A stretch of 64,000 bases of DNA, from contig CATNEN010000041.1 of assembly GCA_950097015.1 (NCBI GenBank), positions 2,914,001 through 2,978,000 of the forward strand, given 5' to 3'. The notes beneath the pieces were generated by a model. It did no database searches. It was not told the DNA's origin and saw only the letters and a program-made list of their open reading frames with translations. Source of the DNA: Macrostomum hystrix. Lineage: Eukaryota > Animalia > Platyhelminthes. A program made the translations under genes and the position numbers. Below are positions 1-64,000 of the stretch, in pieces (position 1 is the stretch's first letter; the number at the start of each line of letters is the position of its first letter).

Positions 1-1115
1 CTCTCCGTCACTCTCTCTCTCTCTCTCTCTGAATCTCCGTCTCTCTCTCTCTGAATCTCCGTCACTCTCTCTCTGAATCTCCGTCCCTCTCTCTCTGAAT
101 CTCCGTCACTCTCTCTCTGAATCTCCGTCACTCTCTCTCTGAATCTCCGTCACTCTCTCTCTCTCTCTGAATCTCCGTCACTCTCTCTCTGAATCTCCGT
201 CACTCTCTCTGAATCTCCGTCCCTCTCTCTCTGAATCTCCGTCACTCTCTCTCTGAATCTCCGCCACTCTCTCTCTGAATCTCCGTCACTCTCTCTCTCT
301 GAATCTCCGTCACTCTCTCTCTCTGAATCTCCGCCACTCTCTCTCTGAATCTCCGTCACTCTCTCTCTGAATCTCCGTCACTCTCTCTCTCTGAATCTCC
401 GTCACTCTCTCTCTCTGAATCTCCGTCACTCTCTCTCTGAATCTCCGTCACTCTATCTCTGAATCTCCGTCACTCTCTCTCTGAATCTCCGTCACTCTCT
501 CTCTGAATCTCCGTCACTCTATCTCTGAATCTCCGTCACTCTCTCTCTGAATCTCCGTCACTCTCTCTCTCTGAATTTCGGTCACTCTCTCTGAATTTCC
601 GTCACTCTCTCTGAATTTCCGTCACTCTCTCTGAATTTGCGCCACTCTCTCTGAATTTCCGTCACTTTATCTTAATCTCCTCTCCGTCACTCTTTCTCAG
701 AATCTCCTCTCCGTCTCTCTCTCTCAGAATCTCTGTCACTCTCTCTAAATCTCTGTCACTGTCTCTAAATCTCTGTCACTCTCTCAGAATCTCTGTCACT
801 CTCTCAGAATCTCTGTCACTCTCTCTAAATCTCTGTCACTCTCTCTAAATCTCTGTCACTCTCTCTAAATCTCTGTCACTCTCTCTGAATCTCTGTCACT
901 CTCTCTGAATCTCAGTCACTCTTTCTGAATCTCCTTTCCTTAACTACCTCTCTGAATCTCTGTCACTCTCTCTGAATCTCAGTCACTCTTTCTGAATCTC
1001 CTTTCCTTCACTACCTTTCTGAATCTCCTGTCCGTCACTCTCTCTGAATTTCCGTCACTCTCTCTGAAGTTCCGTCACTCTATCTTAATCTCCTCTCCGT
1101 CACTCTCTTTTTGAG
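1..1115. repeat. Minisatellite/CT-microsatellite hybrid, ~20-24-bp unit (ctctctgaatctccgtcact), drifting in sequence along the array
   Basis: Direct tandem repetition. The 69-aa ORF here only translates the repeat. Confidence 0.95.
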
Positions 1116-1375
1116 TCTCCGTCATTTTTGAAGCTCTAAACATCTCGCAAAATAATCGATCACTTAAACACAAATGCTATAAAAATGCGACCCAGTCTAC
1201 TGTCGCACAAACAAGAGTAGTGTATGGTGCATATGGCTTTGAATTTGCATTTGGAAAAACGCAAACGCACTGATTTAAGATTAAATTACGCCTGCATTTT
1301 CTTGGGCTTTGAATGCCAGTGAGCTTGACTGAGCCATGAGCTACTTAATCAGCCTCTGAAATTTCTGGGCGATTG

Positions 1376-1445
1376 TGACAGCATGTCAGCATGACGGCAT
1401 GACAGCATGACATGACAGCATGACATGACAGCATGACGGCATGAC
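1376..1445. repeat. Short (gacagcat/gacggcat) tandem repeat
   Basis: Several copies of a ~9-10-bp unit. Confidence 0.8.
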
Positions 1446-3169
1446 GAATTTAAGGCATAACAGCATTTCAGATTAAATCCCGAGCCATGGCCCCATGGGC
1501 AGCTGGGCGGCTGCTCCGTGGCAGGTTTGAGCAAAAGCTGCTCACCCATTTCGCAAAGTCGCTATCGAGCCTCATCATCCTCCGGCCTGAGTTCTCCTTG
1601 CCATTGGGACATTGGGCTGAGATTGCGATCTGGCAGCTGCTGGCTAGTTTAAAAAACTGAAAATGGGAGGTGCGGGAGACGGGGGCAGGGGAGCACAGCT
1701 GGGATCACAGGCCTTGGGAAATTCGGTGAGGCGGAGAGGGAAAGAAGATGGGAGTTGATTTGGGATTTGACACGAACCCGCATCGGGAACTCTGAGGGGG
1801 CGGGGCTGAATGCGCACGCCTCGTCCCAAATCCCAAATGGGATACAGATCCCCAGATCCCCGGTTTTCCCATCTGTCTCAGGAGCAGGAGTTGCCCCATT
1901 CACCTTGCCTTTCCTTCGTGACTCGCGCAGACTCGCAAATTATAAGAAACAGCTCTCTGCAGCGTCTCATTTCCGAGCAGGGGAGAGCCTTGCTTGGGTA
2001 TTAAAATCGTGATACGGGAAATTTATCCCAAGGTCTTGTTTTCCATCTCGTCCCTCCGCCGCGCCCGCTCTTGCCCGTCTCCGCTCATCTGCCGGATCCC
2101 GCCCAGGTGCAGTTTCTGTGAAAACAGATTTTCCTCCTGCTAAGCCGCTGCCACCCTGAGTCCCAGCAGGTGAAAATCCCAGCTCGCAGGCGACTGAAAC
2201 TCGAGGCATATGGGGGGGAGAAAATTCCCGAATGGATGGGAGAAGCCGACCTACGGAGGAGCTGCTGTGGCTGGCAGTCCTAAGCCTTGCAGCCCAGCTT
2301 TGAAAGCATTCACAGCCTGCCTACTACCAGTAGCCAGTAAAGTTCATCATCTGACCGGGCGCAAGAAATGCTGCTGGCTGGCGAAAGAATCGGGTCACTA
2401 TTCAAGTAGGCCTAACATTTTTGTTAAAACGGCCCTTTTTAGTGCCACATTTGCTCAAGAACAAAAACAGGCCACACAATTCTTCAGATCGATCGCTGCA
2501 GGGGACAGCTCGCGGGAAGGCCTTTTCCCCGCATCCGGGGGGGGACTGGGCCAGTGGGCTGGAGGAAGTGCTGGCTCGATTCTGGATGCACAAAATATCA
2601 GCCTCTCAGCCCCTTTGATGATGAGGAAAGGATGCAGCCTCCCTTACTCACCGCCGGGCCCAGATCTCGTGGTCTGGCTCGGGAGCTGAGGTAATTATGA
2701 ATTTTACCTGGACCGGAGAGGAGAGGAAAGTCAAAGAGGAAGTAGCCGACGAGAAGTCGAGTGAGGGGTGCCGGCCGGAGCGGCAGCCGAGGCTGCGGGG
2801 CGTTCGGGGAGAAGCGGCCGGTCGCTGATTAGGGAGGGGGCTGGGAGGGAGGAAAAGGCGGGCCAAAGACAAAGAAGATGAGGCAGGGCGGAGGCTGGGG
2901 CTCCAAGTTGTGTCAGGGTGCAGCCCCGTTAAGCCGCAAGATTTGAGCAGTGGCGAGTGGCCAGTCTGGGTGCTCAGGCCGGCCTCATTAACTGCTTTTA
3001 GCGACAGCCGCCCTGCCTGCTCGTGTCCGATGCAGCTGCCCACAGCCCAGCCTCCGCTCTCTATCAGCTCCGCTGGGCTTTGCAGAAAATATGGGACAAG
3101 GCGAGGTGCCGGGCCAGCTGGCACTGAAGGCAGAAAAGTGGGAGAAAATTAGGTAGCCAAGAGAGAATG

Positions 3170-3850
3170 ATGGGGGAATAGGAGAGAAAAATAGAGGAAT
3201 CGAATGGAAAGGGATGTAAAGGGAAGAAAATGAAGGAAGGGAAGGAAAGCAGAGTAAAATAGAGGAAATGGGAAAAAGGGGAGGAAAGTAGAGGAAAGGG
3301 AAGAAAAGGGGAGGAAAGTAGAGGAAAGGGAAGAAAAGGGGAGGAAAGTAGAGGAAAGGGAAGAAAAGGGGAGGAAAGTAGAGGAAAGGGAAGAAAAGGG
3401 GAGGAAAGTAGAGGAAAGGGAAGAAAAGGGGAGGAAAGTAGAGGAAAGGGAAGAAAAGGGGAGGAAAGTAGAGGAAAGGGAAGAAAAGGGGAGGAAAGAA
3501 GAGGAAAGGGAAGAAAAGGGGAGGAAAGTAGAGGAAAGGAAAGAAAAGGGGAGGAAAGTAGAGGAAAGGGAAGAAAAGGGGAGGAAAGTAGAGGAAAGGG
3601 AAGAAAAGGGGAGGAAAGTAGAGGAAAGGGAAGAAAAGGGGAGGAAAGTAGAGGAAAGGGAAGAAAAGGGGAGGAAAGTAGAGGAAAGGGAAGAAAAGGG
3701 GAGGAAAGTAAAGGAAAGGGAAGAAACGAAGAGGAAAGTAGAGGAAAGGGGAGAAAAGGGGAGGAAAGTAGAGGAAGGGAAGAAATGGGGAGGAAAGTAG
3801 AGGAAAGGGGAAGAAAGAAAGAAAATGGGAGGAGAAGGGAGGAAAGGTGA
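3170..3850. repeat. Purine-rich minisatellite, 30-bp unit gaggaaagtagaggaaagggaagaaaaggg
   Basis: Tandem copies. The 295-aa FFPFLYFPPL ORF is a repeat translation. Confidence 0.95.
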
Positions 3851-5671
3851 GGAACCTCCTTTTATTTGGCCTCAAAAAAGAATCTTGCTCAAATAGGAAG
3901 AAAGATTAAAGTGAAGGAACTGATCGCAACAGAGATGAAGAGAAAATGGTTTGGCAACGATGGATGATGCGAGATAGCAGGGGCTGAGCACGCGGGGGCT
4001 GCTAGGCACAGCGGTAAGGTGCTCAGATAGCAGCAGCAGCAAGTTGGACAGGGGAGGCGGGGACAAGAGCTGAATGCGGGCCTGTAGCGCACACGCAGCC
4101 CGAGCAATTCGCAGCGGCCTGTTTCTAAGAAAGCTGGCTGAGCGAGCGGGCCGAACCGTCCTGGGGGTGCATTCGACAAGGCCCGGAGAGAGTGCCTGCT
4201 GTGCGAAGGAGACAGCCAGGGAGGGAGGTGGGTGGCCTCCCGCTGCTGCTCCCTTTCCCCTCGATTCCCAAAGGAGGAGGCGGCGACGGCTGCGGCAGGC
4301 CGGGAGGGCCGGAGTAGTTGCTAAGCAACGGGCTGCTGGTCCGGCCGAGCAGCCGAGTCTGAGGAGGTGGTGGCAGCAGCGAAGAAGGCCGTCCAGCCGG
4401 CTGCTGGCCCGCAGAGAACTGGGGATGGCTTGGGAGGCCGGGGCGGGTGATCGCTGCGGGATCGGGGTGGGGATATCGATTTTCCCAGTGCTCTCACCGG
4501 CCCGCGGCCTGTGAGCAGGGCGGGCTGGCAGTGTGGGACGTTGCGTGCACGGCAGCTCAGAGCAGCCCGAGCTGACCGGGTGGCGCCTCCTCCTCCTCAC
4601 TCAGGGCGAAGCCGCTGGCGGCCTCTGCGATCGCGGGCCGCGGGAGGAGGGCGGCCCCTCTCCCTGAGCTCCCATCTCCCATCTGCCTTATCCCCGCATA
4701 GGAGAGGCCTACTTCCCTGCGTCTCCCAACCGTGCTCAGCTTTTGCGTGCGAAATCCCCGCTGCCCGCACGCAGAGAAGCTCCCATCCCATCCCCTCCCT
4801 CAATCTGCCGAATTCTCCCCCCGAGCCGGCTGAGCTTGCCAACTCTGAGTCACCGAGGCGCAACCGAAAGCCCTCAGCGCTGCGGCCCGGGTGCGGGGCT
4901 AGGGAGGCGTTCGCCGGCCGGCCCAGTGCTCGGAGCCGCAGAATCCCAGCGGATCCTCTGCTGTCCCCAATCAATTCCCGAGTCCCAGGGCTCGGGCTCA
5001 TTGCCCTGCAGTTGCCAGAGTCTGTCAAAGGTGAGAGGGGCCGGCTGGCAAAGACTGTCTCATTGTGAGGCAAAGAATGAGAATGGAACGCGGCGTTGCG
5101 GAAATCATTCACTTCGGCAATGGCTTAGCCAGCTGCGCGATGCCATTGGGGGGCTGGCGGCGCCGGCGCCCTACACAGGGAAGGAAATCTTTAAAGAAGG
5201 CCCTGGCGGTTGCGTCAGATGTGCCGAGGAGACGCCAAGTGGGCGGCTAAGAGGAAAATCGAGCATTGAATTCGAGCCCCACCCACCCCTCTCCGCTGGG
5301 CTCCATTTGGCCACACCGGGGCCCTCCATTGTCTCTCCCTGCCGTGAGTGAGACCAGGCGATTCCGGCTGCGTTGAAACCTGAGGCCCGCCGGGTGGTCC
5401 CCATGCAGGAAGGAGTCATTGTGCGTGGATAGCACAGACCAGGCCGCATTATGCAAAGAGGGCCTTCCTGTCCGTCTCCCTGCCGGCCAATTTCAGAAAT
5501 CCGATCTGCAGGCCGACTCCCCACACTGCACGGCTCTCGGGTTTCACCATTTTGGCAACGCTTTTTACCTTGCTTTTGGTATCTTCTTCTGAAGGAATGC
5601 TTTTTGGTGGATACAACAAGAGTGTATAGGACTTGCTACGCCAAGTTTTTCATTCTGACAGCTTCACCGGC

Positions 5672-6720
5672 TTCCCTCTCTCTCCTCTCCATCCCTCTCC
5701 CCTGTCACCTCTCCATCCCTCTCTCCTGTCTCCTCTCCATCCCTCTCCCCTGTCTCCTCTCCATCCCTCTCCCCTGTCACCTCTCCATCCCTCTCTCCTG
5801 TCTCCTCTCCATCCCTCTCCCCTGTCACCTCTCCATCCCTCTCCCCTGTCTCCTCTCCATCCCTCTCTCCTGTCTCCTCTCCATCCCTCTCCCCTGTCAC
5901 CTCTCCATCCCTCTCTCCTGTCTCCTCTCCATCCCTCTCCCCTGTCACCTCTCCATCCCTCTCCCCTGTCTCCTCTCCATCCCTCTCTCCTGTCTCCTCT
6001 CCATCCCTCTCCCCTGTCACCTCTCCATCCCTCTCTCCTGTCTCCTCTCCATCCCTCTCCCCTGTCACCTCTCCATCCCTCTCCCCTGTCTCCTCTCCAT
6101 CCCTCTCTCCTGTCTCCTCTCCATCCCTCTCCCCTGTCTCCTCTCCATCCCTCTCCCCTGTCACCTCTCCATCCCTCTCTCCCCCGTCTTCCCACTTCCC
6201 TGTCTGCTCTACATCCCTCTCTCCCCTGTCTTCCCACTTCCCTGTCTCCTCTCCATCCCTCTCTCCCCTGTCCCACTTACCTGTCTCCTCTCCATCCCTC
6301 TCTCCCCCTGTCTCCTCTCCATCCCTCTCCCCTGTCTCCTCCCCATCCCTCTCTCCCCTGTCTTCCCACTTCCCTGTCTCCTCTCCATCCCTCTCTCCCC
6401 TGTCTTCCCACTTCCCTGTCTGCTCTCCATCCCTCTCTCCCCTCTCTCCTCTCCATCCCTCTCTCCCCTCTCTCCTCTCCATCCCTCTCTCCCCTATCTC
6501 CTCTCCATCCCTCTCTCCCCTGTCTTTCCACTCTCCTGTCTCCTCGCCATCCCTCTCTCCCCATCTCCATCTCTCCTTGTCTCCTCTCTCGCCCTCTGTC
6601 CTAATCTCCTCCTCTGTCTCTCCTTGTCTCCCTGTCTCCCTCTTTTCTTCTCCACCTCTTTGGATCTTTCACCGCATCCCTCTTTCCCCATTTTTCTCCA
6701 CCGCCTCTCTTCTCTTCTCT
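5672..6720. repeat. Pyrimidine-rich minisatellite, 24-bp unit ctctccatccctctcccctgtcac, degenerating to the right
   Basis: Tandem copies with an 8-aa period in the overlapping ORFs. Confidence 0.95.
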
Positions 6721-8659
6721 CCCCTCTCCCTAGCTTGGCCCCTCAGCAAGGTTATCGCAGCGCCAAGTCAGAGCAATCCTAATGCTGTGGCATCGAGGCC
6801 TCCTAAACGCAGCACTCCAAATCTAAATTAAAACTCTCAAGTCGGGGGGGCGGCTGTTCCCGGCTTGTTTCTCCTCCGGAGTGAAGCACAGCGGGGACGT
6901 CAATCAGGGCTTCACATCCAGCCCCTTCCCTGCATAGGGACGTGTAAGAGGGTGAGCAGAGTGAAGCGAGCACGGCTGGCTGCCTGACTGCGGCCGGCTA
7001 CTCAGCGGGTCGCCCGCCACTCCCAGGCCGTCTCCCCTGCTGCTCCCAAGTCTCCGCTGCCTCCATCGCCCCAAGGCAGTCCGCAGAGAATGGCGAGTGA
7101 AGCAAGTGAGGGAGATGGCAGGGACGGGAGAAGCGCAGCAGCGCGGGGGGGTTATTAGAGGGGATGCGGCGAGACCGACTCGATGCAGAGCTGCGGGACG
7201 GGCCGAGTGGCTCGAGGTGCTCCGCTCATCGTCGGCTTCCCGTGGGCAGCGGCGCAAACTCATGAGCAGCCATGGGAGCAGTATGGCGGGCAAATCCTTT
7301 GCTTTTATCCCCGTTTTCCGTGTCCCAAAGCTTTCTATCAGTGTTTTGCCTGACTGTCAGCCTAAGTCTCTACCTGCCACTAATTCCCCAGCCACCCACC
7401 CCACCCACCTGACTCCCTCGGTGAGCGGCTCAGCGGGGCAGGTGGCCCAGCCTCAAATTCGCGAGGCAGCGCCGGCAAGAATCCCGCGAGAATCTCCGAG
7501 CCGAGGCCATGCGGGCCAACAATGGAGGGCCGGGGGTGGCTCGCACCAGCATCTCAGATGCGCCAGGTTAATTAAAGCCAACAGCAGCCTCACCGGTATG
7601 GCTACAGCAACACCTTCCAGCCGTTTCTTGCTTCCGTGTAAGAAGGAATAATTGAGCTGCGGCTATGAATGGGAGGCCGGGCCTGATTCAGCCGCATTCT
7701 GCACCTGGGAAAGCAGATTGGTGCGGGCAGAGGCAGCGGCAGTCCCGCCCACTCCAAATCTGTGCACTGCTGCATTCAAACATGAAACAAAAAATGGCTG
7801 GGTTTGATTTCCAGTTTTTTTTCCTGCCTGCAGGGCCTACGGGCTGCTCTGTCGTATCCGGGGGCCGGCACTGAAGGATTTGGCAAACAGACTCCCGGCC
7901 AGAATGCTCAAATCCCATCTTCTTTTCTTCTTGAGTCGAGGCTGCGGGCCCTGCTCAGCTCGTGACTCATCATCAGATTTTTGTCCCGGAAACTGAAGGC
8001 TAAATCCAGGGGATCGGAGCATTTTTAGTTAGCAGAGGCCGATGGGCAAACTGGGAATTCTAAGAAACGGGGGAAGAAAGAGGCCCCGCGGAGCGAGCCG
8101 AGTAGGGCGGCTGTGGCGGGCCCGTAATTAGCGGGCCAGTCGTGTTGGACCACCTGCCGCACCTTGTCCCAGCGCACACAAACAACAGCCACAGGCCCTG
8201 CGATAGGGGAAATCTTTCAAATATTCCTCATCTTTGACAGGGAGAGTTTTGGCTGGGCTGTGCTTGCAACACTGGACAAAGACTTGCCCTTGGTTTGCTC
8301 TGTCATCGCGAAAATGACACAATCAAACAAAGACCCACTAAGCTAGCCCAGCGAGAGCGCCGTAGGGGCCGCGCGGTAATGGCGGTTGCGCAAGCGTTTG
8401 TGCAAGCGGCCTTTCAAAGGCGGGCCAATTTCGCGCATCTGGCATTGCGTCACACGAGCTCAGTGACACGGAAACATTTTTGCCTGACCGCCCAAGCCTC
8501 ACTTTGTGCGAGCAGCGAGTGGGACCCAATGTGCGAATGGCTGGGCTAAACTACTGTGGGGTCGCTACTAAAAGTTCAGCCAATGAGCTGGAATGTACCA
8601 GGCCTGTGAGCCCAGCTTTGTGATGCAAGACAACTCGTGTCAGTGGACAGCATGAACGC

Positions 8660-9352
8660 TGGGATCAGTCAGATGGGACTTTTGTAGTCTAGCAGAATGG
8701 GATCAGTGAGATGGGACTTTTGTAGGCTAGCAGAATGGGATCAGTCAGATGGGACTTTTGTAGGCTAGCAGAATGGGATCAGTGAGATGGGACTTTTGTA
8801 GGCTAGCAGAATGGGATCAGTCAGATGGGACTTTTGTAGGCTAGCAGAATGGGATCAGTCAGATGGGACTTTTGTAGGCTAGCAGAATGGGATCAGTGAG
8901 ATGGGACTTTTGTAGGCTAGCAGAATGGGATCAGTCAGATGGGACTTTTGTTGGCTATCAGAATGGGATCAGTCAGATGGGAATTTTGTAGGCTAGCAGA
9001 ATGGGATCAGTGAGATGGGACTTTTGTAGGCTAGCAGAATGGGATCAGTGAGATGGGACTTTTGTAGGCTAGCAGAATGGGATCAGTGAGATGGGACTTT
9101 TGTAGGCTAGCAGAATGGGATCAGTCAGATGGGACTTTTGTTGGCTATCAGAATGGGATCAGTCAGATGGGAATTTTGTAGGCTAGCAGAATGGGATCAG
9201 TGAGATGGGACTTTTGTAGGCTAGCAGAATGGGATCAGTGAGATGGGACTTTTGTAGGCTAGCAGAATGGGATCAGTGAGATGGGACTTTTGTAGGCTAG
9301 CAGAATGGGATCAGTGAGATGGGACTTTTGTAGGCTAGCAGAATGGGATCAG
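8660..9352. repeat. Minisatellite, 38-bp unit gaatgggatcagtgagatgggacttttgtaggctagca, ~18 copies
   Basis: Period measured between gaatggga occurrences (8695, 8733, ...). Confidence 0.95.
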
Positions 9353-11795
9353 TGGGTGACTGAAAGGTGTGCAGGCAGTGCATGCAGTGGCAGTGTAACC
9401 AGAGCGGAAAACTCTGGATCAGGCACTGGAGCCAGAAGGCATTGGGTGGCCGAGTTCGGGCCCAGTTTTGGGAGCAGGGAATGCGGCAGTTCACAATGGC
9501 AGAGAGCTTAGAAAAGCATTCGAGGAAAAAGCAACAGGCCTGGTGCAATGGCCAGGGCCTCCACTTCCCGGTTGTAAATGAAGGCAGCAATTGCACGGGC
9601 TCTAGATTGCCGGGCACTGCTTTTAGCCCCTGGGTCGGAACAGTAAATGAAAATAATTGAAGAACGCCATGCCCACCATATAATGCGATTTGACAAGAGG
9701 AAAGTCGAGTCGAGCCACTTCCCACCCAGTCAGTTACAAACTGGCCAGAGGACACATCTGCCCCAGCGAGACCACGTGCAGTGGGCCCCAGACAGCTGAA
9801 AGGCACCATGACAGGGAAGAAGAGACTTTAAAGCATCATGTCACGGCCAGAGATGGAGAGAGTGCGCGGGTCTATCGGAGGACTTTGTGTGGCCCTCAGC
9901 CATAGCGCTGAGCCGCAGAGGACTACCGAAGCTTTCCTCACTGCTTTCGCAAGCCTCCGAGGCTTCGGAGCTCTGCTTGGGGTAGGGGGGGGACGCACGG
10001 GCAGAGGGCTCGCGCGGAGGATGGGGTGGGCGACGTCTGGGGGCGGGGGCAAAGGGAGGGAAGAAGCTGAGGGACTCGAGAGCTGGCGAGGCAGGGGGGC
10101 GGCCTCCCCAGGCCAAGGCCAGGGGCCCCGGTTGGCTGGGGCTGCCGGGGGGTCCGGCAGACTGGGGGGTCGGGCAGGTTATAAAATGCAAGGCTCCGGG
10201 GAGGCACAGGAACACTGAACAGTCCGGCCTCACATCCCCGCTCCGCCTGCTCGCCAAACCGGGTTTTGAGTTATCCCCACAGCGAGAAATAATATCCCCA
10301 ACACACTGGTGCGCATCTGTGCCATTGCTGGCTGTTCGCGCCAGAACTGTCGCGCCTCTCGCAATGACTCCAGCAGGTGAGTTTGGAATAATTTATAAGC
10401 CAAGAACCCGGCTCCCGACCTGTCCCTCCCCGAAGGCTCGCGCGTGTAGGCACAACTTTGGCATCCACTGCTGGTCTTATTCCGCTATGCGAAGCAGCCG
10501 GCCCAGGGCCGCCCTCCTCGAACTCCGCCGCCCTCCGCAGCTCCGATCCCAAAGCCCAGCCCGCCAGCTGCTCCGAACTGCCCCAGGCCCAGCTCCCGGC
10601 TCGACTTAGCGGACTTCGCTAAGGACGCAGCCGGGGCTGGGACTGCGGAGGCCGGGGCAACTCGCGGCTGGTCGGGGGAGCCGAGCGGACCGCGGTGGCG
10701 ACATCGCCGAGGAACTCGGGCGGTCCGCAATGGCCTCGGCCAAATAAGGCACGCGGTGAATGCCAGTGATGCGCCGCTGATCGGCTCCCCGAACCCCAGA
10801 CAATGTGAAAAGTGGCCAGTTTCTACTATGAGTAGAGTACTGTGCAAATATCGGCACAGCCAAGCCGGCGGCAAATATAATATCACAGCCTCCTAAAACA
10901 GAACTGTCAACTGTCTTGTGTTTTGTTTTCTTGATTTCTGAAATAATTTGAATCAACCGGAGAGCAAGCCCAAAGTTACTGGTGGAATTAATCAAAATCA
11001 ACAGCTATTCGATATGCAAAGCACAGATATACGAGTCAATGCAGCTGTTTTCTATTTACTATTACTATTTGCAACTATTGACTGATCACAAATACAGCAT
11101 ACACAGTATATGATAGTCTGCTCACAGTGGACCCAATAAGACAGACAGCAGAGGCGGGCAGACAAAATGGCTCAGCTGTACAGTGTGGGAGCGCGAAGGT
11201 AAAAATTGCGGACTGAGATGAGCAGAGACTGGGCGGATCACAGACAGGATTAGCATGGGATTATGAGGCAAAATTAGTGAGAGAAATTGGACAAATCAAG
11301 CCCGTCTGTTATTTGGTCGGGTCGCATTGGATATGACAGCTGCTAAAATGCAGCTCAGAGAACTCAAAGCAGTTCGCGTGAGCACCGCATGCAATACGGC
11401 CGCGGCTGATAAGTCTGCGAGTAGAAAATTCACCGCAATCTGACAGATCAACTGAGATTTGACAGCAGCAATGCACCATCAGGCCACAATGGACAGCATC
11501 GGCCTCCTTAACTATTTTTATATTCCGATAACAGGCTCGCCCGGTCGATATGAGTAGTATGGGGCAGAAAAAACAGCGAAAATTCTGTTAAAGAGTTTCT
11601 ACATTTTCTGGACTTTTTGGGGCCAATCGATTAGTGAAATACCGTAAAAATAAAACCAGTGCCACCATGCACATTGAAGAAGAATGTCACCTATCGATCG
11701 ATAGCGATAAAACCAATTATTAGTGCAGCAAGTTATTGTGATGAAAAGGCAATTCGAAATTTGAACTTCTGGGAATCATAATAGCAGTGGCTTTC

Positions 11796-12460
11796 ACCCA
11801 GCTGACACACTGGCTTCCACCCAGCTGACACACTGGCTTCCACCCAGCTGATACACTGGCTTCCACCCAGCTGACACACTGGCTTCCACCCAGCTGATAC
11901 ACTGGCTTCCACCCAGCTGATACACTGGATTCCACCCAGCTGACACACTGGCTTCCACCCAGCTGATACACTGGCTTCCACCCTGCTGATACACCGGCTT
12001 CCACCCTGCTGATACACTGGCTTCCACCCTGCTGATACACTGGCTTCCACCCTGCTGATACACTGGCTTCCACCCTGCTGATACACTGGCTTCTACCCAG
12101 CTGACACACTGGCTTCCACCCAGCTGACACACTGGCTTCCACCCAGCTGATACACTGGCTTCCACCCTGCTGATACACTGGCTTCCACCCTGCTGATACA
12201 CTGGCTTCCACCCTGCTGATACACTGGCTTCTACCCAGCTGACACACTGGCTTCCACCCAGCTGACACACTGGCTTCCACCCAGCTGATACACTGGCTTC
12301 CACCCAGCTGATACACTGGCTTCCACCCAGCTGATACACTGGCTTCCACCCAGCTGATACACTGGCTTCCACCCAGCTGATACACTGGCTTCCACCCAGC
12401 TGATACACTGGCTTCCACCCAGCTGATACATTGGATTTCACCCAGCTGATACACTGGATT
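11796..12460. repeat. Minisatellite, 23-bp unit ccacccagctgatacactggctt
   Basis: Tandem copies. Confidence 0.95.
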
Positions 12461-13039
12461 CCACGCATAAGGCAAATAGGCAAAGCAAGCAGGTAAAAAA
12501 TGAGAATGAATAGAACAGCTGAGAAGGTCATCGCCGCTTAGATTCGACTGCACTTCTGACAGGCGAGGCCGAGGGCGACGGCGAGGGCGAGAGGTGGCGC
12601 AGGGCGCGGGGCAGTCGGGAGAGAAGGCCGCGCGGCCTTGGCGAAGCTGCAGCCGGCGGGGTGGCAGGCCGGCTGTTCAGACGGTCGAAGTCGGAGGCCG
12701 CAGCGGTGGGACTCGATGATAGCGCTGGCGAGGCGGCTGCGGGCAGGTTTCGGCAGTGGTGGCGGGCTGATTATGTACAGCTCGAGACTGAGGCTTAGCA
12801 GAGGAAAACACAGACAAGCTGTTATGTGACACTACTTACAACGGTTATTTAGCTTGATAATAAACAAGGTCACATCAAAAGGCACTTGTGGCTACACTAG
12901 ATTAATGAACAAGTATATCAATTGCTAGTACATAAGTAGCTGGCTTCGAGAAGTCCTTGGTTAAAAGTTGAGGAATTTTAGCGTGGCAGACAGACGGACA
13001 TCAAACCAAACAAAAAACAACAGAAAGACCCATCACCGA

Positions 13040-13497
13040 CACCCACCCAGCACAGACACCCAGCACAGACACCCAGCACAGACTACCCGCACAGACACTT
13101 AGCACAGACACCCAGCACAGACTACCCGCACAGACACCCAGCAGACACCCAGCACAGACACCCGCACAGACACTCAGCACAGACACCCAGCACAGACACC
13201 GAGCACAGACACCCAGCACAGACACCCAGCACAGACACCCAGCACAGACACCCAGCACAGACACCCAGCACAGACACCCAGCACAGACTACCCGCACAGA
13301 CACCCAGCAGACACCCAGCACAGACACCCGCACAGACACTCAGCACAGACACCCAGCACAGACACCGAGCACAGACACCCAGCACAGACACCCAGCACAG
13401 ACACCCAGCACAGACACCCAGCACAGACACCCAGCACAGACACCCAGCACAGACACCCAGCACAGACACCCAGCACAGACACCCAGCACAGACACAA
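13040..13497. repeat. Minisatellite, ~15-bp unit cagcacagacacc(c)
   Basis: Tandem copies. Confidence 0.95.
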
Positions 13498-14267
13498 GCA
13501 GAACAAACAAACGGGTGACGGGCAGGCAGAGGCGAAAGAGATCACAGTACAGGATTACGGAGAGGCTGTAGCACTGTGGGATCGGGCATTTTATGCACTG
13601 TGTACCTGAATACCTCAATACCGAGAATATACTCGTAGTTGGCCAGACTCTGTTCGGTAAAAGCAGAGGACTCCACATGCACACCGGATGAATTCACTAA
13701 GCTAAAGTTAGATAGAGCTGCATGCACTGCAAAAACACCATAGAACAACAGTGAAGGACATCTAAAAAGCAAAGCAGAGGTGCAGCTGCTGAATACCTGC
13801 AGCAGCAGCAGCAGTCGGGAGCAAACTGCTGCCGCTGGCTGAGCAGCGACCGAAGCTGCTCAAATCGAGAAATGCAAATTGCCTGGAGGGGCCGGCGCCG
13901 CCGCTGCTCACTGAAAGCAGATTTCGAGTGCGCGTGAAACTGGCAGAAATGCTGGCGCCCTCACCATCACCAGCCTAGCAGGCGGAAAGTTAAATCAGAC
14001 AGAAATTGGGGGACAGAATATGATAGACTGGGAATACTTTCCCCGTGAGGCATTGTCATCCAGCTTAACTTGGACACTTAACAGTTCAAGTGAGAACAGC
14101 ATTAGTAAAAGCATGCGTGATCTTAAACAAAAAAGCCATTTCAACGGGGCTTAAATTCGTTAGATGCAGCAACTACTGCCAAAAATTGAGCAATACAAAT
14201 TTAATGCATAGTTAAATATATATACTGACTAGCAAGCCATGGTTCAGTTAGGAAAAAAGTTAGTCAG

Positions 14268-14983
14268 GAAGATGCGGAAGATCCACTGAAGGCTCACGGA
14301 AGATGCGGAAGACCCGCTAAAGGCTCATAGAAGATGCGGAAGACCCGCTAAAGGCTCATGGAAGATGCGGAAGACCCGCTAAAGGCTCATGGAAGATGCG
14401 GAAGACCCTCTAAAGGCTCATGGAAGATGCGGAAGACCCGCTGAAGGCTCATGGAAGATGCGGAAGACCCGCTAAAGGCTCATGGAAGATGCGGAAGACC
14501 CGCTGAAGGCTCATGGAAGATGCGGAAGACCCGCTAAAGGCTCATGGAAGATGCGGAAGACCCGCTGAAGGCTCATAGAAGATGCGGAAGACCCGCTAAA
14601 GGCTCATGGAAGATGCGGAAGACCCGCTGAAGGCTCATGGAAGATGCGGAAGACCCGCTAAAGGCTCATGGAAGATGCGGAAGACCCGCTGAAGGCTCAT
14701 GGAAGATGCGGAAGACCCGCTAAAGGCTCATGGAAGATGCGGAAGACCCGCTAAAGGCTCATGGAAGATGCGGAAGACCCGCTAAAGGCTCATGGAAGAT
14801 GCGGAAGACCCTCTAAAGGCTCATGGAAGATGCAGAAGACCCGCTGAAGGCTCATGGAAGATGCGGAAGACCCGCTGAAGGCTCATGGAAGATGCGGAAG
14901 ACCCGCTAAAGGCTCATGGAAGATGCGGAAGACCCGCTAAAGGCTCATGGAAGATGCGGAAGACCCGCTAAAGGCTCATGGAA
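14268..14983. repeat. Minisatellite, 31-bp unit gaagatgcggaagacccgctaaaggctcatg
   Basis: Tandem copies, period 31. Confidence 0.95.
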
Positions 14984-15174
14984 AGCGCTGCAGACCAGGT
15001 TAAGAAAGCCTGGTCCCAAAACACAGTCGCAGCAAAGCCTGATACCATGGCGATGGCAGTCAGCGGTGTAAATGCTTCCACCGTGAGTAAAAACCCTAAA
15101 ACACGAACATCAAAACAGCCGTCACCGAAGTCCAGGACCCTCTCTTCCCTCGCCTATAATCATGCTCACAGCCA

Positions 15175-17945
15175 AAGGGGTCGGTGAGGCCGCTGGAGTC
15201 CCAGTTGAACTGCACAGCTGAGCAGCTGTCAACAGGCGATGCCTCCACATCCTGCTCCAAGGGATCGGGCGGGACTGGCGCGTTTGCTTTCAGAATTGCT
15301 TCTGCATTCTTCAAATTCTGGAACCCATGCGGCATGCATTAGTAACTATGCAAACCGCTCAGTGTGAGTTCTAGTAAGGTGAGGTATAATTATATATATA
15401 GCCTATAAAGAGCAAGGGCACAACGTGCCATGCTGCAATCTCATAAGCAGGTAATCAGCGGTAACTAAAAAATTATATTGCAGACGCTTCGTTATGCAAT
15501 AATCAATACGGAAAGTTCGCCAAGTCAATAGACTCAGCATGTGCTCACCAGCAGTGCGGCGGGCGCTCCGCCACCGGACCTGCTGCTGTCCAGCGGCTGC
15601 TGCAAATAATAGGACTGTTGCTGCTGCTGCTGCTGCTGCTGAGCTGCCGGGCTCTGAGCGGAGCACAGGGCAGACTGGGTAGCTGGTCTCCGGCTAACCA
15701 GCTAAAACAGAATGCGATAAATTGAGGCCACAATGATTTGTGAGGCCGAATAGCTAACTTCAAAAAGTGCTGGGTATTGGAACTCACAACATTCTTGGCA
15801 TCAATGCGCATTGTACTGAGCAGGTCCTGGTAGAAGGCAGACTGGCTCCACTGGTACTTCACCGCCGGCGAGTTGTCCAAGTCCAGCAGGTTGCTCCACA
15901 CGTTCGCTGTGGCAGGGTGACTGCGGGCGTGGGATAGGGAGAGCGGCAGTGTGGGATGGGGAGAGCGGCAGTGTGGGATGGGGAGAGCGGCAGTGTGGGA
16001 TGGGGAGAGCGGCAGTGTGGGATGGGGAGAGCGGCAGTGTGGGATGGGGAGAGCTGCAGTGTGGGATGGGGAGAGCGGCAGTGTGGGATGGGGAGAGCTG
16101 CAGTGTGGGATGGGGAGAGCGGCAGTGTGGGATGGGGAGAGCGGCAGTGTGGGATGGGGAGAGCGGCAGTGTGGGATGGGGAGAGCTGCAGTGTGGGATG
16201 GGGAGAGCGGCAGTGTGGGATGGGGAGAGCTGCAGTGTGGGATGGGGAGAGCGGCAGTGTGGGATGGGGAGAGCTGCAGTGTGGGATGGGGAGAGCGGCA
16301 GTGTGGGATGGGGAGAGCGGCAGTGTGGGATGGGGAGAGCGGCAGTGTGGGATGGGGAGAGCTGCAGTGTGGGATGGGGAGAGCGGCAGTGTGGGATGGG
16401 GAGAGCTGCAGTGTGGGATGGGGAGAGCGGCGGTGTGGGATGGGGAGAGCTGCAGTGTGGGATGGGGAGAGCGGCAGTGTGGGATGGGGAGAGCTGCAGT
16501 GTGGGATGGGGAGAGCGGCAGTGTGGGATGGGGAGAGCGGCAGTGGGGGATGGGGAGAGCTGCAGTGTGGGATGGGGAGTGTGGGATCCCCTAACGCATT
16601 ACATGCAGAAGCGCAGAAGTGAGTAAAGAAAGTCCCAAAGCCAGGCAGATCCGAGGCGAACAGTTGACCCGAGCACCCCAGGTGAGTAAACCGAAAAAGC
16701 AGCTATAAAAAATGCAATCGAAATTTTTTTGTGAAATACTGGCGATACCAGTGAATGCAGTGGCAGACTTGCTTGTGCAGCCTGGAAGGTGCGGCAAAGA
16801 CTATCATTACAAAATAATAAACACCGAAATCTGTTCAGCAGTTCCCAGTCAAACCCAGCCTCACCTGTTCAGCAGTTCTCAGTCCAACCCAGCCTCACCT
16901 GTTCAGCAGTTCCCAGTCAAACCCAGCCTCACCTGTTCAGCAGTTCTCAGTCCAACCCAGCCTCACCTGCTCAGCAGTTCTCAGTCAAACCCAGCCTCAC
17001 CTGTTCAGCAGTTCTCAGTCCAACCCAGCCTCACCTGCTCAGCAGTTCTCAGTCAAACCCAGCCTCACCTGTTCAGCAGTTCTCAGTCCAACCCAGCCTC
17101 ACCTGTTCAGCAGTTCTCAGTCCAACCCAGCCTCACCTGTTCAGCAGTTCTCAGTCCAACCCAGCCTCACCTGTTAGCAGCGCGTGCCACGATGTCGCTG
17201 ACATCCTTCATCTGGCCAGGATTCTCGGCCCTCAGCAGGCTGCCCAGCACCGATTCGTCTATGGCCAAACCTGTCGCCTCAGACCCGGAACTCTCAGTCT
17301 CTCCAAATGCATCGTTGAGCAGCTTCTCCAGTGCCGAGCTCAGATCTGAGCACATCTTAGCCAGCTGCTGCTCCGGCGGCTGCCCCTGGGAGTCCGCAGA
17401 TGTCGCCGCTGCCGACTGGAAGTCTTCGAAGTCATCGAAATCATCGTCACCATCACCGTGGCCATGGCTTCCCCCTTCTGCTGAGGAAAGTTTTTCGGAA
17501 TTAGGGATAGGAATAGAGTTCTCAGGAGTCGAAGGAAGCTGCAAGTATATTTAATCAAACAAGCCTGAGTGTCACCATTATCCTCAGGTGCAGCCACGGT
17601 GGCGGATTCGCCGAAGTCGGCCCATTCGCTGGGCGGATTGCAGTCGGTCGAAGGCTCGTTGGAGAATGTAGCGAAGTTATCCGGCCAATCATCTGGAGCG
17701 ATGGTTGCTAGGCAGTTGCTGTCATTGCCATCCATGATAGGTGTGAGCTCAAGGAAGCTGCAATCATTGTCTTTGGTTGCTGGGCTAATTTTGTTGTTGC
17801 TTTGCTTGCCAACACCTGCCTCTAACTGTAGAATACTACCATTGGCTTTGACTGTTGGAAAATCTTCATGATTGGTTGCAAGGTGACCATTGCTGTTGCC
17901 TGGTGCTGCACAGTCTTGCAAATCACTAATTGTAGAGTCGCCCAT
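15175..17945 (-). CDS. AFTPH: Aftiphilin-like clathrin/AP-1 accessory protein (multi-exon; 3' end unresolved, probably continuing via exons near 13800-13880 and 12550-12780)
   Basis: ATG at 17945. Acidic WxxF/FxxF motifs (WPDNFATF, EWADFGE, DFDDFEDFQ). Exon 17538-17171 (donor ag|gtgagg) joins in frame to exon 15920-15788 encoding NVWSNLLDLDNSPAVKYQWSQSAFYQDLLSTMRIDAKNV, which resembles the aftiphilin conserved box. A further exon encodes QFNWDSSGLTDPF, like aftiphilin FDWSSSGLTNPL (family motifs recalled, not searched). Confidence 0.8.
15928..16585. repeat. Intronic G-rich minisatellite, 22-bp unit gtgggatggggagagcggcagt
   Basis: About 29 tandem copies. Confidence 0.95.
16832..17180 (-). repeat. 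Intronic minisatellite, 34-bp unit containing a copy of the 5' splice donor (aacag|gtgagg), 10 copies
   Basis: cctcacct recurs every 34 bp from 16859 to 17165. Confidence 0.95.
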
Positions 17946-20247
17946 GCAGCCTGGAAAGAGAATGCTTGTATTGCAGTGGCATCAATATTATTACAATTTA
18001 ACCCTGGTCCCTGACCCAGCCTATCTTAACAAATTTAGAAGATATGATTATATACAAACTTAATGCTTTGGTTAAATGTTTTGGACAGTTTAAGTAATTA
18101 TTCAAAGCCTATATAAAGCACCATACTATCCACATAGTGACAGTCCAAAATTTGAGTCAGTCTAAGAAAAAGCAAAGATTTTTTAAAACATAATAAACAT
18201 ACGATTTTCTTGAAGCTGGATAAATGAGGTGCACTGTAGCATGCTATACATAGCAAGTTACATAAAATAATCATATATTATTGTTTGGCCTAATAAAAAT
18301 ATTATCAAACTGAAACATATAGTATATTAAATAAGCCATAAGACAGCCCTAGGCTATGCATAAATATACTTAGTCCTACTAGCAAAGCTATAGACCATAC
18401 ATTGCTTGTTATTTTTAAGTGCCACTATCCTGATTTAGTTGTAGGCTAGCTAAAGTTAGCATTTGTGTTCTTGGGACAACAATACCCAATTTTCATATTG
18501 GCCACAATATATGCTAGCATTTCCTTGATGCCCTCCCTCATTTAGCCACTTTGTGGTTAGTGCAGGGTGTGCTACTATTTATTTATTTATTATTATTATT
18601 ATCAATTTATTAAACTAGCTTTAGCAAGTGCCATTTTGAGTGTGTTTGATTCCTAAAAGCAATTTAGCTATAAAAAGCTAGGGGCCTAATATAGCTGGCT
18701 AAAATACCATACAAATTATAGCTATAGATAAAGGTTGGGCCTATTTAATTAATAAAATAAATGTCAATGTCAATGTAAATGGATTTGTTTCATAAATAAA
18801 CAAATAAAGTTTGCTAAAAAGTACTTCACATATGCCAGCTGACTACCGACAAGTACTCAACACAGAATGTGATGTTTACATGAAAAAAATTCAATTAGAT
18901 GCGAAGTCACTTCAGTTTTATAATTGTGAGCGCAAACTATTTCACACGAATTAATTATACAAGATATAATAATTAATTATACAAGATATAATGTCAATCT
19001 CCAAAGTTTTGAGAGAGTTCTTAGAAAACTTAAAATTGTTTAAATTAACTTCTGCAGTCGAAGATTATGACTATTCGTGCACAAAATTAGAGTCATTTAA
19101 AGCATAAAATAGTTTTTATTAATTGTACTAACCTTTTCTTGGACCCGTTTTTTTAAGCTTGCCGTTAATGTGATTAAGTTTGTTTTAATATAAGCTCACT
19201 TAAAACTTCTCATTTCTGTATTTTTTAACTGCTGAAAATATATGCATAAAAAATTAATTACGCGCATAAGATCTATGCTGCCTCTACCAGCTGCCCTTAC
19301 AAGTCAGTTATAACGCTTTGCTGATTGACACTTGGGTGCTGCAGATCTTTAAATTATATATTTTGTGTACATAAATAGCTGCTTCATCTCATACTTTTAG
19401 GTAAAAATATTACAAGTCTGCGTCCAGCAATCAACAAAGGAGATGCCTTCTCTATAAAGTCTTTTTTCGCTAGATAAAGTTATAGCATGCATGGTTGAAA
19501 GCTTGTAGGTGAGCTGTGGATTTTGTGGAGCAGCTCCTGGCACCTCCTTTTGAGCTGCTCCTTTCAGACAGAGCTAGAAACAAGCAAGCAGTCTTTTTGT
19601 CACGTTGGTCGGACTTGGTCGAAGAGCTGAAAAAATGTAATTCCTTTATCAGAAAATTTTGTCTGGAAATTGATCCATGTTTTTTAGATAAACGGCATCC
19701 AGAAATTACTTTTATGAGTTCCGTTATTCGGTCATCAAACATGCCATGAATTTCTGATTTCAGTTTATCTGATTAAGAACATGAATTCATACAATATAAA
19801 TTAGTATTGTAATGTATTGTATTGATATAATTAATGAAAATCACATGAAGCATTCTCTTGAAGAGAAGCATTACAGCTCACACTGCAGTTACAGGTGAGG
19901 CGTAGAAGCAAAAGGAAAGACTTGCGTACAACACGCGTACAGAACTAATGGAGAGGCTGTTTTTGTTCGTCGCCATGGTGACTCTCCCTGCACCCGCCTG
20001 TCTCTCTTCTCTGCAGGGTGGCAACCCCAGTCCCATGTACATTCAGTGTTCATTGCAAGGCCCACGGTCAACCCCACTGTAGTTCTTTCGTCCAGCTCTC
20101 GGCTAAAAATTTGGCGCGCGCTTCAAACTAAGGAATTCCATGCAATTTTCTCCTGCACTGCCTCAAGCAGAGGGCCCGCAGACATTTACAGTTTGAGTCA
20201 TTTGTGAGCGTTAACATCCGCCTTATTCGCTTGATTCCTCAGCAGAG

Positions 20248-22931
20248 ATGAATCAGTTTGATGCCATGGAAGACGAGGACGATTTGTATGGCGGCTTCAA
20301 CGAGTACTCGGCCTTGAATACGGAGGAGATTCTCCGGGACGAGTCCGTGCAGCAGGCTGTGCGGACCAGCCACGGCAGGCGCGCCCCGAACCTCGCAGCC
20401 ACCGGAGCAGCCGGGAAGCCCCCGCCGACAGCCTCCCGGGCCGGCCTACGCACCGGCCAGGTGGGCGCCGCCGGCGGCACGGAGGCTCGCCCCATGACGG
20501 CCGTGCGGGCTGCCGGCTTCTCGCGCAACGCCCGCAAAGGCTCAGCCGGCGACATCCGGCCAGCGCCGCCGCTCGAGGCCAAGGCGGACAACAGTCCGGA
20601 GGAGAAGATCCGGGCGTTGGAGAAGGCGGTGGTGCAGCTGGTTGAGGAGTCCTGCCTGGCGCTGTCGCGCGGCGAGAAGGGCACGGCTCTGCAGAAGGCC
20701 AAGGAGGCGGCCAAGAAGGAGAAGGACCTGCTGCGCAAGCGGGAGGACCTGAGCAACACGGACCAGGCGAACATGGACCTGACCTACATGGTGCTGTTTA
20801 ACCTGGCCAACCAGTACCAGGCCAATGACATGTACCAGGAGGCTCTCAACGCCTATCAGGCCATTGTGAAGAACAAGATGTTCGCACACGCCGGCAGACT
20901 CAAGGTAAACATGGGCAACATCTACTTCAAGCAGAAGCAGTTCGCCAAGGCGATCAAGTTCTACAGGATGGCCTTGGACCAGATTCCAAACACACACAAG
21001 AGCCTGCGCATCAAGATCATGCAGAATATCGGCATCGCTTTCATCAAGATGGGCCAGGTGCACGACGCCATCACCTCATTCGAGCACATCATGCAGGAGC
21101 AGCCGGACTTCAAGACTGGCTTCAACCTTCTGCTATGCTACTACACTATCAATGAGAGGAACATGATGAAGATGGCCTTCACCAAGATGTTGTCCGTCGA
21201 CCTGAAGCTGGGCGATCCGGACCGCTACACGCTGGCCCCGAACAGCGACAGGCAGACGGAGCTCATCCAGGAAGTCATCCGCAATGACGACCTGCGGAAG
21301 GTGGAGATGGAGCGAGAGCAGGACGCTGAGCGTCGAATTAAGATGGCCGCCAAGATCATCGCGCCGGTGATAGACGAGAGCTTCTCCGACGGCTACGACT
21401 GGTGCATCGACCAAGTGAAGTCCTCCGCTTTCTTGAACATTGGCCACGACCTGGAGATCGACAAAGCCATGATGTTCCTGAAGCAGCGGGACTTCCATCA
21501 GGGCGAGGAGTCGCTCCACCGCAAGGCCATTGAGTCGCTGAAGTCATTCGAGAAGAAAGACACCCGTCTGGCCTCCGCAGCAGGTGTGAACCTGTCCTTC
21601 CTTCACTACCTGGAGGGCAATCTGCAGCAGGCTGACAAATACGCTGACCAGTCCCTACAAGCGGACAGGTACAACCCTGCCGCTCTGGTGAACAAGGGCA
21701 ACGTGTTCTACCAGCAGAAGGACTTCGAGCGTGCGCGGGACTTTTACAACGACGCGCTGAACAACGACAGTTCCTGCGTGGAGGCCCTGTACAACCTGGG
21801 CCTGGTCAACAAGCGGCTCGGCCGCATGGACGAGGCCTTGGACGCTTTCCAGAAGCTGCACACGATCTTCAAGAACTCCGCCCAGGTGATCTACCAGCTG
21901 GCCGATGTGTACGAGAAGATTGGGGAGCGGAACCAGGCGCAGGAGTGGTACTTGCAGCTCAATGGGATCCTGCCGACCGATCCCAAACTGTTGCAGCGGC
22001 TGGCAACCTTCTGCGAGGAGGAGGGCGACAAGTCGCAGGCCTTCTCCTACTACTACGACTCCTTCAGGTACTACCCGGCCAACCTCGACGTGAGTGCATC
22101 GGCTTTTGCTGTCTTATTTGGGTCATCAAAGCAAACAGTGCATGCGTAACATCTCGACATTTGCACTTATAAATGACACACCGTGAAATGAAAGAGTCCA
22201 GCAGGCTGAAAAATACAAAAAATATTTGCTTACTGTTCCGTAAAGCAGAAGAGAAGCAAAAACTTAGGAAAACTAGCGAATTCTGGGAGCGGAAAAATGC
22301 CAAGAATGCAGATAGGAAGATTCAGTCAATGATAGCTCGCTGCCATTGCCATCTCCAGGTGATCGAGTGGCTGGGCGCCTACTACATCGAGGCGCAGTTC
22401 TGCGAGAAGGCCATCAGCTACTTCGAGCGCGCCGCCATGATGCAGCCGGGCCAGGTGAAGTGGCCCCTGATGATCGCCAGCTGCCACAGGCGCAGCGGCA
22501 ACTACCAGGTGGCGCTAGAGACCTACAAGTCCGTCCACCGGCGCTTCCCTGACAACGTGGAGTGCCTGAAGTTCCTGGTGCGCATCAGCACCGACCTCGG
22601 CCTGGAGGAGGCCGCGGAGTACGCGGCCAAGCTGAAGAAGGCGGAGAAGAGCCAGGAGGCCCGCGAACAGCGGCAGGCCAGCGCCGGCCGGCGGAGCAGC
22701 GTCGTCGGCCAGGCCGGCAGCCGCGAGAACTCGGCCGGCGGCAGCGGCTACAGGCCCCAAGCGCAGATGCCGCCGCAGCCGCACCAGCGGCACCCGCTGC
22801 AGCAGCAGCCGAGCACCGACTACGAGGACCCGCTGGGCGCGGAGCGCGAGCGGCCCCGCACTGCGGCCAGGCGCGGCCCGGTGGACGAGTTCGCCGACGA
22901 GGAGCTGGACGACACCCTGCTGCCGGAGTGA
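20248..22931 (+). CDS. IFT88: Intraflagellar transport protein 88 (Polaris), TPR-repeat IFT-B subunit; 2 exons 20248-22089 and 22359-22931, ~804 aa
   Basis: N-terminal EDEDDLYGGFNEY, ARPMTAVRAAGF, multiple TPRs, DRYNPAALVNKGN, IEWLGAYYIEAQFCEKAI, and C-terminal YEDPLG..ERPRTA..DEFADEELDDTLLPE. GT-AG intron (gac|gtgagt ... ctccag|gtg) is in phase 0. Confidence 0.97.
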
Positions 22932-23292
22932 CGCACGCGGCGCGTCTGATCCTCCGCTTTTGAATGGCTTCAGACAATGCGGCTTTTAAAAGGACTTAAG
23001 TCACTTGCTTTAGCTCACTTCTTGATACAATTATCAAACTCTACTGAGCAATTTTGACGTATTTTGATATTATAAAAAAGGACAAATGAGAAATCGTAAT
23101 GTTTCTAACGCATGTAAAACGCATATGGTGTGCTTCAGATTCTTTCAGCTCCGTACAAAGTAAATTACTTCGTTAATTACTTTTGCTTTCGGCACAAGGC
23201 TCTGCTGACAATTAGCACTTCCACTGTCAAACTTAATTAATGTTTGCGAGTCAAAAAACTGAGCTTTAAAGGCTCAGGCAGTCCCTGATGAA

Positions 23293-24405
23293 CCTATTCC
23301 AGTCACAGACACCCTTTTACCTACAGTCACAGACACCCTATTCCAGCCACAGACACCATATTCCAGTCACAGACACTCAATTCCAGTCACAGACACCATA
23401 TTCCAGTCACAGAAACCATATTCCAGTCACAGACACCCTATTCCAGTCACAGACACCCAATTCCAGTCACAGACACCCTATTCCAGTCCCAGACACTCAA
23501 TTCCAGTCACAGACACCCTATTCCAGTCACAGAAACCATATTCCAGTCACAGACACTCAATTCCAGGCACAGACACCCTATTCCAGTCGCAGACACCCTA
23601 TTCCAGTCACAGACACCCTATTCCAGTCACAGACACCATATTCCAGTCACAGACACTCAATTCCAGGCACAGACACCCTATTCCAGTCACAGACACCCTA
23701 TTCCAGTCACAGACACCTAATTACAGTCAGACACCCAATTACAGCCACAGACACCCTATTCCAGTTACAGACACCATATTCCAGTCACAGACACCCTATT
23801 CCAGCAGTCACAGACACCCTATTCCAGTCACAGACACCATATTCCAGTCACAGACACCTAATTACAGTCAGACACCCAATTACAGCCACAGACACCCTAT
23901 TCCAGTCACAGACACCATATTCCAGTCACAGACACCCTATTCCAGTCACAGACACCTAATTACAGTCAGACACCCAATTACAGCCACAGACACCCTATTC
24001 CAGTTACAGACACCATATTCCAGTCACAGACACCCTATTCCAGCAGTCACAGACACCCTATTCCAGTCACAGACACCATATTCCAGTCACAGACACCTAA
24101 TTACAGTCAGACACCCAATTACAGCCACAGACACCCTATTCCAGTCACAGACACCATATTCCAGTCACAGACACCATATTCCAGTCACAGACACTCAATT
24201 CCAGCCACAGACACCCTATTCCAGTCACAGACACCATATTCCAGTCACAGACACCCTATTCCAGTCACAGACACCCTATTCCAGTCACAGACACCCTATT
24301 CCAGTCACAGACACCCTATTCCAGTCACAGACACCATATTCCAGTCAGACACCTAATTACAGTCAGACACCCAATTACAGCCACAGACACCCTATTCCAG
24401 TCACC
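23293..24405. repeat. Minisatellite, ~20-bp unit attccagtcacagacacc(c/a)t with higher-order variant blocks
   Basis: Tandem copies. Confidence 0.95.
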
Positions 24406-24744
24406 GGCGCTTCTCAGAGCCATCTCAGGGAGCTATTAATGAAACAGTAAAAGTAGCAGAGAGGAGGCAGTGCACTGATGTGTTTGGCAGTTTCATGTCC
24501 AGCATCTGGAAATCGGTGCAGTTGAAGGCTCGCACGCGTGTCTTCTTGGTGTACACGGTTAATGGGGCCATGAAGTGCTAGATGGAATTTCCGTGGGTGA
24601 TTTCGTGCTGTAGACCACTGAAGTGGCTTTTGCTTTCCTTGGGAGGCCGAATTCGATGAGCTTAATGACTCATTCTGTGAGTCTACACCTTGATTAAGAG
24701 CAGCTATGAGCTGAGATTTTCACAGTCTGCTAAGACTATTGTGC

Positions 24745-25520
24745 AGCAATGCTTAGTCTCACATGAGTCCGCAAAGAACATTGAGTAGCAATGCTGAGTC
24801 TCACATGAGTCCGCAAAGAACATTGAGTAGCAATGCTGTGTCTCACATGAGTCCGCAAAGAACATTGAGTAGCAATGCTGTGTCTCACATGAGTCCGCCA
24901 AGAACATTGAGCAGCAATGCTTAGTCTCACATGAGTCCGCTAAGAACATTGAGTAGCAATGCTGAGTCTCACATGAGTCCGCAAAGAACATTGAGTAGCA
25001 ATGCTGAGTCTCACATGAGTCCGCAAAGAACATTGAGCAGCAATGCTTAGTCTCACATGAGTCCGCAAAGAACATTGAGTAGCAATGCTGAGTCTCACAT
25101 GAGTCCGCTAAGAACATTGAGTAGCAATGCTGAGTCTCACATGAGTCCGCTAAGAACATTGAGTAGCAATGCTGAGTCTCACATGAGTCCGCTAAGAACA
25201 TTGAGCAGCAATGCTTAGTCTCACATGAGTCCGCTAAGAACATTGAGCAGCAATGCTTAGTCTCACATGAGTCCGCTAAGAACATTGAGCAGCAATGCTT
25301 AGTCTCACATGAGTCCGCTAAGAACATTGAGCAGCAATGCTTAGTCTCACATGAGTCCGCTAAGAACATTGAGCAGCAATGCTTAGTCTCACATGAGTCC
25401 GCTAAGATCATTGAGCAGCAATGCTTAGTCTCACATGAGTCCGCTAAGATCATTGAGCAGCAATGCTTAGTCTCACATGAGTCCGCTAAGAACATTAAGC
25501 AACAATGCTTAGTCTCGCAT
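24745..25520. repeat. Minisatellite, 42-bp unit gagtccgctaagaacattgagcagcaatgcttagtctcacat
   Basis: 14-aa period in the overlapping ORF. Confidence 0.95.
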
Positions 25521-25971
25521 CTTCGCCGTAACATGTTTAGTAAGAAAAAGCCAGGACGACTGCACAGTCAAACAAACTAGTCCAAGTTGCTGCTGACTCA
25601 ATGGAATACTTGGCCGAATAGCAAAATAGCTTGGTCACCAGGCACTGGCTGTATTTGTCTGTGTGAGAAGCATTACTCAGAGCTAATTCGGCAAATTCAT
25701 AGAAAATAGACTGCATCAGAAAATGCGCAGCCATGAAGCCCGGCTGACAGTCTCTCTGAGCAGCTGGGAGAAAACACAATGTAAAAGTGCAACCGGCGGC
25801 CTCTGGATTAGCGGAGTTGGGGAGAATAGACAGTCACATATTGGCCAGACTTGCAGTGCGAATTCATTAGACAAAGCACTAGCATTGTTCTTTTAGCTCG
25901 TAATTAGAAACATCTACATTGTCAACACAATACGAGCTAATACAGGACACAAGATATACTTCATTCAAATC

Positions 25972-26365
25972 TATTCAGGCCATCCAAAAACTGTTCAGGC
26001 CGTCTCAGAACTATTCAGGTCCCACCATAACTATTCAGGCCCTCTGAGAACTATTCAGGCCCTCTGAGAACTATTCAGGCCCTCTGAGAACTATTCAGGC
26101 CATCTGAGAACTATTCAGGCCCTCTGAGAACTATTCAGGCCATCTGAGAACTATTCAGGCCCTCTGAGAACTATTCAGGCCATCTGAGAACTATTCAGGC
26201 CCTCTGAGAACTATTCAGGCCATCTGAGAACTATTCAGGCCCTCTGAGAACTATTCAGGCCATATGAGAACTATTCAGGCCATCTGAGAACTATTCAGGC
26301 CATATGAGAACTATTCAGGCCATCTGAGAACTATTCAGGCCATCTGAGAACTATTCAGGCCATCT
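25972..26365. repeat. Minisatellite, 20-bp unit aactattcaggccctctgag, just 3' of the RABGGTB stop
   Basis: Tandem copies. Confidence 0.95.
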
Positions 26366-26380
26366 TCTAAAACTCATCCC

Positions 26381-27712
26381 TCAGTCTTCAGTCCGCAGCG
26401 CCAGCCGAAGGCCATGTCTCTCCAAGCAGTCAGCGGGCATACAGAAGGCGGGATCGATGGTCTTAAGGCGGTCGCCGCCCAGCCGCAGCAGGGAGGCGCC
26501 CGCCAGGCCGAACAGGGTGTGGAACGGGTCGCAGAGGTCGCCGGGCCGGTCGGCGATGCCGCCAGCCTCGGGGTCCTGGGCGGCGCAGACGAAGCGCAGC
26601 AGCCGCTCGCCGGAGATCCAGGACAGCCGGCCCAGCATGGCCAGGGAGGCCAGCACCCACCAGGAGTAGCACACGTCAGGCAGCTTCTCCGGCCGGCCGT
26701 TCAGTCCGCCGCTGGCCAGCTGCCGCTCCGCCAGCCACAGCGCCGTGCGGTCCGCGTCCAACTCGTGCAGCCGGCCTAGGATAGTCAGGGCGCCCACGCA
26801 GCAGTACACCTGCCAGGGCGGAGCCAATCTTTAGTCTCCCACCTGTCTGATCCCCAGTTAAGCAGGCACCTCCCACCTGTCCTATCCCCAGTTGAGCAGT
26901 CAGCTCCCACCTGTCTGACCCCCAGTTGAGCAGTCAGCTCCCACCTGTCCCATCCCCAGTTGAGCAGTCAGCTCCCACCTGTCCCATCCCCAGTTGAGCA
27001 GTCAGCTCCCACCTGTCCCGAGTGTGACTCGCTACCAGGCCGGGTGCCGAAGCCGCCGTCCCAGTTGGCGCATGCCAGGACGAAGTCGCCGGCCGCACGG
27101 ACGTCGACCAATTCTGCGAGACGGTCGCCGAGGCCCAGCAGGAACAGCGCGGCCAGGGCGCAGAAGCTGAAGCGGGTGTCCACCTCGCCCCATTTGTCGC
27201 CCTGGAAGCTGCCATCCGGGCGCTGTAGGCCGCGGACAAAAGCAGCGATGGCCTCCGAGTCCAGCGAGTCCCGCAGGTCGAACAGCAGGGCTACCTGGGG
27301 TGGGAGAAATCGATCACAGGAAAACGTAACAATTCTCATCTCAGGATCATTTGAGGTCTCCGAGCCCGTCCAGACCCACCTGCACTGCACTGAGTGTGTA
27401 CAGCAGGTGGCTGTCGTGACCTGGCGCCGGTCCGAAGCCACCGTCCGGCCTGGCGCAGTCGCGCAGGAAAGCGGCCGCGTCCATCCGCTGCCGCAGGTCG
27501 GGCAGGCGGCCCAGGAGGTCCAGGGCGCTGGCCGTCCAGTACAGACCGGACATTCGCAGGTACTCGGTCATCACGTACTCGTAGTTGTCCTCGCTGCTGC
27601 AGTACTGCAGCAGGAACTCCGCGTGCTTCTCGGGCAGCAGCTGGCTCGGCACCTCAGCCGGCAGCGTGATGTCGGTGGCCGGGCGGTGCTGCGGGACGGG
27701 TGGAAACGGCAT
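26381..27712 (-). CDS. RABGGTB: Geranylgeranyl transferase type-2 (Rab GGTase) beta subunit; exons 27712-27380, 27294-27013, 26809-26381; ~347 aa
   Basis: [56 protein letters not shown]|[48 protein letters not shown]. All junctions GT-AG, phase 0. Confidence 0.96.
26836..27020 (-). repeat. Intronic 34-bp minisatellite made of splice-donor copies (gacag|gtggga), 6 units including the real donor
   Basis: ctcccacctgtc at about 26836, 26870, 26904, 26938, 26972, 27006. Confidence 0.95.
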
Positions 27713-27774
27713 TGTCAACAAATGCAGAGTAACCGCCCGGCAACCGCATAGCAATCGCTATAGATAATAGCAGC

Positions 27775-28130
27775 AGAGCTACCGCACAAAACCCACAGAG
27801 GTACCACTCGAAACCCACAGAGCTACCACTCGAAACCCACAGAGCTACCACTCGAAACCCACAGAGCTACCACTCGAAACCCACAGAGCTACCACTCGAA
27901 ACCCACAGAGCTACCACTCGAAAACCACAGAGCTACCACTCGAAACTCGCATAGCAACCACATGAAACCCAAAGAGCTGCCACACGAAACCCACAGAGCT
28001 GCCACTCGAAACCCACAGAGCTACCACACGAAACCCACAGAGCTGCCACTCGAAACCCACAGAGCTACCACACGAAACCCACAGAGCTGCTACACGAAAC
28101 CCACAGAGATGCCACTCGAAACCCGCATAG
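27775..28130. repeat. Minisatellite, 22-bp unit gagctaccactcgaaacccaca, upstream of RABGGTB
   Basis: Tandem copies. Confidence 0.9.
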
Positions 28131-28164
28131 AAACCACTAAGCAACTGATAAACTCGCATAGTAA

Positions 28165-28905
28165 CTGAAATAGAACTCAGAGACCTCAGATGTGCCAGGC
28201 AGTTCAATGCTTCAGAGACCTCAGATGTGCCAGGCAGTTCAATGCCTCAGAGACCTCAGATGTGCCGGGCAGTTCAATGCCTCAGAGACCTCAATTGTGC
28301 CAGGCAGTTCAATGCCTCAGAGACCTCAGTTGTGCCGGGCAGTTCAATGCCTCAGAGATCTCAGTTGTGCCGGGCAGTTCAATGCCTCAGAGATCTCAGT
28401 TGTGCCAGGCAGTTCAATGCCTCAGAGACCTCAATTGTGCCAGGCAGTTCAATGCCTCAGAGACCTCAGTTGTGCCGGGCAGTTCAATGCCTCAGAGACC
28501 TCAGATGTGCCAGGCAGTTCAATGCCTCAGAGACCTCAGATGTGCCAGGCAGTTCAATGCCTCAGAGACCTCAGATGTGCCAGGCAGTTCAATGCCTCAG
28601 AGACCTCAGATGTGCCAGGCAGTTCAATGCCTCAGAGACCTCAGATGCGCCAGGCAGTTCAATGCCTCAGAGACCTCAGTTGTGCCGGGCAGTTCAATGC
28701 CTCAGAGACCTCAATTGTGCCAGGCAGTTCAATGCCTCAGAGACCTCAATTGTGCCAGGCAGTTCAATGCCTCAGAGACCTCAGTTGTGCCAGGCAGTTC
28801 AATGCCTCAGAGACCTCAGTTGTGCCGGGCAGTTCAATGCCTCAGAGACCTCAATTGTGCCAGGCAGTTCAATGCCTCAGAGATCTCAGTTGTGCCGGGC
28901 AGGTC
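28165..28905. repeat. Minisatellite, 35-bp unit ttcaatgcctcagagacctcagatgtgccaggcag
   Basis: 35-aa period (3 units) in the overlapping ORFs. Confidence 0.95.
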
Positions 28906-29904
28906 AGTTCAGTTTCGACAGGAACAAAATAAAGACAATTTTATCGGCTGATTCCGACGAAGAAAAAATGGAACCCTATATTACTAAAGGAAATTGCTTA
29001 GAAAAGGGAATTAATGGCGTACATTTTACGAATAGTTTAACTAGAAAACTTTGATGAGATGAAATAAACTAAAGAACTCACCCGGATCAGTGAATAGCAC
29101 TTGATAAATAACTTTAGCGCCCAGGTGGAGGGCTAGAATGAGTTTATTAACCAAACGGAGCATAGAATGGAAGGCATCAGCATGCGCAGGTCAACACCGT
29201 ATATATCAAAGTAGCAACAAAGACTTGTGTGGTGTGGGTTACAAAAATTCGGAGAGCAGCTGCCCCAACTCCATCTAATGGCAAGAGCTACAGAGAACTG
29301 AGTTAGCATTGAGAATACGCAGAATACATGCGAATAGCGGACAGCTGGTAAGACACAAAGACTGCATGCCGATTGCTAAAAATGAGGCCGCAATACTTGT
29401 AAAAACTGCACAACAGCATAAATAGAAGCTGCAAAATAGCTGCAGTTTGTTTGTTATTATGCAAGGACAGACAATAAACACGGAAGACTAGCACGGTTAG
29501 GCGTCAAAAATGTACTTTTAGCGCTGCAAAAAGGCCTGCGCAGAGTTTGGTAAACAAATGAAAAAACTGCGTAAAATTCTGAACTTGCCTCTGCCATACT
29601 ACTGAAAAAGGTAGTAATCTCAGCAACTAACATTTGTATGCGAATTGTCAGCAGAATCAGATGTACACATAACTAGGTACATCACAAAGTAAGCACTAGA
29701 TTCTCTCCTACTTTTTAAAACAAAATAATTGAATAATCAGCAAAGTCTCCGAACGCGATTGCTCAAATGAATCACACTTCATGAAATCACTGAAAACCAG
29801 CAAATCGAAAAGTTTCTCCGATGAAAACGACCAATTTTACCAGTTCATCAAAGACTATGAAGGGAATGACCGGATGATCGCCCCCTTCCCCGCCAGTCCC
29901 CGAG

Positions 29905-32900
29905 TCACACGCAGCTCTCGCCGGAGTGCGGCTTGCGGGCTCGCAGGAGGCCGCCGAGTCCCAGCGGGCCGAGCAGCCGGCGGCAGAGGCTGAGGCGGTG
30001 GCGGTGCAGCAGCTTGGACAGCTCGGAGATCCAGAACACGCTGGAGCTCAGGCTGAGCAGGAACAGCAGGTCTGCGATGAGCAGTGAACAATATGATAAA
30101 TATTTCACCTGAATCAGTAACTGAGAAACTGCCCTAAATATTGGGATCTTCAACCTGAAACTTAAAATATTCAACCTGAATCTTAAAATATTTAACCTGA
30201 ATCTTAGAATATTCAACCTGAATCTTAGAATCCTCCACCTAAATCTTATAATCCTCCACCTAAATCTTATAATCCTCCACCTGAATCTTATAATCTTAAA
30301 CCTGAATCTTAGAATCTTCAACCTGAAACTTAAAATATTCAACCTGAATCTTAAAATATTTAACCTGAATCTTAGAATATTCAACCTGAATCTTAGAATC
30401 CTCCACCTGAATCTTAGAATCCTCCACCTGAATCTTAGAATTCTCCACCTGAGTCTTATAATCTTCAACCTCAATCTTAGAATATTCAACCTGAATCTTA
30501 GAATCTTCAACCTGAATCTCACCCAGTGCGGACAGCGCCTCGGTCTGGAAAACAGCCTGGAAGGGCGGGCAGTAGATGACGAGCAGCTGGCCGATGAGGG
30601 ACATGCCCACGGACAGGCAGAAGGCGCGGTTGGTCAGCAGGCCGATCTGGAAGACGGACTTGGACTTTGAGCGGCAGGACAGCGCATTGAACATGTCGAA
30701 CAGCACGAAGCAGGTGAAGGTCATGGTTGTGTCCCGCGGCGTCACCCGGTTGTCGCTCATCTCGCGGTAGAACACGAACAGTGTGCCGGCCACGATGACG
30801 GTGGCGGAGCGGAGGACGCCGAGCAGCATGGTCGGCGGCAGCACTGGCTCCGAAGCGCGTCGAGGCGGCCGGCGCCGAATCTCTGGGTCCAGCGGCTCCA
30901 GGCCGAGCGACTGCGCCGGCGGACCATCCATCAGGATGTTAATCCACAGGATCTGCATGGCGTTCAGCGGGCTCGGCAGGCTGAACAGCGTCGCCATGGC
31001 AACCAGCGACAGGGCGGCCACGCTGGTGGACAGCTGGAAGCGGATGAAGCAGCGGATGTTGTGGAAGATGGCCTTGCCCTCCTCCACCGCGCACAGGATG
31101 GTGCGGAAGCTGTCGTCCGTCAGGATCATGTCAGCCGCCTCCATGGCCACCTCCGTACCCGACAGGCCCATCGCCACGCCGATGTCCGCCGCCTTCAGTG
31201 CCACCGCGTCGTTGACGCCATCTCCTGTCATGGCCACCACCCGGCCGGCCGCCTAAAGAATTTCCGAATTCGATAAAAATCGCTTCATAGACAAAATTGA
31301 GGCGTCTCTGACCAGTTGGAGCTCTTGTAAAACCTCCCGGTGCTCGGTGTCTGCTATTAAAGCCTGATAAGTAGGGTGTCTGCCATCGGGTGTTTGGAAG
31401 GTGGGGCGTCTCTGACCAGTTGGAGCTCTTGTAAAACCTCCCGGTGCTCGGTGTCTGCTATTAAAGCCTGATAAGTAGGGTGTCTGCCATCGGGTGTTTG
31501 GAAGGTGAGGCGTCTCTGACCAGTTAGAGCTCTTGTAAAACCTCCCGGTGCTCGGTGTCTGCTATTAAAGCCTGATAAGTAGGGTGTCTGCTATCGGGTG
31601 TTTGGAAGGTGAGGTGTCTGCCATCGGTTGTTTGGTAGGTGAGGTGTCTGCCATCGGTTGTTTGGTAGGTGAGGTGTCTGCCATCGGGTGTTTGGAATGT
31701 GAGGTGTCTGCCATCGGGTGTTTGGAAGGTGAGGTGTCTGCCATCGGTTGTTTGGAAGGTGAGGTGTCTGCCATCGGGTGTTTGGAAGGTGAGGTGTCTG
31801 CCATCGGGTGTTTGGAAGGTGAGGTGTCTGCCATCGGGTGTTTGGAAGGTGAGGTGTCTGCCATCGGGTGTTTGGAAGGTGAGGTGTCTGCCATCGGGTG
31901 TTTGGAAGGTGAGGTGTCTGCCATCGGGTGTTTGGAAGGTGAGGTGTCTGCCATCGGGTGTTTGGAAGGTGAGGTGTCTGCCATCGGTTGTTTGGAAGGT
32001 GAGGTGTCTGCCATCGGTTGTTTGGAAGGTGAGGTGTCTGCCATCGGGTGTTTGGTAGGTGAGGTGTCTGCCATCGGGTGTTTGGAAGGTGAGGTGTCTG
32101 CCATCGGGTGTTTGGTAGGTGAGGTATCTGCCATCGGGTGTTTGGAAGGTGAGGTGTCTGCCATCGGGTGTTTGGTAGGTGAGGTGTCTGCAATTGGGTA
32201 TCTCGAAGGTGGAGTGTCTGGAAGGTGGGGTCTCCACTTTGCTATGGAGTGTCCTACTTCACGCACTTCAGCTGAGTAGCCTGGTCAGGCCGGCCCACCT
32301 GGAAGGCTCGCACAATTTTGTTCTTGTGCCGCGGGCTGGTCCGGTAGAAAATGCGGGCCTCGGCAATGCGGGCATCACCGGCCGCCATGCCGTCCAGCTG
32401 GTCGCCGCTGATTGGCTGCAGCGGGTCGCCGGCCTCGCAGCCGCCAGCCAGGCCGATCTGTCGCGCCACAGCGCAGGCCGTCTCGGCCGAGTCTCCGGTA
32501 ACCATGGCAACAATCACGCCGGATTCACGCAAGCAGGCGACGGCCTCGCGAACACCGGGCCGCGGTGGGTCCAGCAGGCCGAGGAGGCCGCAGAACACGA
32601 GCCCACCGCTGCCACCACCGTCGGGACGCTCGCAGTTGCCAGCCGCGGCGGCCAGCACGCGAAGGCCGCGGGCGCCCATGCGGGCCGCCTGAGCGGCGAA
32701 GGCGGCTGCCGCTGCTGACGTCATCGGGGCGGGCTGGCCGGAGGGTGCCCAGTAGGAGCCGCAGCGGGAGAGCAGGCGGTCCGGGGCGCCTTTGGCCAGC
32801 AGCAGGGCGGCCTCCTGCGGCTGCTGAGGTGCGCGAAATTTTCCAACGGGCTGCACATGCACTTCGGTAGAGATTTGAAATCGCAGTCCAATGTCCCAGC

Positions 32901-35900
32901 CCCACAGTACTCACAGCCCGCCTCTCGCACTTCACCATCATCACTTTCGTGTCCGAGTTAAACGGCCATTCGTGCAGACGAATGAATTCAGAGCGAAGTC
33001 CGCGAGCATCGAGCTGAGGATGGAGAAAGGGTATTCTCGAGCTGGCAATGACCTAACGAGCGGCTAAGGAGCGGAGGGCAATAACCTAGCGAGTTGCTGA
33101 GGGGAGGGCAAATGACCAACCGAGTTGCTGAGGAGGGGAGGGCAATGACCAACCGAGTTGCTGAGGAGGGGAGGGAAATGACCAACCGAGTTGCTGAGGA
33201 GGGGAGGGAAATGACCAACCGAGTTACTGAGGAGGGGAGGGCAAATGACCTAACGAGCGGCTAAGGAGCGGAGGGCAATGACCAACCGAGTTGCTGAGGA
33301 GGGGAGGGCAATGACCAACCGAGTTGCTGAGGAGGGGAGGGCAAATGACCTACCGAGTTACTGAGGAGAGGAGGGCAATGACCAACCGAGTTGCTGAGGA
33401 GTGGAGGGCAAATGACCTAACGAGCGGCTAAGTAGCGGAGGGCAATGACCAACCGAGTTACTGAGGAGGGGAGGGCAATGACCTACCGAGTTGCTGAGGA
33501 GGGGAGGGCAATGGCCTACCGAGTTGCTGAGGGAAGCGTATGTCCAACAATCGAGGGTCAAAATCATAATGCAAGAAGTAGATATGAGATACTGAGAGCA
33601 TTTTGTCAGCGGCAAGCAGACAGTCTTCATGCAGGCCCCACCTGTCCTCCAGCTAAAGCTGTCTCCAACGCACAGGTTCCTGGGCCGCATTGTTGCTGGG
33701 CAAACAAAGGGACTGATCCAGATCAGCCAGCTGAGAGTCCAGTGCACAGCGGGCTGGCTGGGAGCTGCCAGGACCCACCGCAAAGGTGGCTTGAAGCCTT
33801 CAGTGCGGTCTGTCTAAACATTGCTATCTATTATTGTAGAGAGAACCTGCACAATGCAATAAATTCTTGGCTAAAATCCTTATGACCCACGGAGATCCTT
33901 TGTTAAAAATGTTTTTAACTTTCTTCTGGCAACCGTTGAATTTCTGCAGTGGAGTTTCTGACAATGCGACACACTTGTGGCATTATTAAACCTGCGAAAT
34001 AATCATAATTATGATACTGCTCTATTGACATATGAGCAGGCAAGTCTGCTTTTAATGTGCCTTGTCAGTACATGGGTCTTTGTCAACGGGCCAGCCTCGC
34101 CCTGTCCAGACTCAAACTGTCAAGCATGAGCAAACTTAAACTGTACAGCATGAGCGGACACAAACTGTATAGCATGAGCGGACACAAACTGTATAGCATG
34201 GGCAGACTCACCTTGTCAAGCATGAGCAGACACAAACTGTACAGCATGAGAAAACTGAGAATGTCAAGAATGAACGGACACAAACCGTAAAGCATGAGCG
34301 GACACAAGCTGAATAGCATGAACGGATACAAGCCGCATAGCATGAGCGGACACAAGCCGAATAGCATGAGCGGACACAAACCCAAAAGCATAAGCAGACT
34401 CACCCTGCCAAGCATGAGCAGCAGAGCTGCCTCAGTCGGCTGTCCGAGCACCTGGCCATCGGGCGCCACCTCGGCGTCGTTGCAGGCGGCGCAGACGGCG
34501 CAAAGCCAGCGCAGCGCTGGAGTCGCGCTCGAAAGCGACAGCCGCAGCCGCTGCCCGCCACCGCTGCTGCCTCCGTCGTCAACCGCAAAGCTAAGTCCGT
34601 CAACGTCAGCGGCTAGACCATCGGAGGCTTCAATGCGAGCCACGGTCATCTCGTTCAGCGTGAGAGTGCCAGTCTTGTCGGACAACACCGCCGTCACGCA
34701 GCCCAGCGTCTCCACGGCCGGCAGCCGCTTCACCACGGCGTTCCGCCGGGCCATGCGCATGACGCCGATGGCCAGGGTGACCGTCACCACAATGGGCAGG
34801 CCCTCAGGAATAGCCGCCACCGCCAGGCTGACGCCAATCTGCAGAGTCTCCAGTAGCGGGCGGCCCTGCGCCAGGCCGATGACCACGATGCAGGCGATGA
34901 TGCAGAGGCTGCCGAGGCTAAGCTGTCTGCCCAGGCGGTCCATGCTGCGCTGCAGCGGCGTTCTTGGAGCTTCGGCCTCCTGCATCGCCCGGTAGACGTC
35001 GGCGAAAGCACTGTCACCGCCGGTGGCAACGACAAGGCCGCGGCCGAAGCCGGAGCGGACCAGGGTGCCTGTGAAGGCGCAGTTGGCGCGGCTGCTGAGC
35101 TCGCAGGAGGCCTCGCGAGGCTCCGACGGCAAAGGCGGCTGCAGAGACGATTTGGAACAGCCACTTGAGGAGTCGGCGATCAGCGAGGCCTTGTCAGAGC
35201 AGCCTGCTGCATCGGTGGGAACTGAGGCGGTCTTCAGCACTGGCTCAGTCTCGCCTGAGGGTCAAAGTGAGCATTTGTACTTAAGAATTGGAACTCTGGG
35301 ATCAAGGCAATGCCTTTCTCATATCTAAGTGTGCACTTGTACTTGAGAATTGGAACTCTGGCATCAAGGCAATGCCTTTCTCATATCTAAGTGTGCACTT
35401 GTACTTGAGAATTAGAACTCTGGCATCAAGGTAATGCCTTTCTCATATCTAAGTGTGCACTTGTACTTGAGAATTGGAACTCTGGCATCAAGGTAATGCC
35501 TTTCTCATATCTAAGTGTGCACTTGTACTTGAGAATTGGAACTCTGACATCAAGGTAATGCCTTTCTCAATACTAATGCTATCTAAGCCGGTCTGGCTCA
35601 CCCGTGAAGCTGGACTCGTCGATATGCAGGTCGGCGCACTCCACCAGGCGCAGGTCGGCTGGCACGCGGGAGCCGACGCTAAGCCTCACAAGATCGCCGG
35701 GAACGAGGTCCACGGCGTCCAGACTGCGCAGCTCGCCGCCGCGCACACACTCGCAGCGGTGCGGCAGCAGCCGCTTCAGTGCCGCCAGCGCCCGCTCGGA
35801 GCGCCACTCCTGCACGAAAGCCACGGAGACCACGATGACGATGGCCAGCGAGATGCTGACGGCGTTGTCAAGTTGGCGCATGCACAGACTGGCCAGGGCA

Positions 35901-36163
35901 GAGCATAGCAGCATGGCAATCATTGGGTCGCGGAACTGGCCGAGGTAGCGCTGCCACAGCGGCTCCGGCTGCGGCGCCGGCAGCTCGTTTGGTCCCAGCT
36001 GAAGCAGCCGGCGCTGCGCCTCCGCAAGGGACAAGCCGTCCGCCAAGCTGCTGCCCAGCTGCTCGGCCAAGGATGAAGCGCTTCGCCGACTGGCTTCTGG
36101 CAAGCTCAGCCGCTGCCAGGGGCGCTGCTTCGGCTGCTGCTGCTGCTGAGGCGACGATTCCAT
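29905..36163 (-). CDS. ATP2C1: Secretory pathway Ca2+/Mn2+-ATPase (SPCA/PMR1, P2A-type); exons 36163-35602, 35254-34404, 33013-32915, 32823-32299, 31252-30523, 30071-29905; ~977 aa
   Basis: [18 protein letters not shown], phosphorylation motif [33 protein letters not shown]-type M6 [38 protein letters not shown]. Exon lengths sum to 2934 nt with consistent phases. Strong start context gccgccATGG. Confidence 0.96.
30145..30520. repeat. Intronic 21-bp minisatellite (cctgaatcttagaatcttcaa) abutting the exon-5 donor of ATP2C1
   Basis: Tandem copies; 7-aa period in ORFs. Confidence 0.95.
31299..32235. repeat. Intronic nested repeat: three 104-bp units followed by a 30-bp array (gtttggaaggtgaggtgtctgccatcgggt)
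   Basis: ggcgtctctg at 31301, 31405, 31509; 30-bp unit ~21 copies. Confidence 0.93.
33045..33535. repeat. Intronic ~33-bp minisatellite (gagttgctgaggaggggagggcaatgaccaacc)
   Basis: Tandem copies with variants. Confidence 0.9.
34105..34420. repeat. Intronic ~30-bp degenerate repeat overlapping the ATP2C1 exon-2 donor
   Basis: agcatgagc recurs; second cagactcacc donor copy near 34203. Confidence 0.85.
35270..35575. repeat. Intronic 62-bp repeat, 5 copies
   Basis: gaattggaactctg at 35285, 35347, ... Confidence 0.93.
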
Positions 36164-39100
36164 GGCGGCTGTGGGAGTTTGAGGATTTCCAATCCTTAAC
36201 TAAGCTCATTTGTTTCAGACTTAGTCTGGCTTCTACGAAGGATGAACACTGCACAGCTATGTGGACGACGAGAAATTTTAGTCTTTGCTGAGTAGCATTG
36301 TTGCATAGTTGCTGATTGGCTAATAAAATGCAAGCAATCTGCATCACTTTTCTAACTTAGTCGAATAAATTAGTTTTGTTATTAGGATCAGGATTAGGAT
36401 TAGACATGCAAAAAGCTTAAAGTAGCTAAAGTCAAATAGGAATAAGCATCTAAAAAATCTGGAATAAGTTACATAGAAACTTTATCTTGAAGCATTTATA
36501 ATCGATGGTTATAAAATGAAAGTGTGTCATCACGAACAACACTTCTGTAGTAGCTCTTTGCCAAGCCCAAAAGTAAGCAGTCATAGTTTATTTTCTACAA
36601 TCAGCACACTCATTGCTATTAAACACATATAAAAACTTATTCATAGTAAGATGTTACAAATGTTTTGTAGGATAGGTATAATATTTCCCAGGAAATAATA
36701 AATGCTATAATTTAATATAAATTATCACTTAAAAACTATGATATATTCAATAGATTATAAGAAACATATAAAGGCTTAATTTTGTTAAATACCCAATCAA
36801 AGCTAAATCAAAAGCTATAAAAATAAAGATGTAGCTACCATTGAAAACTCACTATTATATATAAAGTGACAAAGCTGAATAATAAACTCTTGAGGCTAAA
36901 TTTAAAGAATTTTTGATCTTCAAATTCTAAAAAAATATATAGTTGTGTTTAGCCAATAGCCAATAGTATTATTGAATCTTCTTAACTATAATTGGGTATT
37001 CATGAAGCACTATTATAGCTAAAAAATTAAATATTTTAAGCATTTTAATGAGATATGTTCATAGAATTCCATATCATGACCTAACTAGCTAGCTAAATAT
37101 ATGCGAGCACTTAGCAACTCTAGCTAGGTGATCTTTCCATACCAGTGGTAAGTTCCATAAACAGTGTTTAAAGCTAAAGTTGAACAGAAATAAATTACAA
37201 AAAGCATATATTACTGTACAGTTGCTTAGCTTAAATACAAATAATAACACTTTCGCTTCAATATCTCGTGTCAAAGAGTTTGGGAATGTAGTTAAATGGA
37301 TTCGACATTACTATCCACCCATGCTAACTGACCACTAAATCAAATAACTAACGGCCAACTATTACTATTTTTATTCAAGGGATTTACTTGTAAAAAGACA
37401 AAGGGCAATATAGTGGTGGGTGCTACATGATATTTCACTTTACTAATTATGTAGCTCCCCAGAAGGGGCGGTAAGGAATATGAAATGTGAAAGGTGGATG
37501 GGAAAATGAACACAAGCTTCAAGCTGAAAGCCTGCAGCCTGATAAAGTAAAGTGATTAACGGAATTAAAGCTATAGGTAATATGCTGAACTTAAAGTTTG
37601 CAAAGTACAAGAGATGTGTAATATATCATCAATAAAATCGAATGGTATAGTATTTAAATGGATGCAAAAAATAATGACAACGGCCTATCGTTCTGCTAAC
37701 GCAATCAAGTATAATTAAGGTGACGCTAGCATATAATTGCTCTGTTTCGTATAAAAAAGTAAGTTTAAAAGAAGACAAACTTTAAAAACAAGAAAATTAA
37801 AGAAGAGCTAAATAAAATAGCTAAGATTTGTTTTTAAATATGCTAAGAATTTTAACTCTGCCAAAATCCGCCTTTTTATAACACAAACTTGTTTTACTAC
37901 GTAATTATATTGTCCGTTGCAATTTGAAGCCCTGCGCTAATGTGCTGTTAATTAGTAATTGTAATCAAATTTGTGATTTTTGGTAAATATGCATACATTT
38001 ATTACGTTTAAAACATGGGAAATATGTGCACTAAAGTCATATGTCCGTGTTGTAGTCGCATTATACAATAGCCTCTACAAAGGATTAATACTTAACTAGA
38101 CCACTTTAGGCTACTTAACTTATATACGTAATTGCTAGTGGTCCTCGAGCCTGTAATCTAGAATGCTGTTTGCAGGCAGAATACTTAATTTTAATCAATT
38201 GGTTTCTAGGAATTCTAGAAGCCTTGAGACAAGGACTTCTTTATTATTTGTTGCCAGTTGCCAGTTGCCACTTTAAAACGATTTGAAATGTAAGTTTTGC
38301 AATTTTACGAGCGTATTTCAGTTTAACCTGGCACTTTTCAATTTACAGTGTAAATATCAGAATTCCACTTATACCATGTGATGACACTGTGAAAACTAAA
38401 TATTCTTTCTGCCAATTCATTTGAAGAAAGACACAATCTGTAATCTGCAGTTGGGAAAAATCGCACAGGGATACACTGGCCTTCATAACTTTTTATGCCA
38501 AAATTGCACCTAAACTGTGAAGGATTGCATATCCTACTTAGCACACATTGTCGCAAAAAATGAGTACTTGTTAAAAACATTTTGTTTGCGTTGAGTGAGC
38601 AGCAGCGCTAAACAGTTAGGAATATTCAAGTGTTATTTATTCATAGCTTTATTGCAGAACATTTGCAGCACTTGAGAATCTGAATAGAGCAACAGAAAAA
38701 GAGACTTAAGGCGCTGGTTTCATAGAGACGCATTGGGTTTGGGGCCGCGGGCATGCAGTGTAGCACTGCAGCAGTAAGCAAAATATTAATCCATCTAATC
38801 ACAATATCTGTTTTATGGCGGATTAGCCGCTCCTGCCAACTCCGCTTTGATCAAAAGTTAACAAGAAAGCCACCCACAGGATAGTATAGAAGAAAACTAG
38901 ATTCGAAGCCTGGACTACAGTGACAGCAGTTAGGCCAATAAAGGTGCACAAATGATTGAGTTGATGAGATTCGCAGCGACTCAAAGCACAGAGGTGCGAG
39001 CACTGCCCAGTTATCATGGCAAAAACCTGCGCGTTTAAAACTGGCGAGTAGTATGGGCAGAGCATTGCAATAAAAAAAGTGAAGTAGTCCTCCACCGATT

Positions 39101-39282
39101 GGAATGACTTGCGTTGTTGGTGGTTCAGCTGTGCAGGTGCACCGGCCAATCCGGTCCTATTCGTTGCTAAACAGATGCAATACAAGCCGATGGGAAAATT
39201 AAGGCTAACAAGCATGCAGGGGAGACAGCAAGGTTTAGAATTAGTTGAGTGCCTTGCGCTTGTCCGGGCCAAGCCCAACCAG

Positions 39283-39545
39283 GTCTTCAATACTAACTCA
39301 ATGGTCTTCAATACTAACTCAATGGTCTTCAATACTAACTCAATGGTCTTCAATACTAACTCAATGGTCTTCAATACTAACTCAATGGTCTTCAATACTA
39401 ACTCAATGGTCTTCAATACTAACTCAATGGTCTTCAATACTAACTCAATGGTCTTCAATACTAACTCAATGGTCTTCAATACTAACTCAATGGTCTTCAA
39501 TACTAACTCAATCGTCTTCAATACTAACTCAATGGTCTTCAATAG
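39283..39545. repeat. Minisatellite, 21-bp unit ggtcttcaatactaactcaat, ~12 copies
   Basis: Tandem copies. Confidence 0.95.
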
Positions 39546-39751
39546 ATGCTAAATAAGCGCATAAGTCTGACAGGTAGGCAGTAAATCCTAGAGCTCACTG
39601 ACAGTCTTCTTAACTGATGTGAGCTGTTATCGATTGAATCGAACTCAGGACCTTCCCTATCAAATTAAAACCCTGCATGAACTAAGCCTATGTGTTAAAA
39701 CAAGAAAATGGTGGGCTCAAATTTGATTCCAATTTAAATCCCAGTTAGTCT

Positions 39752-40205
39752 TAGGTCAGAAGAGGTAGTAGTTCAGGGCTCGTGCGGGTCAGGACAGGTA
39801 GTAGTTCAGGGCTCGCGCGGGTCAGAAGAGGTAGTAGTTCAGGGCTCGCGCGGGTCAGGACAGGTAGTAGTTCAGGGCTCGCGCGGGTCAGGACAGGTAG
39901 TAGTTCAGGGCTCGTGCGGGTCAGGACAGGTAGTAGTTCAGGGCTCGTGCGGGTCAGGACAGGTAGTAGTTCAGGGCTCGCGCGGGTCAGGACAGGTAGT
40001 AGTTCAGGGCTCGTGCGGGTCAGGACAGGTAGTAGTTCAGGGCTCGTGCAGGTCAGGACAGGTAGTAGTTCAGGGCTCGTGCGGGTCAGGACAGGTAGTA
40101 GTTCAGGGCTCGCGCGGGTCAGGACAGGTAGTAGTTCAGGGCTCGTGCGGGTCAAGACAGGTAGTAGTTCAGGCTCGCGCGGGTCAGGACAGGTAGTAGT
40201 TCAAG
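39752..40205 (-). repeat. 33-bp minisatellite that duplicates the last codons and stop of the BTB gene (RALNYYLS*), ~14 copies
   Basis: The minus-strand unit cgcgcgagccctgaactactacctgtcctgacc matches the CDS end cgagccttgaactactacctgtcctga. Confidence 0.95.
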
Positions 40206-42237
40206 GCTCGGTTCAGGTCGCCGTCGGCAGTGACCAGGAGGTCCAGCAGGACGCTGTCCGACGGCTCCGGGCCGACGATGGCGCGGAATTCGCCAAGCTT
40301 CTCCTCAAAGTTGCCCCCAGGCGGGCTGGGCCAGAGCTGCTCTGAGTCCGAGCTGCTGCCGTCCAGGCTGCCGACCGACTCGGGCAACGTCAGGCGGTCA
40401 CGGAGGGCCTGGCTCAGCTGGCCCAGCTGCGGAGCGGTGGCGTTATGCCTGGCCACATGAGCACTGCCCAATTCACCTTAGAGATTGCCTGGCAACAGCA
40501 GCCTTCCCAAGGCCCTCCCACAGAAGCATGTCACTCTCACTCAGAAGAACCCGCCAAGGACTCACATCGTCCACGGACACGGCGTTGATGTTCCGCTGCA
40601 GGAAGTCGAAGGCGGAGTCCATGAGCGCCGTTTGCCCGGTCCGCTCGCCCAGCACCAGCAGCGGCACCGCCGTCTCGAAGCCGATCCGAGCCACCAGAGC
40701 GCTGGCGCAAATCTTTGACAGGCGCTCCAGCTCGAACCGGTCCGCCAGCAGCAACAGGTCCACCTGGCGGTTTGGGGTGGACACGGCCTCAGACACATTG
40801 GCTTCCAGTAGCCGTTACGTTTTAGAGCCCTGCACAATTTCCCTCTGCTCACATCCCTTCAACCTGCACCGCTAACTCGCCCCAATTACATCTTGCCTCA
40901 TCCACTCTGTCTCACCAGCCAGTCCGTGGAGGCGTCGTCCCCGACAGGCAGCACTCCGGTGTAGAGAAACTCGAGCAGGCGCTCAACCAGTGGGCCCTCG
41001 CAGTCGGGCAGCCGGAGGTGCTTCTCAAGCGCCTCGCACATGCCGGACTGCAGGACGCGCCGAATCCACGGGCAGCGGCCAGCCAAGACCAGCGAGTGGA
41101 CCCGGAAGCTGCGCTCGTCGCAGGTGGTCACGAGCAGGTCCGGCGCAGGCTGCAGTAGCTCGCCGCGCCACAGACGAGTCAGGCACAGCTGCAGAGGAAG
41201 GGCAGGTCAAGCGGGCCTGGATCGTCTCTGACCACGGACACACAAATACAGACACCTAAATATGACATAAGGGAGCCAAACTTGCCGTAGAGGCAAAAGG
41301 CACCCACCTGCAGCTCATTAGGCACCGAGGCAGCCGATTCGGCAGCGCCGGCGGTGACGGTGCTGGGTGGCTCTTTGGAGGCGTCCTCGAGCGACACCGC
41401 CGAGATGGAGGCTGCGGCCGCGTCAGCTTCGGAGGCGGGCGCAGCCGCGTCGGCAGCAGCGTCGCCGGCGGCGAAGTCGGGCGGCAGGATGGCGAGCTCG
41501 CGCAGCAGGCCGAGGGTCTCCTGGCAGCCGCGTGGCAGGCAGGCGGTCAGCCGGCGCCAGAACTCGGCCGCGGCCGGCTCGGCGCGGACTGAGCGCAGCA
41601 AGCGCACAGCGAGGCCGGCGCGCCTGGCCGCCTTCTTGGCCCTCTTCTCCCAGCGAGCGGAGATGCGGAAGTCACCGGCGCCGGCGCCGCCGCCCGGAGG
41701 CCGCCGATTGTCGAGGCCGGCCAGTTCGGCCAGCAGGTGGTCGAACAGCTCGGACAGTCGCTCGGGGCTGGCCTGGCGGTATTCAGAGCGCATCGACTCG
41801 AGCTGAGTGCGGAGGGTCGAGCACCTGGTTTGTGTTGAGGGGGAAAGTGAGCACTCACTTCTTAGCAGCTCAAGACTCAAGTCTCTAAGTTACAGACTAA
41901 AATAATCGCCATAGACTCACTTTTTGGGCGAGGACAGCAGCGCCCGCCAGTCTTTGAACTGGAGGACTCCGCCGCCACCCAGCAGGCCCTGCCGGCAGCC
42001 AGTGCTCAGCAGGTCGGCCAGCTGCAGGGCGCACTCGGGCAGGCCAGAGGCCAGCGGCTCCAGCCGGTCGAAGCACAGCTGGCAGAGCTCCGGCCGCCGC
42101 TCGGCCGGAACCGCTCGCATCGCCGAGTGCAGCCGGTGAAGCAGCTGAGCCTGTGACTCGGCCAGCCTGCCAGCCCGGTCACGGAACAGCTGCTGCACCC
42201 TGGCCCGCTCAGGCCCAGGCATCGACTCGTAAAGTGC

Positions 42238-42933
42238 TGAAATATTTTAGATTCGTCTCTGGTCTATCAATGTCTAGTTTAATGAGTATTCTTATTATCT
42301 TTACTAGTTGTCTTTGACAAGAGCCAATTGTACACGGCTATTTCTAAGTAATGAGGAGGCGTGGAAAATCGACTATCTTTTCCTGATGTTGCACTCACTT
42401 TCGGTCTTATACTCTCAATCGGATTATATTTTGTTGGTCTTACGGCAAACAGTTAAAAGATGACAACTCACTATAAATTATTACAATTATTACAATCACT
42501 GAGAGAAGGTAATTCCCAAGCACAAGTATTTGATTGTTACTCACGGATCCTGAGTCAGTAACCAAGATATGGAAAAGGGTTCAAGGTAAGATCTGGGTGA
42601 AGTTTCCAGGAGTCACAATTCCAATTTCAATAAGGTATTCTTAATTATCTGGATCTTGCATGGGTTAGCCAGGGATAGCAAAGGCTAGCGACTAATAGAT
42701 ATCGGATCTAGCTAGGAGATTGAATAGCAAGCGAAGAAGGAACGGGCGAGCGGGGGCCGTCTTACTTTCTCTCAGTGCAAGAACTTTTATACTCATCCGG
42801 CCAAAGGCTGCCATAGGGCAGGAGTCTTTAGGCTAATCCTAGAGCTCCTGCAAATGCATCCTCGCGCAGGAGAGCTGCATATTCTAATCGCGCCTAGATG
42901 TAAAAATCGCATAGTTTAAATTGTAACACTTCA
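42238..42933 (-). repeat. 3' LTR (696 bp)
   Basis: No differences from 50349-51044 found by eye; TATAAAA on minus strand at 42785-42791. Confidence 0.97.
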
Positions 42934-42948
42934 TTAGCCCTTTTTTAC
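42934..42948 (-). other. Polypurine tract
   Basis: Minus strand gtaaaaaagggctaa immediately precedes the 3' LTR. Confidence 0.7.
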
Positions 42949-43555
42949 AGAAGCGAAGGTCCTCCGAGCTCATAGATAACAATATGTTAGATATTATAGG
43001 AGGTTGATTAACATTTGTGGGGGTAAAAGATGACGGTATAAGAGGCATTCGGAAACAGATTTAAAGAAAATGATAAAGCGCGAAAAAAACTGTACAGTAT
43101 AAATAGTGCGAGTTTGAGAAATAAGAATTGAAAATGTCCTAACAATTGACAATTGATTTCGAAGTCTAGCTTTTGATAACACTTGTAGGAGGTATAAAAA
43201 TGTGAGATGGCGTGTAAAGGTTATATGCATAGTTGGTATAAGAATATGATAGAAAAACACGATCGATTAGGAGTGTCAAAACAAGTGGCATATACAAGAC
43301 CTTAGACAGGGTCAAGGAGGGTGCACAAAGGGAGTGGGGTAGAGATAAAGCGAAGCGCAGAGAAGTGCCATAGACTATGTGCGCGAGTAATGTACATGTC
43401 CAGTTAAGTTTATTGAGTTAGAAAGTAAAGGAAAGGAGAGGCTTGGATTAAAGCGACGAAAAGTGATATAAAGGGACAGAAAAACGTGGGGCTCTATGCG
43501 TGCAACATTTGACTTCTAGCGAGTTTCTAAAAGTTAAACTGTTTCTCAACTGGCA

Positions 43556-43834
43556 ATGCAAGACCAAATTTCAAATCTGCGCTGGCTTTTAACAGATCTC
43601 GGTGTTCAGGTCGAGCGTCTCGACAAGCGACTGCAGATCGTCGAGTGGCAGCTGATTAGCCTGTGGGCGCTGTTAGGCGCCTTCATCTTAGTCAGTCTGG
43701 TCGTGTGGGTGTGCATCTGCTGTGGCTGCAGATGTCGATATCCACGGCGAAATACCCATCATCCAGAGCAGCGGTCGGTTAGTCCGGCAGTTGCTCTAGA
43801 CGGTGCCGATTTCGCTGCGGGGTCGCTTTGTTGA
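43556..43834 (+). CDS. Antisense 92-aa membrane microprotein in the LTR element (leucine zipper - TM helix - Cys cluster - basic patch)
   Basis: ATG in gcaATG context; TATAAA at 43467-43472; heptad a/d positions I5, L8, L12, L15, V19, L22, L26, V29, L33, L36; TM about 33-54; CICCGCRC then RYPRR. Confidence 0.6.
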   Translation: MQDQISNLRWLLTDLGVQVERLDKRLQIVEWQLISLWALLGAFILVSLVVWVCICCGCRCRYPRRNTHHPEQRSVSPAVALDGADFAAGSLC

Positions 43835-44570
43835 CTGCACAGTATGATGTTAGCCCATTATGAACGTTAAAACGGCCCTTCTCAGGGCCACCACGTTGAA
43901 ATGAGGCTTCTGGTTCTACTTCGTGTCGGACACGAGAGATCGCAATTGCAGGAGTCGGGCAGAGAGACTTGATTGATGGGAGAGACGCTTGTGCCGCTGT
44001 CGGTGAAAACGCTAAGACAGTATGGGATGAAGTCGATAGCTGAATGAATGACAGCGTGTCAGTGTAGGCCACGGTGTCGGCTTCAGCGGTATTCGGTGAG
44101 ACTTCGGGTCATCAGGTTAGCCAATCGCCAGGTCATCAGAGTAGTTACACGGTCGAGCCTCAATGAGGCGAATGTGGAATAAAGGACAGAAAGAAAAGAT
44201 ATTGGAAAGGATGTTTAGAACAAGTGTAAGGAGAAGAGGTCTGTCTTCGAAATAGTCGTAGCTGAGTAACATATGTATGAGGAGGTAATAAAGGTAGCGA
44301 ATAAATATAGGTGAAGCCGCATGTCGAGTTTAGGTAATATATAAAATTATCTATAATTATGAAAAGAAATAGGATAAGCGAGAAACTAAATAATGTGTAC
44401 TAGAGAAGACGGATATTAGAGGTGTGGAAAAGTGATGATATTCTATATAAAGCATCAAGGGTGAAGAAGGGAATTAAATTATAACGAAATAGAAATGTGG
44501 GTAACGTATAAAGCAATGTTTACGTATTAAAGAATGCTGATCACTGGTCGAGTTTTTTGCGCAGACTTCA

Positions 44571-45680
44571 TCATTGTCTTTTCGTCATGATTTCTGATGT
44601 TTCACTCTGAGGTGTGAGTGAATTAATCAGGGCAAATTCTTCATTGCCGAGTGTGGCGATCGCCTTGGAGTAGTCAAACCGTAGTGGGATTCCAAGTGTT
44701 TTAAAGGTTTCTACTCCCAGGAGGAGGTCATAGTCTGGCAATGTGGAGTCCAATACAAAGGCGGTTATTGAATGTTCTTGTCGTCCGATCTCCAATTTAA
44801 GAGTAGTTTTCTGATTGAGTGAAAGCTGTTGTCCTCCTGCGCAAACTGCGCTTAAATTGGTGTTCTGTATTGGAGTGCCGAGTTTTCTTGCGAATTCAGA
44901 GGAAATGCAGGAGATCGAGGCGCCACTGTCAATGAGTGCTGTGCATTTGTAGCGCGTCTGTCGTGTGCCTTGGCACCGTAGCTGGATCATTGTTGCGGTG
45001 ATGGCATGTTTGATGGCGCAAGCGTAGGAAGCTGGCCACTGTGTGATAGGTGGAGGTGGTGGCTTTGGTCGTCTTCCTTGTGGCGGAACTAACGCTTCCA
45101 TTTGCAACTCCACAGGAGGTGATGGTGGAGGCAGTGGATATGTGCCAATCTTAGTATCGGACTGTGATGGTGGCGGTGGCGGTAGAGGCGGCGGTGTTGG
45201 CGGCGTTGGTTGAAGTTCCACGCTGATTCCAACGAACCGCTGAGCCAGCTTGGCCTCCTCGGCGACGAAGTTGATATCGACGTCGTGGCAGGACGGCTTC
45301 ACAATTAAGCCAACGTTGCGTCGACGAATTGACTTGGCCGAAGTGGCGGACTGCTGTAGTTCGATCACCGTAGTCTGATAAGTGCTCAACTGAGTCTCCA
45401 GTTCAGTAATAATTGATCGGAGTTCATTTACGATGGTCACATGCTCGCGTTCGATTTGATCCAACTGTTGCTGGTGGAGTAGTTCAGTTTCCTGGTTCTG
45501 GTTCTGCTGCTGCTGTTGGTGCTGCTGCTGAATAGATTGCTGGCAACAGTAATTGCTCGATAAGGTGGTCGATGAAGATTTCCTGGTCGCCTGTTCTTGC
45601 GGCTGCTTATCAAATAATAATCCGGAATCCTGCGTAGGACGTGTCGTGCGTATGTATGGACAAATTCGACCCGGTGTCGA
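44571..45680 (-). CDS. ORF2 of LTR element: poly-Q, coiled coil, Pro-rich linker, retropepsin-type aspartic protease
   Basis: ALIDSGASISCISSEFARKLG ... YDLLLGVETFKTLGI. The frame is open from 45680 (no ATG) and overlaps the gag end by ~70 nt in the +1 frame. Confidence 0.85.
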   Translation of the reverse strand, partial: STPGRICPYIRTTRPTQDSGLLFDKQPQEQATRKSSSTTLSSNYCCQQSIQQQHQQQQQNQNQETELLHQQQLDQIEREHVTIVNELRSIITELETQLSTYQTTVIELQQSATSAKSIRRRNVGLIVKPSCHDVDINFVAEEAKLAQRFVGISVELQPTPPTPPPLPPPPPSQSDTKIGTYPLPPPSPPVELQMEALVPPQGRRPKPPPPPITQWPASYACAIKHAITATMIQLRCQGTRQTRYKCTALIDSGASISCISSEFARKLGTPIQNTNLSAVCAGGQQLSLNQKTTLKLEIGRQEHSITAFVLDSTLPDYDLLLGVETFKTLGIPLRFDYSKAIATLGNEEFALINSLTPQSETSEIMTKRQ

Positions 45681-47652
45681 TTAGTTTCAGCACGCGGCAC
45701 TCAGCTGAGGACATGACGATTGCGGCGATATCTGGGCTGCAGGACTTGGTTGAAGTTGGCCGCTCTGTATGTTGCTCAGCGACTATGCGAACGTCGAAAT
45801 CGCCAACTCCGACGGAGACAGTCGATACAGGGGGAGACGGAGGCGAAGTTGGCGGTGGTGATGGCGGAGCTAACGGAGTCTGTCGCGGCTCGGTCTGAGT
45901 CGTGCTATTGCTGACAACAAGCTTAACAGTGGCCACGCCGTTGGTTGTGTGTTCGGTCGGAAGTGATACCAATCGGAGTGTGTTAATCTGAGCAGGTTTA
46001 GGGTCTTGATTGTGCAGTAAGTTTTCTAACTGTCTAGAATCGCCAGTGAACCTATAGATTCGTCCGTCATCCGGGGTTGGGTCATCCGTAGACTGAAGTG
46101 TCATAAGCGACGCGGGGTGGTCGCGGTGATGCCATTCAGACTCTTGTTGATCCTCATAGTGTGGCACTGTGATCGTTCGGATATTGTGTCGCATGTGTTG
46201 ATTGTTGTGTCGCCAGGGCTGTGTATAAGGCGGTGAATAACGTGGTTGGCTTTGTGCCATGCGTTTTCGGCAGACATCGATGATGTGGCCAGGGTGTCTG
46301 CAATAGCTGCAACCCCTGTCTGGCTGCCACTGTGGACTGCGATACTGGTTACCATGGCCTTGTCCCTGGGGTGTGTAACCTTGAAATTTTTGTCGGATGG
46401 CCGCTCCAGGTAAGTTTGCCGTCTCATAAGTGTTCATCGGCTGGCGATTTTGGTGTCGATATCTGTCATCCTGCTGAGTTGTAGGTCCACTTCCTGCCCA
46501 ACACCGTGCGGATGTGTGACCGATTTTACCACAAGTGTAGCAGGTCTTGACTTCCGGACGTGTGTGCTGCGACTTCCTGGCAGTGCGATTCAATGTAGCC
46601 AATAACTGTTCATTAGACTCTTGGGTGGTATTCAAGAGAGCATTAAGTCGTTCAGTCAATTTTTTAATGTCAGACTCGTCCGAGTCCAGAGTGGAGTCGC
46701 GAGTCTGTTCAATTCTCAAGGCCTTGTTGAGCAGTTCTGCCTCAGAGGAAATGTTGCGCTTAAGCAGGTCTGACCGCAGGTAAGGCAGTGAATTGTTGAT
46801 GACTGTAGCGACAAAGGTGGTGGTAAAGTCTCTGTCGCGTTGTTGCATTGCTCCCAAGTTCGTAGGAGGGGTTTCGGGTTCAGTACCCTCGGCATATATA
46901 GGTGCTATAGCCGGTAAGGTAGCACGCATTTTCCGGCGTAAATCAGTAAAGTACTGTAGGAATGGTTCGCCTGGCTGTTGTTTACGAGATGTTGCATTAT
47001 GTAATGTTAGTGTCGAGCCGATAGAAATCTCTCGTAGGCGTTCCGTGAGAGCTCGAATAGTATCGGGGAACGAATTTTGAGTCTGGGCATCGAGCCTTCC
47101 AAATTCGAGCTTGAGTAAGTCGTCCAGTAGTCGTGGAAATATGCGAATTTTGGTGGTATTCGATAATCCAAAGGTTCGGGCAGCCAGGTCGAATTCGGCT
47201 ACAAAAGTCGGGAAGTCATGCATCTGATTGATGCCTTTGACACAATTGCGGACCTCAGCGAGAACCGTCGCTGACACCGGTTGTTCAGCGCCGGTGCCCA
47301 TAGCTCGGTTCATTGTGTCAGTAAATTGTCGTAAAGCTGCTGCGGCTTCTTCCATGTTTGGGAGTTGGACGTTTTGATCGTCGTTATCTTGGTCGACGGA
47401 AGCGAGTGGTGGACCTTGTAATGTACTGTCTCTGTATGACGGTAAGTCTCCAAAAGTGACGGAAGTTGATGCGCCTGTAACAGTTCTATTCTGAGGTGTG
47501 GACAAGACGGAGGGGTTTGTGCCGTTTGGATTGTTCTCAACTATAGAATCAGGGTCTATGGACTGATTCGGTATTTGAGATTGCTGTGGGTCCTCCAATT
47601 TCAATGATTGATAATTTCTTCCAGAGCGAGTATAACTAGGCAATAAATTCAT
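45610..47652 (-). CDS. gag: Gag (680 aa) of LTR element
   Basis: Two CX2CX4HX4C knuckles (CYTCGKIGHTSARC, CSYCRHPGHIIDVC), capsid-like RKQQPGEPFLQYFTDLRRK segment, terminal LIDTGS motif. Confidence 0.92.
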   Translation of the reverse strand: MNLLPSYTRSGRNYQSLKLEDPQQSQIPNQSIDPDSIVENNPNGTNPSVLSTPQNRTVTGASTSVTFGDLPSYRDSTLQGPPLASVDQDNDDQNVQLPNMEEAAAALRQFTDTMNRAMGTGAEQPVSATVLAEVRNCVKGINQMHDFPTFVAEFDLAARTFGLSNTTKIRIFPRLLDDLLKLEFGRLDAQTQNSFPDTIRALTERLREISIGSTLTLHNATSRKQQPGEPFLQYFTDLRRKMRATLPAIAPIYAEGTEPETPPTNLGAMQQRDRDFTTTFVATVINNSLPYLRSDLLKRNISSEAELLNKALRIEQTRDSTLDSDESDIKKLTERLNALLNTTQESNEQLLATLNRTARKSQHTRPEVKTCYTCGKIGHTSARCWAGSGPTTQQDDRYRHQNRQPMNTYETANLPGAAIRQKFQGYTPQGQGHGNQYRSPQWQPDRGCSYCRHPGHIIDVCRKRMAQSQPRYSPPYTQPWRHNNQHMRHNIRTITVPHYEDQQESEWHHRDHPASLMTLQSTDDPTPDDGRIYRFTGDSRQLENLLHNQDPKPAQINTLRLVSLPTEHTTNGVATVKLVVSNSTTQTEPRQTPLAPPSPPPTSPPSPPVSTVSVGVGDFDVRIVAEQHTERPTSTKSCSPDIAAIVMSSAECRVLKLIDTGSNLSIHTHDTSYAGFRIII

Positions 47653-50333
47653 GTACTTTTAAACTTTCTTGTGGAGTTGAATGCAAAACAAGATTCGAAT
47701 AAGGCGGAGTAAGAACTTGATAGTGAAGTAAGTATTGGTTACTGCGAGTAGTAAGAAGAGGGTTTGTCGCAACAGGCAACGGCTTTCGGGCACGTGGTCC
47801 GGAGTTCTGGCAATTTTGGGGATTCAGAATAAGTAATGCGGCTTTTATTTAAACGTGTTCATCTGCGTCTGAGTGGGGAATGTGTTCTCCGTTCAGATTG
47901 AATCAGCACGGCGAATAATTAATTAACAAATAGGTACCACGTGGTTTTGGAGTCAGGCAAAGAATGCAAAGTGTAATAGCGAGGAGGGATTTTTGTAGGA
48001 ATATTTATATCATTAGACGCTTTCTAGATTACTGCTTTTATTTTGTTTTCTAATATTGCTATTTTTATTTGCTTTTTGATTTTGTGATTTTTTAGTTTTT
48101 TGGTTATATATATATATTCACGTTATAAACGAAGACAAGTTAGATGGTAATATATTTTTGTTATTTTTTTGAGTTTTATATGTTTTTATTCTTTTTACCA
48201 CTTTTATAGAAAGTATAAGTATTAAGACAGGTATACACATGTCGTTACGTATGAAAAGATGTATTTACAAGAGGATATGTTCAAAGGAAAGCAATATATA
48301 TAATTTGTGTAGTGCGGAACTTCATTATACATCCTATTAGATAAATGTTCGTTTGTGAACGAGGAAATATATATAGAAACGTTGGCGTGTGTAAGCATAG
48401 AGAGAGATAGTTAAATAATTATATACAGCTTAAGTAGGTAATGTTATATATGATATGAAAATGTATATATTTTTGTGCTTTTTTATAGAATTTTGTAAGC
48501 ATATCAAGTATATTTACAGCGTTAGATGTGTCTGGTTAAAAGTGGTTGAAGAAGCAGACGAAGAATGAGAAATGATAAAGTTAGTACTGTAGAAACGGTA
48601 TAAAAAAGAGTAATGAGATGAATGATAGTAGAGGGAAGAGTAAGGATGGCTTTCCGAGGAGGATTACCAGTGATGCCGGCTAGAATGGGACCCCAACCGA
48701 GCTCACCTAGGAGAAGAATAAATCGTTCAAGAGAACTAGGACAGAGGGAGAGATAACGCCAGTATGTGTAGAAGTTGAGTAGAGCACATGATTTGTCCAT
48801 TTTGGAGAGAAAGTGGAAGAAGAGTGAGACGAGAAATATAGATAAAAAGAGAAATGTGATCAGAAGGCAGTCACGGGGCCGCGATCAAACTAGGTGTATC
48901 TGGCAGTTAGAGGTTCCGGCAGCGAGGAAGAGTGGAGTGGCCGGCGTCAAGCAGAATGGCACCAGTAGATCTTCAGCAGACACGGCGAAGGATGCAGCAA
49001 GTAGGTCGAAGTGCAGAGGAGCGCAGAGTGACTGAGTTGAATTAGGTTTGAGAGTATTGACTGTGAATAGAGGGTGAAGGCTTTTTATAGTGACGGGAAA
49101 TTGCGGTTGACCGCCAGAAAATGAAATTTTTGATTAAATGCGAAGGAGGCTGAAGCGGTTGATTGGATTTTGTGATGGCTCTTCGAGAAAGTGTGGCTGA
49201 CAGCTAGGAGATAGGAGTAGAGTTCACATGCAAAGAAGGCTAAAGCAGTTAATTGGATTTTGGAGATCGATCTACGAGAAAGTGAGGCTGACAGCTAGGA
49301 AATAAGATTTGTGCTCACATGAAGAGAAATCTGGGCAAGTAATTGGATTTTTGCGAAAATAAATGAGAAAGTGAGGCTGACAGCTAGGAAATGAGATCTG
49401 GGCAAGTAATTGGATTTTTGCGAAAATAAATGAGAAAAAGGCTTTTTTGCCTAACGCAGCGTCGAGCCTGGTAATTAATTTGGGCGAAAAAGTTTTCCAA
49501 AAAAGTTTTTTGTTGATTGATGAGTGGAGGCACTGGGGAAATAAGCGCGCGTGTTTGTATGCATGGACCACACGACGGAAAGCCGCGTCGGGAGAACGAA
49601 GTTTGATTAAAGAAAAAAAAACGCTGTCCCAGCGGAAAAGCGAGGATAATGCGTAGCTATAGGATTTCGTGTTAATTTGAGAAAGTTTTTTGTTGCTAAA
49701 AGTTCCATATGTAAAAGCGTCTAAGATAAAATATTAGTCAGAATTGTCTTTTTAGAAGACAACCTGCAGGATTCTCTACGTTGGGGGAGTAGAGAAATCT
49801 TCGTTTAGAAGACTTGCCGTCTGATTTAACAATTGACTTGAGGAATTTCCAACAAATTTCAACAATAGGGAGGCTATACACTTGCAGAGTTGGAGGGAAA
49901 TGGTTTGAGTTGAGAAGTTATTTAGAGAGTGTTGAATACATTCAACGAAATCTAAACCTAACTTGACGACTCGGAAAGGTGTTGAAGAAAGAGGTTTTGC
50001 CGACTATGACTTATTAAAAGTCTTGAGAGGATTTTAATTTATATCTGCGCGCCAACACCTCAAGCTTTATTTTCTCCATTTAAACTGATTTATCGATAAT
50101 CGACTTTCTAGTCGACTGACTGACTGTGGTTTAAGAGGGCCCTCGAATTTCATTGAGGACGCAGTGAAACACGGGAGAACACAAGATTGTTTCGAACTCG
50201 ACAAAATTTAATATTAATTGCAGAAAGGGATTGCCAGATTACTCCCCCCACGCCCCTCAGCCATGCCTTAAGCGATTAGCCCATAATGAATTTAGTCATG
50301 GTGTAGAAATAAGTGAGTGCATGGAGGAAAAGA

Positions 50334-50347
50334 CGGTCAGGGAACCA
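50334..50347 (-). other. Primer-binding site complementary to tRNA-Glu 3' end
   Basis: Plus strand CGGTCAGGGAACCA matches the eukaryotic tRNA-Glu(CTC) 3' end including CCA (recalled sequence), 1 nt from the 5' LTR. Confidence 0.85.
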
Positions 50348-50348
50348 G

Positions 50349-51044
50349 TGAAATATTTTAGATTCGTCTCTGGTCTATCAATGTCTAGTTTAATGAGTAT
50401 TCTTATTATCTTTACTAGTTGTCTTTGACAAGAGCCAATTGTACACGGCTATTTCTAAGTAATGAGGAGGCGTGGAAAATCGACTATCTTTTCCTGATGT
50501 TGCACTCACTTTCGGTCTTATACTCTCAATCGGATTATATTTTGTTGGTCTTACGGCAAACAGTTAAAAGATGACAACTCACTATAAATTATTACAATTA
50601 TTACAATCACTGAGAGAAGGTAATTCCCAAGCACAAGTATTTGATTGTTACTCACGGATCCTGAGTCAGTAACCAAGATATGGAAAAGGGTTCAAGGTAA
50701 GATCTGGGTGAAGTTTCCAGGAGTCACAATTCCAATTTCAATAAGGTATTCTTAATTATCTGGATCTTGCATGGGTTAGCCAGGGATAGCAAAGGCTAGC
50801 GACTAATAGATATCGGATCTAGCTAGGAGATTGAATAGCAAGCGAAGAAGGAACGGGCGAGCGGGGGCCGTCTTACTTTCTCTCAGTGCAAGAACTTTTA
50901 TACTCATCCGGCCAAAGGCTGCCATAGGGCAGGAGTCTTTAGGCTAATCCTAGAGCTCCTGCAAATGCATCCTCGCGCAGGAGAGCTGCATATTCTAATC
51001 GCGCCTAGATGTAAAAATCGCATAGTTTAAATTGTAACACTTCA
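50349..51044 (-). repeat. 5' LTR (696 bp)
   Basis: See 3' LTR; TATAAAA on minus strand at 50896-50902. Confidence 0.97.
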
Positions 51045-51169
51045 GTGCTGCGCATAGCAGCAGGCGGGCCGCTGCTGCCAGGCAGTCGCTCAGGAAGGCC
51101 TCCAGCTGGCTGGCAAGGCGGCCGGGCTCTGCCGCAAGTGCGCAGGGGTCCCGCAGCTCCTGTGGGTTT

Positions 51170-51355
51170 GGAGGATTCCGGTGTGCCGTGGCTTGCAGGG
51201 CAGAGGAGGTTCTGGGAGGATTCCGGTGTGCCGTGGCTTGCAGGGCGGAGGAGGTTCTAGGAGGATTCCGGTGTGCCGTGGCTTGCAGGGCGGAGGAGGT
51301 TCTGGGCGGATTCCGGTGTGTCGTGGCTTTCAGGGCGGAAAAGGTTCTGGGCGGG
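51170..51355. repeat. Intronic 45-bp repeat, 4 copies
   Basis: ggattccggtgtg at 51173, 51218, 51263, 51308. Confidence 0.9.
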
Positions 51356-51889
51356 ATCTAGGCGACTTGTCGTCCCAATAAAAGTATTTGGCAGGCCATG
51401 GCTCCCAGACCCAGTTGCAGCTCACGTCGATATGCCTGGCCAGCGCAGCCTCGGTGGCCTGGAGCTCCCTGGCCACGCGGGCGCTGCTTCCGGCCCGCCG
51501 CAGGTGCCGCTTCAGAGCTGCCCGGAAGGCTGGACAGGCGAGTGGCTGGGCCAGCATCAGCAGTTCGCGGGCCTCCTCAGCGCCGAGGCCGGGTGGCAGC
51601 GCAGAAGCGTAGCAAAAGTGCAGGAAGACGCGCAGCAGCTGCGGGTCCCGGCCCGACGGCTGCTGCAGCCAGGCGATGGCGGCATCATCGGCGATGAGGC
51701 GAATCACATCGCCGTGGCAGCCGTGCTCGCTGCCGTCAGAGCCGCGCAGAGTTAGGTCGCAGCGGAAGCGCTCCTCCAGCAGAGGCAGAAGGGACACCGC
51801 GCAATCGCTGTAGGCCGGCAGGCAGCGGCTCAGCTGAATGGGAAACCAGTTGCATCCGGCAGTTGAGAGAAATGTTCTGATTTGGGTTA

Positions 51890-54800
51890 ACAGCCAGTCC
51901 CATGACCAGGCCTGTGATAACAGCCAGTCCCATGACCAGGCCTGTGAGAACAGCCAGTCCCATGACCAGCCCTGTGATAACAGCCAGTCCCATGACCAGC
52001 CCAGCCGCAGTCCCAGCCCCAGTTCCAGCCCCAGCCTCAGTCCCAGTCCCAGCCGCAGTCCCAGCCCCAGTCCCAGCCCCAGCCTCAGTTCCAGCCCCAG
52101 TTCCAGCCCCAGCCTCAGGCCCAGCCCCAGCCTCAGTACAAGCCCCAGCCGCAGTCCCAGCCCCAGCCTCAGTCCCAGCCCCAGCCTCAGTCCCAGTCCC
52201 AGCCTCAGTCCCAGCCGCAGTCCCAGCCCCAGCCCCAGCCCCAGCCTCAGTCCCGGCCCCAGCCTCAGTCCCAGTCCCAGCCGCAGTCCCAGCCCCAGCC
52301 TCAGTCCCAGCCCCAGTTCCAGTCCCAGCCTCAGTTCGAGCCCCAGCCCAGCCGCAGTCCCAGCCCCAGCCTCAGTCCCAGCCCAAGCCTCAGTCCCAGC
52401 CCCAGTTCCAGTCCCAGCCGCAGTCCTTGTCCCAGCCCCAGCCTCAGTCCCAGCCCCAGCCTCAGTCCCAGCCGCAGTCCCAGCCCCAGCCTCAGTCCCA
52501 GCTCCAGCCTCAGTCCCAGCCCCAGTTCCAGTCCCAGCCGCAGTCCCAGCCCCAGCCTCAGTCCCAGCCCCAGCCTCAGTCCCAGCCCCAGCCTCAGTTC
52601 CAGCCCCAGCCTCAGTCCCAGCCCCAGCCTCAGTCCCAGCCTCAGCTCCAGCCCCAGCCTCAGTCCCAGCCCCAGCCTCAGTCCCAGCCTCAGTCCCAGC
52701 CCCAGCCTCAGTCCCAGCCCCAGCCTCAGTTCCAGCTCCAGCCTCAGTCCCAGCCGCAGTCCCAGCCCCAGCCTCAGTTCCAGCCCCAGCCTCAGTCCCA
52801 GTCCCAGCCGCAGTCCCAGGCTCAGTTCCAGCCCCAGCCTCAGTCCCAGCCCCAGCCTCAGTCCCAGCCCCAGTTCCAGTCCCAGCCCCAGCCTCAGTCC
52901 CAGCCCCAGTCCCAGTTCCAGTCCCAGCCTCAGTTCCAGCCCCAGCCTCAGTCCCAGTCCCAGCCGCAGTCCCAGCCTCAGTCCCAGTCTCAGTTCCAGC
53001 ACCAGCCTCAGTTCCAGTCCCAGCCTCAGTCCCAGCCTCAGTCCCAGCCCCAGTCCCAGCCGCAGTCCTAGTTCCAGCCCCAGCCGCAGTCCCAGTTCCA
53101 GCCCCAGCCGCAGTCCCAGTCCCAGTCCCAGCCCCAGCCTCAGTCCCAGTCCCAGCCTCAACTCCAGCCCCAGCCTCAGTCCCAGCCCCAGCCTCAGTCC
53201 CAGCCTCAGTCCCAGCCTCAGTCCCAGCCCCAGCCTCAGTCCCAGCCCCAGCCTCAGTTCCAGCCCCAGTTCCAGTCCCAGCCGCAGTCCCAGGCTCAGT
53301 TCCAGCCCCAGCCCCAGCCTCAGTCCCAGCCCCAGCCTCAGTCCCAGCCCCAGTTCCAGTCCCAGCCGCAGTCCCAGCCCCAGCCTCAGTCCCAGCCCCA
53401 GCCTCAGTCCCAGTTCCAGTCCCAGCCTCAGTTCCAGCCCCAGCCTCAGTCCCAGTCCCAGCCGCAGTCCCAGCCTCAGTCCCAGTCTCAGTTCCAGCCC
53501 CAGCCTCAGTTCCAGTCCCAGCCTCAGTCCCAGCCTCAGTCACAGCCCCAGCCTCAGTCCCAGCCGCAGTCCTAGTTCCAGCCCCAGCCGCAGTCCCAGT
53601 TCCAGCCCCAGCCGCAGTCCCAGTCCCAGTCCCAGCCCCAGCCGCAGTCCCAGTCCCAGCCTCAACTCCAGCCCCAGCCTCAGTCCCAGCCCCAGCCTCA
53701 GTCCCAGCCTCAGTCCCAGCCTCAGTCCCAGCCCCAGCCTCAGTCCCAGCCCCAGCCTCAGTTCCAGCCCCAGTTCCAGTCCCAGCCGCAGTCCCAGGCT
53801 CAGTTCCAGCCCCTGCCCCAGCCTCAGTCCCAGCCCCAGTCCCAGCCCCAGTTGCAGTTCCAGTCCCAGCCGCAGTCCCAGCCCCAGCCTCAGTCCCAGC
53901 CCCAGCCTCAGTCCCAGTTCCAGTCCCAGCCTCAGTTCCAGCCCCAGCCTCAGTCCCAGTCCCAGCCGCAGTCCCAGCCTCAGTCCCAGTCTCAGTTCCA
54001 GCCCCAGCCTCAGTTCCAGTCCCAGCCTCAGTCCCAGCCTCAGTCCCAGCCTCAGTCCCAGCCCCAGCCTCAGTCCCAGCCGCAGTCCTTGTTCCAGCCC
54101 CAGCCGCAGTCCCAGTCCCAGCCCCAGCCGCAGCTCCAGCCCCAGCCTCAGTCCCAGCCCCAGCCTCAGTCCAAGCCTCAGTCCCAGCCCCAGCCTCAGT
54201 CCCAGCCCCAGCCTCAGTTCCAGCTCCAGCCTCAGTCCCAGACACAGTCTCAGCCCCAGCCTCAGTTCCAGCCCCAGCCTCAGTCCCAGTCCCAGCCGCA
54301 GTCCCAGGCTCAGTTCCAGCCCCTGCCCCAGCCTCAGTCCCAGCCCCAGCCCCAGTTCCAGTCCCAGCCGCAGTCCCAGCCCCAGCCTCAGTCCCAGCCC
54401 CAGCCTCAGTCCCAGTTCCAGTCCCAGCCTCAGTTCCAGCCCCAGCCTCAGTCCCAGTCCCAGCCTCAGTCCCAGTCTCAGTTCCAGCCCCAGCCTCAGT
54501 TCCAGTCCCAGCCTCAGTCCCAGCCTCAGTCCCAGCCCCAGCCTCAGTCCCAGCCGCAGTCCCAGTTCCAGCCCCAGGCTCAGTTCCAGCCCCAGCCCCA
54601 GCCGCAGTCCCAGTCCCAGACGCAGTCCCAGCCTCAGTCCCAGCCCCAGCCTCAGTCCCAGCCCCAGCCTCAGTTCCAGCTCCAGCCTCAGTCCCAGCCC
54701 CAGCCTCAGTTCCAGCCCCAGCCTCAGTCCCAGTCCCAGCCGCAGTCCCAGGCTCAGTTCCAGCCCCAGCCCCAGCCTCAGTCACAGCCCCAGCCCCAGT

Positions 54801-55605
54801 TCCAGTCCCAGCCGCAGTCCCAGCCCCAGCCTCAGTTCCAGCCCCAGTTCCAGTCCCAGCCGCAGTCCCAGGCTCAGTTCCAGCCCCTGCCCCAGCCTCA
54901 GTCCCAGCCCCAGCCTCAGTCCCAGCCCCAGTTCCAGTCCCAGCCCCAGCCTCAGTCCCAGCCCCAGCCTCAGTCCCAGTTCCAGTCCCAGCCCCAGCCT
55001 CAGTCCCAGTCCCAGCCGCAGTCCCAGCCTCAGTCCCAGTCTCAGTTCCAGCCCCAGCCTCAGTTCCAGTCCCAGCCTCAGTCCCAGCCTCAGTCCCAGC
55101 CTCAGTCCCAGCCCCAGCCTCAGTCCCAGCCCCAGCCTCAGTTCCAGCTCCAGCCTCAGTCCCAGCCGCAGTCCCAGCCCCAGCCTCAGTTCCAGCCCCA
55201 GCCTCAGTCCCAGTCCCAGCCGCAGTCCCAGGCTCAGTTCCAGCCCCAGCCCCAGCCTCAGTCCCAGTCCCAGCCGCAGTCCCAGGCTCAGTTCCAGCCC
55301 CTGCCCCAGCCTCAGTCCCAGCCCCAGCCTCAGTCCCAGCCCCAGTTCCAGTCCCAGCCGCAGTCCCAGCCCCAGCCTCAGTCCCAGCCCCAGCCTCAGT
55401 CCCAGTTCCAGTCCCAGCCTCAGTTCCAGCCCCAGCCTCAGTCCCAGTCCCAGCCTCAGTCCCAGTCTCAGTTCCAGCCCCAGCCTCAGTTCCAGTCCCA
55501 GCCTCAGTCCCAGCCTCAGTCCCAGCCCCAGCCGCAGTCCCAGTTCCAGCCCCAGGCTCAGTTCCAGCCCCAGCCCCAGCCGCAGTCCCAGTCCCAGCCG
55601 CAGTC
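51890..55605. repeat. 3.7-kb intronic hexamer satellite (cagccc/cagtcc/cagttc/cagcct) with ~500-bp higher-order structure
   Basis: Fills the intron between BTB-gene exons; the long stop-free ORFs are repeat translations. Confidence 0.96.
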
Positions 55606-56624
55606 AGACCTTGCTAATCTGCAGGGAGCCGAACTGAAAGCGCAGTTTGCGCGGCACCTGCCGGCCGGACTTTTTCTCGCAGACGAACTTGGCTGGCGCG
55701 GACGCCTCCCGGTCGGCGCTGGCGAAGATGGCAGCGAATTTGGCGCGGCCGCGCACCACCTCCGGGCCAGCCTCCTCCAGGTCTAGCTGAGTCAGCTCGA
55801 ACAGCCGGCCCAGCTCGGATTCGGCCGGCGAAATCGCAGCGCCACCGGTGACTTTGCTGTCAGCGGAAGGCGGAAACCATTGCACGGACCAGCCAGAGGC
55901 AGACTCGCGGAAGCTCACGCGCCAGTCCGGGTCCCTCAGGTGCCTGTCGGTGCGGAGGCTTCAGCTGCAGTTTCCTTGGGCAAACTAAACATAATTCTAG
56001 TTGGACGAAGCAAGAAAAATTCAAGCGATTGTTGATTTAAAAAATTCAGAGGCTCTTGAGCATTGGCAATGATGCAACAGATTTGCACATCTGGTCCCAG
56101 ATTTTTTTTGTTCCTTTGACATCACTAGAAAATATAGACTTACTCAAAATGTTGATGGCCACTTTTTGCTTCAGTGCTTACAAATTCTTCCTTGAATTTA
56201 AATTTTGTTATCTGCAAAATAAAAAATGCTTGTTTAATGCCTCTCTGACTATATTGACAAAGTAAGATGCTCAAAGCACAGTTTTGAACTTACTTCCCAA
56301 AGACCATCCAATTGTTTGATGAATTCTTGAAACTTTTTATTACTCATTTGGTTGCTGAAAATACAATGAATATTGGTAAGCTATCAATAAAACACAAAGG
56401 AAAAGTATTAGTAAAGGAAAAGCTCATATTTTTCTGCCTTATAGACATGATAATTAAAATCATACAAGTATTTTTTACTCAGAAAACTATTAGTCTGTCT
56501 AGAGGATATGATGCTACAAAAATACTGAGCTGCAAAAACCAATATGGAATATGATTGGCCTACACTTAAAATTACAGTTGTTCTAAATGTAAATTAATAT
56601 GCTGAAAATTTATTTGCTACAGCA

Positions 56625-57153
56625 CCATAGTCCGGATCATGTAGTGCATGCCAGAATTTTCTGGCGTGCATTTGTTTTCAGCTGGCATGTATGGCGTGCA
56701 TTGGTATATATTTTAAGGGTTGGCGTACACTTTGGCATGCAAGGCGTGCATGGCAATTGTGAAGTGTGCAATCGTATATTGCATTTAAAAAGAGATCAAA
56801 TATGTGTTTTATGTATCTGAATGTACAATAACAAATATCAAACAATTATTAAATGAACTTTGCATGACTAAAACAAAATCTTCTGTTATCTGTAAAAATG
56901 TTTTTAAATTTTGTAAATTGGACTATAAATACTATAAAAAAATAAATTGGTCTATTCAATATTGCTTTTTGTTAAACACAAAATGGAAGCCAGTTTCTCT
57001 ATTTAAAGCAAAAAATGTGTTACATCTTTTTTATACAAATTATATGATGTACCAGGATGGCGTGCACTGGTGTGCAATATGAAAAACTCAGCATCCTTAG
57101 TGTTCAAACAATTATTTTTTTCTCGTGTGCAGCCAACATGATCCAGACTATGG
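56625..57153. mobile_element. 529-bp MITE with 18-bp TIRs and 8-bp TSD (hAT- or P-like superfamily)
   Basis: ccatagtccggatcatgt (56625-56642) and acatgatccagactatgg (57136-57153), 1 mismatch; CTACAGCA duplicated at 56617-56624 and 57154-57161; subterminal ggcgtgca motifs. Confidence 0.85.
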
Positions 57154-58634
57154 CTACAGCATTATTACATAGCAATTAGTTATGTATATATTTAAAATAT
57201 GAATTAGTAATTTTTAATTAACTAATATATTTCTTTTAAAACATACATAAATGGGTGTAAAAGTTAAGTTCTAATTTATTCTCTAATAATGATTAAAATT
57301 CAATGTTAGATTTAAAAAGTAAATATATATATGCAAATTCAAATGAGCTATCAAGGCTACATGGTCTTTATTCATAGCTTGATACAGTAAATCTATATTT
57401 AAAACCAATGCTAATAAAATAAAAAATGATTAGATGGAAAAAGCAGCAGCCCTGGTCCTCACGACTCACTCAGTCCAGACTCCACAGAACTCGCAACTGT
57501 AGAGCAAGATATAAGAGCAGAATTCTTATAAAACTATATATATATAAATAGAACTATCAAGTAAAAAGTATTTAAATTACTTTAATTAATAAACGTGATG
57601 CTGCTCGTCAAAGTTCCATTCCAACCATATTAGTCAGTTATGCTCTATCATGTTAAGTTTTCTAGAAGAAAATAATAAAATAAGAATATTAAATTAACTC
57701 AGTTATTTAGTTTAGCAGCTTGCACGCATCCATGATAATTATGTTAAATGTGTTTACTTTCACGAATATAAGATTTTAACTGTTATACTTTGTTGAAGAA
57801 ATGACCTACTCTACACAGATTACGGAATTTTTCTTTCGAAAGTCTGCTTAATTTCCTGGGAAATTTAATTCGATCAAATTTAGATGTTATTAGAAACACA
57901 AAAGTTAACAAAGTCCGTCAAGCCCTTAAAACGATCATTGACCAATGCATTTAAAACAGAGCTAAAACATATTCAGATTTTTTCAAATTACAGGCTTTTG
58001 TACGACTTAAATACATTATCTGCTGCGACACACGTTTACTTGTGGCGACTTTAATGCGACAATGTAATAACGATTTTTTATATTAGTAATGTTTCCTAAG
58101 AATGGTCACAGTATAACGGAGTGAATAGAAATAATGCATGACATCGAATGAATAATATTAAAGGCAGACAAGACACGTCAAGCGTTTAATACATAAAACC
58201 CATTAGATCATACCATTAAACCACTTTTCTAGTAGATCTCGATGTAAAGTTATCATTCGCTACTAAATGCTTCAGGCGGCGAAGATTTTTACTTCTTTTA
58301 GTCGTCAAAAAATCATTGCGGCTTATAACTGGTTTATAAACGTTTTTTAAGCTCATAAACCCGTTTGACAAGCGATTCACATGAAAGCTTTCGCCCTTTA
58401 AAAATTCTGATAGAACGCAAGTATTTATTTTTTAAACAGTTTTACCGAGAGTATCTGACATACGTCGTCTGCCCCCAAGCTGTTCTGCCGGATAGACCCA
58501 AGAGAATGCGCATAAGCGAAACGCACCTGATCTTGGCTCTTGACCCTGAACCTGGCAACGAAAGATTCTGCCCGACTCCTATTCAATCAAATAGGTCCGA
58601 TAGAAGGCTCTTAGAAGGAAGAAGGCACTATACA

Positions 58635-58644
58635 ACTACTACTG

Positions 58645-58740
<96 letters not shown>

Positions 58741-58741
58741 A
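58635..58741. repeat. (ACT)n microsatellite
   Basis: About 35 trinucleotide units. Confidence 0.97.
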
Positions 58742-59385
58742 GTCAACTAGTTTTTTATAACGTGAAAAAGGTACATAAAAATAAAATTAACAATGATATT
58801 TTGCATAAAAAACGTTTACCGCAAAAACACTTTGAGTGCTGGTGGCTGCAGATAAAGTTGCAGCTATAGCTGAATGTAACGCGTTTCGGCTTGCTCGACG
58901 TTGCCCTGCTGTCCATGCAGCATACGACAGTTATGATCATGAGTAAAGACATAAGGAGGCGTAGAATATATAATCCTATGTTAGGTGCGAACACAGCCAC
59001 CAATGGAGTCTCTCTTTGATCAAAGTACATTCGAGTAGGAGCTCTTAGCGCGACACCCACCGAAGTCATGCACCGTCAAAAAATCCCGACTGTCAAACGC
59101 TGAAGCGCCTAGGCTGCATTCACAGGCTATTGAGTAGCTTAACTAAGTAAGGGACAGCGCTAATTGTCTAGTCAAGCAATCTTGACCGATTCCTTCTTGC
59201 CACAAATCTGAACAAACAGATTCTTTCAGATAAGTGAAAATTACAAAAAATTTTACATTGTCAGCGAATGTGTTAAGCAAACAAATTTCGTTTCCTTCAA
59301 TCAAAGCCATCAACTTAACTGGCCATTAGATCGCCGGGTAGAACACTCAGGCACACCTGTCAGCTGTTCAATGCAGTTCAATCAG

Positions 59386-59391
59386 TATAAA
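59386..59391 (+). promoter_or_regulatory. TATA box of Gly-rich protein gene
   Basis: TATAAA about 70 nt upstream of the ATG. Confidence 0.6.
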
Positions 59392-59462
59392 GCCACATGT
59401 CTTAGGTGGCAAGTGTTAAGTTACTCAGCGCTTCCGCACTAATTGAGCTTGAAGTCGCAATC

Positions 59463-60599
59463 ATGAGCCTCAAGCTCTGCATCGGAGTTCTGCTGCTGGC
59501 AACAGCTAGCAACGGACTCAAGCTGGCTAGACACGGCTACGGCTCTAGCGGCTACGGAGGCTACGGACCTGATGGCTACGGATCTGGTGGCTACGGATCT
59601 GGAGGCTACGGATCTGGTGGCTACGGAGGTGGCTATGGATCTGGAGGCTACGGAGGTGGCTACGGATCTGGTGGCTACGGGTCTGGTGGCTACGGATCTG
59701 GTGGCAACGGATCTGGAGGCTACGGAGGCGGCTACGGATCTGGTGGCTACGGATCTGGAGGCTACGGATCTGGTGGCTACGGATCTGGTGGCTACGGATC
59801 TGGAGGCTACGGATCTGGTGGCTACGGATCTGGAGGCTACGGATCTGGTGGCTACGGATCTGGAGGCTACGGAGGCGGCTACGGATCTGGTGGCTACGGA
59901 TCTGGAGGCTACGGATCTGGTGGCTACGGATCTGGTGGCTATGGAGGCGGCTACGGATCTGGTGGCTACGGATCTGGAGGCTACGGATCTGGTGGCTACG
60001 GATCTGGAGGCTACGGATCTGGTGGCTACGGATCTGGAGGCTACGGATCTGGTGGCTACGGAGGTGGCTATGGATCTGGAGGCTACGGAGGTGGCTACGG
60101 ATCTGGTGGCTACGGGTCTGGTGGCTACGGATCTGGTGGCAACGGATCTGGAGGCTACGGAGGCGGCTACGGATCTGGTGGCTACGGATCTGGAGGCTAC
60201 GGATCTGGTGGCTACGGATCTGGAGGCTACGGAGGCGGCTACGGATCTGGTGGCTATGGATCTGGAGGCTACGGATCTGGTGGCTACGGATCTGGTGGCT
60301 ACGGATCTGGTGGCTACGGATCTGGAGGCTACGGATCTGGTGGCTACGGATCTGGTGGTTACGGGTCTGGTGGCTACGGATCTGGTGGCTACGGATCTGG
60401 TGGCTACGGAGGTGGCTATGGATCTGGAGGCTACGGAGGTGGCTACGGATCTGGAGGCTACGGAGGTGGCTACGTATCTGGAGGCTACGGAGGTGGCTAC
60501 GGATCTGGATGCTACGGAGGTGGCTACGGATCTGGAGGCTACGGAGGTGGCTACGGATCTGGAGGCTACGGAGGTGGCTACGGATCTGGAGGCTTTTAA
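59463..60599 (+). CDS. Secreted Gly/Tyr/Ser-rich structural protein (GYGSG/GYGG repeats), 378 aa, intronless
   Basis: Signal-peptide-like MSLKLCIGVLLLATASNG; unique-to-repeat transition in frame; synonymous variation at third positions; clean stop; TATA box. Confidence 0.85.
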   Translation: MSLKLCIGVLLLATASNGLKLARHGYGSSGYGGYGPDGYGSGGYGSGGYGSGGYGGGYGSGGYGGGYGSGGYGSGGYGSGGNGSGGYGGGYGSGGYGSGGYGSGGYGSGGYGSGGYGSGGYGSGGYGSGGYGSGGYGGGYGSGGYGSGGYGSGGYGSGGYGGGYGSGGYGSGGYGSGGYGSGGYGSGGYGSGGYGSGGYGGGYGSGGYGGGYGSGGYGSGGYGSGGNGSGGYGGGYGSGGYGSGGYGSGGYGSGGYGGGYGSGGYGSGGYGSGGYGSGGYGSGGYGSGGYGSGGYGSGGYGSGGYGSGGYGSGGYGGGYGSGGYGGGYGSGGYGGGYVSGGYGGGYGSGCYGGGYGSGGYGGGYGSGGYGGGYGSGGF

Positions 60600-61501
60600 G
60601 GCCAAGGTTCAGGTGCTATTATTTAGCATTGTAGCAGAAAGCGTGAGAGTTATAGCACAATATAATCGGAAACGTGGAGTAAGCCACCTGAGGTTTTTGG
60701 CTGATGTGTGCATGTCAAGAGACGTTTATTGTGCGTGTTTAGTGCATTATCAATTTCAAAGGTTCTTAACGAAACTGAAAGTATTCTCGAGGTCTTCAGA
60801 GGAAAAGGAAGATAGATTAACACCGTAGACATATCTGTAACAGCTTGCGCTTGTGGGAGAACGTTGACACTTGAAAAGTCTGTGGTTGAAACCACAGCAA
60901 ACGAACTTGTGGGGAAAAGTACAACAGAGAGGGATTGATGGACCCACAACACAAAACGAGACCAACGCTAGAATTTGGCCTCATAGCACAACATTGGCAT
61001 AGTAAAACTTGAGCGGTTTTCGGTTGTGCTGAAAACCTTCAGTTTATCGTAAGTTGATTTCGTTTGCCAGGAGGCTACTAATTACAAAGGCAAATGTTAC
61101 CAACCCACAGCTGATCAGGTTGGGACCTGTGCTGCGGCAGTGCTTTGAAAACAGAAAACACTCGCTTTGAATCGATAGCTGGACTCGCATGAGCTCATGG
61201 GTAACAGATAGTTCATGGCAGGCCTGTTCGGGCAGAGGGCACTATTCAAATCAGACATTTGAGCCGGCCAGACAGCTCGGAGAAAGCCGACAAAGCTAGG
61301 CTGTCTGGCGGTGTCCCTCAGTACTCCTGCCCTTCATTTTATACTAGGTTTCTTTATTTATTAAACACATGTAGGTCAGGCGGAGTCAGCAGTTATGCGG
61401 TCAAGACAGCCTGCGGCAATCAAGCCCTAGATCGCCGCATAGAACCGGTGCAGTCAAAGGTGAGAGCCGCAGTCTCCAAGGACTCGGGCAGCTCGCAGCT
61501 G

Positions 61502-62328
61502 CTAGTCTGAGCCGCTGGCCGAGTCCGCAGCTTGCTTCGGCGAGCCGTCCTCGCTGTCTTCCTCGCAGCTGTCCGCGGCGAACTCCGCACCTTCCTCGCT
61601 GAGGCTTCCGTCGACTTCTTCGGCGTCGTCGGAGTCGCTGCAGAGCAGTCGCAGTCGGCGGAGCTGCCTCTGTCGCCGCTGGCTGCTGAGGCTGATGGCA
61701 GCTCCGAGACGGAGCTGAGCCAGTCCGCAGGCGAGCTGGTGGAGGTTCCTGGCCAGCTGGCAGTCCGCGGCGCTGACCTCCAGCTGAGGATCAACCAAGG
61801 GGTGGGTAGATGTCAGCATAGCCAAACACTGAAAACTCACAAATGCACAGGCACACGGGTAGCTTGAAGGGAATTGGCAGTGGTTCCGGCTCATATGGAG
61901 CGCCGCTAGGTCGAACCGCAGGGTCACCCGAGGTCTCATGAGTCAGCAACAGCAGGTAAAGCACTTCGCAGTCAATGCTTGCTCAAGGTGTGGGAGGTGT
62001 AAGAAGGTGTAAGCCAGGCAGTGTGGTAGCATGTGAGTAGACTCAAGTACAGAGAAGTGCATCTGGGCTTCTCATCATCGTCATTGCTCTTCTATGCTGG
62101 AGAGAAGAAATTAAAAAGTTTTACTTGCTTTCATAAGTGAATGAAGAGCAAGCAAAACCAGAGTGTTCCAGGCGGTGGCTGCCATTGTTCTGCTAGCAAG
62201 CTCTGCACCGCTTCCTCCACTTTTGCTTTCACATCGCATCCAGCCAGCTTCTTCTCGCGTGCTCCTCTGGGGCGCGGCTGTGCAAAGCTTTGTAGAAACG
62301 GCTTTGCAGCAGACTCAGTAGGCAACAT
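61502..62328 (-). CDS. Unidentified small multi-exon gene with acidic C-terminus, divergent from SLC2A
   Basis: ATG at 62328 (MLPTESAAKPFLQSF...). Terminal exon 61783-61502 follows a good acceptor (gatcctcag|) and encodes LEVSAADCQLARNLHQLACGLAQLRL...SDSDDAEEVDGSLSEE. Middle exon(s) unresolved. Confidence 0.45.
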
Positions 62329-62364
62329 CCGAGACTGATTAATAAAACTACTGATTTATGCTGT

Positions 62365-62374
62365 GTGACGTCAC
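62365..62374. promoter_or_regulatory. Palindromic CRE (TGACGTCA) in the ~390-bp divergent spacer; GC boxes at ~62530-62556
   Basis: Perfect GTGACGTCAC palindrome. Confidence 0.5.
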
Positions 62375-62716
62375 GCGTGCTGCCAAGACTCAAGGCGAAC
62401 AGGCGCAGCAACACCGGAAGAACTGCTCGGAAGGAGAAATGAGGACAGGCAGAGAGACAGCTAAGACAGGAAGGTGGGAGGTAGAAGGGGTGTCCCGGGG
62501 CTGGCTGCAAACTGTGGGCGGGCGCGGAGGGGGTGGGGCGGGCGGTGGGGCGGCTGCAAGCGCACTTGGGGGGGGGCGAAGCAATAAAAGCTGAGACCGA
62601 GAGAGACATCTGAGTCAGAAGGCTGGGCAGGAGAAAAGACAGAGAAGAAACAGCAGCCTTCTGTCCTGGTCCTCAGTCTGCTGTCTTTTTTCCCGACTGC
62701 CCAGAACTCGCAGCTG

Positions 62717-63066
62717 ATGGAGAACGAGCTATCAGAGCAGAAGCTCCTTCCGGACTCCCAGGCGGCTCCGGCTACCGCGGGCGCCGCCGAAGTCAGCGAA
62801 GCTTCTGAGCATCGGGACCGAGTCACGTGCCGGCTGGCGCTCGCCGTGCTGGCCGCGTTCTGGGGCGCAGCGCACTTCGGCTGGAACACCGGGGTCATCA
62901 ACAACCCCAAGGCCGGCATCGTCGGCTTCCTCAACCAGTCGGTGGCTGACCGATTCGACAGGCAGCTCAGCGACTACCAGCTCGAGCTGCTCTGGTCCCT
63001 GGTGGTGTCCATCTTTGCCATCGGCGGCATGGCCGGTGCCCTGACTGGCGGCTGCCTTGCTGACAG
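62717..63066 (+). CDS. Facilitated glucose transporter (GLUT/SLC2A family), first coding exon; gene continues beyond
   Basis: TM1 then FGWNTGVINNP; LLWSLVVSIFAIGGMAGALTGGCLADR; donor ag|gtgagt. Confidence 0.9.
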
Positions 63067-63107
63067 GTGAGTCCGAATTGAGAGCCTCTGTTGAGTTCCA
63101 GTTGGTA

Positions 63108-63420
63108 TGAGTCCCTACTGAGTCCGGGTTGAGTCCCTACTGAGTCCATGTTGAGTCCCTACTGAGTCCGGGTTGAGTCCCTACTGAGTCCGGGTTGAGT
63201 CCCTACTGAGTCCGGGTTGAGTCCCTACTGAGTCCATGTTGAGTCCCTACTGAGTCCATGTTGAGTCCCTACTGAGTCCGGGTTGAGTCCCTACTGAGTC
63301 CGGGTTGAGTCCCTACTGAGTCCGGGTTGAGTCCCTACTGAGTCCATGTTGAGTCCCTACTGAGTCCACGTTGAGTCACTTCTGAGTCCGGGTTGAGTCC
63401 ACACTGAGTCCATGTTGAGA
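63108..63420. repeat. Intronic 22-bp minisatellite ctactgagtccgggttgagtcc
   Basis: Tandem copies. Confidence 0.93.
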
Positions 63421-64000
63421 GCCTCTACTGAGTAAGGATTGAGAGCCCCTACTAGGTTGAGAGCTGAAAGTGCGGGCAGATAGTTCCTACTGTGTCCAGG
63501 CTGTTTTGCAGCTGCTGCTGAGCACAGAAAACGGCCAATCTAAGGGCGAAAAAAATTAAATTTCAGTAAAAAAGACAGTAATTTTCTCATGAGACCATGC
63601 CAGACCTCTATTGTGCTCTGAATGTGCGCTCGGTTGCACACTTAAAGTACATCGGTGCGGGGAGGGACCGGCAAGTTCTCATTTCGAGCGTGCTATTTTT
63701 GGGAGCAGAGGGACGAGTGAAGGAGAGCAGATGAAGCAGCGGGGTGCTGGGGTTGTGAGTCCCCTCACTGAGCCAGAAATGAGTACGGCCGGCCAGCCAG
63801 ATAGCAGCCGCTACTCAGAATGGAGGCCGGTCAAAGTCTGGCCTGGGTTGTGGCGCGAGGCCCGCCACTCGGCCTACGCATGAAGAGATAGGCTGCAGCT
63901 GATTGAGTGTGCCGCTATCAGCCGGGTGTGACAGCACCGTGACTTGCTACAGTTGTGTCTGGCTCACTTGTTGACATTTGGCATACTAAATCTGGCCTGC

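Follow-up and report, generated by a model that had tools for sequence, protein, structure and literature searches.

An open reading frame of 92 codons (ORF92), located in a 64-kb stretch of DNA (hereafter the window) from a free-living Macrostomum flatworm, lies antisense within a non-autonomous LTR retrotransposon and may be a real orphan accessory gene, the product of which would be a small, oligomeric and probably palmitoylated membrane protein of N-out/C-in topology. We put the probability of this reading at roughly 40%. The fuller claim, namely that ORF92 represents a lineage-specific antisense gene next to the 3′ LTR, that its product is a zipper-anchored, acylated membrane protein and that the gene is still being transmitted by a non-autonomous gag-protease derivative, is one that we consider possible but doubtful.

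The carrier element has the following features, with coordinates given in the window:

42234..42237, minus strand: target-site duplication GCAC, 3′ side
42238..51044, minus strand: whole LTR retrotransposon, 8807 bp, with gag and protease present and reverse transcriptase (RT), RNase H and integrase absent
42238..42933, minus strand: 3′ LTR, 696 bp, TG..CA ends
42938..42946, minus strand: polypurine-tract-like run just upstream of the 3′ LTR, as read from the sequence
42947..44570, minus strand: 3′ internal region, 1.6 kb, no sense-strand coding signal; ORF92 lies on the opposite strand
44571..45464, minus strand: protease ORF, 297 aa, open throughout, with a coiled-coil-like N-terminus, a proline-rich stretch and a retropepsin domain
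45610..47652, minus strand: gag ORF, 680 aa, open throughout, with two CCHC knuckles
47653..50348, minus strand: leader (5′ LTR to gag), 2.7 kb, AT-rich
49138-49397: 91-nt tandem repeat in the leader
50331..50347, minus strand: primer-binding-site-like stretch, beginning TGG one base past the 5′ LTR, as read from the sequence
50349..51044, minus strand: 5′ LTR, 696 bp, 100% identical to the 3′ LTR
51045..51048, minus strand: target-site duplication GCAC, 5′ side

The carrier, a virus-like element in an animal host, is a bona fide non-autonomous LTR retrotransposon, in which paired LTRs with TG..CA ends, a target-site duplication, gag knuckles and a retropepsin domain are all found, and which is non-autonomous because RT, RNase H and integrase are absent; as the element is without RT, its superfamily (Ty3, Bel or Copia) is not assignable. 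Neither the gag nor the protease ORF contains an internal stop or frameshift, and the two do not share a reading frame, which may be normal. The protease ORF matched the Pfam families PF13975 (2.9e-9) and PF00077 (3.5e-5), both above gathering, and the CCHC knuckle of gag reached a sub-threshold 18.1 bits in Pfam, two CCHC motifs being apparent from reading the sequence. Near the C-terminal end of gag there is a short retropepsin-like motif that is cut short, and a second proline-rich stretch with a protease-like motif in the element repeats the pattern of the protease ORF. No tRNA genes were found within the 64-kb window. No open frame gave a Pfam signal for RT, RNase H or integrase, and, gag and protease aside, 20 open frames of at least 46 aa (16 sense, 4 antisense) had no Pfam match at E ≤ 1 save for two weak, unrelated ones; the three enzymes are wholly absent, not broken. 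The 3′ internal region is the place where pol or env would lie, and remnants of either were considered and rejected there, since no Pfam family was matched at E ≤ 1 by the open frames on either strand of 42934-44573. The initial annotation had assigned an antisense microprotein to the place of pol/env in a non-autonomous LTR element, and this placement is borne out by a carrier that has gag and protease only. The identity of the two LTRs indicates that the insertion is young, and with identical LTRs there has been no time for decay, so that the intact frame of ORF92 is uninformative about selection.

ORF92 and its surroundings comprise the following:

43467..43472, plus strand: TATAAA, 89 nt upstream of the ORF92 ATG
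43556..43834, plus strand: ORF92, ATG start, 92 codons (92 aa), 279 bp
43600..44150, no strand assigned: GC-richer island, GC 0.51-0.58 against 0.26-0.40 on either side
ORF92 residues 5-36: zipper
ORF92 residues ~37-56: membrane helix
ORF92 residues 53-60: Cys cluster
ORF92 residues 61-65: RYPRR
ORF92 residues 66-92: tail

The frame begins 623 nt inside the 3′ LTR boundary and runs antisense between the protease ORF and the 3′ LTR. An ATG ORF of 92 aa had been annotated here and is confirmed; the bounds of 43467-43834 that were given to it are right at their end, but position 43467 is the start of the TATAAA and the ATG is at 43556. The base at -3 of this ATG is a purine, no other start separates it from the preceding stop, the frame opening just 6 codons 5′ of the ATG, and a 7-codon in-frame upstream ORF begins at 43496, between the TATAAA and ORF92. 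The TATAAA itself is present as claimed, but the antisense promoter that had been proposed on the strength of this one hexamer found no support: TATAAA occurs 10 times on the plus strand of the AT-rich element and, because it is so common on that strand, provides no evidence of a promoter.

The predicted protein opens with a leucine zipper, in which residues 5, 8, 12, 15, 19, 22, 26, 29, 33 and 36 are all Ile, Leu or Val and form ten consecutive a/d heptad positions (I5-L36; 13 positions with M1, L40 and F43 included) in an unbroken 3-4 spacing, with Ile, Leu or Val at a and Leu at all but one of the five d positions. The zipper and the 4 residues before it make up an N-terminal part of 36 residues, after which a hydrophobic stretch (top 19-residue Kyte-Doolittle mean of 2.78) would form the membrane helix. 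On reading the sequence, Trp stands at the start of this helix and Cys and Arg lie directly C-terminal of it: the eight residues of CICCGCRC include five Cys, four Arg fall within residues 59-65, and the tail that follows is polar. The net charge is about +4 C-terminal of the helix versus about +1 N-terminal of it. A model of ORF92 made by AlphaFold2 with no alignment consists of a single helix over residues 2-61 and a disordered tail, with pLDDT values of 82-95 over residues 1-60, and this fits the zipper-membrane reading without proving anything. In their order, the features read as those of ordinary membrane proteins.

To the length of ORF92 no significance attaches: dinucleotide shuffling of either the local 1.6 kb or the GC island produced one or more ATG ORFs of at least 92 aa in 18% of cases, and the non-coding leader of the element itself contains chance ORFs of 92 and 99 aa. 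For the pattern, the GC patch was shuffled 6,000 times (5.1 Mb), which gave 25,024 open frames of at least 60 aa for comparison. Of these 25,024 frames, 1 had a heptad run of at least 10 and 1 a membrane score of at least 2.78, and the weaker pair of a run of at least 8 together with a score of at least 2.5 was seen in none; in a separate and smaller test, zipper and membrane stretch co-occurred in 0 of 300 shuffles per region. The zipper-plus-membrane pattern is thus statistically unusual and beyond chance as represented by these shuffles, and the layout of the initial annotation (zipper, membrane helix, CICCGCRC, RYPRR) is real. A natural comparison was provided by 830 open frames in ~129 kb of Macrostomum DNA (the 64-kb window plus 65 kb from three M. 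lignano loci), among which the ORF92 pattern was equalled only within tandem repeats (periods of 3, 21, 24 and 42 nt). In such Macrostomum repeats, heptad runs can be as long as 37 and are accompanied by membrane-like scores. TRF returned 45 rows across the 64-kb window and no tandem repeat in the ORF92 region, even at a minimum score of 30. The host genome makes minisatellites readily, and a micro-repeat origin of ORF92 has to be reckoned with.

We weighed the reading of ORF92 as a gene against three others. There is a real chance, though we would not rate it as an even one, that ORF92 is an untranslated accident of the G+T-rich antisense strand, with a pattern that arose from local duplications and composition and not from selection. 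The plus strand at ORF92 (G 0.30, T 0.27) does favour codons for Leu, Val, Cys, Trp and Gly, and an ORF of this length is to be expected, yet composition-preserving shuffles almost never gave either feature and never both, and the Cys cluster and then the Arg cluster follow the helix in canonical order. Local duplication is hinted at by the significant self-similarity of the zipper DNA at a lag of 18 nt (0.41, with 0.25 expected; 0.37 at a lag of 21 nt), and by the long heptad runs of the tandem repeats just described. The 18-nt signal stems from a short W-x-L-type duplication at the zipper-helix junction, and since an 18-nt lag cannot yield a 7-residue period it is no source of heptads by itself; at the 21-nt layout the matches fall mainly on Leu and Val codons and not in long nucleotide runs, which is what a real zipper would also give. 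For this reason, and because TRF found the region free of repeats, a decayed 21-nt minisatellite was set aside as a separate source of the heptads and retained within the chance or micro-repeat explanation. Codon-level statistics do not mark ORF92 as coding, which agrees with a chance origin: its codon usage scored negatively against both the host-exon table and the gag + protease table, and its codon-position periodicity of 0.093 per codon, in a test that is weak at 92 codons, was equalled or surpassed by 29% of open frames arising by chance and fell short of the value for any 92-codon chunk of gag (0.108-0.232) or protease (0.137-0.191). A chance origin is further favoured by the lack of any homologue in the searches described below and by a look-elsewhere effect, ORF92 having been picked as the most protein-like of ~420 open frames in the window.

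It is less probable, and in our judgement unlikely, that ORF92 is a non-functional relic, that is the C-terminal end of a once larger env-like or host-derived membrane glycoprotein gene that was inverted in the element, with an ATG that is incidental. Such a relic would account for a layout shared with the final 60-90 residues of numerous type I glycoproteins, for a frame that opens so shortly before the ATG and for an element that is rearranged, lacks the pol enzymes and contains the second proline-rich stretch with its protease-like motif. The GC-richer patch that had been noted in AT-rich DNA does exist but is not coextensive with ORF92: it starts ~45 nt inside the frame, so that the overlap is only partial, and continues for ~300 nt on the far side of the stop, a reach that would suit the insertion of a larger foreign block. 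Because the island outlasts the stop in this way, ORF92 does not explain it. Against a relic, the open frames of 42934-44573 are devoid of Pfam matches on both strands and a homologue of ORF92 was absent from every search that was run; the env genes of known elements are sense-oriented, which means that an inversion must be assumed. The GC3 of ORF92 (0.58) is near that of the genes of the element (0.48) and far from that of the host exons in the window (0.76-0.85), which argues against a freshly captured host exon. Far less probable still is a self-sufficient viral-type fusogen, either FAST-like or the C-terminal module of a class I protein, an idea for which only the generic layout speaks, in that ORF92 is small and combines a single membrane helix with clusters of Cys and of basic residues. 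Reovirus FAST proteins are small, span the membrane once by a helix in N-out/C-in orientation and have a basic cluster C-terminal of this helix, and ORF92, with 92 aa, one helix and four Arg in residues 59-65, resembles them in these respects; it differs in having Gln at residue 2, hence no myristoylation glycine and no N-myristoylation site, and an amphipathic zipper in place of a hydrophobic patch. With the C-terminal module of class I fusion glycoproteins it shares a membrane-proximal heptad repeat, an anchor and a Cys-rich tail, but the class I hallmarks of a signal peptide, a receptor-binding part, a fusion peptide and a first heptad repeat are missing: the 36-residue N-terminal part contains no hydrophobic segment, and there is one heptad region, from residue 5, and no pair of the kind that forms a six-helix bundle. 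The kinship with class I or FAST fusogens that had been suggested was not upheld, as no named fusogen was returned by Pfam, PDB sequences, BFVD or PDB folds, no class I fusion protein matched in sequence or fold and no FAST protein was among the BFVD fold matches of the ORF92 model. A carrier without RT and integrase also speaks against this idea.

If ORF92 is instead the orphan accessory gene that we favour, the mechanism, all the steps of which we infer from the sequence, would be as follows. ORF92 would be an orphan coding sequence on the antisense strand of the element, near the 3′ LTR, and would be read from a plus-strand transcript that begins in or just inside the 3′ LTR. The 92-aa product would insert as a single-pass membrane protein with the 36-residue zipper part outside or in the lumen and the C-terminus in the cytosol, a topology that we propose because of the charge balance around the helix. 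The zipper, with its Ile, Leu or Val at a and mostly Leu at d, could drive the formation of parallel oligomers; the juxtamembrane cysteines would be S-acylated, and the Arg cluster may bind acidic lipids and so hold the protein to the inner leaflet. Such a small oligomeric protein would then probably organise membranes or serve as a pore-like accessory factor, and would not be a fusogen sufficient in itself.

Relatives of ORF92 were sought in sequence and in structure. A full HMMER scan of 1.84 billion representatives and a word-indexed protein search each yielded 0 homologues, no Pfam family passed threshold and nothing significant was found among PDB sequences; the AlphaFold2 model gave a best E of 3 against BFVD viral folds and nothing significant against PDB folds. 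Scans of viral and metagenome contigs gave 0 matches to ORF92 or to gag, and gag had no detectable relative in the homology search either. Exact-protein look-ups revealed no second copy of ORF92, of gag, of the protease ORF (in two versions) or of a neighbouring 1259-aa repeat ORF, and blastn, tblastx and tblastn detected no sister copy of the element in the rest of the window or in the three M. lignano loci, so that the element and ORF92 are known from one copy. The protein collections that were searched apparently contain almost no Macrostomum beyond the annotated M. lignano proteome, as illustrated by IFT88, for which a single match within the genus is followed by one at 62%, and the blanks for ORF92 consequently say little on conservation within the genus. 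Within the element, ORF92 showed no similarity to gag, and the idea that it is an inverted copy of the coiled-coil start of the protease ORF was rejected (BLASTP E = 10). The best Pfam match of ORF92 was TMIE (PF16038), at a sub-threshold 20.9 bits versus a gathering value of 27, and a PDB TMIE chain was matched at E 0.28. Here the helix, the CC pair and an R-x-R-x-P-R-like motif align with TMIE residues 23-54, but the match covers the hydrophobic and basic stretch only, and TMIE is without an N-terminal zipper.

By position, ORF92 seems most like the antisense ORFs of plant Retand elements and the antisense genes of some retroviruses. Two such retroviral genes, which run antisense near the 3′ LTR, encode HBZ of HTLV-1, a protein with a leucine zipper, and ASP of HIV-1, which is small, hydrophobic, cysteine-rich and membrane-associated. 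ORF92 shares with both its antisense place near the 3′ LTR, and the searches revealed no sequence relation to either. Against an HBZ-like bZIP protein, moreover, only 4 residues precede the zipper of ORF92, which leaves no room for a basic DNA-binding region, and no bZIP family was present in its Pfam output. For other LTR elements, plant Retand elements among them, an antisense ORF in the interval from pol to the 3′ LTR is established, and the HTLV antisense genes are mentioned alongside (PMC11963269). Like ORF92, the plant ORFs are encoded opposite to gag-pol in the interval that separates the last sense gene from the 3′ LTR, and some of their carriers are non-autonomous; unlike it, they are mostly >600 bp, conserved across families and endowed with TRP28 or other DNA-related domains (PMC11963269). 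ORF92, for its part, has 279 bp, an animal host, no Pfam domain and a product predicted to be a membrane protein, and a single copy of it has been seen.

By content, ORF92 appears most like the small TM/coiled-coil ORFs of bdelloid rotifer LTR elements, in which Vesta4 and Vesta6c carry such extra ORFs (ORF3s) (PMC5408684). The likeness lies in short ORFs of an invertebrate LTR element with TM helices, cysteines, coiled coils and no clear homology, and the differences in that the rotifer ORF3s have 210-230 aa, are in the sense orientation downstream of pol, occur in several families and are transcribed (PMC5408684). The authors of that study cautioned that TM and coiled-coil features are not specific to env and are no proof of env function (PMC5408684). 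The analogy that had been drawn to insect mdg1/412-type elements is off target, the host being a Macrostomum flatworm. Judged by sequence, ORF92 belongs to none of the systems with which it was compared.

Surveys of LTR retrotransposons in M. lignano begin from RT (PMC12801592), and families without RT, together with their cargo, are for that reason uncatalogued. If ORF92 is a gene, antisense accessory genes would reach beyond complex retroviruses and a handful of plant lineages, and the flatworm would provide a membrane-protein counterpart of the antisense genes of deltaretroviruses, lentiviruses and plant Retand elements. It would also follow that an element stripped of its replication enzymes can still carry a gene for a membrane protein, which raises the question of what use such a protein is to an element that depends on others. 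If ORF92 is not real, it becomes a calibration case, in which the minisatellite-rich non-coding DNA of Macrostomum mimics textbook protein grammar; and since non-coding DNA can mimic the layout of a protein, layout alone is not to be read as function.

The GC island was also considered at the level of RNA. Its fold z-scores were -4.1 for the plus strand and -2.0 for the sense strand, from just 20 shuffles each, and within the 3′ end of ORF92 lies an imperfect hairpin of 37 nt (70% complementary), which no other inverted repeat exceeds in length. Rfam gave no match across the whole 64-kb window, and these results are suggestive at most of a structured RNA element in the ORF92 region.

Elsewhere in the window lie two IFT88 exons and exons of an ATPase, each exon having been searched separately. 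The 633-aa open exon at 20248-22146 is that of IFT88 and is 97% identical to an M. lignano protein, the next best match being 62% identical. PDB entry 8bd7 is the sole source of IFT88 structure in the PDB and had prompted the idea of a green alga as host, which the 97% match to M. lignano rules out. The window derives from a Macrostomum species other than M. lignano or from a diverged homeologous copy, since its IFT88 coding DNA is only 87.5% identical to that of the three M. lignano contigs with the gene, and its flanks are unaligned.

At two places on the minus strand of the 8807-bp LTR retrotransposon, a retropepsin-like Asp motif comes after a proline-rich stretch, and this doubled pattern points to a duplication within the element or to an origin by recombination. 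These two occurrences, the leader of the element and a hairpin on the opposite strand are as follows:

45610-45700 (-), first proline-rich stretch with Asp motif, short and cut off, close to where the gag ORF ends
44571-45464 (-), second proline-rich stretch with Asp motif, a complete domain, in the protease ORF
47653-50348 (-), AT-rich leader of 2.7 kb between the 5' LTR and gag
43742-43820 (+), imperfect 37-nt hairpin, 70% complementary, with a 5-nt loop

The leader is unusually long and contains a 91-nt tandem repeat (49138-49397), and no protein-family signal was found anywhere along it. The hairpin sits within the 3' end of ORF92, the 92-codon ATG ORF that runs antisense inside the element, and the plus strand of the whole GC island, the GC-richer patch overlapping this ORF in part, folded better than shuffled sequences (z of -4.1, 20 shuffles).

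Tandem repeats, genes and AT-rich DNA outside the element are listed here:

51996-55605, 18-nt-unit array of 3.6 kb, ~200 copies, GC ~0.69
18-1124, 8660-9354, 11788-12464, 14267-14983, 23293-24404 and 28176-28906, examples of minisatellites (TRF)
5451-6779 (+), 24-nt tandem repeat carrying a 443-aa ORF
18000-20000, 36000-39000 and 56000-58600, AT-rich DNA in another three blocks with a GC of 0.28-0.39
30296-35240 (-), P-type cation ATPase exons (Pfam Cation_ATPase_C and E1-E2_ATPase)
20248-22931 (+), IFT88 gene, made up of long open exons of 633 aa and 252 aa

The 18-nt array directly adjoins the 5' LTR of the element and is open over 1259 aa on the plus strand and over 1151 aa on the minus strand; either frame may encode a repetitive protein, and neither exact product is on record. 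Minisatellite density is very high throughout the window (45 TRF rows, periods of 13-104 nt), many of these repeats have an identity of at least 95%, and some of them give rise to long ORFs on either strand that are spurious. Pfam gives a Cornifin (SPRR) hit at 6.1e-27 for the 443-aa ORF; this is most probably an artefact, caused by the low-complexity, proline-rich sequence that the 24-nt repeat encodes.

The three AT-rich blocks sit between GC-rich genic DNA; they contain no long ORFs, show no similarity to the element, and could represent either intergenic DNA or repeats that are old and decayed. The IFT88 gene shares 97% amino acid identity, but only 87.5% nucleotide identity, with M. lignano BOX15_Mlig014944g2, and its flanks are unalignable. 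The window must therefore derive from a different Macrostomum species or be a diverged homeologue. The ATPase exons matched Cation_ATPase_C at 6.6e-42 and E1-E2_ATPase at 4.5e-27, and the introns between them are filled with tandem repeats.
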